Source: Candidatus Eiseniibacteriota bacterium (GTDB lineage: Bacteria; Arandabacterota; Arandabacteria; Arandabacterales; Arandabacteraceae). Taken from it: a stretch of 64,000 nt of DNA. Of the stretch, positions 1-64,000 are shown piece by piece. The stretch covers positions 8,466 to 72,465 of the forward strand of contig JBDRNT010000171.1 of assembly GCA_043810925.1 (NCBI GenBank), given 5' to 3'. The position numbers and the translations under genes are program-made. The notes below the pieces were generated by a model. That model was not told the DNA's origin and made no database searches. It worked only from the letters and a program-made list of their open reading frames with translations. The number at the start of each line of letters is the position of its first letter. The stretch's first letter is position 1.

Positions 1-1746
1 ACCATCCTTGAAAACAATGTGGTACAGACCATAGCGTCAGCAGGTGAATCATTGGCGGCGGGCATCATCTTTACGATCCCCGCAATCGTTATCGTCGGCA
101 TCTGGCAGGATTTCAAGTTCTGGCCGGTCACCATAATCGCGATCTCAGGCGGGCTCCTCGGCGTTCTCTTCATGATACCGCTGAGAAGAACTCTTATCAT
201 AGAGGAAAAGGAGCTGATCTACCCCGAGGGACTGGCATGTGCCGAGGTTCTGGAGGTCGGTGAGACCAAGGGCAGCGGAGTCGTCTACATCTTCTCAGCC
301 CTTGGACTCGGAGTGGTGTTCAAGCACTTCGTTGCAGCCTTCGGGATCATAAGGGGGACTGTAGAGGGTGCGTGGACCACCGGCAAGACCGCGATGTATT
401 TCGGTTGTGACATGTCCGTCTTGCTCTTAGGGATAGGCTATATCGTCGGCATGAACATAGGCGTCCTGGTTTTCATAGGCGGGGCGATCGGCTGGCTGGT
501 AGGTATCCCCATATACGGCGCAGTCAGAGGATTTCCTGCGGGTGATTCTCTTGTCGACTCCGCATATACCGTCTGGAGCACTCAGATAAGGTACATGGGA
601 GTCGGGGCCATGATTGTCGGAGGGCTCTGGTCGATCATAAGAATCCGGAGTGGTATCGCCAAAGGTCTTCGCGATGCCCTGTTCGGGCGCAGGCTCGCTG
701 CGGGGGCCATGATCCCGAGGACCGAGCAGGATCTCAAGCAGAAGCTGGTTCTGATTCTCTCCGTGGTCACGATCATTTCCGTTTTCAGTATCTACCTTTA
801 CCTTACCCCCACGGTGGGTATAGCACTTGTCTCGACGGTCGCGATGGTGCTGATGGGTTTCTTCTTCGTGGCAGTGTCCAGTTACATCGTGGGGCTGGTC
901 GGGAGTTCCAACAACCCGATATCAGGTATGACCATATGCACGATCCTCTTTACATCCGCGCTTCTCCTGCTCTCCGGGATGAGCGGAAACCAGGGCATTC
1001 TTGCCGCACTCGGGGTGGCAGGTGTAGTCTGCTGTGCGGCGGCTACGGCCGGGGACATATCCCAGGACTTGAAGACGGGTTACCTGGTGGGCGCAACGCC
1101 CCGCAGTCAACAGATGAGTCAGATTCTGGGGGTTGTGCTCCCTGCATTTGTCATAGCACCTGTGCTGACGGTATTGCAGAAGGCGTACGGTATCGGCTCC
1201 CCTGAGCTGCCGGCGCCACAGGCCACACTGTTTGCAAGCATAGCCAGTGCGATGTTCACCGAGGCTTCCATGCCCTGGGGCATGGTGAAGATCGGCGCCG
1301 GGATAGGTATTGTGCTGGTGATCGCAGATGAGATCTTAAGGAACCGGGGCGCCAAGTTCAGGGCGCATGTCATGCCGGTAGCGGTAGGCATCTACCTCCC
1401 GCTCGGTCTTGCAGTGCCCATCTTCGTGGGCGGAGCAACAAACCTGGTAACGAGAACGATCGCCAGGAGGCGAGGTGACGCGGAGAGCGCCGTGCATCGC
1501 GGCGTGCTGTTCAGTTCAGGACTCATCGCCGGCGAGGCCATCATGGGGATCATCCTGGCATTCCTCATCGTTGGAGGCGTCAGTTTGCCGTGGCCGGTCA
1601 TCAGCTGGCTCGGTTCGGTCTTTGAGTCGATCGGACTTCCATTTGCAGCGAACATCTTCCAGAACACGATCTCGCTCTTTTTCTTCGGAATCGGTATCGC
1701 TGCCCTGGTCTACGTGGCTCTGAAGCGTGAACGGACGGGGAGGTAA
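1..1746 (+). CDS. OPT-family oligopeptide transporter, 5'-truncated by the window edge
   Basis: Frame open from base 1 (TILENNVVQTIASAGESLAAG). OPT motifs YPEGLACAEVL, GSSNNPISG, DLKTGYLVGATP, LPAPQA; many TM segments. Confidence 0.9.
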   Translation, partial: TILENNVVQTIASAGESLAAGIIFTIPAIVIVGIWQDFKFWPVTIIAISGGLLGVLFMIPLRRTLIIEEKELIYPEGLACAEVLEVGETKGSGVVYIFSALGLGVVFKHFVAAFGIIRGTVEGAWTTGKTAMYFGCDMSVLLLGIGYIVGMNIGVLVFIGGAIGWLVGIPIYGAVRGFPAGDSLVDSAYTVWSTQIRYMGVGAMIVGGLWSIIRIRSGIAKGLRDALFGRRLAAGAMIPRTEQDLKQKLVLILSVVTIISVFSIYLYLTPTVGIALVSTVAMVLMGFFFVAVSSYIVGLVGSSNNPISGMTICTILFTSALLLLSGMSGNQGILAALGVAGVVCCAAATAGDISQDLKTGYLVGATPRSQQMSQILGVVLPAFVIAPVLTVLQKAYGIGSPELPAPQATLFASIASAMFTEASMPWGMVKIGAGIGIVLVIADEILRNRGAKFRAHVMPVAVGIYLPLGLAVPIFVGGATNLVTRTIARRRGDAESAVHRGVLFSSGLIAGEAIMGIILAFLIVGGVSLPWPVISWLGSVFESIGLPFAANIFQNTISLFFFGIGIAALVYVALKRERTGR

Positions 1747-1752
1747 ACACCT

Positions 1753-2706
1753 ATGAAGGAACTGATTGAAGCAGCACACGTTGCCCTGACTGATTGTGCC
1801 GCGGTCAGGAAAGGTGAGAATGTCGTCATCGTCACCGACGAACCCCTGAGAAGGATCGGAACAGCCTTCTGGGAAGCTGCACGGGCACTGAAAGCCGACG
1901 CCATATTCTGCGAGATCGTCTCCAGAAAAACACACGGAGAGGAACCCCCGCGGGCTGTGGCAGCTCTACTCAAAGTCTGCGACGTTTTCATGATTCCAAC
2001 GAGCAAGTCCCTGACCCACACCGACGCGCGTCGGGACGCGTGCGCCAACGGTGCCCGGGGAGCTACGCTGCCCAACATCAATGAGGACATGATGAAACGC
2101 ACCCTCAGAGCAGATTATAAGAAGATCGAGGAGCGGACCAGGAAGGTCATCTCCCTGATCGAGGGTGCGGCCGAGGCACGTGTCACAACCGCGAAGGGAA
2201 CCGACATCACTATGTCGCTTGCGGGGCGGTCATGTCATGAGGATACCGGTATCATCACAGAGCCGGGGACATCAACCAACCTGCCTGCCGGGGAAGCCTA
2301 CCTGGCTCCGGTGGAGGGAACCGCCAGGGGCAGAATTGTCGCCGACGGATCATGCGCCGGGATCGGAGTGTTGCACGAGCCTATAGCGATCGAAGTAGCT
2401 GACGGTCTTGCGGGCGACATCTCCGGGGGCGGTGAGGCCGAGAAGCTGATCGGTCTTGTCTCGGCGTTCGGCAGGGACGCAAGGAACATAGCTGAGCTCG
2501 GCATCGGCACCAACGACAAAGCGATCCTCTCAGGGAGCACTCTCGAGGATGAAAAGGTGATGGGGACCGTGCACATCGCACTCGGCGACAACGTGAGCAT
2601 GGGAGGCAATGTCTCGGTCGCAAGCCATCTCGATCTCATAATCAAATCGCCCACTCTGATCATAGACGGCAGGGAGATCATAAAGGACGGGAAGCTCCTG
2701 GTGTAG
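1753..2706 (+). CDS. Aminopeptidase, peptidase M29 (AmpS/AmpT-like)
   Basis: HGEEPP, NLPAGEAY, NIAELGIGTN, EDEKVMGTVHIALGDN and HLD metal-ligand motifs. Confidence 0.88.
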   Translation: MKELIEAAHVALTDCAAVRKGENVVIVTDEPLRRIGTAFWEAARALKADAIFCEIVSRKTHGEEPPRAVAALLKVCDVFMIPTSKSLTHTDARRDACANGARGATLPNINEDMMKRTLRADYKKIEERTRKVISLIEGAAEARVTTAKGTDITMSLAGRSCHEDTGIITEPGTSTNLPAGEAYLAPVEGTARGRIVADGSCAGIGVLHEPIAIEVADGLAGDISGGGEAEKLIGLVSAFGRDARNIAELGIGTNDKAILSGSTLEDEKVMGTVHIALGDNVSMGGNVSVASHLDLIIKSPTLIIDGREIIKDGKLLV

Positions 2707-3053
2707 CCGCAACCCCCGACAGGCAGGCACGGACTCTCCGTTTTGCGATATTTCGCTAATGCTTGGCACCCCCCCCTCCGATAATGCCTGCAGAGGTCGT
2801 AACCAAATGGTAAGACGGAAGTCTGTTCCTCGTAAAACGGTGGCATCGAAACTCAGTGGACGATTCTGCCGACAAGCCGGGGAGTACTTAGCCCTACGTT
2901 CCGTCTACAACCATCAATGATTCAGTCTTGATCGGCATTTGAAGTTGCTTTAAACCGTTTGGAGGTCGCGGTACATTGAAAGCCTGTTCAGGCATCAGTC
3001 TGTATTCATCCACCCTTTTCTCACGTCTTCGGACAGTCTCAAGGAGGAATACC

Positions 3054-3542
3054 ATGCACTTGCGCATTGGACTCGCGATAACTGTGGCATTACTCGTCAT
3101 ATGTACAGCCGCATCTGCGCAGGAACCGATCGACGCCGGCGCAACCCCGGGTGGGGCTCAGTATTATGTGTATCTCGGCAAGAACTGGGAGCTCCAGATA
3201 AATGTCTATGTATGGGGTCGTGTGGCCAGACCGGGGATGTATTCCGTGCCAAACACCACCGATCTCGTCGCTGTAATATCGCTTGCAGGCGGACCCGGAG
3301 AACATGCGAATCTTAAGAACGTCAGGGTCATCCGCAGCAATCCCAACCCTGAGGTAATGACCGTCAATGTGAAGGCTTACATGCACACGGGTAAACCGAG
3401 CTCGATTCCCGTGCTCCATCCGGGCGACACGGTTATCGTATCGGCAAACAAGTCTCACAGCTTCGCGAGTGTCGTGAATGTGTTTTCACAGATCGCGATC
3501 ATAGGCAACGTCTACTACCTGTTCTTCTTGCACGAAAGGTAG
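3054..3542 (+). CDS. Secreted SLBB-domain protein, minimal Wza/polysaccharide-export-like
   Basis: ATG 3054 after SD aaggagg; signal peptide; VYVWGRVARPGMY..ISLAGG..LHPGDTVIV SLBB pattern; hydrophobic C-terminal helix; directly upstream of wzc. Confidence 0.8.
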   Translation: MHLRIGLAITVALLVICTAASAQEPIDAGATPGGAQYYVYLGKNWELQINVYVWGRVARPGMYSVPNTTDLVAVISLAGGPGEHANLKNVRVIRSNPNPEVMTVNVKAYMHTGKPSSIPVLHPGDTVIVSANKSHSFASVVNVFSQIAIIGNVYYLFFLHER

Positions 3543-3615
3543 ATCTAACCCAAACCATGCACACGACAGAGCACAGCCGTATCCAGAAGCAGACGAATCA
3601 CAAACAACAGAATCC

Positions 3616-5856
3616 ATGGATCAATTCGCGGAGGGAGCAATGCCTGTAGAAGAAAACGAGGTCACTTTTCACGACTACCTGCGGATCGTCTTTGAAAGGA
3701 AGTGGATTATCCTGCCCCTGCTGATCATCACGATCGCATTGACAGGATACTATACATTCACACAACCGGAAGTGTACCAGGCGACCGCCACGTTGATGAT
3801 CGGGCCGGGAGGAACGGGCCAGTCCATTCTCGGGTTCGGCTACCAGAGTAGGGGTAGCAGCCCTATCCAGAACTATTGTCAGATACTCAAGAGCCGGAGC
3901 GTCGCGAAGAAGACGGCCGACAGACTCAACGACATGCCGGTCGTCTCCACATCCCCGGTGACCACGTACAATGCCGATGCAATGATGGGCCGCATCGGAG
4001 TGGAACCGGTGCGGGGTACCGACGTCCTCAAGGTCTCGGGCAGAGCATCCACACCTGAGGCGGCGGCCATCATCGCCAACACGGTCACCGACGTGTTCAT
4101 AGAAGAACAGATCACTATTGTCAGAGGTGAATACACCCAGCAGCGTCTGTTCCTCGAAGAACAGATTCCCATAGCTGAGGCGAAACTGCAAATCTCAGAG
4201 GAAGATCTCAAGCTTTTCAAGGAAGAGAACGAGTTTGTCGCGCTTTCGGAGGAAACCAGGGGTACAACCCAGAAGCTGGTTGAATTCGACAAGCAACTCG
4301 GAGAGACGCAGACCGGGATCAATACGACGCTTACCAGGCTTGACTATCTTGAGGCGCAGCTCGCCGAACAGCAGAAGACGCTGCCTGAGGACATCGCAGA
4401 GGTATCAAGCCCCTACATACTGGAGCTTAGAAGGCAGCTCGTAGAGCTCGAAACCAATGCCTCGATGTACCTTGTCCAGGGTTTGGCCGAGGACAGTCCA
4501 AAGATGGCCAACCTCAGAAAGAGCATCGAGGATACGAAATCCAATTTGATCGAAGAGACGAAGAGCCTTGGCGGCAAAGACATACCGTCACTTGACCCGC
4601 TTTCATACGCCCGGAATCTTTTTGACAGAGTGCTGGAACTCAAGGGCGAGATGGTCACGCTGAATGCAAGACGGGATGCGCTGCTGGGGGTCCGGAAGAT
4701 CTATGCGGTCAAACTGGAGAAGTTGCCAAAAACGGAGCTCGATCTTGCCCGGCTGGAGCGTGACCGGCTGTTAAACAACAGTACCTACGGCATGCTGATG
4801 CAGAAGTACGAAGAGGCCAAGATTGCCGAGGCCGGCAAGATATCGAACATACGTGTGGTCGATCGTGCGAGGGTACCGCGATCACCTATCCAGCCCCAGA
4901 AGAAACGCAACATGGCATTCGGGGCGATCATCGGATTGGCCCTCGGGTTGGGCGCGGCATTCATGCTGGACTATACCGACAATTCGGTGAGAACACCGAA
5001 GGACATCGACAGGTCCGGCAGCATGACGATACTCGGGACCGTGCCCATGATAAAAGTCAAGGCAAGTAAGAAAGACAGAGCGTCGGGTATCGTTGCGCAT
5101 CTGCTGACGGAGCAACCGACCAGGTCTTCCCTGGGCGAGGCGTTCCGTTCGATCCGGACCAACCTGCAGTTCGCCAGCCCCGACAAACCCATACACACAT
5201 TGCTTGTCACCTCAGCGATACCCGGTGAGGGCAAGTCTACGGTCACCTCCAATCTGGGTATTGCGATGGCGCAGATGGGAATAAGAACACTGCTGGTGGA
5301 CACGGATCTCAGGAAACCAGTACTCAGAAAGGTATTCAAACTCGAACAGGAAACGGGATTCACCGACTTCATGGCGGACCACATCAGTCTTGAAGAGGCT
5401 TTGTGCCAGACGGATGTGGAGAATCTCACGGTGCTGCCGGCCGGTTCGTTGCCGCCGAACCCATCCGAGTTGATTGGATCGAAGAAGATGGAGTCGGTGA
5501 TAGAGCGACTCAAGAACGATTACCAACTGGTGATATTCGACTCGCCTCCGGCCATAGGAGTCACGGATGCGGCCATCCTGGGCTCCAAGCTCGACGGCGC
5601 CGTCCTGGTCGTACGAACGGGCAAGACCGATAGAGCTGCCCTGCTTCGTGCGAAGGAGATACTCGAGAGGGTGCACACAAACGTTCTGGGTGTTGTTCTC
5701 CACATGGTCACCCCCGTACATGGGCGGTACGGCTATTACTACGGCTACTACTACCATTACTACCCTTACTACGGTGAGGGAAACGACAAGAAGTCGAAGA
5801 GAAGCAAGAAGAAGGATAAGGATCGGGAAAAGGAACCGGAAACAGTGTCATGTTGA
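3616..5856 (+). CDS. wzc: Polysaccharide co-polymerase / BY-kinase (Wzc)
   Basis: Two TM segments flanking a coiled coil; Walker A GEGKST, A' LVDTDLRKP, B IFDSPP; C-terminal Tyr cluster YGYYYGYYYHYYPYY. Confidence 0.93.
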   Translation: MDQFAEGAMPVEENEVTFHDYLRIVFERKWIILPLLIITIALTGYYTFTQPEVYQATATLMIGPGGTGQSILGFGYQSRGSSPIQNYCQILKSRSVAKKTADRLNDMPVVSTSPVTTYNADAMMGRIGVEPVRGTDVLKVSGRASTPEAAAIIANTVTDVFIEEQITIVRGEYTQQRLFLEEQIPIAEAKLQISEEDLKLFKEENEFVALSEETRGTTQKLVEFDKQLGETQTGINTTLTRLDYLEAQLAEQQKTLPEDIAEVSSPYILELRRQLVELETNASMYLVQGLAEDSPKMANLRKSIEDTKSNLIEETKSLGGKDIPSLDPLSYARNLFDRVLELKGEMVTLNARRDALLGVRKIYAVKLEKLPKTELDLARLERDRLLNNSTYGMLMQKYEEAKIAEAGKISNIRVVDRARVPRSPIQPQKKRNMAFGAIIGLALGLGAAFMLDYTDNSVRTPKDIDRSGSMTILGTVPMIKVKASKKDRASGIVAHLLTEQPTRSSLGEAFRSIRTNLQFASPDKPIHTLLVTSAIPGEGKSTVTSNLGIAMAQMGIRTLLVDTDLRKPVLRKVFKLEQETGFTDFMADHISLEEALCQTDVENLTVLPAGSLPPNPSELIGSKKMESVIERLKNDYQLVIFDSPPAIGVTDAAILGSKLDGAVLVVRTGKTDRAALLRAKEILERVHTNVLGVVLHMVTPVHGRYGYYYGYYYHYYPYYGEGNDKKSKRSKKKDKDREKEPETVSC

Positions 5857-5956
5857 GAAGACACGAAACATCTACGAGAAGTTACAACCGGGGTTCCCGG
5901 GAATGTGCCGGAGAAGTACAGGTTTCATTTGACGTTGTGACATCGGGCCCGAGGGC

Positions 5957-5984
5957 TTGAAGCTTCGGGCACTATAGATAGGTT
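5957..5984 (+). promoter_or_regulatory. Candidate sigma70 promoter for the upxY-led operon
   Basis: TTGAAG-16 nt-TAGGTT, 66 nt upstream of the ATG at 6051; imperfect match. Confidence 0.3.
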
Positions 5985-6050
5985 ATTAATTTAGCGAAGC
6001 GGTTATGTAACCGACAAGGGCGTGCTGTATCTACCGCCCGGGGGAGAACG

Positions 6051-6653
6051 ATGCAAAAGACGCGCACGGACCACAGGACGGACATCAGTACCGACTCCCT
6101 GGGCTATCCGGCGACACCGGACCGCGGTGCGTCACCGGCGGCGCGCTTCTCGCCGGTCATTCCCTGGTACGTAGCCTACACCCGGTGTCATCACGAACAG
6201 CGGGTCGCCAGGCATCTGGCACTTAAGAACGTCCCGGTGTTGTTTCCCAAGTACAAGACGTGGAGCCGGCGCAAGGACAGACGCAAGATGATAGAGCTGC
6301 CGCTCTTTCCGGGCTACCTGTTTATCCAGAGCGAACCCTTTGCCCACCGCTTCACAGAGATTTCCGACACCCCGGGGCTTGCATTCATCCTTGGCAATGG
6401 AAACGGACCAAAGGCTATAGCCGACGACGAGATCAAGAGCCTGTTGATCCTTCTTTCCTCCTCGACGCCTTTTGAACCGCATCCGTATTTCTGTACCGGC
6501 GAGCAGGTCATCGTGCTGTCGGGACCGCTCAAGGGCGCTGTAGGCTACGTGCTCCAGTCACGTCCCGACAAGCGAAAGCTGGTGATCACAGTCGATCTCC
6601 TCGGCCGCTCTGCCGCCGTACACATCTCCGATGAGATAGTGGATAAATACTGA
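6051..6653 (+). CDS. NusG-paralog transcription antiterminator (UpxY/RfaH/LoaP-like)
   Basis: NGN domain WYVAYTR..E..PLFPGYLF with WSRRKDRRK insert; KOW motif GEQVIVLSGPLKGAVG; heads the long polysaccharide operon. Confidence 0.92.
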   Translation: MQKTRTDHRTDISTDSLGYPATPDRGASPAARFSPVIPWYVAYTRCHHEQRVARHLALKNVPVLFPKYKTWSRRKDRRKMIELPLFPGYLFIQSEPFAHRFTEISDTPGLAFILGNGNGPKAIADDEIKSLLILLSSSTPFEPHPYFCTGEQVIVLSGPLKGAVGYVLQSRPDKRKLVITVDLLGRSAAVHISDEIVDKY

Positions 6654-6682
6654 CCCCGTGAATCAACCAACAAACCATAGCG

Positions 6683-6742
6683 GTAGCATCAGGGTTCCAA
6701 CCCGGACGATCCGTGCGTCGGGCACGGAGACCCGATGCTGCA
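6683..6742. repeat. REP-like palindrome, family A copy 1
   Basis: gtagcatcagggttccaacccggacg..cgtcgggcacggagacccgatgctgca forms an imperfect hairpin; both arms recur at 43750-43835 and 49049-49122. Confidence 0.7.
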
Positions 6743-6770
6743 TTTCAAGACCTGACCCCAAGGTGATCTC

Positions 6771-8645
6771 ATGTGCGGTATAGCCGGAATCCACAGCCAG
6801 AGCGGAATGGCGCCGGACACTATGGCGGACGCTGTGGGCGTCATGACGCGCACCCTGAAACACCGGGGCACCGATGACATGGGTTTTCACTTCTCCGAGG
6901 ACAGGAAGACCGGTCTGGGTCATACGAGATTGTCGATCATCGACCTGTCAAGTGCCGGGCACCAGCCGATGTCCAATGAAAGCAAGTCAATCTGGATAGT
7001 CTATAATGGCGAGATATACAACTTCCCCGAATTGCGCGATGCCCTGCTTAGCTGCGGGCACAGATTCAATAGTGAGACGGACACCGAAACGGTGCTTCAC
7101 GGCTACGAGGAATGGGGAATCGAAGACCTGCTTAAGAGGCTTCGGGGGATGTTCGCCTTTGCCGTCTACGATACCAGACCGGCAGCCGCGGGCGGACGCA
7201 TCATCCTGGCCAGGGACCGGCTGGGTCTTAAGCCCCTCTACTATTCTTACCGTGACGGCGTTTTGGTTCTTGCGTCGGAAATCAAGGCGATCCTTGCATC
7301 ACATCTGGAGACAAGAGAGATCGATCCGCATGCCGTGGGCTCGTACCTGCTCCGCGGTTTCATACCGCCACCGGCGACTATCTATAAGGACATAACCGCA
7401 TTGAGACCCGGACATTACATCACAGTGGACGGAAACGGCGTCTCGGAGACTCGCTACTACGACCTCGCAGAAGCTTTCTGCGACACCTCGCTTGCGTCGG
7501 TATCCGAGGGTGAAGCTGTTGAGATGATTCATTCGTGCCTGGTGGATACCATGAAGTGTCATCTTATAAGTGACGTACCCGTCGGGGCGTTCCTGAGCGG
7601 CGGAATAGACTCAAGCTCGATAGTCGCCGTTATGCGTGAGGTCGATCATAGACGCGTGAAGACCGTCTCCGCGGTCTTTCCGGATACGGCTCAGGACGAG
7701 AGCCGGTTCTCAAGGGCCGCAGCCGAGATGTTCAATACCGATCATGCAGAAATCGAGATAAGCGGCCGGGACGTCGCAGGCCACATGGAGAAGATCCTGT
7801 ATGCGATGGACCAGCCAACGGTAGACGGTGTTAATACTTACTTTGTCTCGTGGGCAACCGCACTCAGCGGTCTAAAGGTCGCGATGTCGGGTGTGGGTGG
7901 CGATGAGATATTCTGGGGTTATCCTTCCTTCAGACAAATACCGAGACTGCACATGCTTCTAAAGATCCTCGCGACGATTCCTTTCGGAAGACGTGCCGCG
8001 AAGTCTCTGCTCAGGGACTCAGGTAATTCACGAAACAGAAAACTCCACGCGATGGTCTCAAACGACCGGTCGATACCTGAGATCTATATGGACTACAGGG
8101 GGCTCTTTGCAAGGGACCAGATCCGAGAACTCCTTTGTGGAGACCTGGGCGAGGATGCGCTCAAAGACACCGGGACGCCTCACTATCTCTCGGACTGCGC
8201 CAGCACGATAGGTCAGAGCAACCTTGTGGGCCTCCTTGAGACCACTTCATACATGGCAAGCCAGCTTCTGAGGGATACGGATGTGTTCAGCATGACTCAT
8301 ACCCTCGAGGTCAGGGCGCCTTTCGTCGACCACACCCTGGTCGAACTCCTGGCAAGGCTTCCTGCCCGCCACAAGACCCGCAATGACGTACCCAAACGCC
8401 TTCTGGTCAAGGCCCTGGACAGAGAGTTGCCGGCTGAAATAGTCGACCGCCCGAAACAGGGCTTTGTTTTCCCCTTCGATCTGTGGATGCGAAACGAACT
8501 CAAAGACCTGACCGAAGACGCCCTCAACGGCTGCCGTGCACTCAACGGACAATACGTGTCAAAACTCCTCAGTGGCTTCTATGACCACAAGGTTCACTGG
8601 TCACGTGTATGGAGCCTGGTGGTACTGGCAAACTGGCTGAATTGA
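6771..8645 (+). CDS. asnB: Asparagine synthase-like glutamine amidotransferase (AsnB family; probably sugar-acid amidation)
   Basis: N-terminal MCGIAG, HRG.D, YNGEIYNF, FLSGGIDSS, SGVGGDEIF, LEVRAPF, RPKQGF. Confidence 0.9.
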   Translation: MCGIAGIHSQSGMAPDTMADAVGVMTRTLKHRGTDDMGFHFSEDRKTGLGHTRLSIIDLSSAGHQPMSNESKSIWIVYNGEIYNFPELRDALLSCGHRFNSETDTETVLHGYEEWGIEDLLKRLRGMFAFAVYDTRPAAAGGRIILARDRLGLKPLYYSYRDGVLVLASEIKAILASHLETREIDPHAVGSYLLRGFIPPPATIYKDITALRPGHYITVDGNGVSETRYYDLAEAFCDTSLASVSEGEAVEMIHSCLVDTMKCHLISDVPVGAFLSGGIDSSSIVAVMREVDHRRVKTVSAVFPDTAQDESRFSRAAAEMFNTDHAEIEISGRDVAGHMEKILYAMDQPTVDGVNTYFVSWATALSGLKVAMSGVGGDEIFWGYPSFRQIPRLHMLLKILATIPFGRRAAKSLLRDSGNSRNRKLHAMVSNDRSIPEIYMDYRGLFARDQIRELLCGDLGEDALKDTGTPHYLSDCASTIGQSNLVGLLETTSYMASQLLRDTDVFSMTHTLEVRAPFVDHTLVELLARLPARHKTRNDVPKRLLVKALDRELPAEIVDRPKQGFVFPFDLWMRNELKDLTEDALNGCRALNGQYVSKLLSGFYDHKVHWSRVWSLVVLANWLN

Positions 8646-8653
8646 AAACCCCA

Positions 8654-8785
8654 ATGGTCATCGAAAAGTCATTGCTGATCAGACTGCTGATAGCAGGCTG
8701 GACTCTCATGATAAGCGCATTTTACTACCTGCAGTTTAAGTCCATGCTGAACATGCTTCTCAACAAGGTACTGGAAACCATCTGA
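8654..8785 (+). CDS. Small 43-aa single-pass membrane protein (not in the ORF track)
   Basis: MVIEKSLLIRLLIAGWTLMISAFYYLQFKSMLNMLLNKVLETI*; fills the gap after asnB and overlaps the next start as TGATG. Confidence 0.6.
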   Translation: MVIEKSLLIRLLIAGWTLMISAFYYLQFKSMLNMLLNKVLETI

Positions 8786-10641
8786 TGATCGAACTGGCTT
8801 GTCTCGTTCTCATCTATCTATTGGCGACTGGTCTGGGAAAGATGACGCTACGCTACTTCGGCGTTTCCTTTGAGACCTGGAAGGAGGAGTCCATCTTTTC
8901 GATCGGTCTGGGACTGGGGCTTCTGGCATATGCCGTGTTTGCCGTCGGTATCCTGGGCATTCTTTACACCTGGGCGGTCTGTGCGGTGCTTGTGGTTGCT
9001 GCGATCGCATGCCGGCGGGAGCTAAAGCATACGGTAATGAGGTTGCCCGGACTCTTTCGCAACCTCAAACCGGGGACGCGTCCCAGGGTCATCCTTGCCT
9101 TGACCGCCGTAGTGGTGGTATGCATAGCGATGAACTCCCTGGGAACACTGGCGCCCGTCAGCTCGATGGACGCCCTGGCTTACCACTTCGCAGCCCCCAA
9201 GGTCTACATTGAGCACCACAAGATTATCGAGACCCCCTGGTTACACTGGCATTCCTACCAGCCGTTCACGGTGCAAATGCTCTTTACCCTTGGGATGTTG
9301 CTCCGAAACGCCGCGCTGGGGTCGCTGTTTCATTATGGATTCGGGGTTCTCATTGCCGCAGGGATCGCGGTGTTCTGTCTCCGTTATTTTCCGGGAAACA
9401 CCTCCCTCCTGTCGGTGGCGATCTTCTATACAACCGGTCTCATGACCTGGCAGGCCACATCCGGTTTCATAGATCTGGGGCTTGCGTTTTTCGCGTTTCT
9501 CGCGGTCTTCGGATTCCTCCGGTGGCTGGAGACAAGCCACCGGCACTGGTTGGCGTTGTCGGGCGTGTTCGCCGGCTTTGCCGCGGGATGCAAGACTACG
9601 GGTGGAGTGGTCGTCGTTGCACTGGCGGCCATGCTCATCTGCCGTCTGATGCTTGTGAAAGGAAGATCTGTCTCAAGCGCAGTCAGGGATGTGGGGGTCT
9701 TTGTGAGCCTGGCAATCCTGATAGCCTCGCCATGGTACATCAAGAGCCTCGTTCAAACCGGTAATCCTGTTTTTCCTTTTCTCTATACCATCTTCGGGGG
9801 CAAGAACTGGGACGGCGAGGCGTCCGCAACACTTCGAGGGGCCCTGAGGGTCTACGGCTTCGGCTACGGTATCAAGGAGTTGATCATGGCACCCTGGAAC
9901 ATCACGCTCCGGGGGGAGTCGTTTGACTATGGGCAGTTGGTCGGACCGCTCTATCTTTCCTTCATACCGCTGTCGCTTCTTTATATCAGGAAGAGCATGG
10001 TTATCAGGACCCTGCTGATCTTCTGCGGTCTCGTCTTCTGCGTCTGGTTCAGCCAGTCCCAGCAGATCAGATTTCTGCTTCCCGTCCTGCCGTTCTTGAG
10101 CGTGATAGCGGCATGGGTGATTGTGGATCTCCTCGGAAAGGGTCGATTCCTCAAGTACACCGTGGCTGTGGTTGTCGGGTTGTTCCTGCTCTTCGGTACG
10201 GGGCTCAATCTGATTTACAACTCACAATTCCTGCCCGTGGTCTTCGGTCTTCAACCGGAAGATGAGTTCCTTGCCGAGAAGACCTGGTTCTACGAGGACA
10301 CGAAGTATATCAACGAGAACATCCCTGAAGACAGCAAGGTGCTGGCGGATCTGCGCGGAACCTACTACCTGGACAGGGACTTCGTCCCATGGGGCTATGT
10401 CGAGGTCGGGGAGGATCCACGGGCGGCACTCGAGGCGCTTGGACGACACGGCATTACCCACATCTTTGTAGCCCACCAGAATCGCCTGAGGCAACTGGAT
10501 GTGATCCGCGATAACCTCACGCTGATACGCACAAGTCAAACGACTGTTCTCGGTCACCGGACGTTCTGGCGGGATCCGAAAGCGGTAACCACTCATCTCT
10601 TTGAGGTCAAGAGAACAGCACATCACGCGATGGGAGCATAA
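8785..10641 (+). CDS. Polytopic GT-C-fold glycosyltransferase (PMT_2/ArnT-like, lipid-phosphate-sugar dependent)
   Basis: More than 12 TM segments; APVSSMDALAYH first-loop motif, IDLG, GCK, PWY..GNPVFPF, RFLLP. Confidence 0.75.
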   Translation: MIELACLVLIYLLATGLGKMTLRYFGVSFETWKEESIFSIGLGLGLLAYAVFAVGILGILYTWAVCAVLVVAAIACRRELKHTVMRLPGLFRNLKPGTRPRVILALTAVVVVCIAMNSLGTLAPVSSMDALAYHFAAPKVYIEHHKIIETPWLHWHSYQPFTVQMLFTLGMLLRNAALGSLFHYGFGVLIAAGIAVFCLRYFPGNTSLLSVAIFYTTGLMTWQATSGFIDLGLAFFAFLAVFGFLRWLETSHRHWLALSGVFAGFAAGCKTTGGVVVVALAAMLICRLMLVKGRSVSSAVRDVGVFVSLAILIASPWYIKSLVQTGNPVFPFLYTIFGGKNWDGEASATLRGALRVYGFGYGIKELIMAPWNITLRGESFDYGQLVGPLYLSFIPLSLLYIRKSMVIRTLLIFCGLVFCVWFSQSQQIRFLLPVLPFLSVIAAWVIVDLLGKGRFLKYTVAVVVGLFLLFGTGLNLIYNSQFLPVVFGLQPEDEFLAEKTWFYEDTKYINENIPEDSKVLADLRGTYYLDRDFVPWGYVEVGEDPRAALEALGRHGITHIFVAHQNRLRQLDVIRDNLTLIRTSQTTVLGHRTFWRDPKAVTTHLFEVKRTAHHAMGA

Positions 10642-10645
10642 ACCA

Positions 10646-11650
10646 ATGGCAACACAAGTTCTGGTAACAGGCGGAGCGGGTTACCTCGGATCGGTGCTCT
10701 GCGAACATCTGCTGGCCACGGGTTACAAGGTCACGGTGGTCGACAACCTGATGTATGGACAACACACCTTGTTCCATCTTTGCGCGAATCCGCATTTTGA
10801 GTTTGTACCCGGTGATGCCCGTGACGAGAAGTTGCTTTCGGGACTCGTGAAGAACGCTGACGTGCTTATTCCTCTGGCGGCGGTCGTGGGCGCGACGGCA
10901 TGCGAGCGGGACCCCTGGCTGGCCATGGCGGTCAATCTCGAGGCCATCCGGATGCTCAACAGGCTGCGTAGCCCGGACCAGCTGGTAGTCTTCCCGACGA
11001 CCAACAGTGGTTACGGAACCCAGACAAGCGATGTGTTCTGTACCGAAGACACCCCGCTGGAACCCATCTCGCTTTACGGACGGACCAAAGTCGACGCGGA
11101 GGCTGATCTCCTGGGATCGCCCGGGGTGATTACCCTGCGTCTTGCTACCGTGTTCGGTATGTCTCCCCGGATGCGTCTGGATCTTCTGGTTAACCACTTC
11201 GTTTACGCGGCGGTCACCGATGGTTACATCGTTATCTTCGAGCGGGAGTTCAAACGGAACTACATACACATACGCGACGTCGCAGAATGCTTCGTACACT
11301 GTATAGAACACGCCGACCGGATGGTGGGACGTCCGTACAATGCCGGTCTCGATGCGGCGAATCTCTCCAAGGAGGAGCTGGCACTCAAGATCAAACAGTA
11401 TGTCCCGGACTTCTACACCCACTTCTCCGAAGTCGGAAGCGATCCCGACAAGCGCAACTACATCGTTTCGAACCAGAGGCTTCGTGAAGCCGGGTTCGAG
11501 GCACGGCGTTCGCTGGATGAGGGGATCAAGGAACTCCTGAAGGGGTACCGGATGATGGGACGCGCTCCCTTTAAGAACACCGGATGCGTGCGGGACATCC
11601 CCCGCCATGAATGCCTGATGTCAACAACCGGAGGTTCTCAGGGTGGTTGA
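10646..11650 (+). CDS. SDR resembling Campylobacter Cj1427/WcaG (GDP-D-glycero-D-manno-heptose C4 dehydrogenase)
   Basis: TGGAGYLGS, YGRTK, and segments PTTNSGYG, RLATVFGMSPRMRLDLLVN, RNYIHIRD, DPDKRNYIVSN that match Cj1427 as I recall it; next to hddC/gmhA/hddA. Confidence 0.75.
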   Translation: MATQVLVTGGAGYLGSVLCEHLLATGYKVTVVDNLMYGQHTLFHLCANPHFEFVPGDARDEKLLSGLVKNADVLIPLAAVVGATACERDPWLAMAVNLEAIRMLNRLRSPDQLVVFPTTNSGYGTQTSDVFCTEDTPLEPISLYGRTKVDAEADLLGSPGVITLRLATVFGMSPRMRLDLLVNHFVYAAVTDGYIVIFEREFKRNYIHIRDVAECFVHCIEHADRMVGRPYNAGLDAANLSKEELALKIKQYVPDFYTHFSEVGSDPDKRNYIVSNQRLREAGFEARRSLDEGIKELLKGYRMMGRAPFKNTGCVRDIPRHECLMSTTGGSQGG

Positions 11651-11654
11651 GAAT

Positions 11655-12392
11655 ATGACCGGCTTGAGCGCCGCGATACTGGCAGGTGGGCTGGGGTCGA
11701 GGCTGAGCCCCGTCCTCGCCGGCCGCCAGAAGGTCATGGCCGAGTTCGGGGGACAGCCATTTCTCGCTTACCTCCTGGACCAGTTGGCCGGTGTTGGTGT
11801 GCCCGATGTGGTGCTCTGCACGGGTCATCTGGGCGAGCAGGTGCGCGCTGCCCTTGGCGAGACCCACGGTCCATTACATCTTACGTATTCACAGGAAGCA
11901 TCTCCCAGGGGTACGGCAGGCGCGTTGCGGAGGGCTCTGCCCCTTCTGAAGTCGGATACAGTGCTTGTCATGAATGGCGACTCTTTCTGCGAAGCGGACC
12001 TCGGGGCCTTCTGGACGTGGCATTGCGCACGGGAGGCGGAGGCCTCATTGCTGCTCGCGAGGGTGCCGGATACCGGGCGTTACGGCCGGGTCAGGGTGGA
12101 TACCGACGGATTCATGCTCAGTTTCGGCGAGAAAGACGGGACAACCGGACCCGGATGGATCAATGCCGGGATCTACCTGATCAGCCGCAGCCTGCTTGTC
12201 GACATACCGCCGGATCAGATGGTGTCCCTGGAACGGGCGGTGTTTCCCACCTGGATCGGCCGGCGTCTCTACGGCTACAGGTGCGAGGGCCGTTTTCTGG
12301 ATATCGGTACGCCGGAGACATACGCGGCGGCAGAACGTTTTCTTGAACCATACGCTCCGACATGCAGCGTAGGAAGGGAATGTAATCCATGA
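11655..12392 (+). CDS. hddC: D-glycero-alpha-D-manno-heptose 1-phosphate guanylyltransferase
   Basis: ILAGGLGSRL, GTAGAL, VMNGDS, INAGIY, FLDIGTPETY; heptose context. Alternative GTG start at 11643. Confidence 0.8.
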   Translation: MTGLSAAILAGGLGSRLSPVLAGRQKVMAEFGGQPFLAYLLDQLAGVGVPDVVLCTGHLGEQVRAALGETHGPLHLTYSQEASPRGTAGALRRALPLLKSDTVLVMNGDSFCEADLGAFWTWHCAREAEASLLLARVPDTGRYGRVRVDTDGFMLSFGEKDGTTGPGWINAGIYLISRSLLVDIPPDQMVSLERAVFPTWIGRRLYGYRCEGRFLDIGTPETYAAAERFLEPYAPTCSVGRECNP

Positions 12393-13009
12393 GAGTAGGT
12401 ACTGATTATCTCAGCAGGGTGCGTCAGCACCTGTTCGAAAGTGCGGAGGTCAAGTGCCAGATCGCCGAGACGTGCGTGGAGTCGATTGCGGCCGCGGCCA
12501 ACCTGCTGGCCGACACATACCGGTCCGGCGGAAAGGTGCTCCTGTGCGGTAACGGCGGGAGCGCGGCCGATTGCCAGCACATGGCGGCCGAACTGGTCAA
12601 CCGGCTGACGTCGGACTTCGAACGGCCCGGCCTTCCGGCGATTGCACTCACGACCGATACGTCCTTCATAACAGCATACGCCAACGATTGCATGTTTGAG
12701 GGCGTGTTCGAAAGACAGGTGCAGGCACTTGGAAACCCGGTAGATACCCTGGTCGCCATAAGCACGAGTGGGAACTCGGCTAATGTGCTGCGCGCCATCA
12801 CGGCAGCACAGTCGGCCAATATGCGAACCATCGCCATCACCGGCACCGGCGGACGTCTCAATCGCGTCGTGGATCTGGCCATCTCCGTTCCGAGTACAAA
12901 CGCACAGTGCATCCAGGAGGCCCATCTGGCGATCGAGCATATGCTGTGTCACCTGGTTGAGCGAATTCTCTTCGGTGACGAGGCCCACGGGGAGGATCCG
13001 GCTCTGTGA
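12389..13009 (+). CDS. gmhA: Phosphoheptose (sedoheptulose 7-phosphate) isomerase
   Basis: CGNGGSAADCQHMAAE, LTTDTS, STSGNSAN, IQEAH. Confidence 0.93.
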   Translation: MRVGTDYLSRVRQHLFESAEVKCQIAETCVESIAAAANLLADTYRSGGKVLLCGNGGSAADCQHMAAELVNRLTSDFERPGLPAIALTTDTSFITAYANDCMFEGVFERQVQALGNPVDTLVAISTSGNSANVLRAITAAQSANMRTIAITGTGGRLNRVVDLAISVPSTNAQCIQEAHLAIEHMLCHLVERILFGDEAHGEDPAL

Positions 13010-14076
13010 TTATAAGCAGGACACCCTTCCGGATTTCCTTCTTCGGCGGAGGAACGGATTACCCGGCGTGGTACCGGAAACGGGGAGGTGCCGTGCTGGC
13101 AACCACAATCGACAAGTATTGCTATCTCACGTGCCGATATCTTCCCCCGTTCTTCGAGCACCGGTTCCGTGTCGTCTATTCCGAGAATGAAAGATGCAAG
13201 GAGATCGATGACATCAGCCATCCGGCCGTCCGCCATGTAATGCGGTATCTCGGCATGGAGCGTGGCGTGGAAATCCATCATGACGGCGACCTGCCTGCCA
13301 GGAGTGGAATGGGATCGAGTTCCTCCTTCACCGTGGGGCTCCTTCATGCCCTCTACGCGCTAAAAGGCTATATGCCCACAAGGTTGCAGCTGGCAATGGA
13401 GAGCATTTTCATCGAGCAGGAACTTCTGAAGGAGACTGTCGGATCCCAGGACCAAGTGCTGGCGGCCTATGGCGGTTTCAATCACATATCCTTTCTCGCA
13501 ACCGGCGAGATCTCGATCAAGCCGATCACCATCGCCAGGGAGCGTATCACTGAACTCAACTCGCATCTCATGTTGTTTTATACGGGGATCAAACGCACAG
13601 CCTCGAATCTGGCGGAAACCTACGTCAACGATATCGAGCGCAGGGAACGCCAGCTCGAAAAGATCGGCGACATGGTGGGCCAGGGCATCGCGATCCTAAA
13701 CAGCACTCAGGATATCAACCACTTCGGTGAACTGCTGCATGAGACCTGGCAGGCCAAACGCAGCCTCGGCAAGAAGATATCGAACTCCTGTGTTGATGAG
13801 ATCTACGATCAGGCAATTTCCGCGGGAGCCAAGGGCGGGAAGCTTACAGGGGCTGGCGGCGGCGGATTCGCCCTCCTCTTCGTCCCTCCTTCCCGCCGGG
13901 ATAGCGTGAAGGCGAGATTGAACAAGCTGATCCACGTACCGTTCAAGTTTGAATGCGCGGGAAGCCAGATCATCTTCTTCGATCTCGAACAGGACTACTC
14001 AGCGGAAGAGAAGATCCGCGCCGGCCAGTCGATCGAGGCCTTTAGAGAGCTCAGCCACATACAGGAGGACGCGTGA
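13006..14076 (+). CDS. hddA: D-glycero-alpha-D-manno-heptose 7-phosphate kinase (GHMP)
   Basis: TPFRISFFGGGTD, PARSGMGSSS, GSQDQ, GGKLTGAGGGG. Confidence 0.88.
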   Translation: MIISRTPFRISFFGGGTDYPAWYRKRGGAVLATTIDKYCYLTCRYLPPFFEHRFRVVYSENERCKEIDDISHPAVRHVMRYLGMERGVEIHHDGDLPARSGMGSSSSFTVGLLHALYALKGYMPTRLQLAMESIFIEQELLKETVGSQDQVLAAYGGFNHISFLATGEISIKPITIARERITELNSHLMLFYTGIKRTASNLAETYVNDIERRERQLEKIGDMVGQGIAILNSTQDINHFGELLHETWQAKRSLGKKISNSCVDEIYDQAISAGAKGGKLTGAGGGGFALLFVPPSRRDSVKARLNKLIHVPFKFECAGSQIIFFDLEQDYSAEEKIRAGQSIEAFRELSHIQEDA

Positions 14077-15074
14077 ACGATCATCTGCCCATAACCCGCG
14101 TACTTATCACGGGGATCGCCGGATCGGGCGGGAGCTATCTCGCCGAGCACATCGTCAACGATCACCCGGATGTCGAAGTCCATGGAATATCGCGGTGGCA
14201 CAGCACGACGTCGAGCGATAACCTTGGCGCGATCCGTGACAGGATAACGGTGCACGAGGCCGACCTTCTCGATTTCGGATCGGTGCTTGGGGCGGTCCGC
14301 GCGGCAAAACCCGATGCTGTGTTCCACCTGGCAGCTCACGCTAACGTTCATGCTTCATTCGTGACCCCGAACACTGTACTCAGCAATAACATCATCGGGA
14401 CGAGCAACCTCCTCGAGGCGATCAGACTGGAAGACCTCGATCCCGTTATCCAGATCTGCAGTACTTCCGAGGTATACGGCCAGGTTGACCCGGAGAACGT
14501 CCCGATAAAGGAAGATACACCGATGCAACCGGCCAGCCCCTACGCCGTTTCAAAGGTCGCCCAGGACCAGCTCGGAAGGGTCTATTTCACGAGCTACAAG
14601 ATGCGCATCATCCGCACACGGATGTTTGCATACCTCAATCCCCGGCGTACCGACCTGTTTGCGACATCGTTCGCAAGACAGGTGGCATGGATTGAGCGCG
14701 GACTCCAGCAGGAGCTTGTCCACGGCAACCTCGATTCGGTCCGCACCCTGATTGATGTTCGCGACGCGATGCGAGCTTACTGGGAGGCCCTTCTCCACTG
14801 CCGGTGGGGAGAGGCCTACAACATCGGGGGTACGACCACTATGACGGTCGGTGAGTTCCTGGAACGCCTGACCGCCATGAGCAGAGTACCGGTCCCGACA
14901 CGCTGTGATCCCCGGTTGCTTCGCCCGGCGGATGTGACATTGCAGATACCCTGCACCGATAAGTTCGTGCGTGAGACAGGGTGGCAACCTGTCTACACCT
15001 TCGAGCAAAGCCTGGCGAACTTGCTTGACTACTGGAGGAAACAGGCGGATGCGGCAGCCGAGGCCGCTCTCTAA
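14073..15074 (+). CDS. GDP-sugar 4,6-dehydratase, DmhA/WcbK-like (GDP-heptose)
   Basis: ITGIAGSGGSYL, STSEVYG, SPYAVSK, HGNLDSVRT..DVRD, LRPAD; follows hddA; a canonical gmd lies separately at 45812. Confidence 0.75.
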   Translation: MNDHLPITRVLITGIAGSGGSYLAEHIVNDHPDVEVHGISRWHSTTSSDNLGAIRDRITVHEADLLDFGSVLGAVRAAKPDAVFHLAAHANVHASFVTPNTVLSNNIIGTSNLLEAIRLEDLDPVIQICSTSEVYGQVDPENVPIKEDTPMQPASPYAVSKVAQDQLGRVYFTSYKMRIIRTRMFAYLNPRRTDLFATSFARQVAWIERGLQQELVHGNLDSVRTLIDVRDAMRAYWEALLHCRWGEAYNIGGTTTMTVGEFLERLTAMSRVPVPTRCDPRLLRPADVTLQIPCTDKFVRETGWQPVYTFEQSLANLLDYWRKQADAAAEAAL

Positions 15075-15079
15075 GAGGT

Positions 15080-16042
15080 ATGAGAAACATGGCACTTCCG
15101 AAGATTGCACAGTTCTATCGCTCGCTCTACAGGATTCGACGCGTGGAAGAGGAAATCATCAGGATCTACCCGACGGACAGGGTCAAGAGCCCCGTACACC
15201 TTTCGATCGGGCAGGAGGCGGTTTCCGTAGGAGTGTGTGAAGCCCTGCGCCAGGACGACGTGGTTTTCGGCACCTACCGGGGGCACGCTCTCTATCTGGC
15301 CAAGGGCGGCGATCTGAAGAAGATGATGGCCGAGTTGTACGGGAAGGTCACCGGCTGCGCCCGGGGCAAGGCAGGGTCGATGCACCTTGTCGATACCGCT
15401 TCCGGAATCATGGGGACATCTGCAATCGTTTCAACCACCATTCCCCAGTCGGTCGGTTATGGTTACGCCCTGAAGGTTCAGGGCAGGGACTCGCTTGTGG
15501 CAAGTTTTTTCGGCGACGGGGCAGTGGATGAGGGGGCATTTCACGAAAGCATGAACTTTGCCGCCCTTAAACACGTGCCCGTCGTCTTCATTTGTGAGAA
15601 CAACCTCTACGCCATTCACTCGCACTACCTCAACAGACAGCCGAAGGACAACATCTGCGAGCGTGTGCGCACGTACGGCATGCCCGCAGAGAGGATCGAG
15701 GGAAACGACGTCGTCAGGATCTACGACCGTGTAAAGGACGCTGCGAAGAGGATTCGCAGTGGAGCCTCCGGCCCCATGTTCTTTGAGTGTATGACCTACC
15801 GCTGGAGGGAGCACGTCGGGCCCGGCGAAGACTGGGATCTTGGCTACCGCGGTGAGGACGAGGCTAAGCAGTGGATCGAAGGAGACCAGGTCGACCGCCT
15901 GGGGGCAATGCTTGATCCCGAGGCGAGACGGCGTATGGAGGCGGAGGTGGAGACGGAGATCCGTGAGGCTATTGAGTTTGCGGAACGGAGTCCATTCCCG
16001 GATGCAGAGGAACTCTACACAGACGTTTTCAGGGAGTGTTGA
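15080..16042 (+). CDS. ThDP-dependent E1 alpha-like subunit
   Basis: HLSIGQEA, GSMH, ThDP motif GDGA..ENN, TYRWREH. Confidence 0.9.
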   Translation: MRNMALPKIAQFYRSLYRIRRVEEEIIRIYPTDRVKSPVHLSIGQEAVSVGVCEALRQDDVVFGTYRGHALYLAKGGDLKKMMAELYGKVTGCARGKAGSMHLVDTASGIMGTSAIVSTTIPQSVGYGYALKVQGRDSLVASFFGDGAVDEGAFHESMNFAALKHVPVVFICENNLYAIHSHYLNRQPKDNICERVRTYGMPAERIEGNDVVRIYDRVKDAAKRIRSGASGPMFFECMTYRWREHVGPGEDWDLGYRGEDEAKQWIEGDQVDRLGAMLDPEARRRMEAEVETEIREAIEFAERSPFPDAEELYTDVFREC

Positions 16043-16043
16043 G

Positions 16044-17093
16044 ATGGAACGCACACTGACTTATGCCGATGCGATTCGCGAGGCGACCGAGCAGGAGATG
16101 GCGCGTGACCCTCGGGTGATTGTCATGGGTCTGGGTGTCGATGACCCAAAGGGCATCTACGGTACCACCCTGGGGCTTAGAGACGAGTTCGGACCCGAAC
16201 GCGTCTTCGATACCCCGCTTTCTGAGGATGCGATGACCGGCGTCGCCATCGGTGCTTCGCTCGCCGGACTCCGGCCGATCCATGTTCACCAGCGTATGGA
16301 TTTCCTCCTGCTCGCCATGAACCAACTTGTCAACATCGCCGCCAAGACAAGGTACATGTTTGCGGGGGCCGTATCGGTTCCGATCGTGGTCCGCGCAATC
16401 ATCGGCAGAAGCTGGGGACAGGGTGCCCAGCACTCCCAGGCACTCCATTCATTGTTCATGCATGTCCCCGGTATCAAGATAGTCGCACCGACAACCCCCT
16501 ACGATGCCAAGGGCTGTCTGATCAGGAGCATCAGGGAGCATGACCCGGTGATCTTTGTCGAGCACAGACTCCTGCACAAGTACCAGGAAGGTTATGTCGC
16601 CGAAGGTTCATACGAGGTCCCCCTTGGGAAGGCCCGCGTCCTCGTAGAGGGCAATGATCTTACCATCGTTGGGATTTCCCATATGGCGGTTGAATGCTTG
16701 AGGGCCCAGCGGTACCTCGAGGATGTCGGGCTGAGTGCCGAGGTGATCGATCCCGTTTCTTTGTGCCCGCTCGACATGGACACGATAGCAGCATCGGTAC
16801 GCAAGACCGGAAGAATGCTTGTCGTGGACAACGGGTGGATCACCTGCGGGGCCGGCACCGAGATTCTCGCACAGGTGGTCGAACGCTTTCAGGGCCACCT
16901 GGATGTGCGCGTCCAGAGGATGGGGTTTGAGAGCGTGACCTGCCCAACCACGAGGAATCTGGAAACCGAGTTCTACCCGAATGCACAGACGATAGCGTCA
17001 GGAGCATATGCGCTGGTTCACGACAATCATGAGTCGTGGACGCCTGCGCATGAGGAAGCTCCGGAGATCCTTCAATTCAAGGGGCCGTTCTGA
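16044..17093 (+). CDS. ThDP-dependent E1 beta-like subunit (transketolase pyrimidine-binding plus C-terminal domain)
   Basis: ATG 16044; DTPLSE, GLRPI, GAQHSQ, PYDAKG, DPVIFVEH. Confidence 0.9.
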   Translation: MERTLTYADAIREATEQEMARDPRVIVMGLGVDDPKGIYGTTLGLRDEFGPERVFDTPLSEDAMTGVAIGASLAGLRPIHVHQRMDFLLLAMNQLVNIAAKTRYMFAGAVSVPIVVRAIIGRSWGQGAQHSQALHSLFMHVPGIKIVAPTTPYDAKGCLIRSIREHDPVIFVEHRLLHKYQEGYVAEGSYEVPLGKARVLVEGNDLTIVGISHMAVECLRAQRYLEDVGLSAEVIDPVSLCPLDMDTIAASVRKTGRMLVVDNGWITCGAGTEILAQVVERFQGHLDVRVQRMGFESVTCPTTRNLETEFYPNAQTIASGAYALVHDNHESWTPAHEEAPEILQFKGPF

Positions 17094-18346
17094 TGAAACA
17101 GCAAGACATGAAGTCCGGCGGCAGCGCCACCGCAACCAGGGAGATCGCCGTCCCGTTCGGGACGATGTCGGTCCCCAGAAGAGCGAAGCAGATCATAGCC
17201 GAGGTCCTGACGACCCGGCGAATCTCGAGTGGCAAGTACGTCCGTGAATTCGAAAACAGATTCGCCGAGTTGCTTGGCGTCAAAGAAGCCGTCGCTGTAA
17301 GCAGCGGTACAGACGCAGACGTTCTTGCCCTGGCCGTGCTTCACGATTACGGGGCACAGCGGGGCGACGAGATCATCGTTCCCGCACTGTCCTTTGTGGC
17401 TTCGGGTAATGCCGTGTTCCACGCCGGTTTCACACCGGTCTTCGTCGACATTGATTTCAACACCCTGAATATCGACCCATCCGGGATTGAAGCAGCAGTG
17501 ACGGACAAGACACGTGCGATAATGCCGGTTCACCTGATGGGTAAACCCGCGGAGATGGATCTTATCAGGGACGTCGCCCGGAAGCATGATCTTCGCGTGA
17601 TCGAGGATGCCGCAGAGGCTCACGGCGCTATTTACAAGGGAGAGCCGGTCGGCACCCTTGGCGACATGGGAGCTTTCAGCCTCTACCTCGCACATATCAT
17701 CACCACAGGCGAGGGCGGCGTTGTCGTAACCGACAACGAGGATTATGCGCAGATCCTTCGCTCGCTTCGCTCTCACGGACGTGCCTGCAAGTGCAGGCAA
17801 TGCACGATAAATACAACCTCGGGATACTGCCCGAAGCGGTTTCAGGGCGATCAAGGCGAAGACATGAGGTTCGTGTTTGAGCGTATCGGCTACTCGGCGA
17901 AGATGAACGAACTCGAAGCCGCACTTGGATTGGCCAACCTCGATATCTACGACGAGATTCTGAGCAGACGCCGCCGGAATCTCCAGTATGTACTTGAGCG
18001 ATTCAAGCAGTTCGACCCTTATCTGACAACGATCGAGGAAGGGCCGGACGAGAAGATCGGCCCCCACGCCATCCCGATTGTCGTCGGGCGCGGGGCGTCA
18101 TTTACACGTGAAGCGCTTGCCAACTGTCTTGAAGAGCACGGTATCGAGACACGCACCCTGTTCGCATCCATGCCGACCCAGTGCGCCGGATTCGCCCATC
18201 TTGGTTACCGGCCGGGGCAGTTTCCCAATGCCGAGTACATAGGCATGCACGGTATCCACGTCGGGGTTCACCAGGATCTTGGACGGGAAGAGATGGACCA
18301 CGTGCTGGGGACAATCGGGCGATTCCTCGAGGACAACCAGAATTGA
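17093..18346 (+). CDS. PLP/PMP-dependent DegT-fold enzyme with His at the catalytic-Lys position: probable NDP-4-keto-6-deoxysugar C3-dehydrase (DdhC/RfbH/ColD-like)
   Basis: FSLYLAHIITTGEGG, versus FSFYPSKNLG in the true aminotransferase at 26511; Cys-rich insert GRACKCRQC..CPKRF. Confidence 0.75.
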   Translation: MKQQDMKSGGSATATREIAVPFGTMSVPRRAKQIIAEVLTTRRISSGKYVREFENRFAELLGVKEAVAVSSGTDADVLALAVLHDYGAQRGDEIIVPALSFVASGNAVFHAGFTPVFVDIDFNTLNIDPSGIEAAVTDKTRAIMPVHLMGKPAEMDLIRDVARKHDLRVIEDAAEAHGAIYKGEPVGTLGDMGAFSLYLAHIITTGEGGVVVTDNEDYAQILRSLRSHGRACKCRQCTINTTSGYCPKRFQGDQGEDMRFVFERIGYSAKMNELEAALGLANLDIYDEILSRRRRNLQYVLERFKQFDPYLTTIEEGPDEKIGPHAIPIVVGRGASFTREALANCLEEHGIETRTLFASMPTQCAGFAHLGYRPGQFPNAEYIGMHGIHVGVHQDLGREEMDHVLGTIGRFLEDNQN

Positions 18347-18348
18347 AA

Positions 18349-18422
18349 GCAGCAGGCGGAGCCTTTCGGTATGCAAGCGAATGCCTCTCTTGAGCAAGCG
18401 GACCGAAGGGCAGGCCGGCAAC
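18349..18422. repeat. Palindromic intergenic repeat, family B copy 1
   Basis: gcctttcggt..accgaagggc stem; reverse complement aligns with 57464-57532 (cgcttgctca..aggcattc.cttgc core). Confidence 0.65.
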
Positions 18423-18444
18423 GGTCGGATTAAGGAGGACTGAG

Positions 18445-19446
18445 ATGTACGAAGGCATGAAGGTACTGGTCACAGGCGGCACGGGGATGATTGGAGTCGA
18501 AGTGGTGAAGTTACTGCTGGAGCGGGGAGCAGGCGTCCGCGTCGCGTCGTTGGACGACCCTTCGCGCGCACCTCGAGATGTTGAGTTCATACGCGGCAAT
18601 CTCACGGACTGGGAATTCTGTCAGAAGATCACAAGAGGCATGGACTGCGTCTTTCACCTGGCAGGAATAAAGGGATCCGTCGGCATCGGGAACTCCAAAG
18701 CAGCAAGTTTCTTCGTTCCGCATCTTCTGATGAACACTCTGATGATGGAAGCAGCCCGACAGGCGGGGGCGGATCGTTACCTCTATACCAGCAGTATAGC
18801 CGTTTACCATCCCACCGATGTCTTTGTGGAGGACAGGGCATGGGACGGACCACCCCATCAGACGGACAGGTATGGTGCCTGGGCCAAGCGGATGGGAGAG
18901 CTGCAGGCGGAGGCCTACAAGGAAGAGTACGGCTGGGACAGGATCGCCATAGTGCGGCCCGCCAACGTGTACGGACCCTACGACAATTTCGATTCTAAGA
19001 CTGCGATGGTCGTGCCGGCGGTGATCAGCCGCGTGGCCGCGGGTGAAAACCCGCTGGTTGTATGGGGTGACGGTTCGGCAATACGGGATTTCATTTATGC
19101 CCGGGACTGCGCGGAGGGCATGTTGCTGGCCATGGAGAAGGGGGCGAATTGCACACCGGTCAACCTGGGTAGCGGCAAAGGGGCGTCGATCAGGGAGTTG
19201 GTGGAAGCGGTTGTGGCCGCCTTCGACAACCCGCCCGAGGTGAAATGGGATACAAGCAAGCCGGCAGGCCAGAGCGTTCGTCTGATGGATATGACCAGGG
19301 CCCGCGAGATGCTGGGTTTCAAAGCGCGCACATCGCTTAAGCAGGGCGTACAGGAGACCGTAGCATGGTACCTGGCAAACACCGAACTTGCAGGCAACAG
19401 GTTCAATGTGTTTCACGAGTCAGACTTCATGGCGGTCAAGAGATAG
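18445..19446 (+). CDS. NAD(P)-dependent SDR, GDP-L-fucose synthase-like epimerase/reductase
   Basis: SD aaggagg; TGGTGMIG, RPANVYGPYDNF, VWGDGSAIRDFIY. Confidence 0.8.
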   Translation: MYEGMKVLVTGGTGMIGVEVVKLLLERGAGVRVASLDDPSRAPRDVEFIRGNLTDWEFCQKITRGMDCVFHLAGIKGSVGIGNSKAASFFVPHLLMNTLMMEAARQAGADRYLYTSSIAVYHPTDVFVEDRAWDGPPHQTDRYGAWAKRMGELQAEAYKEEYGWDRIAIVRPANVYGPYDNFDSKTAMVVPAVISRVAAGENPLVVWGDGSAIRDFIYARDCAEGMLLAMEKGANCTPVNLGSGKGASIRELVEAVVAAFDNPPEVKWDTSKPAGQSVRLMDMTRAREMLGFKARTSLKQGVQETVAWYLANTELAGNRFNVFHESDFMAVKR

Positions 19447-19448
19447 CA

Positions 19449-20234
19449 GTGAGAATCCTCACGAGCGGCGCGCTGAGCGGTCTCGGCAAACATCTGTACG
19501 AAAGGTTCGGCGGTCTTGCCTGGACCAGGCAACTGCCGGCCCACGACCGCGAGGAGATCAAGCGTGAAGGCGTTGATGTTGTGTTCCACTGTGCGGCGAC
19601 TTCACGCCGGCCGGTCACCTCGGATGATCTCTATGAGTACATCGCGGACAACGTACTGCTCACGGAGGAACTGGTCTCGGTTCCCCATCGGAAGTTCGTA
19701 TTCGTATCTTCCGTTGATGTCTATCCGTGCGGGCATGAGCCCCGCTCTGAAAACAGTGTGATCGATGTGGACACTGTGAGAGGGATCTACGGCAAGACAA
19801 AACTGATGTCTGAAGCAATAGTCCAGCGGCACTGTCCCGATCACCTGATCCTGCGATGTGTCGCTCTATTAGGCGAACACGCACGTAAGAACAGCCTGAC
19901 ACGGATTCTGGACGACGACTCCTGCACCCTGACTCTCTCAGGAGATTCGCAGTTCAACTACGTTCTCCACGAGGATGTTTCAGAGTTCATAGAGTCTGCG
20001 GTGAAGAACGATGTCCGGGGGATATACAATGTTGCGTCAAGTGAGAACGTGACGCTCTCAGAAGTCGTCGACATCTTCAACAGACGAGTCGATTTCGGAG
20101 CGTACCGTTACGCCATCAGCGATGTTGACAACAAGCGGATAGCGTCGATCTTCCCCGCGTTCAGAAAGACTTCCAAAGAGGTCGTAGCCCGTTTCGCGCG
20201 CGAGCGTGCCGGAAGGAGGCAAAGATGCAGTTAA
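19449..20234 (+). CDS. Short atypical NAD(P)-dependent SDR
   Basis: GTG 19449; ILTSGALSGLGK, VSSVDVY, YGKTKLMSE. Confidence 0.7.
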   Translation: MRILTSGALSGLGKHLYERFGGLAWTRQLPAHDREEIKREGVDVVFHCAATSRRPVTSDDLYEYIADNVLLTEELVSVPHRKFVFVSSVDVYPCGHEPRSENSVIDVDTVRGIYGKTKLMSEAIVQRHCPDHLILRCVALLGEHARKNSLTRILDDDSCTLTLSGDSQFNYVLHEDVSEFIESAVKNDVRGIYNVASSENVTLSEVVDIFNRRVDFGAYRYAISDVDNKRIASIFPAFRKTSKEVVARFARERAGRRQRCS

Positions 20235-21220
20235 AAAACCAAGCCGTGCTGGTAACAGGTGCTACCGGTCTGGTGGGCAGCAATCTGATCAAGCGCCTGC
20301 TCGACGAGGGAGCGAATGTCCGTGCCACAGTACACAGCAAACCGCCTGTCATCGACGATGACAGGATCGACTATGTCCGTTCGGACCTTACGAGAGACGA
20401 GGATTGCCGGGCGGTCGTTGAGGGCCAGCGCTTCGTCTTTATGTGTGCGGCAAGCACTTCCGGTGCGGCCACGATTGCCGCCACTCCGATGGTGCACGTG
20501 GTGCCCAACGTTGTGATGAACACGCAGATGCTCGAGGCAGCATACCAGGCAGGCGTTGAGAAGTTCTTGTGGTTGAGCAGCACGACGGGTTATCCGCCAT
20601 CCAGTTACCGGCCGGTCAGCGAAGACGACATGTTCGACGGTGAACCGTTCGAGAAGTACTTCTTCGTGGGCTGGATGAAGCGGTTTACGGAAGTACTCTG
20701 CCGTATGTACGGGGAGAAACTGCCGAAGCCGATGACCACAATCGCACTCCGGCCGACCAACATCTACGGCCCCAATGATGACTTCGAACCTGCAACCTCA
20801 CACGTCACGGCGGCCTTGATCAGGAAAGTCGTGGAGCGTCAGAGTCCGATCGAGGTCTGGGGCACGGGTGACGACATCCGTGACGTGATCTATATCGATG
20901 ACATGGTGGAAGCCATGGTCAAGGCCATGGAGAAGATCGAGTCGTACACGGCGATCAACATCGGGCTGGGCAAAGCCTACAGCGTCAAGGAAATCCTCAG
21001 TACCTTACTCGAGCAAGACGGTTACCCGGACGCGAAGGTCGTGTTCAACTCGTCAAAGCCGACGATGATACCTGTCCGCTTGATTGACACGAGTAAGGCC
21101 GAGACCCTATTGGGTTTCAAGGCAAAGACAGATCTTGTTGAAGGTATCCAGAAGACCCTTGAGTGGTTCCGGGACGCCAAGAGTGTCCCAAGACCGTGCG
21201 GCGCATTGAGGGAGAAGTAA
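20225..21220 (+). CDS. NAD(P)-dependent SDR, GDP-L-fucose synthase-like epimerase/reductase
   Basis: TGATGLVGS, RPTNIYGPNDDF..SHV, VWGTGDDIRD. Confidence 0.8.
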   Translation: MQLKNQAVLVTGATGLVGSNLIKRLLDEGANVRATVHSKPPVIDDDRIDYVRSDLTRDEDCRAVVEGQRFVFMCAASTSGAATIAATPMVHVVPNVVMNTQMLEAAYQAGVEKFLWLSSTTGYPPSSYRPVSEDDMFDGEPFEKYFFVGWMKRFTEVLCRMYGEKLPKPMTTIALRPTNIYGPNDDFEPATSHVTAALIRKVVERQSPIEVWGTGDDIRDVIYIDDMVEAMVKAMEKIESYTAINIGLGKAYSVKEILSTLLEQDGYPDAKVVFNSSKPTMIPVRLIDTSKAETLLGFKAKTDLVEGIQKTLEWFRDAKSVPRPCGALREK

Positions 21221-21221
21221 A

Positions 21222-22808
21222 ATGAGTGGGCCCAACCTTGCCGTCCACCACCGCCCCGCGAGTGGGATATCCGTGTCACCACAAGCTGACAAACCTGAAG
21301 TCCTGCTGATCCAGCCTGGTGAAGAGACAGACTACTATCTGATCCCGATGGGTTTGCTGTACGTGGCGCAGGCGCTGAGAGAGGCCGGTGTGGAGGTCAC
21401 GATATTCGACATGAGAAAGAGCCGCATCACGGACCTACCGCTGCGCCGCTACCTTTTCGCCGGAATCACCATGATGACCGGGAAGATGATAAAGCATGGC
21501 CTGAGGGCCGCAAGGATGATCAGAGAGTACGATCCCCGGATTCCCATCGTTCTGGGGGGCGTGCACCCATCCATGTTGCCGGAGCAAACACTGCGGCATG
21601 AACTGGCTGATATCGTCGTTGTAGGTGAGGGTGAGGAGACCGCCAAAGAGATTGCGAGGAGCTTGCTTGGTGACGGAGATCTGTCGGAGATCAAAGGCAT
21701 AGGCTACAAAGGCAACGGGAACCCCATCACCATGAACCCGCGCAGAGAATTCATCGATCTGAACGAAACCAGTATGGATTTGCCCCACGATCTACTGGGA
21801 ATCGATTTCCAAGGGGCCCGCGCATTTCCCATAAATACCAGCCGGGGATGCCCTTACCGCTGTGGGTTCTGTTATAACCAGTCCTTCAACAAAAGGAGTT
21901 TTCGCTACAAGAGTGCCACGCGAATCGTCGATGAAGTTGAATACTACATCAAGAAGTACGATATCCCTTCATTCAGCTTCGGCTTTGAAGACGAGTTCTT
22001 CAGCAAACCCAGCAGGGTCCGCGAGATGGCCGACCTGATTCTGAGCAGAGACTTGAAGATCACCTGGGGATCGTTCTGCCGTTTTGACTCGTTTGAGAAA
22101 ATCGACGATCACTCCTTGAAGTTGCTGAAGAGATCGGGGTGCAAATCCCTGTTCTTCGGAGCAGAGTCGGGCTCACAGAGGATCCTCGATGAGGTCATCA
22201 AAAAAGACATCACCACTGAACAGGTGGTACGCGGGGTTGAGAGGCTCAAGAGGGCGGATATCTTCCATCTCGTGAGCTTCATGTGCTGCCTACCGACGGA
22301 AACTCAAGAGGACCTTGATGCCACCTTCGCGCTCATCGACAGAATAGCCGAGAACAACTCGAAACTGTTCATCAATGGAATCTTTGTCTACTTCCCAATC
22401 CCCGGCACACCTCTGTTCGACATGGTAAAGAACGGATACGACCTCGAGTTTCCCGATTGCCTGGAAGGGTGGGCGGAATACGAGATGCCCAGTGCTTCGA
22501 TCTCGCGCATTCCCTGGCACCCGGCCAAGTATGCCAGGCGATGCCGGAACCTCTACCAGATGTCGCTTTATCCCTTTCACCACGATATCACATCCTACGG
22601 CGCGTACAGGCAGTTGACCACTACCCACACCAGCTACCGCCGCTCCTACGTCCATTACCTGATGGCCCGGATGCAACGGTGGCGCTGGAAGAACAGGAAT
22701 CTTGAATTCCCCCTGGAACTCTTGATGTCCGAGAAGATCAGGGAGATGACTCCTGCACTGAGGAGGGGCTACCGCATGGCCAAGAAGGTCCGTGCACACT
22801 TAAGATAA
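21222..22808 (+). CDS. Cobalamin-binding radical SAM protein (class B methyltransferase-like)
   Basis: PMGLLYVA, GGVHPS, GEGEET B12 domain; SRGCPYRCGFC CxxxCxxC motif; GAESGS. Confidence 0.9.
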   Translation: MSGPNLAVHHRPASGISVSPQADKPEVLLIQPGEETDYYLIPMGLLYVAQALREAGVEVTIFDMRKSRITDLPLRRYLFAGITMMTGKMIKHGLRAARMIREYDPRIPIVLGGVHPSMLPEQTLRHELADIVVVGEGEETAKEIARSLLGDGDLSEIKGIGYKGNGNPITMNPRREFIDLNETSMDLPHDLLGIDFQGARAFPINTSRGCPYRCGFCYNQSFNKRSFRYKSATRIVDEVEYYIKKYDIPSFSFGFEDEFFSKPSRVREMADLILSRDLKITWGSFCRFDSFEKIDDHSLKLLKRSGCKSLFFGAESGSQRILDEVIKKDITTEQVVRGVERLKRADIFHLVSFMCCLPTETQEDLDATFALIDRIAENNSKLFINGIFVYFPIPGTPLFDMVKNGYDLEFPDCLEGWAEYEMPSASISRIPWHPAKYARRCRNLYQMSLYPFHHDITSYGAYRQLTTTHTSYRRSYVHYLMARMQRWRWKNRNLEFPLELLMSEKIREMTPALRRGYRMAKKVRAHLR

Positions 22809-22811
22809 ACC

Positions 22812-24251
22812 ATGAACTTACCAAGGAAAATAGCCGCCAACAGCGGTGTCCTGCTCGCAGGCAGGATCGCTACGAGCGCGATCTCGCTCCTCGTGAGCAT
22901 CTGGCTGATCCGGTATCTCGGAAGCATCGGATATGGCAGGTACAGCGTGGTCTTCGCATATCTCACGTTCTTCCGGATACTGACCGCTCTCGGTGTCGAT
23001 CCCATCATCATTAGGGAGATCTCCAAGGGCAATGCGAGGAAAAACGTGCTGATCGGTAATGCGATTCTCATGAAGATGAGCTTTTCTCTCATCGCAGTTC
23101 TGAGTGCGTGTGTGGTAGCACAGTTCATGGGCTACGGCAGCGAGATAAAGCTGCTTATCTATGTCGCCTCATTCAGCATGCTTTTGAGTTTCGGGCGCGT
23201 GTATGTGGACATCTTCCAGGCCAACCTGAAGATCGTTTGGTATACGATAGCCGAACTGGCCGTCACACTGCTTTTCTCAGGGCTTACGTTGATGGTCATC
23301 GCCATGAAGGGCTCGCTGCTTCACTTCGTGCTATTGCAGACGGTCAGGATCGTCCCTCTCACCGTTGCCTATTTCCACTTCTCGAGGAGGATCGCCGACA
23401 GCCGCCCGGTCTTCACACTGGATTTCAGTGTCTGGAAAAGTCTGACCAGGAGTGCCATGCCGATTTTCCTATCGGGGCTCTTCGGTTCGATAAACTTGAG
23501 AATCGATCAGGTCATGCTGTTCAACATGTTGGGTGAGAAGAACCTCGGGTTCTACTCCTCGATTGTGCGAATAACCGAAAGCGTGAATCTCATGCCCGGT
23601 GTGTTGATGGTCTCCATATTCCCTGTGCTCTCCACGGCATTCGTGCAATCGAATGAACGATTCTCAAAGATCTATAATCTCTCCTTCAAGTACATGGGCA
23701 TGATCATCCTTCCTGTTGCGTTCGGAACGACGCTGCTGTCCGGAAGGCTGATCACCATCGTTTACGGAACCGAGTTTCTCCCTGCCGCCACCGCGTTCGC
23801 AATCCTGATATGGTCCGCCGTATTCGTGTTCCTGGGGACCGTGAATTTCAACATTCTGGTCGCTTCGGATCTGCAGAGATACATTCTCTTGTTCAGTGCA
23901 CTCGGCGCTTCCTCAAATGTCGTATTGAATCTGATCTTGATACCCAGGTACGGCATTGTCGGAGCGTCTCTGGCAACGGTGATTTCATACAGTGTTGTGG
24001 GTCTTGTCCCCCAGTACCTGATCAAGAAGACGCGACAGATCACAAAGGACTATATCAAAGCAACGTTAAGACCACTTCTCTGCTCCGCTGTTATGAGCAT
24101 CGGCATACTCTGTTTCTATTCTCTAAACACATTTGTCCTGATAGCACTCAGTGCGGCAGTCTACTTCGCTTTGCTCCTGCTCACAAAAGCTCTTGATGAG
24201 CACGATTTCCGGTATTTCAGGCAGATTGCGCGAAGGCGCTCGGAGACCTAG
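22812..24251 (+). CDS. wzx: Polysaccharide flippase (Wzx)
   Basis: About 14 TM segments; RYLG..GYG, RIDQVML, LNLILIPRYGIVGASLAT. Confidence 0.9.
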   Translation: MNLPRKIAANSGVLLAGRIATSAISLLVSIWLIRYLGSIGYGRYSVVFAYLTFFRILTALGVDPIIIREISKGNARKNVLIGNAILMKMSFSLIAVLSACVVAQFMGYGSEIKLLIYVASFSMLLSFGRVYVDIFQANLKIVWYTIAELAVTLLFSGLTLMVIAMKGSLLHFVLLQTVRIVPLTVAYFHFSRRIADSRPVFTLDFSVWKSLTRSAMPIFLSGLFGSINLRIDQVMLFNMLGEKNLGFYSSIVRITESVNLMPGVLMVSIFPVLSTAFVQSNERFSKIYNLSFKYMGMIILPVAFGTTLLSGRLITIVYGTEFLPAATAFAILIWSAVFVFLGTVNFNILVASDLQRYILLFSALGASSNVVLNLILIPRYGIVGASLATVISYSVVGLVPQYLIKKTRQITKDYIKATLRPLLCSAVMSIGILCFYSLNTFVLIALSAAVYFALLLLTKALDEHDFRYFRQIARRRSET

Positions 24252-24263
24252 GATGGGAGAGTT

Positions 24264-25439
24264 TTGCGAATAGCATTCTTGATGTACAGCTTCGAAGACC
24301 TGGCAACTACATCAATGTCATTCTGGCTAAGCCGGGAGTTGGTCAAACGCGGGCATGAGGTGACCTTCGTTGCCCTTTCACGCAAGCACCGCTTCCGGTC
24401 CGAGACACAGGTCCGTGACGGCGTGCGTGTGCTGCTCACGCCCCGGGGAATCACCGGGCGCTTCCACTACGACGGCTGGGGACCCCATGACATCCTGACC
24501 CGGCTTCTTCATCTCACCAGTGAAACTTATGATGTCCTTGTTACAGCGGATTGCCGCGCCAATGTGTATCTCCCCTTCCGCATCATGAAGCGTAACGGCA
24601 TGCTCCGGATCGCACTCTGGTATGACCGGTGGGGTGACGGCGGTCTGGCGTCCGGCGCCAGCAGATTCGGCTTCCAACAGCGGCTCGAGGCCGGCTGGGA
24701 GAAAGCGCTTGTACAGAAGGCGGCCGGCGTGATCACGACAAGCCGGATGCTTCTCGATCTTGGAAAGGAGTGGGGGGTTCCGGACTCGAGAATCCGGTGT
24801 ATTCCCCACGGTTCTCCCGTTGACATGATCCAGGTTGTTCCCAGGAAGGAAGCGCGCAGACGCACCGGGTTGGAGGCCGGTGGCCCGGTGATCGGATACA
24901 TGGGACACACACTCGAGCAGATCCCCGCGTTCTTCCCGAGCTTCAAGCAGGTGATCCACCGTCACCCGAATACTGTGTTCCTGTGTTTGGGCTCGTGTGT
25001 GACCGAACGCAGCAAGGTGGAACGGGCCGGATTGGGACGGCACTTTCACTTCACAGGATTTGTCCCGGCGGATGAACTCCAAGACTGGTTGGCATGTGCC
25101 GACCTCTTCTTGATCCCGGTTGTACAGGGTTCCGTCAATGATTACTACAGGTACCCCGGAAAACTCGGCGAGTACGCCGCTGCCGGCCGCCCTATTGTCG
25201 CCCCTGACGTGGGAGAGACAGGACGGCTTATCAAGGAGGAAGGTATAGGAGTGGTCGCCTGTGCCGATCTCGCGGATCTCGGAGACCGGATCTGCGAGCT
25301 GATTGAAGATCCCGAACTGGCAGACCGATTGGGAATGCGCGCGCGAAGGCTGGCGGAAGAGCGTCTCGCCTGGCCGGTTCTGGCAGACCGCTTTGAAGAG
25401 TTCATTGAACAGGTGTCCAAAGACAGGAAAGGCTGGTGA
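24264..25439 (+). CDS. Glycosyltransferase family 4
   Basis: RGHEVT, FTGFVP, PGKLGEYAAAGRPIV; TTG start after gggaga. Confidence 0.85.
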   Translation: MRIAFLMYSFEDLATTSMSFWLSRELVKRGHEVTFVALSRKHRFRSETQVRDGVRVLLTPRGITGRFHYDGWGPHDILTRLLHLTSETYDVLVTADCRANVYLPFRIMKRNGMLRIALWYDRWGDGGLASGASRFGFQQRLEAGWEKALVQKAAGVITTSRMLLDLGKEWGVPDSRIRCIPHGSPVDMIQVVPRKEARRRTGLEAGGPVIGYMGHTLEQIPAFFPSFKQVIHRHPNTVFLCLGSCVTERSKVERAGLGRHFHFTGFVPADELQDWLACADLFLIPVVQGSVNDYYRYPGKLGEYAAAGRPIVAPDVGETGRLIKEEGIGVVACADLADLGDRICELIEDPELADRLGMRARRLAEERLAWPVLADRFEEFIEQVSKDRKGW

Positions 25440-26488
25440 TTGAGTTGACCCGTATAGCAGTGATCGGTTGCGGCCGGTGGGGCCCCCACCATATTCGAAA
25501 CTTCAACTCGCTTCAAGAAGCCAAGGTTGTAACAGTCGTTGATTCAGACCCGGCAAGGCTCGCCCATGTATGCGACCTCTACACGGGGATCGGGTACAGG
25601 ACGGATTGTCGTGGGGTGTTCGAAGACCCCCAGGTAGACGCGGTGGTGGTCGCTACTCCCACCAGTACGCACTACGAACTGGTGCATGAAGCCCTGATGG
25701 CGGACAAGCATGTCCTGTGCGAGAAGCCACTGTGCAAAACCTCAGAGCAGGCAATCGAACTGGCGGAACTCGCGCGGTCACGAGACCGCATCCTCATGGT
25801 CGGACACGTGTTTCTGTTCAACTCGGGCATCGCGAAGCTCAAGGAGATCATCGACAGCGGCACCCTGGGAGAGATGTACTACATGTCGGCCGTACGTACA
25901 AACCTGGGACCGATTCGCGACGACGTCGACGTGGCCTACGACCTCGCCACGCACGACATCTCGATCTTCAACTGGCTGCTCGGCTCAGAACCCGAGTCCG
26001 TGTCTGCCACCGGAGGCTCGTTCATCCAGCCGGGCATTGAAGATGCGGTGTTCCTGTCACTGAAGTACCCGGGCAATGTGATTGCCAACATACAGGCCAG
26101 CTGGCTCAACCCCAAGAAGGTGAGACAAATCACCACCGTGGGGAGTAAGAAGATGGTCACGTGGGACGATCTTGATCTCAACACGCCGGTCGCAATCTAC
26201 GACCGCGGTGCCAATGCCAAGAACGGGCACGGAGACTACGGGGAGTTCCTCAGAATATCCATGTGGGACGGAGACGTCAGTCTTCCCAAGGTCCGAGTGG
26301 ATGAGCCCCTGAAGTCGCAGAACAAGTACTTCCTGGATGCAATAGAACGCGGCACCGTTGAGCGGTCCGACGGTAAGTTCGCGGTGGGCGTGATGAAGGT
26401 CCTCGAAGCGACCAGCGAATCGCTCAAACGAGACGGGAGTTCAGTGCAGATCGTCTCAGCAGTCCCGGACCCGGTGCTCACCGGATAA
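25436..26488 (+). CDS. Gfo/Idh/MocA-family NAD-dependent sugar oxidoreductase (WbpB/WlbA-like)
   Basis: IGCGRWG, ATPTSTH, VLCEKP, DLATHD. Confidence 0.85.
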   Translation: MIELTRIAVIGCGRWGPHHIRNFNSLQEAKVVTVVDSDPARLAHVCDLYTGIGYRTDCRGVFEDPQVDAVVVATPTSTHYELVHEALMADKHVLCEKPLCKTSEQAIELAELARSRDRILMVGHVFLFNSGIAKLKEIIDSGTLGEMYYMSAVRTNLGPIRDDVDVAYDLATHDISIFNWLLGSEPESVSATGGSFIQPGIEDAVFLSLKYPGNVIANIQASWLNPKKVRQITTVGSKKMVTWDDLDLNTPVAIYDRGANAKNGHGDYGEFLRISMWDGDVSLPKVRVDEPLKSQNKYFLDAIERGTVERSDGKFAVGVMKVLEATSESLKRDGSSVQIVSAVPDPVLTG

Positions 26489-26510
26489 ACAATATCAACG
26501 GAGGGTTAGC

Positions 26511-27674
26511 ATGACTGTCATTCCGTTTGTCGATCTTGGCGCGCAGTACCGCGCCACCGAATCGGGAGTGAACTCAGCCGTAAACAAAGCAATCTCAGAC
26601 TGCAGCTACATCCTGGGCCCAAGCGTGGAAGAGTTTGAAGAGGCCTTTGCCGCGTTCATAGGGGTTAAGCACGCTGTCGGTGTTGGAAGCGGGCTGGACG
26701 CCCTGCGTCTCGCTTTGATGGCGCTTGATATCGGTCCCGGTGACGAGGTGATCCTCCCCGCCAACACATATATCGCAACTGCACTCGCGGTATCGGCGCT
26801 CGGCGCAAGGCCGGTGCTCGTGGATTGTGACCCTAAAACCTACAACATGGACACGGAGTTGATCGAAAGAGCGATCACGTCCCGCACACGCGTGCTGATT
26901 CCGGTCCACCTGACAGGCCAGGCGGCGGATATGGACAGGATTCTTGCGATAGCCGACGCGCACGGCCTCAAGGTCGTTGAGGATGCCGCCCAGGCGCATG
27001 GAGCTGTCTACAAAGGGAAGTGCTGCGGCTCGATGGGATTGGCCGGATGCTTCAGCTTCTACCCGTCCAAGAACCTGGGAGCCTGTGGAGACGGCGGTAT
27101 CGTCACAACCAATGATGACGAACTGGCCGCACGACTCAGGTGTCTTCGCAACTACGGTCAGAAGGCAAAACACGATCACGTAGAGAAGGGGCTGAACACA
27201 CGCCTGGACACCATGCAGGCCGCCATCCTCAACGTGAAGCTGCCGCTTCTGGCCGAATGGAATGCGATGCGGGCGAGGCACGCCGAGAAATACAGAGAGA
27301 GGCTGACCGGCGTCGGTGACATAACGTTCCAGGCCCCGGCCCCCCACTCCACCCACATCTATCACCTGTTCATCATCGAGACGGAACAGCGCGACGCGCT
27401 GGCCCATCACCTGAACACCCTGGGTGTTCAGACCGGCATACACTATCCCAGACCGATCCATCTCCAGACGGCCTACGCCGATCTCGGGTACAAGGAAGGG
27501 GATTTCCCCCACACCGAGAAGTGCGCGAAACGGATGCTGTCGCTGCCGATGTTCCCTCAGCTTCACGAAGAACAGATCCACTATGTCACGGAGCAGATTG
27601 CGCAATTCTTTGAGGCGTCATCTGCCAACCGCCGGTCCGTAGCCGTGGCGCAGGAAGGGCAGTCTACCAGGTGA
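26511..27674 (+). CDS. DegT/DnrJ/EryC1/StrS aminotransferase (WbpE/FdtB-like)
   Basis: EDAAQAHGA, FSFYPSKNLG with catalytic Lys, NTRLD, LSLPMFP. Confidence 0.92.
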   Translation: MTVIPFVDLGAQYRATESGVNSAVNKAISDCSYILGPSVEEFEEAFAAFIGVKHAVGVGSGLDALRLALMALDIGPGDEVILPANTYIATALAVSALGARPVLVDCDPKTYNMDTELIERAITSRTRVLIPVHLTGQAADMDRILAIADAHGLKVVEDAAQAHGAVYKGKCCGSMGLAGCFSFYPSKNLGACGDGGIVTTNDDELAARLRCLRNYGQKAKHDHVEKGLNTRLDTMQAAILNVKLPLLAEWNAMRARHAEKYRERLTGVGDITFQAPAPHSTHIYHLFIIETEQRDALAHHLNTLGVQTGIHYPRPIHLQTAYADLGYKEGDFPHTEKCAKRMLSLPMFPQLHEEQIHYVTEQIAQFFEASSANRRSVAVAQEGQSTR

Positions 27675-28789
27675 AAGTTCTGCTTTCCGGGGCATTTCAT
27701 CCCAGGGGCACGCTCGCCTACTACGAACGGGCCTTCAGAAAACTGAACGTCCCTGTAACCTACAGCGGTATCCCGTATGGATTTGAGCGGCCGGGATATG
27801 CCGCAGACACGGATCTCAATGAGCTGCCGGGTCAGGGGGTATGTGACTGGTTCATGTACATCGAAGATATGGTGCAAAGGCCTGTCTTCCCCTTGGGCCT
27901 TGCGGAGACAAAGTATCCCACAGTCGGATACTTCCCTGACGCGGCGCTCGATCTTTCGAGACGGAAGGTGATGGCGTTGTTCTTCGACTACGTGTTCGTG
28001 GCATCCAAATGGGCGGTCGAGCCGCTCCGCCGGGTGAACCCCAATACGTTTTACCTTCCGTTTGCGTATGATCCGGAGTGCGTACCCTATCGCAGGCAGG
28101 AATACCGGTACGACGTTGCATTCGTCGGCTCCGTCTACGGCGACCGGAAGGACCTGCTGGCACAAGTAGCCTCTGAGTTCAAGATGAACGACTACGCCGG
28201 GCGCGCGACACCTGAGGAAATCGGTGAGATCTACAGTGCAAGCAAGATCGTGTTCAACAGACCGCCACCGAGAGGTCTCGACTATAACATGCGCGTTTTC
28301 GAAGCTATGGGATGCGGCAGCCTGCTCCTGACCGAGAGACTGCCCGAAGATCCGCTCTTCACGCCCGGGGAACACCTGATCACTTACGACGACAGCAAGG
28401 ATTGCATCGAGTTGATCCGGTACTACCTGGCAAATGAAGAGGAACGGGCGCGCATCGCGCGGCAGGGTCAGGAGGCCGTAAGAAGCGGGCACATGTATAC
28501 GCACCGTTTGCAGACGGTTATCCGGATTCTCGAACAGACCGGATTTCAGAGATGCGCCCCGATTCGAGAGGCCGACGTCAATCAGAGGTTTCTGTCGTAC
28601 CAGAGGGTTTTCAGCCGGATGATGATGCTTGACAGCATGGCCGACATGTTTGGTGAGCCGGATGTTTCGGCCACCGCCCGGATTCGAGCTCTTCCACTCG
28701 TAGGTGCCGCCGTCGGCCGGCGGACCAGGAGGATGTTCTGGCGAAAACTGGCGGAATCGATGCTGGGAAGGTCCAACAATGGGAGCTGA
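27671..28789 (+). CDS. CgeB-like glycosyltransferase
   Basis: YDVAFVGS, SKIVFN, NMRVFEAMGCGSLLLTE, HMYTHR. Confidence 0.82.
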   Translation: MKVLLSGAFHPRGTLAYYERAFRKLNVPVTYSGIPYGFERPGYAADTDLNELPGQGVCDWFMYIEDMVQRPVFPLGLAETKYPTVGYFPDAALDLSRRKVMALFFDYVFVASKWAVEPLRRVNPNTFYLPFAYDPECVPYRRQEYRYDVAFVGSVYGDRKDLLAQVASEFKMNDYAGRATPEEIGEIYSASKIVFNRPPPRGLDYNMRVFEAMGCGSLLLTERLPEDPLFTPGEHLITYDDSKDCIELIRYYLANEEERARIARQGQEAVRSGHMYTHRLQTVIRILEQTGFQRCAPIREADVNQRFLSYQRVFSRMMMLDSMADMFGEPDVSATARIRALPLVGAAVGRRTRRMFWRKLAESMLGRSNNGS

Positions 28790-29657
28790 TGTAATAGTGC
28801 CTGCACAGCAATCATCCCGGGCGGTGAGCACCCACGAGGTAACCTTGCCGAACAGACCTGAATGCTATCTCTGCGGCGGTGAGGTTTTCCATCTGGTCGA
28901 AGGCGTTGCAGACAGATACGACATATCGATATGCCGCAAGTGCGGCCTGGGTAAGACGGAGGGCTTCGAGCTCAGGGCCGCCCCACCCAGCGATGCTGTG
29001 AAGCCCGGTGGGACATACCGGCGCGATCTGTGCGCAATGAGCAAGCGCCGGGGCGAACTGGCAGGGGCAACAGCCAAGAGGATACAGCACCTGGCAGGCT
29101 CCGGATGCATTCTCGACATAGGTTGTTCGGGCGGCCGCCTGGTACGGGAGGTCAGCAACCGCGGGGTCACGGCATACGGTATAGACGTCGAAATCGAGCC
29201 GCTTGTCCTGGCCGGGAAGTCCGGAGTTAAGGACCTGGCCGCCGGGGACGCCCATGCGCTGCCATTCGGTGACGGCAGTTTCGATCTTGTTCATCTGAGC
29301 CACACCCTCGAACACCTGATGGACCCCGGGGCAGTGCTATCTGAGGCCTACCGGGTACTGAAGCCGGAGGGTCTCCTGATGGCAAGCGTACCGAACCACA
29401 CCGGCATGCTGCCGCGCATAACCAGGAACTGGGTCGGCTACGCGCCCTGGATGCATGTGTGGCATTTCTCGCCGGACAGTCTGGTCACTCTGCTCAGGAA
29501 AGCCCGGTTTCGGCCGTTGAAACTGACACGCTGTAACATGGAAACGCCTGAGATTGAATCCCGCTGGAAGAAGTTTGCGTGGATCTGCCTGGCGGCAATC
29601 CAGAAACACATCGGCATGGGTGACAGTATGAGCATCCTTGCTAAGAGGACACAGTGA
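28779..29657 (+). CDS. Class I SAM-dependent methyltransferase with N-terminal CxxC..CxxC
   Basis: CYLC..CRKC; LDIGCSGG; HTLEHL.DP; HVWHFS. Confidence 0.82.
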   Translation: MGADVIVPAQQSSRAVSTHEVTLPNRPECYLCGGEVFHLVEGVADRYDISICRKCGLGKTEGFELRAAPPSDAVKPGGTYRRDLCAMSKRRGELAGATAKRIQHLAGSGCILDIGCSGGRLVREVSNRGVTAYGIDVEIEPLVLAGKSGVKDLAAGDAHALPFGDGSFDLVHLSHTLEHLMDPGAVLSEAYRVLKPEGLLMASVPNHTGMLPRITRNWVGYAPWMHVWHFSPDSLVTLLRKARFRPLKLTRCNMETPEIESRWKKFAWICLAAIQKHIGMGDSMSILAKRTQ

Positions 29658-30637
29658 ATTCACCCCTGGTCTCCGTGATAGTACTCAACTACAACGGGGC
29701 CGGTCTGCTGCCCGAATGCCTGTCGTCCCTCAGTGGGCAGGACTGGCCGAACCTCGAGATCATCGTTGCCGATAACGCAAGTCACGACAACAGCCGGGAG
29801 GTCACAGAGTCGTGCGGCGCACACTTCCATGCTATGGACCGCAACTACGGCTTCTCCTACACCAATGATCATGCGGCAGCTGCCGCAAACGGGGACTTCC
29901 TGTTCTTCGTCAACAACGACATGAAATTCGACGCGTCGTGCATCTCCCGCATGATGGGACTGATACTTGCCGACGACCGGGTGTTTTCCGCGGATCCCAA
30001 GCAGCTGGACTGGGCGGGTAACAAGATAGTCCACCATGCGCTGCGCTTCGCCCCCGGTACGTTCTTCCACAGGTCGATTCTTCCGTGGGTTGATATCGTT
30101 CCGCAGGACGGGCCAATCGAGGTCCCGTTCGGCTGCGCAGGTGCCATGCTTGCAAGGAAAAGCATGTTTGATCAACTCGGCGGCTTCGACAAGGAGTTCC
30201 TTTTTGACTTTGAAGACGTCGACCTCAGCTGGCGGGCATGGCTGAAGGGCTGGAAGACGGTCCATGTGCCCGAGGCACTTGTCTACCACAAGATCTGCGG
30301 AACGTTCAAGACCGTGGCAAACACTCAGAGCGATGTCGCCGGAAAGGCCGCCCAGGACTTCACAACCCTTCGGATGATCAGCGGGCAAAAGAACTACCTG
30401 CGCTTCATCTTGAAGACCATGTCACCGGGTCTGGTAAGCCTGGTGCTCGTCCGCGAACTCCTGCGGATAGCCGGTCATGCAGTGCTCCGTCACAAGGCAA
30501 TCGCATATGTCCGGCTGCGTGCTTTCGCAACAGTCCTTAAGACGCTGCCCGCCATAATGCGGGCCAGAAAACTGGCGCTCGACGGCGCCACCACCGACAG
30601 CAGAACGCTTATAAAAAGGTTCATGGTACGAACTTGA
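29654..30637 (+). CDS. Glycosyltransferase family 2
   Basis: VIVLNYNG, ADNASHD, FVNND, FEDVDLSWR. Confidence 0.9.
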   Translation: MNSPLVSVIVLNYNGAGLLPECLSSLSGQDWPNLEIIVADNASHDNSREVTESCGAHFHAMDRNYGFSYTNDHAAAAANGDFLFFVNNDMKFDASCISRMMGLILADDRVFSADPKQLDWAGNKIVHHALRFAPGTFFHRSILPWVDIVPQDGPIEVPFGCAGAMLARKSMFDQLGGFDKEFLFDFEDVDLSWRAWLKGWKTVHVPEALVYHKICGTFKTVANTQSDVAGKAAQDFTTLRMISGQKNYLRFILKTMSPGLVSLVLVRELLRIAGHAVLRHKAIAYVRLRAFATVLKTLPAIMRARKLALDGATTDSRTLIKRFMVRT

Positions 30638-31437
30638 AATACACAGACTCACACCTGTTGGAGCAGATTCCAGTCCGGGAAGTATTCGAGGATTTCGACA
30701 TCGAATTCTACGAGCGCGAGGCGGCGCGGCGCGGGAGCGTGTGGTCATGCTCCTCGAAGGAGGAACAGTTCTTCAACGAGGCGACTCGCTTCCACTCAGT
30801 CCGAGACTTGATTCACAGGTACTTGCCCCACGGCCGCATCCTCGATGCAGCGTGCGGAGACGGCTACCTGCTCCACATGCTCGGCCGGGCCGGAGCCTTC
30901 GAGCTTTTCGGAGTCGATCTCTCGATGAGGCGTCTCAACCGCATCCCCCCTACTACTCGGGAACATAATACCGGCTTGGTCCAGGGCAATGTCTGCTGTC
31001 TACCGGTCAAAGATCAAACCTTCGATGGCTGTGTCGTGTCGGAGATCCTCGAACACCTCGGGGACACCTCTGCTCTAGCTGAGGCTTATCGCGCTCTCAA
31101 GCCGGACGGGTACCTGTTTGCGACTGTTCCCTACAAGGAGCAGATAGTCCATTACACGTGTCCTCATTGCCGGACAAGGTTCAATCCGAGCGGGCACGTG
31201 CGGGTCTATGACGAGCAAGGCCTTCGAGAGACGCTCAAAGCGCATGGCTTCATCGTTGAGGAATCGGGTGTACTGTGCAGCACTCATCTCAAGAGGCTCC
31301 GGGGCATCACGGAACGGTACCTCCGGATCAAGCCTGCATTCGGTTCGTACTACACAGGTCTCGACAGGTGGTTCTCCAGGCGGTGGCCCGACGCGTGCAC
31401 ATACCTGGCAATGGTCGGTCGAAAGCCGGCAGGGTGA
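30634..31437 (+). CDS. Class I SAM-dependent methyltransferase
   Basis: LDAACGDG, SEILEHL, LKPDG..TVP, CPHC..HVR. Confidence 0.82.
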   Translation: MKYTDSHLLEQIPVREVFEDFDIEFYEREAARRGSVWSCSSKEEQFFNEATRFHSVRDLIHRYLPHGRILDAACGDGYLLHMLGRAGAFELFGVDLSMRRLNRIPPTTREHNTGLVQGNVCCLPVKDQTFDGCVVSEILEHLGDTSALAEAYRALKPDGYLFATVPYKEQIVHYTCPHCRTRFNPSGHVRVYDEQGLRETLKAHGFIVEESGVLCSTHLKRLRGITERYLRIKPAFGSYYTGLDRWFSRRWPDACTYLAMVGRKPAG

Positions 31438-31447
31438 TCAACTGCTG

Positions 31448-33109
31448 ATGAAAACAATCCTCATAATGAAAGACGACGACAGCCGAATCCTCGGAGCCAC
31501 CCGGCGCCGGTTCGCCGGTTCCGAGGTTTCCCGGATCGCATGGAAAGATATCAAGGCCGATCGTTCGCTCAAGCAACTGGCAGCCTATTTCCGCACCATC
31601 GGGTGTGAGCACCTGGTGATGGGAGTGTCCGATCTGGCAATGCTTCGAAAGCCGCTCTTCCACAAAGTGCTTCTGCTGCTCACACGGTCAAAGGACCGCT
31701 GTATTGTCGATGCGAGCGGCAGGACGGAGCAGGTTTCATGGATTTCGCTTTTTACCCGGGATCTCCCTGTATTCGCATTCGCCCTCTTGAGCGCATTACC
31801 GCTCGTTGTTTCCACATATGTCGCAGTCTGGGCTCTGCGCATGCTGCCCCGGCGGAAAAGGTGGGCCCACGAAATCCGCGAAAGCAAGACGGTGGCCTAC
31901 CTGCGCATTCATTTCTTCAACACAATCTTCGGCGGCACGCTCGCACATACACACGGCGTGATCCAGGGCTTTGAGGAGAACGGGTATGAGGTCGTCCTGC
32001 TGTGCTCCGACGAGTTGCTGGCTGCGGAGCGATATCCGACCCGGTACCGGCTTGCACCGCCCTACCTCTATCGAGATCTCCCGGAAATTCAGGAGCTCGC
32101 CTACAACTTCAAGCTTGTACTGTCCGGCTGGCGCATTCTGAGACGGCACCGTCCGGGCGTACTTTACCAGCGCCATCACGGTCGCACGTTCGCCGGGCTC
32201 GCTCTCGCACGGCTCCTGGGAGTACCCCTGGTTCTCGAGTTCAACAGCTCGGACTACCAGCGTGCGAGGTTGTGGAATGAGCGCACGTACCGATTCACTC
32301 ATCTGTTAGGAACAATTGAGAATCTCAGTGTCTCAAAAGCGGAGCTGGTCGTGGTGGTGTCCGAGCCCCTCAAGCGGCTCGCACTCAGCCTCGACGGAAC
32401 CGAGCCGGAGCGGGTACTGGTCCAGCCGAACGGGGTCAACACGTCCGAGTTCACGCCCGGGATGTCGGGTGAGCCGGTACGCGCACGCCTGGGCATCCCC
32501 GGTGAGAGTGTGGTCGTCGGATTCATCGGCAGCATCATGCCCTACATGGGTATCGATGTTTTGATCGACGCCGCCCTTGAGATCGGAAAACGGCGGCGGC
32601 CGGCGGGTAAGGAACGACCGGACCTGCACATTTTGATCGTCGGAGACGGCGGCCTGCGAGCAGATCTCGAACACAGAGCGCAAAGCCAGGGTTCCCCGGA
32701 GTGCCGGGTGCACTTCACCGGTGCAGTCCCATTTACCGAGGTCGGACACTACATGGCCGCCTGCGACGTGCTTGCGTCACCGCACAATACTCAACTCCGC
32801 GATGAGGATTTCTACTGGTCGCCGATCAAACTTTTCGAATACATGGCGATGGGAAAGGCCATCATCGCCAGCCGCATCGGGCAGATCGCAGAGGTGCTCG
32901 CGGATAACGAAGACGCTTTACTCGTGAGGCCCGGCGATGTGAAAGCCCTGGCGGACGCGATCACGGAGCTGGCGAATGACCCGGAGAAGCGACGGCGGCT
33001 CGGGGCCAACGCCAGACAGAGCGCAGTCAGTAACCACACCTGGCAGAAAAACGTAGCGAATGTCCTGAAGACGCAGGAGGCGATGGTGCATGCAGGGATG
33101 GAGATATGA
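31448..33109 (+). CDS. Glycosyltransferase family 4 with N-terminal extension
   Basis: ATG 31448; PNGV, GFIGS, VGDG, SPIKLFEYMAMGKAII. Confidence 0.85.
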   Translation: MKTILIMKDDDSRILGATRRRFAGSEVSRIAWKDIKADRSLKQLAAYFRTIGCEHLVMGVSDLAMLRKPLFHKVLLLLTRSKDRCIVDASGRTEQVSWISLFTRDLPVFAFALLSALPLVVSTYVAVWALRMLPRRKRWAHEIRESKTVAYLRIHFFNTIFGGTLAHTHGVIQGFEENGYEVVLLCSDELLAAERYPTRYRLAPPYLYRDLPEIQELAYNFKLVLSGWRILRRHRPGVLYQRHHGRTFAGLALARLLGVPLVLEFNSSDYQRARLWNERTYRFTHLLGTIENLSVSKAELVVVVSEPLKRLALSLDGTEPERVLVQPNGVNTSEFTPGMSGEPVRARLGIPGESVVVGFIGSIMPYMGIDVLIDAALEIGKRRRPAGKERPDLHILIVGDGGLRADLEHRAQSQGSPECRVHFTGAVPFTEVGHYMAACDVLASPHNTQLRDEDFYWSPIKLFEYMAMGKAIIASRIGQIAEVLADNEDALLVRPGDVKALADAITELANDPEKRRRLGANARQSAVSNHTWQKNVANVLKTQEAMVHAGMEI

Positions 33110-34056
33110 ACTTAAAGACCGCGCGTAGAGAGCCTTCCCAGTCCGCATCGGAGTGGTGGCAAGGTCTCTGGGACACTGTTGCATACCACCCCAACATGAG
33201 TTTCACCCTGACACTGGTAAACCATGCCCCTCTGGTCTACAACAGGTACCTTGCAAGGTTCCAGAAGCAGAGTGTGCTCCACGCTTTGAAGCACATTGGC
33301 TCGCTTGCAGGCAAGCGCGTACTGGATGTCGGCTGCGGCCAGGGACGCTGGACAAAACTCTGGAGCCGTCTCGGGGCGGATGCGATCGGCGTAGATATCA
33401 GTTTGCCCCTGTTGTCGGCCAACATTGTCGGTCCGTCAGACAACCCAAAACCGGAATACCATTATGCGGCCATGGCTGTTGAGAACCTCGCTATTGCCGA
33501 CCGGTCCGTCGACATGACCTCGTCAATCACGGTGCTCCAACATATTCCGTATGAACGCCAGCAAAGAGCGATCCGGGAAATGGTCAGATGTGTAAGACCA
33601 GGCGGACTAATCCTCATACACGAGCATGTTCGCAGACAACCCGGCGTGGAAGGTTCTGATGCCTCGACGACATTCCCGAACCTTCCGGAGGAATGGGTGG
33701 GCATGTTCGGCGATGAGGGCTGCCATCTCCTCTTTGCCGAACGATGCCCCCTTATGCCGTTGTTTGCCGCATACTGGTCGCTGCGCGATCGGATCCTCCG
33801 GCTGGTAAAGCCCGCGGGATCCCGGTCCCCCTCTCCCGGCTCGCCGTCCGGGTCCCTGCAACAGGTACCGGCGCGAAACCGGCACGCGCTGGCCAGACTG
33901 TATCGCACCGTCAACTACTGCGTTTACTGGCTGCTCACATGGCCTTCCTGGGGGATGGAGTATCTGCTCCAACTTCTTCCCCGGAAGGACAGATGGACCG
34001 GCCAGGCCACACTCGGCGCGCACCAGACATTCCTTTTCAAGAAGGGCGGGAAATGA
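33106..34056 (+). CDS. Class I SAM-dependent methyltransferase
   Basis: VLDVGCGQGRW, GVDIS, TVLQHI, VRPGG. Confidence 0.82.
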   Translation: MNLKTARREPSQSASEWWQGLWDTVAYHPNMSFTLTLVNHAPLVYNRYLARFQKQSVLHALKHIGSLAGKRVLDVGCGQGRWTKLWSRLGADAIGVDISLPLLSANIVGPSDNPKPEYHYAAMAVENLAIADRSVDMTSSITVLQHIPYERQQRAIREMVRCVRPGGLILIHEHVRRQPGVEGSDASTTFPNLPEEWVGMFGDEGCHLLFAERCPLMPLFAAYWSLRDRILRLVKPAGSRSPSPGSPSGSLQQVPARNRHALARLYRTVNYCVYWLLTWPSWGMEYLLQLLPRKDRWTGQATLGAHQTFLFKKGGK

Positions 34057-34871
34057 ACATCCAAGCCGCGACAAAGCCGACTCGATCCGAAACCGAAGAC
34101 GCTTTCTGGGATGCCCGCTGGGCCGGCGGCCACATGATTCATGTAAATGAGAGGGAGAAGCTGGAAGGCATTCTTACCATGATACCGGAAACGCTGGGGA
34201 CTCTCCTCGACGTGGGATGCGGGACCGGCTGGATGCTCGAGGCCTTACGGCCACGTTGCGATTACATGGTGGGGCTCGATTCCTCGCTCCAGGGACTTGG
34301 GCGGGCGAGTGGAACAGGTGATGCGGTCGCCGGCTCGGGAATCCATCTCCCCTTCCGTGACGGCACCTTTGACCTGGTTCTGTGCGCCGAGGTACTTGAG
34401 CACTACCGCGATGACGTGCTGGATGAGGCCGCCGCGGAGCTCGCACGGGTAAGCAAGCGCTCTGTACTTGTGACGGTGCCGTTTGAGGAGAACCTGGTAA
34501 TGAACACCGTGCGGTGTGACAACTGCTCGACCGAGTTCCACTCAAGCCTCCACATGCGCTCCTTTTCCGCGCAGGATCTGGTCAGGCTTTTCGAACCGCA
34601 TGGCCTTACAGCAGCTGCCGTTCGAAAAACCGGGAACAGACCTTATCGTTCCGAGTGGATCGTTCGCATGAACGCGGCCCTTACCGGGTACCGCGCATTC
34701 TGGCGGAGGGGGCTGCGATGTCCCCGTTGCGGAAACACGGAGTTTCGATGCCGCCGGGCCCGTGAGAACCCGGTCTCACTCGTGCTGGAGGGCATGAACC
34801 GGATTCTCAGCCGCCTGCTGCCGTCTCAACCCCATAACCTGTGCGTGCTTCTGGAAAAGGACCAGGGATGA
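34053..34871 (+). CDS. Class I SAM-dependent methyltransferase with two CxxC motifs
   Basis: ATG 34053; LDVGCGTG, AEVLEH, CDNC, CPRC. Confidence 0.82.
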   Translation: MNIQAATKPTRSETEDAFWDARWAGGHMIHVNEREKLEGILTMIPETLGTLLDVGCGTGWMLEALRPRCDYMVGLDSSLQGLGRASGTGDAVAGSGIHLPFRDGTFDLVLCAEVLEHYRDDVLDEAAAELARVSKRSVLVTVPFEENLVMNTVRCDNCSTEFHSSLHMRSFSAQDLVRLFEPHGLTAAAVRKTGNRPYRSEWIVRMNAALTGYRAFWRRGLRCPRCGNTEFRCRRARENPVSLVLEGMNRILSRLLPSQPHNLCVLLEKDQG

Positions 34872-36919
34872 AGAACTGCGGCCTGATGTTGAGCCATCTC
34901 TCACCTTCTGAATTGCTCAAGCGAGCAATCCGCAAGCCCGTTCGCGCCGTCGGACTTTACCACAGGGAGCACCAGGCACGAAAGGCGATCGAAGACGGGC
35001 ACCTGGATCAGGTCCTCGAACAGGCAGTGACCGGTGGTGGAAATCGCGACGTCTGGCTGAGAGAGGTCAGATTCGGCTGTCCCCCGGTACTCTTCACTGA
35101 ATGGAACCAGGACTTCTTCAGAATGCTTGCGCAGCGGCTTTCCGATGGCGGTAGAGACGCCCGCAACGATGCAGACCGCGTCTGCCGGCATGTGTTCGAC
35201 CTGATGGGTTCCGGACCCACTGAGTTGGGTGAGACAATTGACTGGCACACGGATTTTAAGTCGGGCAAAACGTGGAAACCGGACGTCTTCTACAAGCGCG
35301 TCCGTATGGATGAACTTGAGGGTGCTGACATTCTGGTTCCGTGGTGGATGAGCTCCTTCTACCACATAATGCCACTCGGGAGAGCTTATCGACTGAGCCA
35401 GCATGAGGCGTACGCCGGTGAATTCGCGCGACAGATCACCGGCTGGATCGATGCCAATCCCTATCCCTTCGGTATCAACTGGGCGTCCCCGACAGTTGTT
35501 TCTATTCGTTTGATTCACTGGATCTGGGGCTATCACTTCTTCCGGCGCAGCTATGTCATACCGGACGCCTTCTGGTGGCAATACCTCAAGCAAATCTGGC
35601 TCCATGCCCGACACATAAGAGACAATCTTGAGTGGTTCCCGGTTCGAACCAATCACTACCTCTCCAACCTGGCAGCGTTGTTCTTCACGGGGTTGCTCTT
35701 CCCTTCCCTACCGGAGGCAGGCAAGTGGCGTGACTTCGCCCACCAGGAGCTCATACGCGAGATAGAGCATCATGTGTATCCGGACGGGACGGTACACGAA
35801 GGGTCGCTCAACTATCACCGGTTCGTGACTGAGATCATGCTGACGGTCCTGGTGCTCGGCAAGCGCCACGGTCTCGAATTTCCGGCGTCATACCTTAAGC
35901 GTTTGGAGAAAGCACTGGAATTCACCCTTCATTATACGGCGCCCGACGGCACCGCACCACGCGTCGGAGACGGGGCACCGATTGCGCTTCAGAATCTGGG
36001 GCAGCCCGACTTGACCGGCGACCACCGATGGCTTCTTGCAGTGGGCGCGGTAGTGTTCGGTCGTTCCGACTTCAAGGCAGCGGCAGGCCGTCCGTCCGAG
36101 GCCCTGCTCTGGCTCATGGGCCCCGATGGGTTGGACGCGTACGAGAAGCTCCCGGTCGTGAAGCCGGGCGCAACCGCACACCCCGTGGCTTCGCGTAGCT
36201 TTCCCGACGGAGGTTTTCACATCATCCGGGACGGTGGCCTCTACGTGCTGATAAGATGCGGCCCCCTTGCGGTGGAAGGAGTCCGCGGGCACTGGCATTA
36301 TGACCAGCTCCACTTCGAACTCTGGGCACACGGCCGGCCGGTTATCGTAGACCCGGGCTGGTACTGCTACGAGGCCGATGCAAACGAGATGCGGCGGTTC
36401 AAGTCTACTGCTTATCACAACACGCTGGTTGTCGATGAGCGGGACCAGATAAAGGACGATTTATTCATCTACCCTGCCCCTCAAAGGCCCGAGCCGAGGG
36501 TGGTCCGGTGGGACACGAACGAACACGGCGCAAAGTTCGCCGGTGTTCACGAGCTCTACCGTGACCTGCCACATCCGGCCGTTCACGAGAGGCTCATAGA
36601 CTATGCCGGGGGCGGGGGATCGCTTGTGATCGAGGACACGGTCGATGGGGCCGGCAGCAACCGGCTGGACTGGTTCTTCCACTTTGCGCCCGGCATCAGT
36701 GTGAAACTGCAGGGAGGGCGCGTGGAATTCGAGGGGGATGGTCTGAAGGGGACACTTTCGCCTATAGCAGCGGTCGAGATGAAGGCCGATGTCACTGAAG
36801 GCTGGGTGGCGAAGCGATACGGCGAGAAGTGCAGCGGACAGGTTCTGCATTACCGCGCCGGCTCTCCCCTGCCGGTGAAGGCCAGGTTCGAGATTGCTAT
36901 TTCCCCGGAGCAAGCATGA
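34868..36919 (+). CDS. Heparinase II/III-like (alginate lyase-fold) protein
   Basis: IDWHTDF, NPYPFGINW, TNHYLSN, EGSLNYH, GHWHYDQLHFEL, VDPG..Y, HNTLVVD. Confidence 0.85.
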   Translation: MKNCGLMLSHLSPSELLKRAIRKPVRAVGLYHREHQARKAIEDGHLDQVLEQAVTGGGNRDVWLREVRFGCPPVLFTEWNQDFFRMLAQRLSDGGRDARNDADRVCRHVFDLMGSGPTELGETIDWHTDFKSGKTWKPDVFYKRVRMDELEGADILVPWWMSSFYHIMPLGRAYRLSQHEAYAGEFARQITGWIDANPYPFGINWASPTVVSIRLIHWIWGYHFFRRSYVIPDAFWWQYLKQIWLHARHIRDNLEWFPVRTNHYLSNLAALFFTGLLFPSLPEAGKWRDFAHQELIREIEHHVYPDGTVHEGSLNYHRFVTEIMLTVLVLGKRHGLEFPASYLKRLEKALEFTLHYTAPDGTAPRVGDGAPIALQNLGQPDLTGDHRWLLAVGAVVFGRSDFKAAAGRPSEALLWLMGPDGLDAYEKLPVVKPGATAHPVASRSFPDGGFHIIRDGGLYVLIRCGPLAVEGVRGHWHYDQLHFELWAHGRPVIVDPGWYCYEADANEMRRFKSTAYHNTLVVDERDQIKDDLFIYPAPQRPEPRVVRWDTNEHGAKFAGVHELYRDLPHPAVHERLIDYAGGGGSLVIEDTVDGAGSNRLDWFFHFAPGISVKLQGGRVEFEGDGLKGTLSPIAAVEMKADVTEGWVAKRYGEKCSGQVLHYRAGSPLPVKARFEIAISPEQA

Positions 36920-38001
36920 GAATCCTGTTCAATGCATTTCCCACGCACTGCCAGGGCGGTGGTGCGCTTGTAAAACTCAGGAAGCTCGAAGAGCATTTCA
37001 CGGCCAGGGGCCACCTGGTGGACTTCTACGACCCGTGGCGAACCGACATAGAGAAGTACGATATCTATCATCACTTTTCCTTCTTCAAGTGGGACCTGCC
37101 GATGATCCAGTATGCCCGGGCTACCGGCGTCAAGGTGGTCGTCGAGACCATGTACTGGTGGTCATGGAAGTACGCCCTCTTCTATCCGCAACCCCTGGCA
37201 GGCCGGCTTCGTGCCATGGCGCATCACGCGATCAAGACGGTTGTTCCACGGCTTGCGCCCCAGCACAAAGTTGCCTGTGCCGCTGATCTCCTGATGGCCA
37301 ACTCCCGTACCGAGGCCCGCCTGCTCGCGCGGCACTTCGCAGTTTCCTACGACAAGATTGCCGTCATACCCAACGCGGCCGATGCCCGGTTCCGAGAGGC
37401 ATCCCCTGATCGCTTCGTCGAGAAGTACGGACTTAAGGATTTCGTCCTGGTCGTGGGTATGTTCGAGTTGAGGAAGAACCAGCTGACACTCATACGCGCC
37501 CTCAAGGAAACCGGGGTACCGGTTGTCTTTATCGGCGTATCGCCTCCACCGCACAGGTGGTACTACGAGCTCTGTCGCCGTGAGGCCACGCAAGAGATGA
37601 AGTTCATCGACCGGATAGACCATGACGATCCGCTTCTGGCATCGACTTATGCCGCAGCCGACACGCTTGTCATGCCCTCATGGCATGAGACCGTCGGGAA
37701 GGTCGCACTCGAAGCCGGGCTGGCCGGCGCGAAGCTGGTGGTCACCACATTCTGCCCAATCCGGGAGTATCTCGGTGACCTAGCACGGTACGTGCACCCC
37801 GGAGACGAGCGTGGACTCAGGAAGGCCGTTATCGAAAGCATGGCATCGCCAAAGGACTTCCGGGTAAGAGAGCATATGGGCAGTGATTATCTCTGGGACA
37901 GGGTTGCAGACCTGCGCCTGGAAGCATACGGCAGGTTGCTTGACGGCAAACAGGCGGCCTCATGCGAATCTGAACTTGTGGGAGCCAGCACATGCCGGTA
38001 A
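36916..38001 (+). CDS. Glycosyltransferase family 4
   Basis: ATG 36916; RKNQ, PSWHETVGKVALEAGLAG. Confidence 0.85.
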   Translation: MRILFNAFPTHCQGGGALVKLRKLEEHFTARGHLVDFYDPWRTDIEKYDIYHHFSFFKWDLPMIQYARATGVKVVVETMYWWSWKYALFYPQPLAGRLRAMAHHAIKTVVPRLAPQHKVACAADLLMANSRTEARLLARHFAVSYDKIAVIPNAADARFREASPDRFVEKYGLKDFVLVVGMFELRKNQLTLIRALKETGVPVVFIGVSPPPHRWYYELCRREATQEMKFIDRIDHDDPLLASTYAAADTLVMPSWHETVGKVALEAGLAGAKLVVTTFCPIREYLGDLARYVHPGDERGLRKAVIESMASPKDFRVREHMGSDYLWDRVADLRLEAYGRLLDGKQAASCESELVGASTCR

Positions 38002-38996
38002 CCGTGAGCAGCACGTTAGCATCAAGAGTGAAAACCACCTGCTATCTGTGCGGTTCCGCAACACCTGAGACCTCACTGAATACACGTGAGCTCGCCGTTA
38101 TCCGTTGCGGGAGTTGCGGCCTGCGATTCTCCCATCCGGCCCCGGCACCCGAAGCATTGCTTGAACTCAATTTGAAGAACCGGGCGTGTTACAGCCCTCC
38201 CACCGAGAAGAGACTGCACGCCGCTGTCAGGACCATGGTCATGGAGGCAAACGGGGACTATCCGGAGGCGGGCATAACGGGAACGGTGGTAGCGCGACTC
38301 GTTCCCCGGCGCTTCACGCCCGATGTGATCCGGTACATTCCCCACGGAAAAATCCTCGATGTGGGATTCGGGTCCGGGAAAATGCTCGACTGGCTGAAGG
38401 CTCACAGGTGGGAAACATGGGGAATAGACTTCTCCATCAACGCTGTAGAGGTGATGTCGCTTAAGGGACATCATGTCGTCACAGCGGACGTCGAAAGAGA
38501 TAATCTTGACTTACTGTCCAGGGGTTACTTCGATGTCATCAGGCTCAGTCACATACTCGAGCACCTGCGCGACCCCATAGGAGCACTCAAACGACTCAGA
38601 CCCCTGCTCAAACCGGACGGGCGCATAGTCGTATCGATACCAAACCTCGAGAGCACGGCTGCACGGATACTAGGGCGGGATTGCACGATGCTCAATATCC
38701 CGCGTCACCTCTACTTCTTCTCACCCGCGGTGCTCGAAACCGTCCTGATGAAATCAGGATTCACGGTAACTCACAAGAGGGGCAAGGACTCACCGGGCAT
38801 GGCCATGGGCAGTCTGGGCCGGATCCAGCGGGGGCAAAGCAGACTTGCTACATGGCGGGCATTCGCCCGATTGGCATACAACTGGTTGAAACCCCGGAGA
38901 CCGCTTGAGTCATTCGATCTCATAACGTTCGACGCGACTGTCGCTGAGGATCAAACGCTAAACATGACACCCATGCAGCCAACTGGAGAACACTGA
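37992..38996 (+). CDS. Class I SAM-dependent methyltransferase with N-terminal CxxC..CxxC
   Basis: CYLC..CGSC; LDVGFGSG; HILEHL.DP; PRHLYFFS. Confidence 0.82.
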   Translation: MPVTVSSTLASRVKTTCYLCGSATPETSLNTRELAVIRCGSCGLRFSHPAPAPEALLELNLKNRACYSPPTEKRLHAAVRTMVMEANGDYPEAGITGTVVARLVPRRFTPDVIRYIPHGKILDVGFGSGKMLDWLKAHRWETWGIDFSINAVEVMSLKGHHVVTADVERDNLDLLSRGYFDVIRLSHILEHLRDPIGALKRLRPLLKPDGRIVVSIPNLESTAARILGRDCTMLNIPRHLYFFSPAVLETVLMKSGFTVTHKRGKDSPGMAMGSLGRIQRGQSRLATWRAFARLAYNWLKPRRPLESFDLITFDATVAEDQTLNMTPMQPTGEH

Positions 38997-40429
38997 TGAA
39001 TTATCTGAATTTCGGCCAATCAGCACTTGTACTGATTTCAATTCTCTGCGTTCTGACCCTCGTGGTCCTCAAGAACTGGCGGTTCGGGATGTATACCTTC
39101 TTCGTATGGCTGCCCTTTGAAGACTTCGTCAGAAAATTCGCGGGAAATGACATGGTGATCTATTTCGTAAAGGACTTCATCATCGCGATAACCTACTTCA
39201 GTTTCGTCATGTGGTCTCGTCACTCAGGGCAGAAAGACAGGCTCAGAAATCCTATTGCGGTCCCGCTTGCCCTGTGGTTCATATGGTCGGTCATCCAGGT
39301 CTTCAATCCCAGCCTGCCGGGGCTTATCCTCGGTCCTATCGGTCTGCGGATGAGCTTCATCTATGTACCGTTACTCTACCTTGGCTACCATTTCTTTGCA
39401 ACGGAACGGACACTCCGGAAGTTCGCCCGGATCGTACTGCTGGTAGCGCTTGTAGTGGGCGCCGTCGGTCTGGGACAGCTTCTCAGGGGTCCGGAGTTTC
39501 TGAATCCCTCGGGTATGGAGGTCAGGGGACTGCTCCTGACCAGCACAAGGGGGACAGAGGAGTCGGGGTATTTCAGCTACATGAGTTCGGTCTTCACCAA
39601 TGCAGCCCGGTTCGGCCGTTTCTCACTGGTTACACTTGCAATCGTCGGAGGGATCTTCTTCTACGCACGATCCAGCCAGTACCGGAGGCTCTCCCGCTAT
39701 TCGCTGCTGGCGCTGATCGTCATCATGGCCAATCTCCTGGTCAACGGCTCGAGAGCTTTGTTTCTCGTCGTGGTTGCTTTCATTCTCGCGTTTGTCTGGA
39801 TGACATCGATGTCACGGCGGGGACCGATACGCGCATTCGTTCTGGGCCGGCGTATGGTGCTGATAGCCATCATAGGGCTGGTGAGTCTCCTGCTTGTCAA
39901 TGCAGTAAATCCCCGGGTGGTCTCGGCCATCACAGGGTTTTACGGCCAGACCCTGCGGCCTGATTCTCAGGAATTCGAGGTAACCGATCGCATAAAGAAA
40001 TATGCATTCACCAATCGAGGCAGCGTGTGGGGTGCGGTTACAAAATCCGGTGTCCTGGCTCACGGGACTGGCTCCGCCTCACAGGGACAGCAGTATCTCG
40101 GTATAGAGAAACCTCATGACTGGGTACCGGTTGAAGGAGGCTATGCAGCAATCGCCTGGGAGCACGGTATCATCGGCGTGGTGCTGGTACTCTGGTGGGC
40201 GGTATTTCTGCTCAGAGCGCAGTACCGGGTTGTCCGTAGACTTCGCGATACGCGTTTACATGGTCTTGGCGTGGGGATATTCCTCTGGTCCATGGCGTTC
40301 TTGTTTCCGCTCACTTTCATGGGGATGCAGGTGTTCCAGGACTTCATACCGAATGCGTACTTCTGGTTCTGGTCGGGAGTGATCTTCAAGCTGCCGGATC
40401 TGATCGAGAGCAATGCGAATCCTTCTTAA
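38996..40429 (+). CDS. Wzy polymerase / O-antigen ligase-like membrane protein
   Basis: About 11-12 TM segments, GSR motif, late periplasmic loop with HGTG..EGGY..EHGIIG; the only polymerase candidate besides the GT-C at 8785. Confidence 0.7.
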   Translation: MNYLNFGQSALVLISILCVLTLVVLKNWRFGMYTFFVWLPFEDFVRKFAGNDMVIYFVKDFIIAITYFSFVMWSRHSGQKDRLRNPIAVPLALWFIWSVIQVFNPSLPGLILGPIGLRMSFIYVPLLYLGYHFFATERTLRKFARIVLLVALVVGAVGLGQLLRGPEFLNPSGMEVRGLLLTSTRGTEESGYFSYMSSVFTNAARFGRFSLVTLAIVGGIFFYARSSQYRRLSRYSLLALIVIMANLLVNGSRALFLVVVAFILAFVWMTSMSRRGPIRAFVLGRRMVLIAIIGLVSLLLVNAVNPRVVSAITGFYGQTLRPDSQEFEVTDRIKKYAFTNRGSVWGAVTKSGVLAHGTGSASQGQQYLGIEKPHDWVPVEGGYAAIAWEHGIIGVVLVLWWAVFLLRAQYRVVRRLRDTRLHGLGVGIFLWSMAFLFPLTFMGMQVFQDFIPNAYFWFWSGVIFKLPDLIESNANPS

Positions 40430-41552
40430 CAGCACACGTGATGAGATGCACAGCCTGGGTGGGGATTTCACCCACTGCCGGGACTGGCTCCGTTTGAACG
40501 ATATGGATGACGTCGGTTTCAGGTTTGAGCCCGTCGAACGGGCCGGAGTGCGCGATCTCGGGGTGTTTCTGCGTAAGGGTATCGAGAAGGCCTGCAGAAC
40601 CTGGCAGCCTGCCACACTGCGCCGCCGGTTGCTGCTTCTGTCACGCTATCTGTACGTGCCGCATAAATCTGTGGAGGATGCGGACCTGATATTCTCGCAC
40701 CTCCTCTTCCCGCTCATACCGGGACAGAGCGACATCCCGATAGTCTGGAATTCCCAGGGCATCTCACCCACGGCCTACTACGAGCGCTATAACGGTGGGC
40801 AGTGGACCACGGAAGATGTTGCCTTCATCTACAGCGCCCTGAGCAAGACCGCGCGGGTTCTTACGATAGCGACGGAAGCCTGCGCTCTTAACCTGCTCAG
40901 GTGGTGCCCCGAGCTGGCGGGAAAAATCCATGTTGTTCCGGCACCGGTCTTTGTTGAGAACGGAGCCGGCCGTGCCAAGCCATCGGAACGTGATGGTGAG
41001 ATCAGACTCCTCTTCGTCGGTGTCGATGCCGTGCGGAAAGGACTTGTGGAGGTTATCGAGGCCCTTAAGACCGTCCGGACCAGACACCGCAACCTTCGGC
41101 TCGACATAGTCAGCGACCCTCCTGCCCGACTCCGGGATGAGATCGAACGGATCCCCGAAGCGCGGCTCCACATCTCATCCGAGGACATCAACGTGAGAGG
41201 AATGATGGCGGAGGCTGACATCTTCCTGATACCGACCCATGCCGATACCTATGCCCTCGCAGCAGTCGAGGCGCTGGCACACAGGTGCGCCGTGATCATC
41301 TCCGATCTTGAACCTCTACCCGAGGTCGTACCGGACGGCAGGGTGGGCTTCAACGTCCCCGTGGGTGATTCCGAGACGCTCACCCGGAAACTGGAGTCCC
41401 TGCTCGGCGATGATGATCTGCTCCGGCGGATGCAGGACAACGCCTACGATCTCTATCTCGAACGGCACCACCCCAACGCCGTGGCCGAAAGGCTGAGATC
41501 GGCATTTGAACACGCTACCCGGGGCCAAAACAGCGGCAGTCACCGGCAATGA
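40413..41552 (+). CDS. Glycosyltransferase family 4
   Basis: LFVG..RKG, PTHADTYALAAVEALA, GFNVP. Confidence 0.82.
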   Translation: MRILLNSTRDEMHSLGGDFTHCRDWLRLNDMDDVGFRFEPVERAGVRDLGVFLRKGIEKACRTWQPATLRRRLLLLSRYLYVPHKSVEDADLIFSHLLFPLIPGQSDIPIVWNSQGISPTAYYERYNGGQWTTEDVAFIYSALSKTARVLTIATEACALNLLRWCPELAGKIHVVPAPVFVENGAGRAKPSERDGEIRLLFVGVDAVRKGLVEVIEALKTVRTRHRNLRLDIVSDPPARLRDEIERIPEARLHISSEDINVRGMMAEADIFLIPTHADTYALAAVEALAHRCAVIISDLEPLPEVVPDGRVGFNVPVGDSETLTRKLESLLGDDDLLRRMQDNAYDLYLERHHPNAVAERLRSAFEHATRGQNSGSHRQ

Positions 41553-42688
41553 AAGTCCTTGTACTCGGAACCGACGCCTTCTCACGTGGAGGTATTCAAC
41601 GCTATACCCACATGATGGCGCGTGCAATGGGAGAGATAATGGGTAAACAGTCGGTGCGGTTGCTCACGGTCCTGGAACGCGACACCGGTCCCGATGCCCT
41701 CGGCTTTGACTATCTCGGGGGCGGTGGAAAGTCGCCCGGTCTTCGGGCCAAGCTCAAGTTCACATCGCTGGCACCCTACCATGTCGCAAAGAGCCGGCCC
41801 GATCTCATACTTTGCACGCATGTTAATGTGACCCCCATTGCCCTGCTGGCCAAGATGCTCTTCGGAACCAGGTACTACACATCGGCTCACGGCATAGAGG
41901 TCTGGGACGACCTGCCGTGGCTTAAGGGGATGGGGCTCCGGAGATCGGACCTGATACTTGCGGTCAGTAACTTCACCAGAGACCGCCTAATTGGAGATCA
42001 TGGGATCGATCCCTCAAAAATCAGAATACTCACAAACGCATTGGATTGCGACCTGATCAATCCCGCCACCCGCGGGGAGTCGGTCAATCAGTTGGATAAG
42101 AAGCCCGTGATCCTCACTGTCGGGAGAATCTCACGGCAAGAGCAGTACAAGGGCCAGGATGTGATCATCCTCTCCCTTCCCGCAGTGCTCAAGGAGATCC
42201 CCGAAGCATGCTACGTCATTGTCGGCGAAGGAGATGACAGAGAGCGCCTCGAAAGACTGGCCCGGCAGACCGGTGTCAGTGATTCCGTAGTCTTCACCGG
42301 TTGGGTTGACGAGGACGACCTGCCGGCGTACTACCGCGCATGCAATGTCTTCGCCATGCCGAGCCGGGTTGAGGAGCGTGATGGCAGGTGGACAGGCGAG
42401 GGTTTTGGGATCGCCTATATCGAAGCTGCGGCTTTCGGCAAACCCGTGGTCGCCGGCAGGCACGGAGGCTCAGGCGAGGCGGTGCTCGACGGGAAAACCG
42501 GTTTTCTGGTAGACCCGGGTGACACCGGCCAGGTCGCATCGGCTCTGATCAGACTGCTCAAAGACAAGAACCTCGCTGAGAGCATGGGCAGGCGGGGACA
42601 GGAATGGGTGACCGGCAATTTCACATCCGACGTTTTCAAGAGAACACTGAGGGACATTATCAACCTCGAACCCGTTAAGACATTATGA
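41549..42688 (+). CDS. Glycosyltransferase family 4
   Basis: GGIQRY, HGIEVW, TVGR..YKG, EGFGIAYIEAAAFGKPVV. Confidence 0.9.
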   Translation: MKVLVLGTDAFSRGGIQRYTHMMARAMGEIMGKQSVRLLTVLERDTGPDALGFDYLGGGGKSPGLRAKLKFTSLAPYHVAKSRPDLILCTHVNVTPIALLAKMLFGTRYYTSAHGIEVWDDLPWLKGMGLRRSDLILAVSNFTRDRLIGDHGIDPSKIRILTNALDCDLINPATRGESVNQLDKKPVILTVGRISRQEQYKGQDVIILSLPAVLKEIPEACYVIVGEGDDRERLERLARQTGVSDSVVFTGWVDEDDLPAYYRACNVFAMPSRVEERDGRWTGEGFGIAYIEAAAFGKPVVAGRHGGSGEAVLDGKTGFLVDPGDTGQVASALIRLLKDKNLAESMGRRGQEWVTGNFTSDVFKRTLRDIINLEPVKTL

Positions 42689-44055
42689 TGAAGATTCTCA
42701 ATACAAGTCGCTGTTTCTACCCGGCAACCCAGTACGGTGGACCGATCTGGAAGATGCGGGCGATCGCCGGCGGGCTCTCGGAGCTAGGGCACTCAATCAC
42801 GGTCTATACCTCCAATCTCACGAGCCCTGGAAAAAAGATGTCCGCCAGGACTACCACAGATCAAGTTGACGCCGCACGGGTCGTTTACTTCAACAGTCTC
42901 CTGAGTTACCACTGGGATGCAGTGACTCCGGAAATCATGGGTCTCTGCCACCGGGAACTCAGGACTTTTGATGTTATTCACGTCTACGGCTACAGGGATT
43001 TCCTGTCGACCGTCGTGTGCTGGTATGCCCGCAGATGGGATATTCCCTACGTCCTCGAACCGATGGGCATGTTCATCCCGATAGTCCGGAGCTTCGCAAA
43101 GAAGAGGATCTACGACAGGCTCTTGGGACGGAAACTCACCGGTGGCGCCGCCAGAGTGATCGCCACGTCACTGGCCGAGCAACAGGACCTGATAAGCGCA
43201 GGCATCGACCCTGAAAAGATAGTCGTGAGACGAAACGGCCTCGATCTTGCGGAGTTTAAAGACCGGCCCGTGCACGGCCGGTTTCGGGAACGTCTTGGAC
43301 TTGCCCCATCCGACCGGCTGGTGCTCTATCTCGGTCGGATCTCAAGAAAGAAAGGCATCGATCTTCTGATACAGGCGTTTTCAAACAGGGGCATTCCGAG
43401 GACCAGGCTGGCGGTGGTCGGACCTGACGACTGTGACGGTTATCTGAATGAACTCAAAACGCTGGTGGAAACACTGGGTCTCACCAACCACGTCACCTTC
43501 ATCCCCCCCATCTATGGCAGCGCGAAACTCACAGCTTTAAGTGACGCAGACGTGTTTGTGCTTCCTTCACAGAACGAGAATTTCGGGAATGCGGTAGCCG
43601 AGGCGGTGGCATGCCGGACTCCGGTGATCGTCACCGACCGATGCGGTATCGCTCCCTTTATCATAGGAAAGCAAGGGGCCGGGTCCAGGCTGTCACAGAA
43701 CGCGGAATACGGGGAGGGGTTTGGAACCCAGGCCGGACCCGGTCTGACTTGTAGCATCGGGGTTCCACCCCCGGCGAACCTCCATGCGTCAGGTGCGGAG
43801 CCCGGACTTGCCGGGCGCGGTGACCCGGCGGTGCAACTGAAGGATGTCGCTACCCACTGCACCGAAGGTCGTGTCGGCCTCGTCATCCCGTACGATGTCG
43901 GCGCGCTCGGCGATGCGATGGTAAGAGTGCTCCTGGATGACGATCTCGCGAACCGATTCAGGCAAAACGCACCGGGAGCAGCGGAAGAGCTCTCCTGGGA
44001 TGAACCAATCCGGCAAATGGAAGGACTCTACGAGGGAATAAGGAGGAAGTCATGA
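42685..44055 (+). CDS. Glycosyltransferase family 4 carrying a ~65-aa in-frame insertion
   Basis: YGGP, LGRISRKKG, ENFGNAVAEAVACRTPVI; extra segment between GIAPFII and EGRVGLVIP. Confidence 0.85.
   Translation: MMKILNTSRCFYPATQYGGPIWKMRAIAGGLSELGHSITVYTSNLTSPGKKMSARTTTDQVDAARVVYFNSLLSYHWDAVTPEIMGLCHRELRTFDVIHVYGYRDFLSTVVCWYARRWDIPYVLEPMGMFIPIVRSFAKKRIYDRLLGRKLTGGAARVIATSLAEQQDLISAGIDPEKIVVRRNGLDLAEFKDRPVHGRFRERLGLAPSDRLVLYLGRISRKKGIDLLIQAFSNRGIPRTRLAVVGPDDCDGYLNELKTLVETLGLTNHVTFIPPIYGSAKLTALSDADVFVLPSQNENFGNAVAEAVACRTPVIVTDRCGIAPFIIGKQGAGSRLSQNAEYGEGFGTQAGPGLTCSIGVPPPANLHASGAEPGLAGRGDPAVQLKDVATHCTEGRVGLVIPYDVGALGDAMVRVLLDDDLANRFRQNAPGAAEELSWDEPIRQMEGLYEGIRRKS
43750..43835. repeat. REP-like palindrome, family A copy 2 (intragenic)
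   Basis: tgtagcatcggggttccacccccggcg..gccgggcgcggtgacccggcggtgca matches both arms of 6683-6742. Confidence 0.7.
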
Positions 44056-45809
44056 ACATTCTGGGTATCAACGCCTACCATGGCGATGCTTCGGCGGCAC
44101 TCGTATGCGACGGCAAGCTCGTGGCGGCCGTCGAAGAGGAAAGATTCAACAGGGTCAAGCACGTCGCCGGCTTTCCTTACAATGCCGTCCGCTATTGTAT
44201 TGAGGCGGCGGGCATAAAGCCCGAAGAGATAGACCATGTGGCGATCTCGCGCAATCCGAGCGCTCACATTCACAAGAAACTCCTCTTCACTTTTTCCAGG
44301 CTGCCGAGTCTCAGCCTGCTCAGGAACAGGCTGGCCAACGTGGCCAGAGTCAGGGATGTGAAAGAGGAAGTGGCCAAGGCCCTCGATGTAGGTCCTGGGG
44401 ACCTCCGATGTCAGATGCACAACATCGAACACCATCGCGCCCACATGGCAAGCAGCTTCTTTGTGTCGGGTCTTGACCAGGCGGCCATCTTGTCGGTTGA
44501 CGGTTTCGGTGATTTCGTCAGCGCCATGTGGGGACTGGGGCATGGCAATAAGATCGACGTCGGCGGCTGGGTCGAATTTCCACACTCGCTCGGTCTTGCC
44601 TACACGGCTGTCACACAGTTCCTCGGTTTCCCGAAGTATGGCGACGAGTACAAAGTGATGGGTCTCGCCTCCTACGGGGAGCCCGTGTATGTCGACAAAT
44701 TGCGCCGGATGATCAACGTAAGCAATAACGGCATCGGATACAAGCTCGACCTGTCGTGTTTCATTCATCACCGTGAGGGCGTGATGATGACCTGGGAAGA
44801 GGGCCCGCCCATAATGGCGAACGCCTATTCCTCAGGTATGGCCGACCTGCTGGGGCCCCCGCGCGAACCGGGTACCGAGATCGAAAGAAGGCATGAAAAC
44901 ATCGCCGCCTCGCTTCAGGCTGTGTTGGAGGAGGCGGTTTTCAGCATGGCCAATAAGCTCCACCGTCTCTATGACGTCGACAAGCTTTGCATGACAGGCG
45001 GCGTAGCCCTCAATTGCGTGGCGAACGGCAAGATCCTAAGCCAGACACCCTTCCAGGATCTCTACGTCCAACCCGCAAGTCACGACGGCGGCACGTCTCT
45101 CGGTGCTGCATACTGGGTCTGGCACCAGCTCCTGGGCAAACCCCGTGACTTCAACATGAACCACGTCTACTGGGGACCCGGATTCGACGACCAGGAGATA
45201 CGCCGCGCCCTGGAGGCAAAGACGGCTAAGATCGAGAGCCAGGGCTGCACCCTGAAGAAGATCGAGGATCGCCAGGAACTTTGCCGCTGGACGGCTGCGG
45301 AGATCGACAAGGGCAAGGTCGTAGGGTGGTTCCAGGACAGAATGGAGTGGGGCCCGCGTGCACTTGGAAACAGGAGCATCGTAGTCGATCCGAGGAAGGC
45401 TGAGATGAAAGAGGTCTTGAACACCAGGATAAAACGCAGGGAACCTTTCCGTCCGTTCGCTCCCTCGGTACTCGAAGAGGCCGTGGGGCACTATTTCGAA
45501 GCCAACTGTAAGTCGCCGTTCATGCTGGTGGCGCAGAATGTGATGCGCAGCAAGCAGGACGTGATACCCGCAGTCACGCATGTCGACGGTACAGCGAGGC
45601 CGCAGGCCGTCAGCAGGGAGACCAACCCTGCATACTGGATGCTGATCAAGGAGTTCGAGAAACTGACCGGCGTACCTGTCGTCCTCAATACGTCATTCAA
45701 CGAGAATGAGCCCATAGTCTGCACACCCGAGGAGGCCCTTGAGTGCTTCCTCAGAACCAGGATGGATGTGCTGGTGATGGGCCCGTACACGCTGCACAGG
45801 GAGGTTTGA
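44052..45809 (+). CDS. Carbamoyltransferase (NodU/CmcH family)
   Basis: [48 protein letters not shown]. Confidence 0.93.
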
Positions 45810-45811
45810 GT

Positions 45812-46924
45812 ATGCCGAAGAAAGCGCTTATCACGGGCATAACCGGCCAGGACGGGTCCTATCTGGCGGAGTTCCTCGTCGCCAAGGGCTACGAGGTGCA
45901 CGGCATAATCCGGAGGGCAAGCACCTTTAACACGGCCCGCATAGACCACATCTATGATGATCCTCACAGTCCGGACGCGCGGGTCTTCCTGCACTTTGGC
46001 GATCTCGCCGACTCCGAGCAGATCTCGAACATCATCTACAACATAAGACCGCAAGAGGTCTATCACCTGGGTGCACAAAGCCACGTGCGCGTCAGCTTCG
46101 ATGTTCCCGAGTACAGCGGCAACATCACGGGTCTCGGGACCACGCGGCTGCTTGAGGCCATAAGAAGAAGCGGCAACAATGTGAAGTTCTACCAGGCGTC
46201 GAGCAGTGAGATGTTCGGAGCCGCGCCGGCGCCTCAGAACGAACGCACACCCTTCATGCCCCGAAGTCCGTACGCATGCAGCAAGGTCTATGCATACTGG
46301 ATGGTCGTCAACTACCGCCAGGGCTACGACATGTTCGCCTGCAACGGCATCCTCTTCAACCACGAGAGCCCCCGACGCGGGGAAACATTCGTCACACGCA
46401 AGATCACCCGCGCAGTCGCCGACATCGTCGCCAAACGAAAGGACAAGCTCTACCTCGGCAATCTCGAAGCGAGAAGAGACTGGGGCTACGCGCCGGAATA
46501 TGTTGAAGCGATGTATGAGGTGCTTCAGCTCGAAAGACCTGCCGATTTCGTGATCGGCACGGGCGAGTCACACTCGGTCAGGGCGTTCGCTGAGGCTGCC
46601 TTCTCGTATGTCGGTCTTGACTGGCGTGAACACGTCAGGGTCGATCAGCGTTACTTCCGCCCGACAGAGGTCGAGAGCCTGATCGCAGATCCGACGAAAT
46701 CCGACCGGATCCTCCGACGCAGACCGAAACTGAGGTTCCATGAACTGGCGAAGGTGATGGTCGATGCCGACATGAGACGAATCGGGCTGACAGCACCCGG
46801 AGAGGGCGATGAGATTCTCGAGGACAAGTTCCCGAACAGATGGTGGAGGGAAGGACAATGGATTTCTGGAAAAACAGAAGGGTCCTGGTCACAGGCGGAG
46901 CAGGGTTCCTTGGTACGCATCTAG
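45812..46924 (+). CDS. gmd: GDP-mannose 4,6-dehydratase
   Basis: [51 protein letters not shown]. Confidence 0.95.
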
Positions 46925-47810
46925 TAAAGCAGCTTCAGGCACGCGGAGGGCGGGAGATATTCATCCCCGACATCCCCGAATATGATCTGACGCAGTTGGA
47001 GGCTGTGGAACGGGTTTACCGGGATTCGAAACCCGATGTGGTGATTCACCTTGCCGCACAGGTTGGCGGCATCGGAGCCAACCGGGCCAACCCCGGCAGG
47101 TTTTCTATGACAATCTTATGATGGGCGTACAGATGATGGAAGTGGGACGGCACGCAGGCGTAGAGAAGTTCGTTGCCATCGGGACGATCTGCGCCTACCC
47201 GAAGCACACACCTGTCCCGTTTAAGGAGGAGAGCCTCTGGGACGGTTATCCCGAGGAGACGAACGCTCCTTACGGCCTCGCCAAGAAGATGTTGCTTGTA
47301 CAGGCACAGGCATACCGGCAGCAATACGGTCTTAATGCGATCTACCTGCTCCCTGTCAATCTCTATGGTCCCGGTGACAACTTCGATCTCGAGTCCTCCC
47401 ATGTGATCCCGGCGATCATAAGGAAATGCGTGGAAGCCCGGGATAAGGGACATGGCCGGATAGCCGCCTGGGGCAGTGGTGAGGTCTCCCGTGAATTCCT
47501 TTATGTCAAGGACGCGGCCGAGGGCATTCTGCTTGCAGCGGAGCAATACAACAAGCCCGGCCCGGTCAACCTGGGCTCGGGCAAAGAGATAAAGATCAAA
47601 GACCTGGTACATCTGATTGGAGAGATTGTCGGATTCCAGGGTGAGATCGAGTGGGACCCCGCTCAGCCCGACGGACAGCCCAGACGTTGTCTGGATACGT
47701 CACTGGCCAAACGGGAATTCGGGTTCGAAGCCGCGACCGACTTTCGGGAAGGGCTTGCGGAGACAGTACGATGGTACGAGGAGAGCATACGATGCGTATC
47801 CTGTTCATAA
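46858..47810 (+). pseudogene. fcl: GDP-L-fucose synthase, split by a 1-nt frameshift at 47101-47104 (real lesion or sequencing error)
   Basis: N-part [27 protein letters not shown]-part [32 protein letters not shown]. Adding one T gives a continuous [12 protein letters not shown]. Confidence 0.85.
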
Positions 47811-49024
47811 ACCAGTACTTCCACCCGGACCTGGCTTCCACCGGTCAACTGTTGACCGAACTCTGCACCAGTCTGGCAAAGCGCTTCGATGTCACCGTAG
47901 TCGCGGGGTTTCCTTCCTACACGGCCGGCGCCAACCGCACACATCTAAAGAGTCCTGTAAGGATGGAGAGCCATGACGGGGTCAAGGTGATCCGGACCTA
48001 CAACACCAGTCTGCCGCGCGGGTCCTCCATCGGGAGAATCGCCAATTACCTGAGCTTTTTCCTCTCATCTTTCTTCGGAGCCGTTTTCCTGGCCGGCAAA
48101 CCCGACGTCGTGGTGACCATGACCGATCCACCCGTGATCGCTCTGACCGGCTACATCGTCAGCCGGATCAGGAAGGCGCGCTTTGTCTTCATCAGCCAAG
48201 ATGTCTTCCCCGAGGTCAGTAAAGCGCTGGGCAAGATGGATTATAAACCTCTTGTGTGGCTCCTTGACCGGCTGAACAGGTTCTTGCTGAGGAAGTCGGA
48301 TCAGATCGTAGCCATCGGGGAGACCATGCGAAAGAGACTGATCGAGAAAGGTGCCGACCCGGACAAGGTGGCGATAATCGAGAACTGGGTGGACACAGAT
48401 CTCATCGCCCCGCAGGACCGAAGCAACCCGTTTTCCCATGAGCATAAACTTACGGGCAAGTTCGTCGTCATGCACTCCGGGAACATCGGGCTTTCGCAGG
48501 ATCTTGAAACCCTGATCGAGGCCGCAAGTCTTCTCAAAGACAACGATGAGGTGGTCTTCGCGATAATCGGGGACGGGGTCAGCAAGGATAAACTCAGCAA
48601 ACTCGTGGACAAACTCTCACTTGCGAACGTGAAGTTTATCCCGTACCAGAACAAGGAAGACCTCAAGCACTCGTTGTCATCGGCGGACGTATCCGTTGTC
48701 TCTCTTAAGAAGGGGCTCGCGGGTTACATAGTGCCGAGCAAACTGCATGGCATCCTCGCGAGCGGCAGAACGGTACTGGCGGCGGTCGAGGACGAGTGCG
48801 AAGTCGCGAAAATCGTCAAGGATGAGAACTGCGGCAAGGTGATACAACCCGGCAATCCGCAGGAGATGGTCGACGCCATTATGCACTTCCTTAAGAACCC
48901 TGACCTGCTCGAAGAACACGGTAGGAACGCCAGGGATGCCGGCGAGAAAAAGTACTCCAGGAAACAAGCCATGGACAAGTATGAAGATCTGCTCGTAACA
49001 GTAACCAACGGAAACAAGGATTGA
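47792..49024 (+). CDS. Glycosyltransferase family 4 (WbuB/WcaI-like)
   Basis: [30 protein letters not shown]. Confidence 0.88.
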
Positions 49025-49048
49025 GTCACGCGCTGTTTCAACACGGAC

Positions 49049-49122
49049 CGTCGGGGGTGGAACCCCGGCGCTGCACCATCCGTCAGTTGTTTCCGTGCAG
49101 CGTCGAGCCTGCGTGCCCGGCG
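49049..49122. repeat. REP-like repeat, family A copy 3 (arms in reversed arrangement)
   Basis: cgtcgggggtggaaccccggcgctgca and tgcagcgtcgagcctgcgtgcccggcg are reverse complements of the left and right arms of copies 1 and 2. Confidence 0.68.
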
Positions 49123-49151
49123 TGTCAATCCAATACCAGGAGGGTAAGGTT

Positions 49152-50150
49152 ATGCATACACCCGACAAGTATCTGATCACCGGCGGGGCCGGTTTCATCG
49201 GATCATGGCTCGCCGAGGCGCTCCTCGAGCGGGGGGCCGAGGTCTACCTGCTTGATGACCTCTCAACAGGCAATCTCGAAAACATCCAGCACCTCATGGA
49301 CAATCCCGATCTTCACTTTGTACTGGGCTCTGTGCTCGATGTCAGGACCGTCAACAGACTGATGGAAAAGTGTAACCAGGTGTTCCACCTTGCCGCGGCG
49401 GTCGGGGTCAGGCTGGTCTTCGAGCGTCCGATCTATACGATAACAACGAATGTGACGGGGACGGAGATTGTCCTTGAGTCCGCGCTTCGCTACGGCAAGA
49501 AGATCTTTGTCGCATCGACGTCCGAAGTCTACGGCAAGGACGTGCCTGCGCCCCACAATCGCTTCAGGGAAACCGATGACATCACCCTCGGGTTCTCTCA
49601 ACGCTGGTGTTACGCGGCCACAAAGGCACTTGATGAACACCTGGCCCGTGCGTACTACAAGACCAAGGGGTTGCCTGTAGTCATCTGCCGCTACTTCAAC
49701 ACTGTCGGACCAAGGCAGACCGGCGCATACGGCATGGTGATACCCAGGTTTGTGAATGCGGCGCTTTCGGGACAACCCATCAAAGTCTACGGGGACGGAA
49801 ACCAGACAAGAAGCTTCACCTGGGTCGGAGACGCGGTGGATGCCACGATCAAGCTGATGGACTCTCCCAACACCCTCGGGGAGATCTTCAACATAGGCAG
49901 CGAGGAGCCGATTACGATCGGTGAACTCGCTCGCAAGATCAGACAAATCACCCACAGTGACTCGGAGATAGTCCATGTACCTTACGAAGAAGCATATGGC
50001 AAAGACTTCGAAGACATCCGCTGCAGGCTCCCTGATGTCAGCAAGATCAGACGATACATAGACTACAGTCCGACGCACGACCTCGAGCAGATCCTGGTGG
50101 AGACAATCGAGCATACGAGAAAGCGTGTGTGTGAGGAGGTGCTGGTATGA
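49152..50150 (+). CDS. NAD-dependent nucleotide-sugar epimerase/dehydratase/decarboxylase (extended SDR)
   Basis: ATG 49152; TGGAGFIGS, HLAAAVGV, ASTSEVYGK, RWCYAATK, FNTVGPRQ. Confidence 0.85.
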   Translation: MHTPDKYLITGGAGFIGSWLAEALLERGAEVYLLDDLSTGNLENIQHLMDNPDLHFVLGSVLDVRTVNRLMEKCNQVFHLAAAVGVRLVFERPIYTITTNVTGTEIVLESALRYGKKIFVASTSEVYGKDVPAPHNRFRETDDITLGFSQRWCYAATKALDEHLARAYYKTKGLPVVICRYFNTVGPRQTGAYGMVIPRFVNAALSGQPIKVYGDGNQTRSFTWVGDAVDATIKLMDSPNTLGEIFNIGSEEPITIGELARKIRQITHSDSEIVHVPYEEAYGKDFEDIRCRLPDVSKIRRYIDYSPTHDLEQILVETIEHTRKRVCEEVLV

Positions 50151-50845
50151 GAGCCGCACTCGCCGCCGGGGCACAGTGTGCCTCTGAACCTGAGGCCGAC
50201 GGTGCTCGCGATAGACCGGTTGCACCTGCTGTGGAACCGGTCCTCAAGAGGCCTTTCGATTTCGTGCTGGCCCTGACAGGCATCATCCTGTCAGCACCGG
50301 TGTGGCTCGCCATCGCCCTTGCGATCAAACTGGAGGACGGTGGGCCCGTTCTCTACGTCCAGCAGAGATGGGGTAAGAACAGAGAGGGATTCACGGCCTA
50401 CAAGTTCAGATCGATGGTCGCCAACGCTGATGAAAAGTGGGGCTCGCTCCAGGCCACCGAGGATGATCCGAGGATCACGAGAATGGGTAAGCTACTCCGG
50501 GCGACAGCCCTGGATGAGATGCCACAGCTCTTGAATATCCTCAAGGGTGACATGAGTTTCGTAGGACCTCGTGCGCTTCCGATGAACGAGGTCCAGGTGC
50601 GTGAGGAGGGCGACGGTCTTCCTGATAAGGAAATCCCCGGATTCGACGAGCGGCTCCGGGTGCGGCCGGGACTTACGGGTATCGCCCAGATCTACGCCCC
50701 GAGAGATGTCCCGCGCAAGGAGAAATTCGAATACGACCTCGTGTACATACGCAAACAGAGCTTTGTGTATGATCTAAGGCTCATCATCCTGTCTTTCCTC
50801 ATAACCTTCCGCGGCCGGGGGGAGGTCAGGGCCAAGAAGATCTGA
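50147..50845 (+). CDS. Initiating phosphoglycosyl transferase (monotopic, bacterial sugar transferase family)
   Basis: KRPFD, YKFRSM, DPRIT..LR...LDEMPQLLNILKGDMSFVGPR, RPGLTG.AQ. Confidence 0.92.
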   Translation: MRAALAAGAQCASEPEADGARDRPVAPAVEPVLKRPFDFVLALTGIILSAPVWLAIALAIKLEDGGPVLYVQQRWGKNREGFTAYKFRSMVANADEKWGSLQATEDDPRITRMGKLLRATALDEMPQLLNILKGDMSFVGPRALPMNEVQVREEGDGLPDKEIPGFDERLRVRPGLTGIAQIYAPRDVPRKEKFEYDLVYIRKQSFVYDLRLIILSFLITFRGRGEVRAKKI

Positions 50846-50870
50846 CCCACCCGGACCCAAGGAGGGACAA

Positions 50871-52007
50871 ATGAAGACGTATGACATCATAGTAATCGGA
50901 GGAGGGCCGGTCGGCTCGTACACTGCCTACCAGCTTGCAGATCTGGGTTACGATGTCGGTTTGTTTGAAAGAGACATCGAGGTCGGTAAAGACGTCATCT
51001 GCACCGGTATCGTCGGTATGGATGCGTTCGACAAGTTCGATCTTCCGAGAGACGCTATTCTGCACGAGATGGAATCCGTCACCTTCCTCTCCCCCTCTCA
51101 TCTTGCTCTGGACTATGCCGCCCCCGATGCGTTCGCATGTGTAATAGACCGCACCAGGTTCGACAAGGGAATTCTCCAGATGGCGGTTGATAGCGGCGCC
51201 GATGTTCATCTGGGGAAGCGGGTGAGGGAGGTTGACATCGACAAGGATTTCGCCAAGATCGAGACCACCAACGGTGACGGCATGACGGAGGCCAGGGCAA
51301 AGGTGATTGTTGTCGCAACCGGAGTCAACTACAATCTCCACCGGAGACTTGGCCTCGATCTTCCACCGTCCTTCCTGCTGGCCATGCAGACCGAGGCGGA
51401 AATCAAGGACCTCGATATGACCGAGGTTTATCTCAACAGCCTGCCGCAAGGCTCCTTTGCGTGGGTTGTACCTTCTAACGGCACCACCGCACGTATAGGG
51501 GCCCTCACCAGGAGCGGGGGCCTGGGTCCGCTGAAGACGTTCATTGAAGAACGGCTGGATAACGGCAACCATGACGAGCCTCCGGAAATCTCATGCAAAC
51601 CGATAGCGCACGGGATGCCGGAGAGGAGCGTGAACGACCGTGTGATCGCCGTCGGCGAGGCTGCAGGCCAGGTCAAGACCACGACGGGCGGCGGTATCTT
51701 CTACGGGCTTATGTGTTCGGAAATTGCCGTCCACGTCCTCAGCCAGGCCATCCAGCAGGGTGACCTCAGCCGCGCCCGGCTTGTGGAGTACGAGAAACTC
51801 TGGAACTCGGCAATCGGCGACGAACTGGAGCTGGGATGCCAGGCTCGCAAGTTTGCTTCATCACTCAGCCGCCAACAACTCGATTCGATATTCGAGTTCA
51901 TCCAGCGTCACAAGACCATAAGAAGACTCATCAAACGACGAATCAACTTCGACCATCATTGTGATCTACTCTCCCTCGGGATGAGACTGCTCCGCCCCTT
52001 CGTGTAA
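50871..52007 (+). CDS. Geranylgeranyl reductase-family FAD oxidoreductase
   Basis: IGGGPVG, CTGIV, DRTRFD, FAWVVP, VGEAAGQVKTTTGGGI. Confidence 0.8.
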   Translation: MKTYDIIVIGGGPVGSYTAYQLADLGYDVGLFERDIEVGKDVICTGIVGMDAFDKFDLPRDAILHEMESVTFLSPSHLALDYAAPDAFACVIDRTRFDKGILQMAVDSGADVHLGKRVREVDIDKDFAKIETTNGDGMTEARAKVIVVATGVNYNLHRRLGLDLPPSFLLAMQTEAEIKDLDMTEVYLNSLPQGSFAWVVPSNGTTARIGALTRSGGLGPLKTFIEERLDNGNHDEPPEISCKPIAHGMPERSVNDRVIAVGEAAGQVKTTTGGGIFYGLMCSEIAVHVLSQAIQQGDLSRARLVEYEKLWNSAIGDELELGCQARKFASSLSRQQLDSIFEFIQRHKTIRRLIKRRINFDHHCDLLSLGMRLLRPFV

Positions 52008-52038
52008 TGTGGCCTTGGGGGGCCTGGGGGGGGGCCTT

Positions 52039-52188
52039 GGGGTCAGAGCTAAAAGAGTGACAATTCCGGGGTCAGAGCTAAAAAAGTCCGTAGTCGACAG
52101 CCTGGGAGGACCTTATGTCCGAGTGGTGGCATCGTGCGCACTTTTTTAGATCTGACCCCGGAATTGTCACTCTTTTAGCTCTGACCCC
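52039..52188. repeat. 150-bp MITE/REPIN-like element with 49-bp terminal inverted repeats
   Basis: 52039-52087 and 52140-52188 are reverse complements at 48/49 positions; each arm has two ggggtcagagctaaaa units 29 bp apart; lies between convergent genes. Confidence 0.85.
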
Positions 52189-52192
52189 CTGC

Positions 52193-53113
52193 TCAATTGC
52201 GGGTGAGTTTCAGGAGAGGGATCAGGGAGTCGGTGACGTGATGAAGTTCTGCGTGCGGAAGCGTCCGTCTGATTCGGCCCCGGAAGAGCCTTGCAAGCGC
52301 CGGATCGCGGAACATCCCGCCTGATACCACGACCCTGAAGCGCGTCCCGAGACCGGTCTTCGTCTTCACGGCCAGTACCATTTCCATGAGGTCACGCGCT
52401 GCCTCTCTCACCAATGACCTTGCAAATGGATCTCCAGCGGTATAAGCCTCAAGGGCTATTCTCGCCAACCCGGCTATCCGGTCGCGCTCCGGCGGCAGGA
52501 ACCTACGGGGGACATCCTTAAGTTCGATACCGTATCGCTCGCAGAGGAGTCTCACCGTGCCATTGACCGCTTCAGTACCATCGTAAGCCCCTAACGCAAC
52601 CCCGAGCACGTCAAGACCCATTCTGAAACCACTGCCCCGATCCAGGTAACCTCCCCGGCCGCCAACTCTGGCTTTCATCACACGTCCGCGCCGGTGCTTC
52701 GCGCCGGCACACACGCTGCCCGTACCGGCGATGAGGACTATGCCGTCATGCTCGCTGAGGAAATACTCGGTCATCGCATCAAGATCGCTCAGTACCCTGA
52801 CACGGGGACGTGTCGACCGGGATTTGATAACTCCACCGAGAATACGCCTGCAGGCTGCGGCGACTCCGGGATCACCCGCCCCAGCGACGGCCGCGCATGC
52901 ATAGATCCGGACACCCCCGGCGCCGAGCCGGTCAAGAAGCGGAATCACGAGCGTCCGAACCCGCTCCTCGAATACTGAGTAACCTACATCAACCGGATTG
53001 AGACCGGACCGGATGACCCGCACGGAGATCGCACCTTCGTGGTAGAGGGCTGCTTTGCCGGTCGAACCGCCGGCTTCGATGGCGAGTGAAGTCCGGAGGG
53101 ATTCCCTGCTCAC
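52193..53113 (-). CDS. BadF/BadG/BcrA/BcrD-type kinase (GlcNAc/MurNAc kinase-like)
   Basis: AIEAGGST, AVAGAG, SDL, VLIAGTGS, GG.GGYLDRGSG, SGGMF. Confidence 0.8.
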   Translation of the reverse strand: MSRESLRTSLAIEAGGSTGKAALYHEGAISVRVIRSGLNPVDVGYSVFEERVRTLVIPLLDRLGAGGVRIYACAAVAGAGDPGVAAACRRILGGVIKSRSTRPRVRVLSDLDAMTEYFLSEHDGIVLIAGTGSVCAGAKHRRGRVMKARVGGRGGYLDRGSGFRMGLDVLGVALGAYDGTEAVNGTVRLLCERYGIELKDVPRRFLPPERDRIAGLARIALEAYTAGDPFARSLVREAARDLMEMVLAVKTKTGLGTRFRVVVSGGMFRDPALARLFRGRIRRTLPHAELHHVTDSLIPLLKLTRN

Positions 53114-54225
53114 TGCTCCTGCACCGCCGGTTCGTAGGCTTCAACCAGCGATGAGTAGGTCAGGGCATAGTCACTGTTGAAGATCGCGACGCCGCGGACC
53201 CCGGACTCGCGGATAGCCTCGAGTTGCTCCGAGAATATGCTGTCTGTAAACCCTTCAAGGTAGGGTCCCATGCCGGCGATAACCCTTTCAGGCCCGGCAA
53301 GAGCCGAATAAGCGCTCAGACGCTCCTCAAACGCCTCCAGGCTCACGGTGTAGATCATAGGCACAAGGAAGTCCACGTACCCTCTCGTCACCCATTCGAT
53401 CCCGTCCTGGAAGTGATACTGCCTGCCCGCCTCGATCTTCTGCCAGACCGCCGCCGAAACCGCTACCCCAGGCCTTGACGTTCTCGCCGCGTCAGCAAGC
53501 CTTCCCACGAACTCACTTAGGTTCTCCCTCCTCCAGTCGGCATAAGTGATCTGGGTGTCCCTGAGGGCGCTGATATAGCCGGCCTTGCTGCGCGAGTCAT
53601 ACGAAAAAGAGGAATCCGGGAACCTCACATGGTCAAGGTGCAGACCGTCAATCTCGTACCTGCCGACGAGATCGGTCACCACGTCTTCCACATGTTGCTG
53701 TGCGCTGGGATGCGTGGGGCTTAAGAATGCGTAGTTATACCTGGTTTCCGATTTGAGTAGCGACATTGGCTCGCCGTCACGGTCTACGGCGATCCAGTTG
53801 GGGTGTACCCGCATTACATGCGAAGGCACAGTCTTCGGGGGCGGGCTGCCCTCATCGGAGACGGGCCAGGCGGAAAAGACGTTTATCCAGGCATGCACCT
53901 CCATCCCCCGCGCGTGGCCTTCTTCGATTGCAGCCCCGAGTGGGTCCCACCCCGGATAAACCCCAAGAGTGTCCGTAAGTACAGCCGACCACGGTTCGTA
54001 GGCCGACCTGTACAGCGCATCACAGGCGCCTCTGGCCTGGAAGAACACCATGTTGATGCCGAGGGGTTCAAGGTTCTCAAACAAATCTCTCAGGTCGGAC
54101 TTGCTCTCGAACCCCCATCTGGTTACCCAGACGGCCTTAACACGACCGGTTTCGCCCGACTCCGACCGACCAATAACGCATAGGAGAATGAGTACGAACA
54201 CCGGGAGTTGTCTGAAGCACTTCAT
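53110..54225 (-). CDS. Secreted glycoside hydrolase-like 10 (GHL10/YddW-DigH-like)
   Basis: Signal peptide; KAVWV, FFQARG..DALY.S..EPW, WDPL, EVHAWIN, YEIDGLHLD..R, PMIY. Confidence 0.85.
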   Translation of the reverse strand: MKCFRQLPVFVLILLCVIGRSESGETGRVKAVWVTRWGFESKSDLRDLFENLEPLGINMVFFQARGACDALYRSAYEPWSAVLTDTLGVYPGWDPLGAAIEEGHARGMEVHAWINVFSAWPVSDEGSPPPKTVPSHVMRVHPNWIAVDRDGEPMSLLKSETRYNYAFLSPTHPSAQQHVEDVVTDLVGRYEIDGLHLDHVRFPDSSFSYDSRSKAGYISALRDTQITYADWRRENLSEFVGRLADAARTSRPGVAVSAAVWQKIEAGRQYHFQDGIEWVTRGYVDFLVPMIYTVSLEAFEERLSAYSALAGPERVIAGMGPYLEGFTDSIFSEQLEAIRESGVRGVAIFNSDYALTYSSLVEAYEPAVQEQ

Positions 54226-54274
54226 GGGGATATTTCTACATCAGGGTGGCCCGGTCTTTCAAGCAAATAAAACA

Positions 54275-54352
54275 TGGGTGGGGTCAGTTGTTCTCACGGG
54301 CTTGGCACGGAAGCCCGTTGGGACGCTCCTATCCAGCTTATGACCCCACCCA
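54275..54352. repeat. Nested palindrome in a divergent intergenic region
   Basis: Perfect 12-bp IR tgggtggggtca/tgaccccaccca enclosing an inner stem acgggctt/aagcccgt. Confidence 0.55.
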
Positions 54353-54474
54353 ACCACAGGACCACAGGGGAAGGAGCTTGTCGCCTCGGTACTGCTAAGA
54401 GCGTTGCTCCTTCCAACAGTATTTAGATGAGTATCATACCCTGTGGATTCACCTGAAGCAACAGAATAATTCGA

Positions 54475-54503
54475 TTGACTGACTTCAGCAAGCGCTATAG
54501 GCT
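54475..54503 (+). promoter_or_regulatory. Sigma70-type promoter
   Basis: TTGACT-17 nt-TAGGCT upstream of SD gggagg and ATG 54527. Confidence 0.55.
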
Positions 54504-54526
54504 ACGGGCGAAGGGAGGATTTGGAG

Positions 54527-54787
54527 ATGGCTGAAACCAAGATCGGGGAGATAGTTAAGTTCTTTGCGAAACCTTCGGTTGCAGCAATCGTGATCACCGC
54601 CGATGGCCTGAACGTCGGAGACACCATCCGTATAAAGGGCCACACAACCGATTTCACCCAGACGGTGGATTCGATGCAGATCGACAATCAGTCGGTCACT
54701 GAGGCCAAAGTCGGTGACGATGTGGGGATCAAGGTCACCGACAGGACAAGGCCTGGAGACGTGGCCTACAAGGTGACCGGCGGCTAG
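54527..54787 (+). CDS. Small translation-elongation-factor-like beta-barrel protein (EF-Tu domain II / U32 C-terminal-like)
   Basis: IGEIVKFFAKPSVA, VGDTIRIKGHTTDF.Q.VDSMQI, GDDVGIKV..R.RPGD. Confidence 0.8.
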   Translation: MAETKIGEIVKFFAKPSVAAIVITADGLNVGDTIRIKGHTTDFTQTVDSMQIDNQSVTEAKVGDDVGIKVTDRTRPGDVAYKVTGG

Positions 54788-54929
54788 CAACGTCCTTCGC
54801 ATCGGGAAAGCCTTGCCGGGCCTGCCTATTTTGGGCTTCAGGGCGCTACGGAGCCCCGGAATCGCACTTTTCTAGGCATAGACCGGTCCCGCACAGTGTC
54901 CATCGGGCTCGCGCACGCAAGATTTTCAC

Positions 54930-54958
54930 TTGACCCCTTCTGCCCTATTTGGTAGGGT
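54930..54958 (+). promoter_or_regulatory. Sigma70-type promoter with extended -10
   Basis: TTGACC-17 nt-TAGGGT, with TG at the extended -10 position. Confidence 0.5.
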
Positions 54959-55074
54959 AAACACAAATCATGTCGACAAGGAGAATGAGTTCGAGAAGGA
55001 GGTGAAGGGATACAAACAAGCGACTCCGCGAAACTTTCGATATTCAAGCCAATCTGCTGTAAGGGGGGTATGAA

Positions 55075-55671
55075 ATGAAGAGGTTCTTGTTTTTGGCTAT
55101 GGTCTTAGCGGCTTCACTCATTCTGGCCTCATGTGCAGAGGAGAAGTCGGTGTGGGAGCCCGCGGTAGAGCAGTCGACTTTCACCGAAATGGATCAGGCG
55201 CTGCCCGGTGTTAGAGAGGCCATGATGGATCTCGACGAAACGATCAACAAGCGCATAACCTCCAAGAAGTACAAGGAAGAGGCGCTTGAGCAGTACAGGA
55301 TGATGACCGATTTCATTGATATCCTTCAGTTCTACTATCTCCCGATACTCAACGCCAGAGCCCACATAGCGCGCGCCTACAGGGAAATCGACCAGGGCAT
55401 GTACTCGGAGGCCTCAGACGATATCAGGAAGGCTGTTGACAACATCAACAAGGCTGCCCTCAAGTCTACTGAAAGCACCAAGACGGGCTTTGACGTAGTC
55501 AAGGAAGGCCTGATGCAGGTCTCGCAGATATCGGATCAGAGTTCCGAGGCCAGCAAGACACGGCTAGCCAACGCGGCGAAGCAGCTCAACATGCTTATCG
55601 AAAAGATAAAGCCTGTGATTATGCTCACCGAAGAGGGAGAATCTCTGGTAGACGGACAGATCGCACCCTAG
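55075..55671 (+). CDS. Alpha-helical lipoprotein of unknown function (possibly YfdX-like)
   Basis: MKR plus hydrophobic core and lipobox LAS-C; own promoter and terminator. Confidence 0.7.
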   Translation: MKRFLFLAMVLAASLILASCAEEKSVWEPAVEQSTFTEMDQALPGVREAMMDLDETINKRITSKKYKEEALEQYRMMTDFIDILQFYYLPILNARAHIARAYREIDQGMYSEASDDIRKAVDNINKAALKSTESTKTGFDVVKEGLMQVSQISDQSSEASKTRLANAAKQLNMLIEKIKPVIMLTEEGESLVDGQIAP

Positions 55672-55689
55672 ATTTCAGGGAAAACTCAG

Positions 55690-55719
55690 GAGCCCGGATG
55701 ATGCTATCCGGGCTCTTTT
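55690..55719 (+). terminator. Intrinsic terminator
   Basis: 10-bp stem gagcccggat/atccgggctc with a 6-nt loop, followed by TTTT; overlaps the convergent stop codon. Confidence 0.65.
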
Positions 55720-57200
55720 ATCTGGAATCTTCTGTCTGAAGCGGCTTCTGGCTCGGCAGTCATGGTGCCCGAACTGCCGTAAACGAAGAACGACTTCCGG
55801 GATCTCACGCCGCGCGGAAACCTCCAGTAAGACCAGGGCAGGCTGAGAAGACGTCTTATGGCCGTAATCCGGAAGTGCTCCGGGACATCCTCAAGAAACT
55901 CGCTGCCCTGAATTTCGAGGAGTTCAAGGCTTCGCTTGTGCTTCTCCGGGTCCTCCATTGCTCTCTTTCGGAAGATCACGCTGAGGATCGAGGCCACCCG
56001 GCGACCGAATGAGAGCCTCTTGCCCACCGCAAAGTATATCCCCTTGACGGCAGGCGAGTGAAAGACCAGATCCATATCGATCTCAGCCACCCATGTGAGA
56101 ATCTGATCCGTTGCAAGGTATCGTCTGAGAACAGTATCATGGATCTGCTGGGCGCGTTTGCGGGTCAAGTCCTCATACCTGAACCACAGCTCCCTGTAAT
56201 GCCAGTCCGTTACGAGCCACTCTATCCTGCCTCTTCTTTCGCCGTCGGCCCGTATCCAGATCTCCAGTCGTTCCCAGTCCTTCTCCCAGAACTTTATGAG
56301 CTCCGCCGGGGCGAGCGTCACGTACCGCCAAACCCAGTAATATCTACCCTCCAACCAGTAGGGCTCGTGGCCTGGCTTATACGGGAAACGCTGGTCCTGG
56401 TCGTCGTTTATGTAGAGGTAGACAGCCGGTGGCAGTGATCTGGGTACGAAGAACCACTCCACAAGGTACAGGACACAAGCCGTGCCGACCATGGCTATCA
56501 CGAAACCCTCGAAGCCCTGGCCTATCCTTACGATCATCCTCAGTGCGATAAGCGGTAGCGGGGCCACTGCTGCTGTCAGAAGATCATCGAACATGAACCA
56601 CAGGATCAGCAGGACGATTGGATACGACAACACACCGAGATAAGGGACGATCACGCTCTCGGCCCCCAGTAGACTGAACACAGGCCCGATAAGTACACCG
56701 TAGCCCAGCGCTACAAGTGATGCCAGGAAGACCTTGTACCGGGCGAAGAACATGCTCGAGGAGCCCCTTATCCTGAGCGGATTGACGACATCGGAGGCCA
56801 CGCACTCGCCGTCCGAATAGACATTAGCAAGCCCGGCCTGCGTGGGCGTGACCTTGAGCGAGTGCTGAAGCAGCAGATTTCTCATTGTGTCACGATCATA
56901 GGCCGCCGGCCGCGCCTTTTTCCGGCCCCTGGCCAGTCGAAGCAGGCCACGAAAGCTCACGGTGAAAGGCTTCATGAGCGAGGCTATTATGAAGTAGCCG
57001 AGTTTGGGGAGGGCAGCTGTCGGTCTATTGAGGATCTTCCGGAAAAGCTCCAGCGAGGGTCCGGACCTGTCGAGTGCCTCGGGGTTGACGATATCCCTCA
57101 GGTTAAGGACGCTCGCCCAGTAGTCACAGAAGAGGAACGGGCCATCGAAATCCCTGTCACGAACTTCCTGCCTGGTATCGAATGAGTCGTGCTTGTCCAT
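55704..57200 (-). CDS. Hypothetical membrane protein (central TM bundle, Trp-rich C-terminal domain)
   Basis: Long ORF, ATG 57200 with SD gggag; about 4-5 hydrophobic segments; no family recognised with confidence. Confidence 0.7.
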   Translation of the reverse strand: MDKHDSFDTRQEVRDRDFDGPFLFCDYWASVLNLRDIVNPEALDRSGPSLELFRKILNRPTAALPKLGYFIIASLMKPFTVSFRGLLRLARGRKKARPAAYDRDTMRNLLLQHSLKVTPTQAGLANVYSDGECVASDVVNPLRIRGSSSMFFARYKVFLASLVALGYGVLIGPVFSLLGAESVIVPYLGVLSYPIVLLILWFMFDDLLTAAVAPLPLIALRMIVRIGQGFEGFVIAMVGTACVLYLVEWFFVPRSLPPAVYLYINDDQDQRFPYKPGHEPYWLEGRYYWVWRYVTLAPAELIKFWEKDWERLEIWIRADGERRGRIEWLVTDWHYRELWFRYEDLTRKRAQQIHDTVLRRYLATDQILTWVAEIDMDLVFHSPAVKGIYFAVGKRLSFGRRVASILSVIFRKRAMEDPEKHKRSLELLEIQGSEFLEDVPEHFRITAIRRLLSLPWSYWRFPRGVRSRKSFFVYGSSGTMTAEPEAASDRRFQIKEPG

Positions 57201-57463
57201 AAATTCAAATTCTCCCGACTGAATAGTACCACTGCCGCATATGGCCGTCAACTCCTGTGCGTGGCAGCAGTCTGCAGTCACCGGCCAGCCCGGATTCGCG
57301 CTAACCCCGTGCCGCTGGGATGCCGATACAACAACCGAGCGTGGAGGGGTCGACCGAGGTCGACGCCCGGAAATGCAGGGGATGAAGGCTGGGCTATCCC
57401 GGAGGTCAACAATCCTCCCACCAAAAACCAGCTTTCATCCCTCATTCTTATTTATGGGCCGGA

Positions 57464-57532
57464 CGCTGGTGCGCCTTTCGCTTCGCTTGCTCAGAGAAGG
57501 CATTCACTTGCGGCCCAAAAGGGGCACCAGCG
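57464..57532. repeat. Palindromic intergenic repeat, family B copy 2
   Basis: cgctggtgcgcctttcg..caaaaggggcaccagcg stem; core shared with 18349-18422 on the opposite strand; followed by atttttt. Confidence 0.65.
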
Positions 57533-57541
57533 ATTTTTTAA

Positions 57542-57651
57542 GAATTCGGTGCCAGCTTAGGAATTACCATTACGAATTACCACACTCTCGGTCCAAGCCG
57601 TCCGGTGCCCGGCGTAATTTGTAAGCTGGCACCAAATTCCCACCAAATTCC
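57542..57651. repeat. REPIN-like inverted repeat, family C copy 1
   Basis: gaattcggtgccagcttaggaattac (57542-57567) versus gtaatttgtaagctggcaccaaattc (57614-57639): 23/26 complementary; arm ends locally duplicated (gaattacca x2, caccaaattcc x2). Confidence 0.7.
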
Positions 57652-57652
57652 G

Positions 57653-57681
57653 TTTACTCGCCGTGGTGTCTGTGGTAGCAT
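57653..57681 (+). promoter_or_regulatory. Sigma70-type promoter, probably giving a leaderless mRNA
   Basis: TTTACT-17 nt-TAGCAT with TG extension; ATG 57689 lies 7 nt after the -10 box; no SD. Confidence 0.5.
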
Positions 57682-57688
57682 TGCCGCC

Positions 57689-58912
57689 ATGGACACCTCA
57701 GTGCGCCCACCGGCCGGTAGCAAGGTTCCGATCGTGGTCGTCCTGGCCATCATGCTTCTCGGTTTGACCGTTCCCGCCCTCGGTGTCATCCCACCCGCTG
57801 CAGAGGTCTCGGATACGCCTGATGACTGGGGCACAGGGCTTACGGTGACCTGGGACCGGCCCGCTGCGGGAGATGGTGTAACAGGTTACGAGATCTGGAG
57901 ACTCAAGGTCGAGAAAGGCAGGAAGGTCACAGATCCCGCCTTTGCCGATACGGTTCCGGCTTCGGATGTACTTGCGTCGGCGGGCTGGGAGATGGCCGGT
58001 GATGCCGATCTTGAGGATACGGTCTGGGTCGACTCGGGTCTCGAGACAGGACAGGAATACACCTATGTGGTGGTCGCCCTCACCGGCGGGCCTCAGGCAC
58101 CCTCGCCACCTACGTCACCCGAGACACCACGGCGCCAGATCATAAGAAACCAGCGAATCAACATTCTCGTTGCCGTCGCGCTCTTCATGCTGACGGTGGT
58201 GGTCCTCGTTGAACGCGCGAGAAGAGGGGCAAAGCTCTTCATACGGAGGATTGCGGGGCTTGAGGCCGTGGAGGAAGCTGTTGGGAGGTCTACGGAGATG
58301 GGCCGTCCGATTCTGTATGTCCCCGGTCTCGATCCCATGGACGAGGTCGGAACCGTCGCTGCAATAAACATACTCGGGCAGGTAGCCAAGAAAGCCGGTG
58401 AATACGATACCAGACTCATAGTCCCCAACCGGGATCCCATAGTCATGGCCGTCGCCCAACAGGTCGTCAGGGAGTCGTATTCGGCCGTGGGAAAACCCCA
58501 TCTTTACCGTGATGAGGACGTCTACTACGTGACCTTCAGTCAGTTCGGATTCGCAGCCGCTGTAGCGGGGCTCATGATGAGGGAGCGGCCGGCGACCAAC
58601 TTCTTCATCGGCCGGTTCTATGCCGAATCGCTTGTGCTTGCCGAGACCGGCAACGCAACGGGAGCGATCCAGATAGCCGGCACCGATTCGGATGCCCAGC
58701 TTCCGTTCTTTATAAGCGCGTGTGATTATACCTTGATGGGTGAGGAGCTCTATGCCGGGAGTGTATACCTCTCGCGTGAACCGCTTCTCCTCGGCGCACT
58801 CAAGAGCCAGGATTACGCAAAGGCCCTGATAATAATAGCGATCTTCATCGGGATCGTACTCTATATCGTGAGTCCCGACGTGGCGGAACAGTTCAAAGCT
58901 GTGTTCAACTAA
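57689..58912 (+). CDS. Membrane protein: signal peptide, fibronectin type III domain, TM, conserved unknown domain (recalled as DUF6754-like), TM
   Basis: FN3 pattern LTVTW..GYEIWR..WVDSGLETGQEYTYVVVA; IRRIAGLEAVEEAVGRSTEMGRP; QIAGT, QLPFF...CDYTLMGEELYA. Confidence 0.75.
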   Translation: MDTSVRPPAGSKVPIVVVLAIMLLGLTVPALGVIPPAAEVSDTPDDWGTGLTVTWDRPAAGDGVTGYEIWRLKVEKGRKVTDPAFADTVPASDVLASAGWEMAGDADLEDTVWVDSGLETGQEYTYVVVALTGGPQAPSPPTSPETPRRQIIRNQRINILVAVALFMLTVVVLVERARRGAKLFIRRIAGLEAVEEAVGRSTEMGRPILYVPGLDPMDEVGTVAAINILGQVAKKAGEYDTRLIVPNRDPIVMAVAQQVVRESYSAVGKPHLYRDEDVYYVTFSQFGFAAAVAGLMMRERPATNFFIGRFYAESLVLAETGNATGAIQIAGTDSDAQLPFFISACDYTLMGEELYAGSVYLSREPLLLGALKSQDYAKALIIIAIFIGIVLYIVSPDVAEQFKAVFN

Positions 58913-58921
58913 GGAGCCGGA

Positions 58922-59563
58922 TTGAAGTCAAGAGGACCCATCATACTGGCATTCGTCGTGGGAATGCTGATGATGATACAGTTCTTCACGCCCAATCCCT
59001 TCTTCCTTAGGCTTTACAACATAGTACTCGACTGGAAGCAGGTAGTTCTCGGCTGCACCTTCATACTCGGTACGTGGAGTCTTGTCCGGTACCACGTTAA
59101 GAAGATACAGCGCCGCCAGGAGAACTGGCAGTACAGCTACGTGACCCTTGCCGGTCTTACCGTGACCGTGGGGTCTGCGCTTATCTGGAAGACCGTCACA
59201 GGACCCTATCCCTGGCTTTTTAACAACATCCAGGTACCCATGCAGTCGACGATGTTCTCACTGCTGGCGTTCTTCGTCGCGTCGGCCTCCTACCGGGCCT
59301 TCAGGGCGAGAACGGTGCATGCGACGCTTCTGCTCGTGGCGGGGGCGCTTGTTATGCTCGGTCGTGTGCCGATCGGGGCCTATTTCTCAGGTTCCGTGCT
59401 GGGAGTCAAGATCTCGCTCGTGGAGATGTCGGACTGGTTGCTCAACGTACCCAATCTCGCGGCCAAACGAGGCATCATGATGGGCGTCGGGCTTGGTATG
59501 ACGGCCACAGCGATAAAGATCATCCTCGGCATCGAGAAGACCTATCTCGGGAGGTCGGACTGA
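58922..59563 (+). CDS. Hypothetical ~6-TM membrane protein
   Basis: TTG start after SD aaggag; TMFSLLAFFVASASYRAFR; stop overlaps the next start (TGATG). Confidence 0.8.
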   Translation: MKSRGPIILAFVVGMLMMIQFFTPNPFFLRLYNIVLDWKQVVLGCTFILGTWSLVRYHVKKIQRRQENWQYSYVTLAGLTVTVGSALIWKTVTGPYPWLFNNIQVPMQSTMFSLLAFFVASASYRAFRARTVHATLLLVAGALVMLGRVPIGAYFSGSVLGVKISLVEMSDWLLNVPNLAAKRGIMMGVGLGMTATAIKIILGIEKTYLGRSD

Positions 59564-60402
59564 TGGCCTTCTACGACAGGTTGATGTCCATAGACAGACG
59601 CATAATCTTCCTGTCGGTGGGGCTTGCCGTTGCTATCCCGCTTATAGTCCCGCTGAATTTTCCAGTTCAGATCTCAGAGGAAGCCGAGAGTTTCTATAGA
59701 GAGATGGAGGCCCTCAAGGAGGGGGATATAATACTCCTTGCCTTCGATTACGAGGGCGATGTCATGGCCGAGCTCAATCCCATGACCATAGCGGTCCTGA
59801 AGCACACCTTCCCGAGGAACATAAAGGTCGTGGCCCTCACCACATACGCAGGCGGCACGGGTATCGCCGAGGGGATCCTGAATGAGGCCGCCGAAGTCTA
59901 CGGAAAGGCTTATGGCGTCGACTACGTCTTCCTCGGCTATAACCCCGACTGGTCAGGCACGATCCTCAGACTCGGTGAGAGTTTCAAGGGGACCTACCCC
60001 ACCGACCAGTACGGCACGAACACAAACGAGATCCCCATTATGCAGGAAGTCGAGACCTACGATGATGTCGCCATGATCGTATCGATTGCCGGGAGTGCTC
60101 TTTCCGAATACTGGGCGATCTGGGCCGGTGGGCGCTACGGGGTCAAGGTGATCTCCGGCAATACGGCGATCCAGGCGGTCCTGATATACCCGTACTACCA
60201 GGCAGGCCAAATACCGGGTTTCCTGGGGGGGCTTAAAGGCGCGGCCGAATATGAGAAACTCGTCGGTGTGCCCGGACTGGGAATCCGCGGAATGGATGCC
60301 CAGTCGGTGGCTCATGCTCTCATGGTCGTGTTCATTATCGTTGGGAACATCGGTTACGTCTTTTCCAGACGAGCAAAGAAAGCGGAACAGCAGAAAGGAT
60401 GA
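59563..60402 (+). CDS. Hypothetical membrane protein (TM, alpha/beta domain, TM); probable paralog of the C-terminal part of 57689-58912
   Basis: YGVDYVFLGY, PYYQAGQ..G.LGGLKGAAEYE, MDAQSVAH plus TM. Confidence 0.8.
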   Translation: MAFYDRLMSIDRRIIFLSVGLAVAIPLIVPLNFPVQISEEAESFYREMEALKEGDIILLAFDYEGDVMAELNPMTIAVLKHTFPRNIKVVALTTYAGGTGIAEGILNEAAEVYGKAYGVDYVFLGYNPDWSGTILRLGESFKGTYPTDQYGTNTNEIPIMQEVETYDDVAMIVSIAGSALSEYWAIWAGGRYGVKVISGNTAIQAVLIYPYYQAGQIPGFLGGLKGAAEYEKLVGVPGLGIRGMDAQSVAHALMVVFIIVGNIGYVFSRRAKKAEQQKG

Positions 60403-60410
60403 GCATCTGA

Positions 60411-61037
60411 ATGAATATCGCAAGTGATCCGGGAGTCTGGGTTGCGGGGATATTCACGATAGCGATATTCTCGTTCCTTTATAAGGATAACCCCTTCTAC
60501 AGATTCGCCGAGCACCTGCTGGTAGGGGTTTCTGCCGGCTACTACCTTGTCCAGTATTTCTTCTCGGCAACGTACAAGAAGTTCTATGTGCCCGTTTTCA
60601 TAAACAAGGACTATATCCTCATCATCGGTGGCATCCTCGGCATAATGATGTTTGCCCGACTGTTCAGAAAGGCGGAGTGGGTCTCGCGCTACCCCGTCGC
60701 ATTCTATGTAGCCGCCTGGGCCGGCTACGTGATCCCATCTTACATACATGTAAGGATCCTCCAGCAGGCCAAAAGCACCATGTTTAACCCCGTCGGGATG
60801 CCGCTCAAGGACCTCCTGTCGGCGTGCGTGCTCTTCGTGGGGGTTGCATCAACCCTTATCTACTTCTACTTCTCGGCCGAGCACAAGGGCGGGCTCAGGG
60901 TGGTATCCAAAATCGGTATCACCTTCCTCATGATCGGCTTCGGCGCAACCTTCGGATACAACGTGATGGGCAGGATAAGCCTCCTGATCGGTCGTTTTCA
61001 GTTCCTCTTCACCGACTGGCTGGGCCTTATCCGCTGA
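60411..61037 (+). CDS. Hypothetical ~6-TM membrane protein
   Basis: IFSFLYKDNPFYRFAEHLLVGVSAGY; YFYFS.EH; FLMIGFGATFGYNVMGR. Confidence 0.8.
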   Translation: MNIASDPGVWVAGIFTIAIFSFLYKDNPFYRFAEHLLVGVSAGYYLVQYFFSATYKKFYVPVFINKDYILIIGGILGIMMFARLFRKAEWVSRYPVAFYVAAWAGYVIPSYIHVRILQQAKSTMFNPVGMPLKDLLSACVLFVGVASTLIYFYFSAEHKGGLRVVSKIGITFLMIGFGATFGYNVMGRISLLIGRFQFLFTDWLGLIR

Positions 61038-61066
61038 CATGGGGCCGGGGACGGCACACATTCAAA

Positions 61067-61095
61067 TTGACACCGCACCGGGCAATTGGTACGCT
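61067..61095 (+). promoter_or_regulatory. Sigma70-type promoter with extended -10
   Basis: TTGACA-17 nt-TACGCT, with TG at the extended -10 position. Confidence 0.6.
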
Positions 61096-61123
61096 CCACC
61101 CAGCATGAACCTGGGGGTGGATC

Positions 61124-61777
61124 ATGGAGATTATTGGCTTTAAGGTAATACTCGGACTTCTCTTTGTAGTCTTTTCGTGTGTCGCGTTTCTCACGATGCT
61201 GCATCTCCTGGGCACACCTCATACGTCTCGCGATAAACTCCTGAGACTCATCCATAGGCTGAGCGGCGGAGCCGCGGTGACCCTTTACGTGGTGCTCGCA
61301 GTCTCCTGCATTGCGGGGATGGACCGGGGCGGCCCTGAAATCTCGCCCAGGGCGGCAATCCATATTGCTTTCGCGGCACTCTTCATACCGTTTGTGCTCG
61401 TCAAAATCGTCATTGTCGAGAAGTATCCCGAGCTCAGAAATCGCCTCTTTACAATCGGTACCGTGCTCTTCGGTCTGGTCTTCGTGATCTTCTTTACATC
61501 GGCGACCTCAAGTTTCGTCGACGGCACCGGGAAGACCCGGACGGTGGCGTCCCGGGAATCCGAGGAGTCTGTGTCGCTCGGCAAGGAGCTCTTCGTTACC
61601 AAATGCGCCAAGTGCCATCGCCTGGACATAGCGCTCTCGGCAAGAAAGTCCCCCGGGGAGTGGCGGGAGACGGTCAGTGTCATGCGGCAGAAAGACCGGG
61701 ACTGGATAAGCGCACTGGAGGCGGAGAGAATCACGGAGTTCCTTGTATTTCTGGGAGGCCAGCCAGGGAATGATTAG
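61124..61777 (+). CDS. Membrane-anchored monoheme c-type cytochrome (4 TM plus CxxCH)
   Basis: Four hydrophobic helices with His residues; GKELFVTKCAKCH; distal W..TV..M. Confidence 0.8.
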   Translation: MEIIGFKVILGLLFVVFSCVAFLTMLHLLGTPHTSRDKLLRLIHRLSGGAAVTLYVVLAVSCIAGMDRGGPEISPRAAIHIAFAALFIPFVLVKIVIVEKYPELRNRLFTIGTVLFGLVFVIFFTSATSSFVDGTGKTRTVASRESEESVSLGKELFVTKCAKCHRLDIALSARKSPGEWRETVSVMRQKDRDWISALEAERITEFLVFLGGQPGND

Positions 61778-63770
61778 GATCGACCGGCGGGAGCTGCAGA
61801 ACATCGAAACGTCACTCAGCCGCGAATGGCTCGAGACCAATGGGCTCGGCGGGTACGCTTCTTCAACGGTGCTGGGCGTTAATACCAGAAAACATCACGG
61901 CTTGCTCGTTGCGGCGCTCGACCCGCCTGTGGAGAGGTCTGTACTCGTATCTCGCACAGACGAGACCCTGATAATCGGGGGAAAACGGTTTGAGCTCTCA
62001 TCAAGCGAGTACGAGGGAACCATACATCCCGACGGCCATCGTTATCTGGCCGAGGTGAGACTCGACCCCTATCCTGTCTTCACGTATGTCATAAGCGGGT
62101 GCAGGCTTGAGAAGTCCATCTTTATGCCCCGGGGTGAGAACACGACCTATGTCGGCTATACACTGGAGTGCTCGTCCGACGGGCCGAGGAGAAGCCAGGT
62201 CGTACTCGAGGTGCGTCCGATAATAGCCTGTCGAGATCACAACGCTTTGATGCGGGAGAATCAGGATTTCAATACGGCCTTCGAAGCCGGGCGGGGCAAC
62301 GTCACGCTGAAGCCCTATGAGCATATGCCGGCTTTCAATATCTCCTTCGACGACGGCCGGTTTGAACAGGCCGGCTACTGGTACCACAACTATCATTACA
62401 GGAGGGAGAAGGAGAGCGGTTACGACGCAAGTGAGGATCTGTATTCACCCGGAAGACTAGTGATCCCGTTTACTGAGACCAAGACCATCTGGCTTGCGTT
62501 CTCGACCGAGCAGGACGCCCTGAAGGATATCGAATACAGGAAGATCGGCGAGATCGAGAGACGCAAGAAGCTGAGCGAGGGCACAGCGGCGACGGGCGAA
62601 CTGGCAAGGTATCTGCGTGCAGCTGCCGATGCGTTTATCGTCAACCGTGGAAGTGGCGGGCGCACGATCGTGGCGGGTTATCCCTGGTTTACCGACTGGG
62701 GACGGGACACGATGATCTCTCTCCCCGGTCTCACGCTGGCAACAGGCCGCTACGAGGATGCCCGAAACATAATCACGACGTTTCTGGACAACATGAAGGA
62801 CGGTTTGATCCCCAACCATTTCCCCGAGTCTTCTTCCGAGGCTCTCTATAATACGATTGATGCAACGTTGTGGCTCTTCGAAGCAGCGAGGAAGTACTAT
62901 GACTGCACATCCGACGGGGATTTTATCGCACGCATCCTTCCGAGTCTGAGAGAAGCGATAGGATATCACCTCACGGGAACCATGTATGGGATTCATGCTT
63001 GCGATGACGGGTTGCTCGAGGGCGGTGTCGAGGGCGTACAACTCACATGGATGGACGCCAAGGTCGGTGACCGGGTCATAACCGCCCGGATCGGAAAAGC
63101 TGTCGAGATCAACGCTCTCTGGTATAACGCCCTCAGGATAACGGCACAGTTCTGCGCGGACTTCGGGGGACTCGCGGAGGAGAGCAGATACTCCCATCTG
63201 GCGCGCACGGCCTTTCAGAGCTTCAACGCCCAATTCTGGAACGAAGATAAGAAGTGCTTGTATGACGTGATCAGAGGCGATCACAAAGACGACCGGCTGA
63301 GACCGAATCAGATATTCACGATGAGCCTGACCTATCCGGTGCTTGACCATTCAAGATGGAGATCAGTCGTCCAGATGGTCGAGCGGGAACTACTGACTCC
63401 CTTTGGACTTCGTACCCTCTCCCCTCTTGATCCCGGCTACAAGGGAAAATACGGCGGCGATCTGGTGACCCGGGATGAGGCGTATCATCAGGGAACGGTC
63501 TGGCCCTGGTTGATGGGACCTTACATAACCGCATACCTTAAAGCTTACGGCCGCTCGGGTCAGACGGTCGCACGCTGTCTTAACCTGCTCGATGCCCTGA
63601 CCAGACACCTTTCCGAAGCGGGGATCGGGAGCATATCCGAAATCTTCGACGGTGAATCACCGCACAAACCCGGCGGGTGCATAGCCCAGGCCTGGAGTGT
63701 CGCCGAGCTCCTCCGCACCCTGACCGAAGATCTTTTCATCACCACCAGCCAACCCCAGAACATCCGGTGA
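61770..63770 (+). CDS. Glycogen debranching enzyme (amylo-alpha-1,6-glucosidase, archaeal-type GDE)
   Basis: REWLETNGLGGYASST, AGYPWFTDWGRDTMISLPGL, TWMDAK, GKAVEINALW, RPNQ, YHQGTVWPW, QAWSVAE. Confidence 0.93.
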   Translation: MIRIDRRELQNIETSLSREWLETNGLGGYASSTVLGVNTRKHHGLLVAALDPPVERSVLVSRTDETLIIGGKRFELSSSEYEGTIHPDGHRYLAEVRLDPYPVFTYVISGCRLEKSIFMPRGENTTYVGYTLECSSDGPRRSQVVLEVRPIIACRDHNALMRENQDFNTAFEAGRGNVTLKPYEHMPAFNISFDDGRFEQAGYWYHNYHYRREKESGYDASEDLYSPGRLVIPFTETKTIWLAFSTEQDALKDIEYRKIGEIERRKKLSEGTAATGELARYLRAAADAFIVNRGSGGRTIVAGYPWFTDWGRDTMISLPGLTLATGRYEDARNIITTFLDNMKDGLIPNHFPESSSEALYNTIDATLWLFEAARKYYDCTSDGDFIARILPSLREAIGYHLTGTMYGIHACDDGLLEGGVEGVQLTWMDAKVGDRVITARIGKAVEINALWYNALRITAQFCADFGGLAEESRYSHLARTAFQSFNAQFWNEDKKCLYDVIRGDHKDDRLRPNQIFTMSLTYPVLDHSRWRSVVQMVERELLTPFGLRTLSPLDPGYKGKYGGDLVTRDEAYHQGTVWPWLMGPYITAYLKAYGRSGQTVARCLNLLDALTRHLSEAGIGSISEIFDGESPHKPGGCIAQAWSVAELLRTLTEDLFITTSQPQNIR

Positions 63771-63775
63771 CCCTG

Positions 63776-63869
63776 ATTCGGTGACAGTTCACGAATTATC
63801 CATCGTGCGAAGGGTTATAGAAGTGCAGTCGGCCCCGCCGGCGGTGTTAATTCGTAAGCTGTCACGAAT
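63776..63869. repeat. REPIN-like inverted repeat, family C copy 2
   Basis: attcggtgacagttcacgaatta..taattcgtaagctgtcacgaat; arms resemble those of 57542-57639. Confidence 0.65.
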
Positions 63870-64000
63870 GGCACTAACTTAAGACCAGATCAAGTCATGC
63901 TCGTGGCTTACGCTTTGTGACCCCTTTTGTGGTGGCGTCGAGTATCTTGAGGGATAGTTCTCGCATCTGTCTGGTGATTTCCTCCATTTTTCGATGATTC

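Follow-up and report, generated by a model that had tools for sequence, protein, structure and literature searches.

A gene block predicted to build a branched nine-carbon sugar from GDP-heptose in a Candidatus Eiseniibacteriota genome

GDP-heptose modification has been described in Campylobacter jejuni, where Cj1427 is a GDP-heptose C4-dehydrogenase (PMC10680097). In vitro, Cj1427 and a 4,6-dehydratase each work in combination with a C3-dehydratase, and HS:3/4 clusters with both entry enzymes yield both products (PMC10440746, PMC10680097). Branched sugars are made by other routes. For yersiniose A, YerE and YerF add a pyruvate-derived C2 branch to a 3,6-dideoxy-4-keto acceptor and then reduce the ketone, using a CDP-glucose-derived hexose and a single-chain enzyme of the decarboxylase family (PMC9306805). 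For erwiniose, ErwE, which rejects pyruvate, couples 4-hydroxy-2-oxopentanoate, made by an aldolase, to CDP-4-keto-3,6-dideoxy-D-glucose; the "hydroxyethyl" carbons of this sugar are C5 and C6 of the ring, and C2 is gluco-configured (PMC9306805). In actinomycete antibiotic clusters (aldgamycin, avilamycin, paulomycin), KbDH-alpha/beta enzymes with the E1 alpha/beta fold are proposed to transfer a C2 unit to a keto sugar, and alphaKADH2 enzymes are C2/pyruvate branchers (PMC12247030). The biosynthetic origin of caryose, according to a 2022 review, is unknown.

The window, a 64,000-nucleotide stretch of a Candidatus Eiseniibacteriota genome, holds a gene block that resembles each of these systems in part. 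It shares with C. jejuni the hddC-gmhA-hddA order (HS:5), predicted counterparts of both entry enzymes and a predicted C3-deoxygenation of GDP-4-keto-heptose (PMC10440746, PMC10680097). Unlike C. jejuni, it lacks a cupin epimerase as well as a canonical C4-reductase, and it carries in addition a ThDP pair, SDRs without the catalytic Tyr and a B12 radical SAM enzyme; the Cys loop of its C3 enzyme is of the E1 type, the C. jejuni counterpart being the PLP C3-dehydratase of HS:5 and HS:11. The predicted acceptor type, branch and ketone reduction are those of yersiniose A, but with a GDP-manno-heptose and an E1 alpha/beta pair. The KbDH-type branchers, likened here by fold and proposed role, belong to antibiotic clusters, whereas the window pair lies in a surface-glycan locus with a heptose as its likely acceptor.

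Layout of the block and predicted GDP-heptose supply

An ORF check of the window found twelve plus-strand ORFs across 10646..22808, in the order given by an earlier, sequence-only reading, and all twelve genes are real. The features of the block and its flanks are as follows.

8785..10641, plus strand: membrane GT-C-like protein (weak PMT_2 match, E 1.9e-5, below cut-off)
10646..11650, plus strand: Cj1427-like GDP-heptose C4-dehydrogenase, SDR1 (PDB 6vo6, 365 bits, E 3e-108)
11643..12392, plus strand: HddC-like heptose-1-phosphate guanylyltransferase (NF049965, 115 bits, below the cut-off of 300; hddA and gmhA neighbours)
12389..13009, plus strand: GmhA sedoheptulose-7-phosphate isomerase (NF010546, 212 bits, and TIGR00441, 184 bits, both below cut-off)
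13006..14076, plus strand: HddA-like heptose-7-phosphate 1-kinase (NF049969 as top model, 141 bits, below cut-off)
14073..15074, plus strand: divergent DmhA-clade 4,6-dehydratase-like SDR (T-S-E and YxxxK conserved, motifs of the substrate site altered)
15080..16042, plus strand: stand-alone ThDP E1 alpha, alphaKADH2 fold (PF00676; GDG..N motif)
16044..17093, plus strand: ThDP E1 beta (PF02779/PF02780)
17093..18346, plus strand: His-type DegT 3-dehydrase, E1/DdhC-type, with four Cys in a loop (alignment to 3bcx/3bb8)
18445..19446, plus strand: SDR2, SDR of the Fcl fold that lacks the catalytic Tyr and the Cys/His pair (motif alignment, model)
19449..20234, plus strand: SDR3, short atypical SDR (PF01370; weak RmlD-like PDB match, E 1e-5)
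20225..21220, plus strand: SDR4, second Tyr-less Fcl-like SDR (motif FVGWMK; tree)
21222..22808, plus strand: B12-binding radical SAM enzyme (PF02310 and PF04055)
22812..24251, plus strand: Wzx flippase (PF01943)

Intergenic gaps within the block run from -10 to +5 nt, except for 98 nt between degT and SDR2; the start of SDR3 was set at the GTG at 19449, the ORF finder having placed it at 19365. The radical SAM gene closes the block, with flanking gaps of 1 and 3 nt, and wzx starts 3 nt past the block end. With wzc at 3616-5856 of the window, wzx marks the locus as a Wzx/Wzy-type polysaccharide locus. The GT-C-like protein 4 nt upstream of the block has about 11 hydrophobic segments and is taken as context, possibly a transferase or polymerase. 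Among loci whose E1 alpha is at least 54% identical to that of the window, hddA is in view in 14 of 17, against 0 of 63 in the remaining, more distant loci, and the gene arrangement is therefore not a matter of chance. The family assignments of the sequence-only reading hold overall, except that the DmhA-like protein is divergent and the DegT enzyme is not of the ColD type.

SDR1 has as its best PDB match 6vo6, which we take to be the Cj1427 structure, and is 70–78% identical to homologues from ring-closing-type genomes; its predicted product is a 4-keto sugar with a 6-hydroxyl group. GmhA, HddA and HddC have the expected families as best or second-best NCBIfam models, with every score below the curated cut-off. 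HddA homologues in Trinickia, at 53–57% identity, are named heptose-7-phosphate kinase by their sources, and a gmhA paralogue (47% identity) lies on contig C94 of the same genome. The block has no gmhB; a GmhB-like HAD protein scoring 130 bits against a cut-off of 149.6 is encoded on contig C104, adjoining a pair of genes that look on visual inspection like heptosyltransferases. Against the DmhA-type structure 7us5 and the reductase Rmd (2pk3), the DmhA-like protein of the block reaches 192 and 187 bits, respectively, and its Skermanella homologue 359 and 199; we therefore regard the block protein as a divergent offshoot. It is 45–52% identical to more DmhA-like homologues and 68–74% identical to a subgroup that mostly accompanies Cj1427. 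As to its earlier designation as a 4,6-dehydratase, the catalytic residues are kept, but the scores are nearly equal and the substrate-site motifs are altered. A GDP-heptose origin of the sugar, as first proposed, is still the best reading, given gene co-occurrence and the in vitro precedent from C. jejuni (PMC10440746, PMC10680097).

Predicted deoxygenation, carboligation and branch reduction

The DegT protein has a His at the usual Lys position, aligning with the active-site His of E1 (Lys in 3bb8), and its Cys loop aligns with the CxC..C motif of E1. The earlier DdhC/ColD-type call can thus be narrowed to E1/DdhC-type with a Cys loop. Its best NCBIfam model is RfbH (276 bits against a cut-off of 423), a model that was above cut-off 0 times in the genome. 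The DegT enzymes of 33 further module loci are also His-type, although they fall into at least four sublineages only 23–38% identical. Neither an E3-type reductase gene nor a CDP gene occurs in the block. E1 requires a reductase, and E1-type enzymes transaminate without reductant. The DegT enzyme might then act as a 4-aminotransferase without an E3 partner, giving a 4-amino-heptose plus a 3-hydroxy branched sugar, and perosamine synthase is indeed its top whole-protein PDB score. We consider this highly improbable, the least likely of the readings weighed here: the active-site stretch best matches E1 and ColD, the His is kept in every module DegT counted, and the Cys loop is present in all seven members seen of the window's DegT subfamily. 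The 3-deoxygenation put forward earlier remains the best reading, backed by co-occurrence.

The adjacent ThDP proteins have the E1 alpha/beta fold and ThDP motif in an NDP-keto-sugar cluster without E2, the hallmarks of alphaKADH2 sugar-branching enzymes. E1 alpha, a proposed C–C ligase subunit, has no paralogue that we could find in the genome, and it did not turn up in 17 further genomes from the phylum; E1 beta is 60–72% identical across module loci. The E2 family PF00198 has no match in this genome (91.7% complete) and has matches in 10 of 14 controls. Since an E1 without E2 cannot produce acetyl-CoA, the pair would not serve that purpose. Co-occurrence and the missing E2 match make a two-carbon ThDP branch, as the sequence-only reading had it, the best account.

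SDR2 yielded a predicted model with a pLDDT of 91.7, whose nearest folds are GDP-fucose synthases. SDR4 forms its sister clade in the tree and has homologues at 57–59% identity in loci L147 and L148; SDR3 has orthologues only in L002 (48%) and L154 (41%). Neither SDR2 nor SDR4 has the catalytic Tyr (YxxxK) or Fcl's Cys/His epimerase pair, which sets them apart from Fcl/GMER enzymes, and Tyr occupies the canonical site in 0 of 120 SDR2 homologues. SDR2 is proposed to reduce the branch ketone; the SDR reduction suggested earlier is the best reading, again backed by co-occurrence.

An unlikely alternative is that the block makes unbranched 3-deoxy- or 3,6-dideoxy-heptoses as in C. jejuni HS:5 and HS:11, with the SDRs reducing C4 and the E1 pair otherwise employed, in acetyl or precursor supply or in a C–C step on another sugar. 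The C. jejuni route needs just a dehydratase, a C3-dehydratase, an epimerase and a C4-reductase (PMC10440746), the SDR2 fold resembles C4-reductases as well as Fcl, and the split transketolases of sister loci might merely provide sedoheptulose-7-phosphate. Yet the E1 pair, or a split transketolase in its place, is kept within the module across phyla, the pair, with no E2 match in the genome, would be incapable of acetyl-CoA synthesis, and the Tyr that C4-reductases use is missing from SDR2 and SDR4.

Two module forms and the radical SAM enzyme

Across phyla, the module core comprises the GDP-heptose genes, a Cj1427-like oxidase, a DmhA-like dehydratase, E1 alpha/beta and a His-type 3-dehydrase. 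It occurs in two exclusive forms. The first has a dedicated HpnJ-like radical SAM clade, c7, and is found in Trinickia caryophylli; the second has Fcl-like SDRs without the catalytic Tyr. In 32 genomes picked by ThDP-gene or hddA similarity, mostly incomplete and non-independent, c7 members occur in 19 and SDR2 orthologues (at least 47% identity) in 9, with no overlap; two weaker SDR2 matches, at 37% in the c7-positive genome G009 and 39% in G253, were not counted. Cultured carriers of the module include Solidesulfovibrio magneticus RS-1, Azospirillum lipoferum 4B and Skermanella aerolata. Loci L154 and L155 both have a second E1-type gene set and a second SDR2-like gene; one of the SDR2-like genes immediately adjoins the more distant pair. 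By gene content, the window is the SDR2 form: the genome has no c7 radical SAM and the block is without a c6 Fcl-like gene, c7 and c6 being marks of the putative caryose module. Its front six genes are nearest those of c7-positive genomes and its back genes nearest the SDR2 form. The T. caryophylli module likewise has hddA, hddC, a Cj1427-like gene, a His-type DegT gene and a two-gene ThDP enzyme, and differs from the window in its c7 radical SAM, Cys-bearing Fcl-like enzyme, split transketolase and ABC export, none of which the window has. The c7 form fits caryose, and this sister gene set is probably the caryose route.

It is quite unlikely that the window itself encodes a caryose-like carbocycle, its radical SAM being a non-orthologous replacement of the c7 ring-closing enzyme. 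The affinity of the front six genes and the tight placement of the radical SAM gene at the block end are in keeping with such a replacement, as is its restriction, shared with E1 alpha: it was not found in the 17 other genomes of the phylum. One relative at 29–30% identity adjoins a c7-type module (L141). The enzyme is, however, just 24–26% identical to c7 and forms a separate clade; among NCBIfam models, HpnJ ranks first for both of the c7 proteins tested and eighth for the window enzyme; the block lacks c6, and none of the SDR2-type loci carried c7.

The radical SAM enzyme matches PDB structures weakly, the best named being OxsB, TokK and AprD4 at 39–47 bits. Its likeliest role is that of a C-methylase, either for an unspecified carbon of the branched sugar or for some other repeat-unit residue, and methylation at some position is possible. 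The sequence-only reading had gone further, with C7 methylation giving a C10 skeleton like that of erwiniose, which we judge very unlikely. GenK offers a precedent, methylating C-6' of gentamicin X2 (PMC4039129), and a B12/radical SAM gene lies in or beside the module in six of nine SDR2-type genomes, three of the six belonging to a clade whose tested member is KedN5-like. But these genes span three unrelated clades and are common in such genomes (up to 8 matches each), and, among relatives of the enzyme, none of the 10 whose gene context was available adjoins the module (hddA or the ThDP pair). The expected co-occurrence with the block elsewhere thus largely failed to appear, and the C7 claim finds no support. 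The link to erwiniose falls as well, as does the statement that no worked-out route to it was known: a route is published (ErwE, ErwF, ErwI, ErwJ; PMC9306805), and it differs, with a CDP acceptor, a C4 donor and rejection of pyruvate. The predicted pathway of the block shares with it the ThDP-dependent carboligation of a 3-deoxy-4-keto sugar at its C4 and a subsequent reduction. The 54 window ORFs scanned include no YerE-like single-chain ThDP enzyme, pyruvate aldolase or acetaldehyde dehydrogenase; the block has GDP-heptose genes in place of those for the CDP acceptor. In a product derived from a heptose, C2 would be manno-configured and the branch free; with C7 methylation, the sugar would at best be an isomer of erwiniose.

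Proposed pathway and significance

With moderate confidence, we propose that the block leads to an open-chain 3-deoxy and/or 3,6-dideoxy-4-C-(1-hydroxyethyl)-heptose, a GDP-linked nine-carbon branched sugar destined for a Wza/Wzc/Wzx-type surface polysaccharide. By analogy with their C. jejuni homologues, the Cj1427-like enzyme would give a 4-keto sugar and the DmhA-like enzyme a 4-keto-6-deoxy sugar, probably in parallel. The His/Cys E1-type DegT enzyme would take off the 3-OH; because the block has no E3 gene, a general ferredoxin or flavodoxin is proposed as reductant. E1 alpha/beta would place a pyruvate-derived acetyl group on C4, following the KbDH-type precedent, and the Tyr-less SDR pair, judging from gene pairing, may reduce the acetyl ketone to a 1-hydroxyethyl branch. 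The product would be a manno-configured yersiniose analogue, one carbon longer. We know of no sugar of this structure. Several observations count against the proposal: SDR2 and SDR4 are without the canonical acid, which makes their reductase role putative; the DmhA-like protein is equally near Rmd and DmhA; no LhgO, which would recycle the Cj1427 co-product, scored above cut-off in the genome, and E3 is missing from the block; and the GT2 that usually accompanies the module has no orthologue here. L147 and L148 carry SDR2, SDR4 and E1 with no His-DegT in view, which also counts against it.

In the sister form, the other radical SAM clade would probably close the same acetyl intermediate to the caryose ring. 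More tentatively, we envisage a fork at GDP-3-deoxy-4-C-acetyl-heptose: the c7 clade would form the C7–C8 bond on the way to caryose, making the T. caryophylli cluster the missing pathway, and the Tyr-less Fcl-fold enzymes, as a new class of reductases, would act on the same ketone and lead to an open-chain nine-carbon sugar, here possibly methylated and deoxygenated by an Fe-S E1-type enzyme on a GDP-manno substrate.

Each chemical step has precedent, and the combination is undescribed in the literature searched; the new element would be a PDH-like ThDP pair that branches a heptose for a surface glycan. A candidate route to caryose, complete and stereochemically consistent, also follows from the comparison. 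As a marker pair, the c7 radical SAM and the Tyr-less SDR would predict a ring-closed or an open-chain product from sequence, and the module offers new enzyme targets: ThDP ligases that would accept ketones, a radical SAM clade that would form carbocycles, and the Tyr-less SDRs.

The block and its surrounding locus

Twelve plus-strand genes occupy 10646–22808, in the order proposed in the sequence-only reading: SDR1, hddC, gmhA, hddA, a DmhA-like gene, E1 alpha, E1 beta, degT, SDR2, SDR3, SDR4 and a B12 radical SAM gene. Nearly all overlap or abut, with a single 98-nt gap 3′ of degT. The block lies within a polysaccharide locus of about 48 kb, which holds SLBB/wza-like, wzc, nusG-like and wzx genes, an initiating sugar transferase and many glycosyl- and methyltransferases. 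The 17 other genomes of the source phylum yielded neither E1 alpha nor the block radical SAM gene, and we therefore regard the block as lineage-specific cargo.

Features of the surrounding locus (window coordinates)
6051–6653: NusG-family gene, likely a dedicated antiterminator, between wzc and the biosynthetic genes
25436–27674: Gfo/Idh/MocA oxidoreductase and Lys-type DegT, resembling a 3-oxidation/3-amination route to diamino sugars
34841: heparinase II/III-like protein, downstream of the Gfo/Idh/MocA–DegT pair
44052: carbamoyltransferase, downstream of the same pair
45743–46924: gmd, intact

A frameshift near 47090, either genuine or an assembly error, interrupts the GDP-fucose synthase gene 3′ of gmd (~46900–47810).

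SDR1 aligned with PDB 6vo6, which we take to be Cj1427, at 365 bits across 311 residues. HddC, GmhA and HddA each matched their own model, with scores below the cut-off. No GmhB gene occurs within the block; a candidate is found on contig C104 of the source genome. The DmhA-like protein, which retains T-S-E and YxxxK, scored 192 bits against the DmhA-type 7us5 and 187 against Rmd, compared with 359 and 199 for a Skermanella homologue. It falls in a changed-motif subgroup of 65–75% identity (loci L003, L008, L010, L146 and L154). Near these subgroup genes, Cj1427 is in view at L008 and L010 and occurs elsewhere in the L146 genome; none was seen at L003 or L154.

The E1 alpha/beta pair has no paralogue in the source genome. 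A role in a dehydrogenase complex was ruled out, as no E2 match was found in this genome (91.7% complete), while 10 of 14 control genomes gave one. In the block DegT, a histidine replaces the lysine, and its Cys loop aligns with that of the 3-dehydrase E1/DdhC. SDR2 and SDR4 adopt an Fcl fold (model pLDDT 91.7), lacking both the catalytic tyrosine and the Cys/His pair. None of 120 SDR2 homologues has a tyrosine at the canonical column; Lys76, Ser116, Tyr121 and Lys148 are almost invariant among them. A fold search with SDR2 returned Fcl/GME-type folds only, giving no lead to function, and plasmids and phages held matches at 29–38% only.

A recurring module in two forms

A scan of species genomes with E1 alpha gave 456 relatives, 80 of which were kept; 17 of these are 54–72% identical to the query. 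hddA is visible at 14 of the 17 close loci versus none of the remaining 63, and the module DegT, also visible at 14 of the 17, is His-type in every case. Close loci with no visible hddA or DegT are cut by contig ends. Close E1 beta relatives in 13 of 401 Omnitrophota-phylum genomes yielded 12 further loci, and S. magneticus and Azospirillum plasmids supplied others. In the phylum of genome G007, E1 beta occurred in G007 itself and in none of the other genomes (1 of 401), and a scan of viral contigs gave no match. The His-type DegT recurs in 33 other module loci, spanning at least four sublineages. Lys-type DegTs adjoin E1 genes of a more distant subclade (L016, L149); one is at L151, where no ThDP pair is visible, and L004 and L146 have them as additional genes. 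Our literature search, which missed most subscription journals, found no description of this module.

Several loci depart from the common arrangement. E1 alpha and beta are apparently fused into a single ORF of 623–700 aa at L138, L142 and L143. Two ThDP systems each (two E1-type sets, or E1 plus a split transketolase) and several Tyr-less SDRs are present at L154, L155 and L018, which suggests doubly branched or longer sugars. Genes for L-2-hydroxyglutarate oxidase adjoin the Cj1427 orthologue at L084 (23382–24584), L138 (13492–14703) and L142 (13426–14625), an arrangement that fits recycling of the Cj1427 co-product; the source genome has no such gene above the cut-off. A short GT2 gene, c11, recurs in 19 of 45 locus records at a minimum identity of 46%. 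Since the source genome lacks a c11 orthologue, and a GT-C-like gene abuts the block (8785–10641), the route of sugar transfer differs in the window.

Many modules carry a B12 radical SAM clade, c7, whose members are 40–81% identical; for both members tested, HpnJ ranks first among the NCBIfam models, with a score below the cut-off. Matches to c7 occur in 4 of 72,556 plasmids, all four of which also encode a Cj1427 orthologue. Among 32 genomes, c7 is present in 19, SDR2 orthologues (at least 47% identity) in nine, both in none and neither in four; two weaker SDR2 matches (37% and 39%), one from a c7-positive genome, were left out of the count. The Fisher p of 2.5e-5 overstates this exclusion, because the 32 genomes were selected, are mostly incomplete and are not independent. 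SDR2-type loci usually contain one SDR2 and one gene of its sister clade (SDR4 or c14). Solidesulfovibrio magneticus (plasmid pDMC1) and Azospirillum lipoferum 4B carry the c7 type, and Skermanella aerolata the type with Tyr-less SDRs. The source genome has no c7 at any site. The front six genes of the block have their nearest counterparts in c7-positive genomes; those of the block DegT and SDRs are in c7-negative genomes. Apparently the same mix occurs in genome G169, spread over two contigs.

Methylthioadenosine phosphorylase and mtnA genes lie near c7-type modules at L085 (17400–19665; annotated, Azospirillum) and L159 (8941–11669; identified by eye, together with an aldolase), and perhaps salvage 5′-deoxyadenosine from the radical SAM step. 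At L008 (8717–11353), the c7 gene carries an insertion of about 370 residues, whose ends look intein-like.

The c7-type form and caryose

hddA is present in six of 33 Trinickia genomes, all of which combine it with c6 (an Fcl-like gene), a split transketolase, a His-type DegT, hddC and Cj1427; c7 precedes the module in five. Sources of the L110 kinase and c7 protein name T. caryophylli, given in PMC6337347 as the reclassified caryose producer. Read by Fischer conventions, the name of caryose would imply a manno C2, a deoxygenated C3 and an inverted C5, together with a D-glycero C6-OH, a C2 unit at C4 and a new C7–C8 bond. These features match GDP-heptose, His-type DegT, c6, Cj1427, the ThDP pair and c7. 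The c6 proteins retain the cysteine and have lost the histidine, and the cofactor motif is eroded in several members. Radical SAM enzymes have been linked to other conversions of sugars into cyclopentanes (Cds, HpnJ). We consider the c7-type module probably the caryose pathway.

Transketolases usually transfer hydroxyacetyl, and the Trinickia split transketolase could instead simply supply sedoheptulose-7-phosphate. The E1 alpha clade was not found in Trinickia, where the best match (45%, G048) adjoins flagellin genes, and the T. caryophylli genome (L110) has no E1-clade member. That genome contains a separate cluster with CDP, RfbH, YerE-like and aldolase genes, which fits caryophyllose; its DHQ-synthase-like gene could be a rival to c7 as the caryose cyclase.

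Candidate caryophyllose cluster
L167 12324–19780 and L168 4953–12087: aldolase, SDRs, DHQ-synthase-like, GT2, ddhA-like, rfbH, wzm/wzt, YerE-like

According to PMC4743980, bradyrhizose is a ten-carbon bicyclic sugar with an 11-gene cluster. It could likewise derive from a heptose and a ThDP-derived unit; two short motifs taken from the gdh primers for bradyrhizose gave no relevant match in the loci compared.

Radical SAM genes, erwiniose and the proposed product

The block radical SAM enzyme, earlier proposed to methylate C7, is 24–26% identical to c7 and forms a separate clade in a quick tree. It does not behave as a module gene: none of ten relatives with context (31–45%; L082, L083, L119–L122, L173–L176) lies beside hddA or a ThDP pair, six of the ten loci being fragments shorter than 12 kb and the closest relatives (50–80%) falling outside this set. 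These ten are mostly in glycan loci. A metagenome scan gave one locus at 31%, and among 17 genomes with the module the best match (37%) is on a contig other than that of the module. Four genomes in each of two phyla, Omnitrophota (401 genomes) and Planctomycetota (251 genomes), contained relatives, none of which lies beside the module; one relative of 29–30% adjoins a c7 module (L141). Some radical SAM gene occurs in or beside the module in six of nine SDR2-type genomes. These genes span three clades, so methylation at some site is possible.

Erwiniose, the product suggested in the sequence-only reading, is rejected, as the block carries none of the Erw gene types and the published route differs. 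That route assigns erwiniose to ErwI, ErwJ, ErwE and ErwF acting on CDP-4-keto-3,6-dideoxy-D-glucose, with ErwE coupling 4-hydroxy-2-oxopentanoate to a ketone analogue and not accepting pyruvate (PMC9306805); since the physiological substrate was not used, it is supported rather than fully reconstituted. PMC12247030 agrees with this route and presents the alphaKADH2 enzymes as adding C2 branches.

For the block, PMC10440746 and PMC10680097 give biochemical precedent for the synthesis of GDP-heptose, its oxidation at C4, its 4,6-dehydration and the removal of the 3-OH from both 4-keto heptoses. Acetylation at C4 would follow, then reduction of the ketone and, conceivably, methylation. We lean towards an open-chain 3-deoxy- and/or 3,6-dideoxy-4-C-(1-hydroxyethyl)-heptose as the block product.

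What the first reader, a model, noticed from the sequence alone, without database searches (positions are those of the whole stretch)
57689..61037. Four-gene membrane module built from two paralog pairs in opposite topology: candidate undescribed transporter or channel
Seen: four tightly coupled genes (gaps of 9, -1 and 8 nt), bounded by their own promoter and by the next gene's promoter, with no ATPase, kinase or redox motif. Genes A (57689) and C (59563) share the layout TM / ~230-aa alpha/beta domain / TM and parallel motifs (VYYVTF vs YVFLGY; LMGEELYAGSVY vs LGGLKGAAEY; LKSQDYAKALIII vs MDAQSVAHALMVV). Genes B and D are both ~210-aa, ~6-TM proteins. Inference from the positive-inside rule: in A the signal peptide and FN3 are outside and ERARRGAKLFIRR follows TM1, so its domain is cytoplasmic. 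In C, DRR precedes TM1 and SRRAKK follows the last TM, so its domain is outside. B appears N-in (MKSR, RYHVKKIQRR, RAFRAR) and D appears N-out (KDNPFYR, RLFRK, HKGGLR after TM1, 3 and 5). Antiparallel pseudo-symmetry is a hallmark of secondary transporters and channels, but I know no characterised family with soluble twin domains on both faces plus an FN3 head.
Basis: partly seen in the sequence, partly recalled or inferred. Interest (0 to 1): 0.85.

Follow-up and report, generated by a model that had tools for sequence, protein, structure and literature searches.

The report
Undescribed four-subunit membrane complex, multi-copy
Four adjacent genes encode a conserved membrane protein complex of unknown function that belongs to no characterised family, recurs five times in this genome and is found in many uncultured bacterial phyla.

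Summary
The four co-directional genes are real, with gaps of 9, -1 and 8 nt: A 57689-58912, B 58922-59563, C 59563-60402, D 60411-61037. Only A has a Pfam family (fn3 + DUF6754). B, C and D match nothing in Pfam, NCBIfam or PDB sequences.

The A-B-C-D module occurs 5 times in this genome, plus one orphan A. The order was kept in 69 of 80 loci from many phyla; 10 more were cut by contig ends and 1 reads A-B-D-C.

AlphaFold2 models of A and C show the same layout: TM, helix, six beta-alpha units, TM. Their sequence profiles show no significant homology, and neither do B and D.

They are supported by family-wide charge bias and by natural fusions: B-C direct, C-extra TM-D, and a C-like domain inside an outer loop of B.

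New here: one module per genome usually follows an operon encoding a GlmL/MutL-like ATPase and a protein with an RnfC_N-like barrel (c1). c1 was found in exactly the 25 of 41 genomes that have A.

Best reading: an undescribed membrane translocation module that works with a shared cytoplasmic ATPase. The function is inferred, not shown.

The parts
57689..58912 (+). Gene A (407 aa): signal peptide, fn3, TM, cytoplasmic Rossmann-like domain, TM (DUF6754)
   Evidence: ORF, translation. Pfam fn3 and DUF6754, E 1.5e-114. AlphaFold2 model of residues 146-407, pLDDT 91.3.
57725..57787 (+). A: N-terminal hydrophobic segment (residues 13-33), read as a signal peptide
   Evidence: Family-averaged hydropathy. 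The sequence shows a charged n-region followed by a hydrophobic run.
57827..58117 (+). A: fibronectin type III domain (residues 47-143), extracytoplasmic
   Evidence: Pfam PF00041, E 2.1e-5, 25.1 bits against a cut-off of 25. In relatives this head is replaced by larger ones, including beta-propellers.
58130..58885 (+). A: DUF6754 region (residues 148-399) = TM (155-175), six-stranded alpha/beta domain, TM (376-397)
   Evidence: There are 19 invariant columns over 54 sequences, with mean column identity 49%.
58922..59563 (+). Gene B (213 aa, TTG start): six TM segments, N-in and C-in. The outer loop after TM3 is an insertion hot-spot in relatives.
   Evidence: Long forms carry inserts at about residue 90.
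59563..60402 (+). Gene C (279 aa): TM (12-34), extracytoplasmic Rossmann-like domain (35-245), TM (246-266), basic cytoplasmic tail
   Evidence: AlphaFold2 pLDDT 96.5. Fusions P0007, P0046, P0297 and P0300.
60411..61037 (+). Gene D (208 aa): about six TM segments, N-out, with an internal repeat (residues 36-89 resemble 98-159)
   Evidence: Repeat: hhalign probability 73%, E 3e-5, against a maximum of 3% in 30 shuffles. C-extraTM-D fusions.

Best explanation
A, B, C and D are the subunits of one inner-membrane complex of a large, undescribed family. Shown: the genes form a unit that is kept in this order across many phyla. Only A has a Pfam family, and that family is a DUF. A and C are bitopic-plus proteins: each carries a six-stranded Rossmann-like domain between two TM helices. 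Strongly inferred: A's domain is cytoplasmic and its fn3 head is outside. C's domain is outside. B is N-in and D is N-out. The complex therefore has alpha/beta domains on both faces of the membrane and a variable outer surface. That surface includes fn3 or beta-propeller heads on A, CBM-, FG-GAP- or WD40-type inserts in B, and helix-hairpin-helix or EF-hand inserts in D. Inferred mechanism: B and D form the membrane path, C is a membrane-anchored outer binding or gating domain, and A's highly conserved cytoplasmic domain couples the module to cytoplasmic partners. The partners would be c1 (RnfC_N-like barrel + KOW-like tail) and c3 (a GlmL/MutL-family ATPase of the actin/Hsp70 fold). These are usually single-copy, are encoded directly upstream of one module per genome, and co-occur with the modules. 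On this reading the 4-6 paralogous modules are substrate-specific translocation units that share one energising or activating unit, much as several ABC importers can share one ATPase. The substrate is unknown. Glycans or other polymers are a weak guess, based on the CBM-type inserts and on neighbouring glycoside hydrolase genes.
For: Module integrity. tblastn finds A-B-C-D five times in the own genome at 35-45% identity, plus an orphan A. Of 80 loci fetched with C alone, 69 have complete A-B-C-D on one strand, 10 are cut by a contig end, and 1 reads A-B-D-C. Tandem modules occur in G021 and G036. Physical association and topology. P0007 is a direct B-C fusion. P0046 has a C-like domain plus two extra TM segments inserted in B's TM3-TM4 loop. 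P0297 and P0300 are 598-aa C - one extra TM - D fusions that are 46% identical to each other. K+R bias over about 100 sequences per family agrees with these. Structure. The models are confident and share the same order of elements. Size and spread. The C family has 5564 representatives at E<=1e-3 and 4508 at E<=1e-10. DUF6754 was found in 18 of 18 genomes of the own phylum and in 0 of 14 control genomes. It was found in 81 of 81 genomes of G036's phylum, mostly in 4-6 copies. Link to c1 and c3. The own-genome operon c24-c2-c3-c1-A-B-C-D lies at G000:C28 (L111). c3 matches Pfam MutL at E 1.3e-126. c1 was found in exactly the 25 of 41 genomes that have A and in none of the other 16. c3 was found in 24 of those 25, plus a weak match in G026. 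By my reading of the coordinates, c1 lies within 5 kb of an A gene in 17 of 25 genomes; 3 are unlinked on long contigs and 5 are too fragmented to tell. A c3-c1 fused paralogue of 940-958 aa exists.
Confidence: 0.4

Rival explanations
1. The modules are an envelope-biogenesis or envelope-spanning structural machine. They would export, anchor or remodel a surface polymer or lipoprotein, or tether envelope layers. The GlmL-like protein would act as an assembly chaperone rather than an energiser.
For: Presence is universal in the two phyla sampled (18 of 18 and 81 of 81 genomes). The outer decorations are of scaffold or binding types, such as BamB-like PQQ propellers, fn3, FG-GAP and helix-hairpin-helix. 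ABC-2 type exporter genes follow D in many Marinimicrobia loci. As I recall it, the GlmL family is known as accessory or reactivating factors rather than pumps.
Against: Four to six diverged paralogous modules per genome is more typical of substrate-specific transporters or receptors. No known biogenesis family was matched. Flanking genes differ among the copies.
Confidence: 0.2
2. The modules are multi-subunit surface receptors. Variable outer domains would sense ligands, A's conserved cytoplasmic domain would pass the signal to single-copy c1 and c3, much as many chemoreceptors feed one kinase.
For: The outer heads vary while the cytoplasmic domain is highly conserved (49% mean column identity). 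Modules are multi-copy and c1 and c3 are single-copy. The orphan A at G000:C161 lies tail to tail with a gene whose product begins like a response-regulator receiver (my reading of the printed N-terminus; no family search was run on it), followed by a 756-aa membrane protein.
Against: About 16 TM helices and conserved polar residues within TM segments are excessive for a sensor. No known output domain is present. No kinase, cyclase or HAMP-type family was hit.
Confidence: 0.15
3. The system is a very distant, cofactor-poor relative or analogue of the Rnf/Nqr ion-translocating complexes. B and D would correspond to the inverted RnfA/RnfE pair, C to the periplasmic RnfG/NqrC, A to the anchored cytoplasmic RnfB/NqrF, and c1 to RnfC/NqrA.
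For: The architectures parallel each other (the Rnf/Nqr subunit layout is recalled, not tested here). c1's N-terminus hits RnfC_N in 11 of 22 members, best E 1e-7, and NQRA_N in 3 of 22. The fused paralogue hits an NqrA model at E 6e-5. D shares a 14-15 residue motif with one Rnf-Nqr group at 14-15% probability.
Against: B and D do not match PF02508 in any of 52 and 53 members at E<=0.1. hhalign of B against the Rnf-Nqr alignments gives <=0.4%. The positive control, one Rnf-Nqr group against the other, gives 99.8%. There are no conserved Cys, no flavin or Fe-S motifs and no RnfD/NqrB-like subunit. The genome has its own canonical Rnf-Nqr pair elsewhere, on C72.
Confidence: 0.1
4. The four proteins do not form a complex and are merely co-transcribed, independent membrane proteins.
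Against: The order is kept in 69 of 80 loci across phyla. Natural B-C and C-D fusions exist, as does a C-like domain embedded in B. The four genes duplicate together as one unit.
Confidence: 0.03

Closest known systems
Pfam DUF6754 (PF20539)
   Same: Gene A residues 148-399 match it end to end (E 1.5e-114). NCBI names relatives 'DUF6754 domain-containing protein'.
   Different: The family is only a label: no function is assigned, no structure is solved and no paper in the searched library mentions it. It covers one of the four subunits.
Rnf / Na+-NQR complexes (RnfA/RnfE inverted pair, RnfG, RnfB, RnfC)
   Same: Both have two 6-TM subunits of about 200 aa in opposite orientation, TM-anchored soluble domains on both faces, and a neighbouring gene with an RnfC_N/NqrA_N-type barrel. 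The Rnf layout is recalled.
   Different: B and D match neither each other nor PF02508. There are no cofactor motifs and no RnfD-like subunit. The linked ATPase is GlmL-like, not a redox module.
ABC importers that share one ATPase (for example MsiK-type) and group II ECF transporters
   Same: The logic is the same: several substrate-specific membrane modules per genome and one shared cytoplasmic energiser. Each module has two 6-TM subunits of about 210 aa plus a membrane-anchored outer alpha/beta domain. The comparison is from my own knowledge.
   Different: No ABC domain or Walker A motif is present in the module. The candidate energiser has an actin/Hsp70-type fold (Pfam MutL). Coupling between them has not been shown.
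GlmL/MutL accessory proteins of B12-dependent mutases
   Same: c3 matches Pfam MutL over positions 1-450 (423.5 bits).
   Different: c3 scores below the NCBIfam GlmL cut-offs (223.7 against 475, and 159.6 against 204). It has about 120 extra C-terminal residues and sits in a membrane-protein operon rather than beside a mutase.
MT0777 (PDB 1kjn) and generic Rossmann-like domains (RCK/KTN, SDR, GT-B halves, sirtuins)

Membership tests
Pfam DUF6754 (gene A) | Score above the curated cut-off over the full profile | tested here: met
   381.9 bits against a cut-off of 27, profile positions 2-253 of 257.
Fibronectin type III (head of gene A) | Pfam PF00041 at or above the gathering score | tested here: met
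   25.1 bits against a cut-off of 25, E 2.1e-5, residues 47-143. This is marginal.
Inverted-topology paralogue pair (as in RnfA/RnfE or dual-topology small transporters) | The two members have opposite membrane orientation | tested here: met
   Inferred, not measured. The evidence is the K+R bias, extracellular-type inserts in B loop 3 and D loop 4, and one extra TM in the C-D fusions P0297 and P0300.
Inverted-topology paralogue pair (as in RnfA/RnfE or dual-topology small transporters) | The two members are homologous | tested here: not met
   B vs D by hhalign gives 0.7-1.2%. The control, a genuine inverted pair from the same genomes, gives 99.8%. B and D were not folded, so structural likeness remains open.
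A/C as paralogues | Same fold and domain architecture | tested here: met
   Both models read TM, helix, six strand-helix units, TM. They share the neighbour 1kjn_B, and by my count 12 of the 50 listed entries are common to both lists.
A/C as paralogues | Significant sequence or profile similarity | tested here: inconclusive
   Whole profiles give 0.8-1.4%. The best alignment is colinear with the structural elements but does not score above shuffles. Only the last-TM segment scores 20.0 against a shuffle maximum of 15.6.
Rnf-Nqr family PF02508 (B, D) | Profile match | tested here: not met
   No member of 52 (B) or 53 (D) hit it at E<=0.1. hhalign gives B <=0.4%, and D 14-15% on 14-15 residues only.
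ABC transporter | Nucleotide-binding domain with a Walker A motif encoded in the module | tested here: not met
   No ABC_tran hit and no Walker A pattern in A-D.
GlmL/MutL family (c3, upstream of the paralogous module in G000:C28) | Pfam MutL above cut-off; NCBIfam GlmL equivalog above cut-off | tested here: inconclusive
   Pfam is met (423.5 against 27). The NCBIfam equivalog and subfamily are not met (223.7 < 475; 159.6 < 204.05). c3 is therefore a divergent branch.
RCK/KTN regulatory domains | A fold match that stands clear of other Rossmann folds, and a glycine-rich dinucleotide loop after strand 1 | tested here: inconclusive

The most novel reading that the evidence does not exclude
ABCD together with c1, c3, c2 and c24 would be a new class of membrane machine. 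Several paralogous 16-TM modules, each built from two inverted halves (A+B facing in, C+D facing out), would be driven or activated by one shared actin/Hsp70-fold (GlmL-like) ATPase through a barrel-sandwich adaptor. This would be core equipment of Eisenbacteria and of many other mostly uncultured phyla, and would have no counterpart in model organisms.
Probability: 0.2. Interest if true: 0.92.

Novelty: categorically new. Interest (0 to 1): 0.8.

Why it matters
Three of the four subunits, and the linked c1 protein, belong to large families with no Pfam model, no solved structure and no paper found. The system was nevertheless present in every genome examined in two phyla, in several copies each, and in none of 14 model genomes. 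This marks a gap in what is known about the cell envelope or nutrient handling of widespread environmental bacteria, including Marinimicrobia, Cloacimonadota, Zixibacteria, WOR-3, Eisenbacteria and some Planctomycetota. If the two inverted halves prove to be ancient duplicates, this would be a rare case of inverted-topology evolution that carries large soluble domains to both faces of the membrane. If the GlmL-like ATPase energises the modules, that would be a new coupling principle. The natural fusions give ready-made constructs for structural work.

Tried and rejected
- **Complex prediction:** Complex prediction was run with the A domain, B, C and D, with D as the partner. The verdict was 'no answer'.
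- **Expression:** The look-up of sequencing runs listed no RNA holder. Four DNA runs each held only 5-7% of the sampled words.
- **BLASTP:** A vs C and B vs D gave nothing.
- **PDB sequence profiles:** A, B, C and D gave 0 hits at E<=1. c1 gave nothing better than E 0.04.
- **Fold searches:** Foldseek against PDB gave no hit at E<=1e-3 for A or C. The wide VIA searches gave only generic Rossmann-like lists.
- **Pfam over whole families:** scanning every aligned member of B, D and C gave only scattered sub-threshold hits.
- **Long forms:** a Pfam scan of 8 long B or D forms and 2 long A forms found only DUF6754.
- **Defence systems:** PADLOC gave no hit for A-D, c24, c2, c3 or c1.
- **RNA families:** Rfam gave no hit at E<=1 in 54000-64000.
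- **ESM Atlas:** B returned only unnamed clusters. c1 returned weak Biotin_lipoyl, RnfC_N and KOW labels.
- **Literature:** 'DUF6754' and 'PF13941' were found in 0 papers. 'GlmL' + 'glutamate mutase' + 'membrane' found 1 unrelated paper, judged from the listing only. A broad GlmL search returned noise.
- **Apparent C-D fusions:** P0103, P0120, P0143 and P0151 look frameshifted and were not used.
- **Internal repeat in B:** none was found.
- **Naming G036's phylum:** best-hit comparison failed, with hits at or below 45% identity.
Full report
**Observation.** The + strand of 57689-61037 carries four ORFs:
- A: 57689-58912, 407 aa. A longer GTG start lies at 57605.
- B: 58922-59563, 213 aa, TTG start.
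- C: 59563-60402, 279 aa.
- D: 60411-61037, 208 aa.

No Rfam family matches the region.

**Family assignments.**
- Pfam gives A an fn3 domain (residues 47-143, just at the cut-off) and DUF6754 (148-399, E 1.5e-114).
- B, C and D have no Pfam or NCBIfam family.
- This held when every member of 52-59-sequence alignments was scanned.
- Profile searches of all PDB sequences returned nothing at E<=1 for any of the four.
- None has a Walker A, CxxCH or CxxC pattern.

**The module is a unit.**
- tblastn and phmmer in the own genome (the window is G000:C171) find A-B-C-D five times, on contigs C171, C69, C12, C28 and C81, at 35-45% identity. There is also a lone A on C161.
- A search of one genome per species with C alone returned 153 confirmed stretches, of which 80 loci were kept.
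- Among those 80 loci, 69 have complete A-B-C-D on one strand in that order, 10 are cut by a contig end (L075 and L095 were scored 'other' by the script but end about 750 nt after C), and one (L057) reads A-B-D-C.
- Record titles place the loci in Candidatus Eisenbacteria (the closest relatives of the window), Zixibacteria, WOR-3, Latescibacterota, TA06, Ignavibacteria, UBP7/Planctomycetales, Marinimicrobia, Cloacimonadota, Lentisphaeria and Armatimonadota.
- The C profile finds 5564 cluster representatives at E<=1e-3 among 1.84 billion.
- DUF6754 was found in 18 of 18 genomes held for the window's phylum and in 0 of 14 well-known control genomes.
- The A-domain profile was found in 81 of 81 genomes of a second phylum (that of G036), mostly in 4-6 copies and often in tandem.

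**Are A/C and B/D paralogue pairs?** By sequence, no.
- BLASTP finds nothing.
- hhalign of about 100-sequence profiles gives under 1% for all six pairings.
- The curated alignments give 1.4% for A/C and 1.2% for B/D.
- Adding the models' secondary structure does not help: 1.0%.
- As a control, the two Rnf-Nqr family proteins of these same genomes gave 99.8% by the same method. As I recall, these are a textbook inverted 6-TM pair.

By structure, A and C do look alike.
- The AlphaFold2 models of A 146-407 (pLDDT 91.3) and C (pLDDT 96.5) have the same order of elements: TM helix, one helix, six strand-helix units, long TM helix.
- The best hhalign alignment, though not significant, is colinear with these elements.
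- Only the segment entering the last TM helix scores above column shuffles: 20.0 against a maximum of 15.6 in 20 shuffles.
- Both domains are generic Rossmann-like folds. Foldseek finds nothing at E<=1e-3.

D has an internal repeat, residues 36-89 resembling 98-159 (probability 73% against at most 3% in 30 shuffles). B shows none.

**Topology.**
- Family-averaged K+R counts put A's domain inside and C's basic tail inside, so C's domain is outside. They put B's termini and its loops 2 and 4 inside, and D's loops 1, 3 and 5 inside, though the signal for D is weaker.
- Of the 84 longer B forms, the 82 that match on both sides of the site are split by an insert right after TM3 (P0007 is the direct B-C fusion and P0088 matches only after it). 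Where Pfam hits are on record they are PF02018 (2 forms), PF01839+PF13517 (4 forms) and WD40-type families (1 form). I recall these accessions as CBM_4_9 and FG-GAP/VCBS; one source name reads 'FG-GAP-like repeat'. These are extracellular-type domains.
- P0046 carries a C-like domain followed by two extra TM helices in that same loop. This keeps the helix parity only if the C domain lies outside.
- P0007 is a clean B-C fusion, so B's C-terminus and C's N-terminus are on the same side.
- P0297 and P0300 are 46% identical over 598 aa. Each is C, then one extra TM helix, then D, so C's tail and D's N-terminus lie on opposite sides.
- The 64 longer D forms are mostly split between TM4 and TM5. The inserts on record are PF12836 with PF06514, PF03934, PF01339 or PF00633 (12 forms), or EF-hand families (3 forms). 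The accession names are recalled.
- Longer A forms number 330 at E<=1e-3. By my count about 40 of the 120 listed carry PQQ-type beta-propeller families and 6 carry fn3, always N-terminal to DUF6754.

- On G000:C28 the module is preceded, on the same strand, by four genes:
  - c24: 156 aa, membrane protein.
  - c2: 132 aa, hydrophobic.
  - c3: 613 aa, Pfam MutL (the GlmL family) at E 1.3e-126.
  - c1: 377 aa, no Pfam hit at default settings.
- Across c1 relatives the N-terminus hits RnfC_N (11 of 22) and Biotin_lipoyl (11 of 22), and the C-terminus hits KOW (16 of 22).
- The order c3-c1-c2-A-B-C-D recurs in 19 of the fetched Marinimicrobia-type loci (4 more, cut or with an extra ORF, are consistent with it), L054 carries c24-c2-c3-c1-A-B-C-D, and c1-A-B-C-D recurs in L056 and L062-L065.
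- In 41 genomes, c1 was found in exactly the 25 that have A and in none of the other 16.
- c3 was found in 24 of those 25. It was not found in G033, which is 100% complete. G026, which has no A, gave a weak match at 33% identity.
- Eighteen of the 25 positives are from one phylum, so these counts are not independent. The other seven come from seven different families.
- c1 and c3 are mostly single-copy, while modules number up to six per genome.
- A c3-c1 fused paralogue of 940-958 aa stands alone in G039 and G007.
- c3 scores below the NCBIfam GlmL cut-offs, so it is a divergent branch of that family.

**Context of the window's own copy.**
- Upstream, on the opposite strand, lies a 525-aa membrane protein with no family (55704-57281). 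It is conserved at this position in 9 orthologous loci.
- A GHL10 glycosyl-hydrolase-like gene lies at 53110-54225.
- A DUF6529 membrane protein with a CxxCH motif lies at 61124-61777.
- A glycogen-debranching-type enzyme lies at 61743-63770.
- Other copies sit beside an M28 peptidase and a transketolase. The neighbourhood therefore gives no consistent substrate hint.

**Interpretation.** What is shown: a conserved, duplicating four-gene unit whose products are membrane proteins of undescribed families. Natural fusions tie B to C and C to D. What is strongly inferred: one complex of about 16 TM helices, with a conserved Rossmann-like domain on the cytoplasmic face (A), a second one on the outer face (C), and a variable outer surface.

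What is inferred more loosely is the function. I favour a translocation module (confidence 0.4 for the whole statement) for three reasons:
- There are several diverged paralogues per genome.
- There are two 6-TM subunits with conserved polar residues in or beside the membrane segments.
- The outer domain is anchored in the membrane, and the outer binding heads vary.

I propose that c1 and c3 are a shared cytoplasmic energising or activating unit. The rivals cannot be excluded: an envelope-biogenesis machine, a receptor, or a distant Rnf/Nqr-like device. The Rnf/Nqr parallel is architectural only, because the membership tests failed.

**Novelty.** No paper in the searched library mentions DUF6754 or PF13941. 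No solved structure or curated family covers B, C, D or c1. I therefore rate the system as categorically new.

Noticed in passing
G000:C28 (locus L111 5402-12524): This is an eight-gene operon, c24-c2-c3-c1-A-B-C-D. c3 is a GlmL/MutL-family ATPase. c1 has an RnfC_N-like barrel and a KOW-like tail. c1 co-occurs perfectly with A in the 41 genomes searched.
   Followed up: yes
L114 8083-10959 (-) and L115 7416-10238 (-): A c3-c1 fused paralogue of 940-958 aa stands alone, with no A-D genes nearby. The fusion ties c3 and c1 together functionally.
   Followed up: partly
window 60411-61037 (gene D): D has an internal repeat: residues 36-89 (TM2-TM3) resemble 98-159 (TM4-TM5). hhalign gives 73% probability against at most 3% in 30 shuffles.
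   Followed up: yes
window 55704-57281 (-): A 525-aa protein with four hydrophobic segments has no Pfam or NCBIfam family. It lies divergently upstream of the module and is conserved at that position in 9 orthologous Eisenbacteria-type loci.
   Followed up: partly
window 61124-61777 (+) and 61743-63770 (+): A DUF6529 membrane protein carries a C-terminal CxxCH motif, which suggests a membrane-anchored c-type cytochrome. Its end overlaps the start of a glycogen-debranching-type enzyme (GDE_N + GDE_C). A GHL10 hydrolase-like gene lies at 53110-54225 (-).
   Followed up: partly
G000:C161 (locus L113 6401-7513): An orphan A gene (370 aa) has no B, C or D. It lies tail to tail with a gene whose product begins like a response-regulator receiver (read from the printed N-terminus; no family search was run), followed by a 756-aa membrane protein.
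   Followed up: no
L063, L070 and other Marinimicrobia loci: Here B is about 342 aa, with a soluble insert of about 75 aa after TM3 and an extra hydrophobic stretch. A lacks the fn3 head (about 287 aa). D is followed by an ABC ATPase and an ABC-2 permease.
   Followed up: partly
L057 (candidate division TA06 contig): This is the only locus with a changed gene order, A-B-D-C.
   Followed up: no
window 60477-60521 (D residues 23-37): A short Asn-Pro-containing motif after TM1 of D aligns with the N-terminal motif of one Rnf-Nqr group at 14-15% probability over 14-15 residues. This is too short to interpret.
   Followed up: partly
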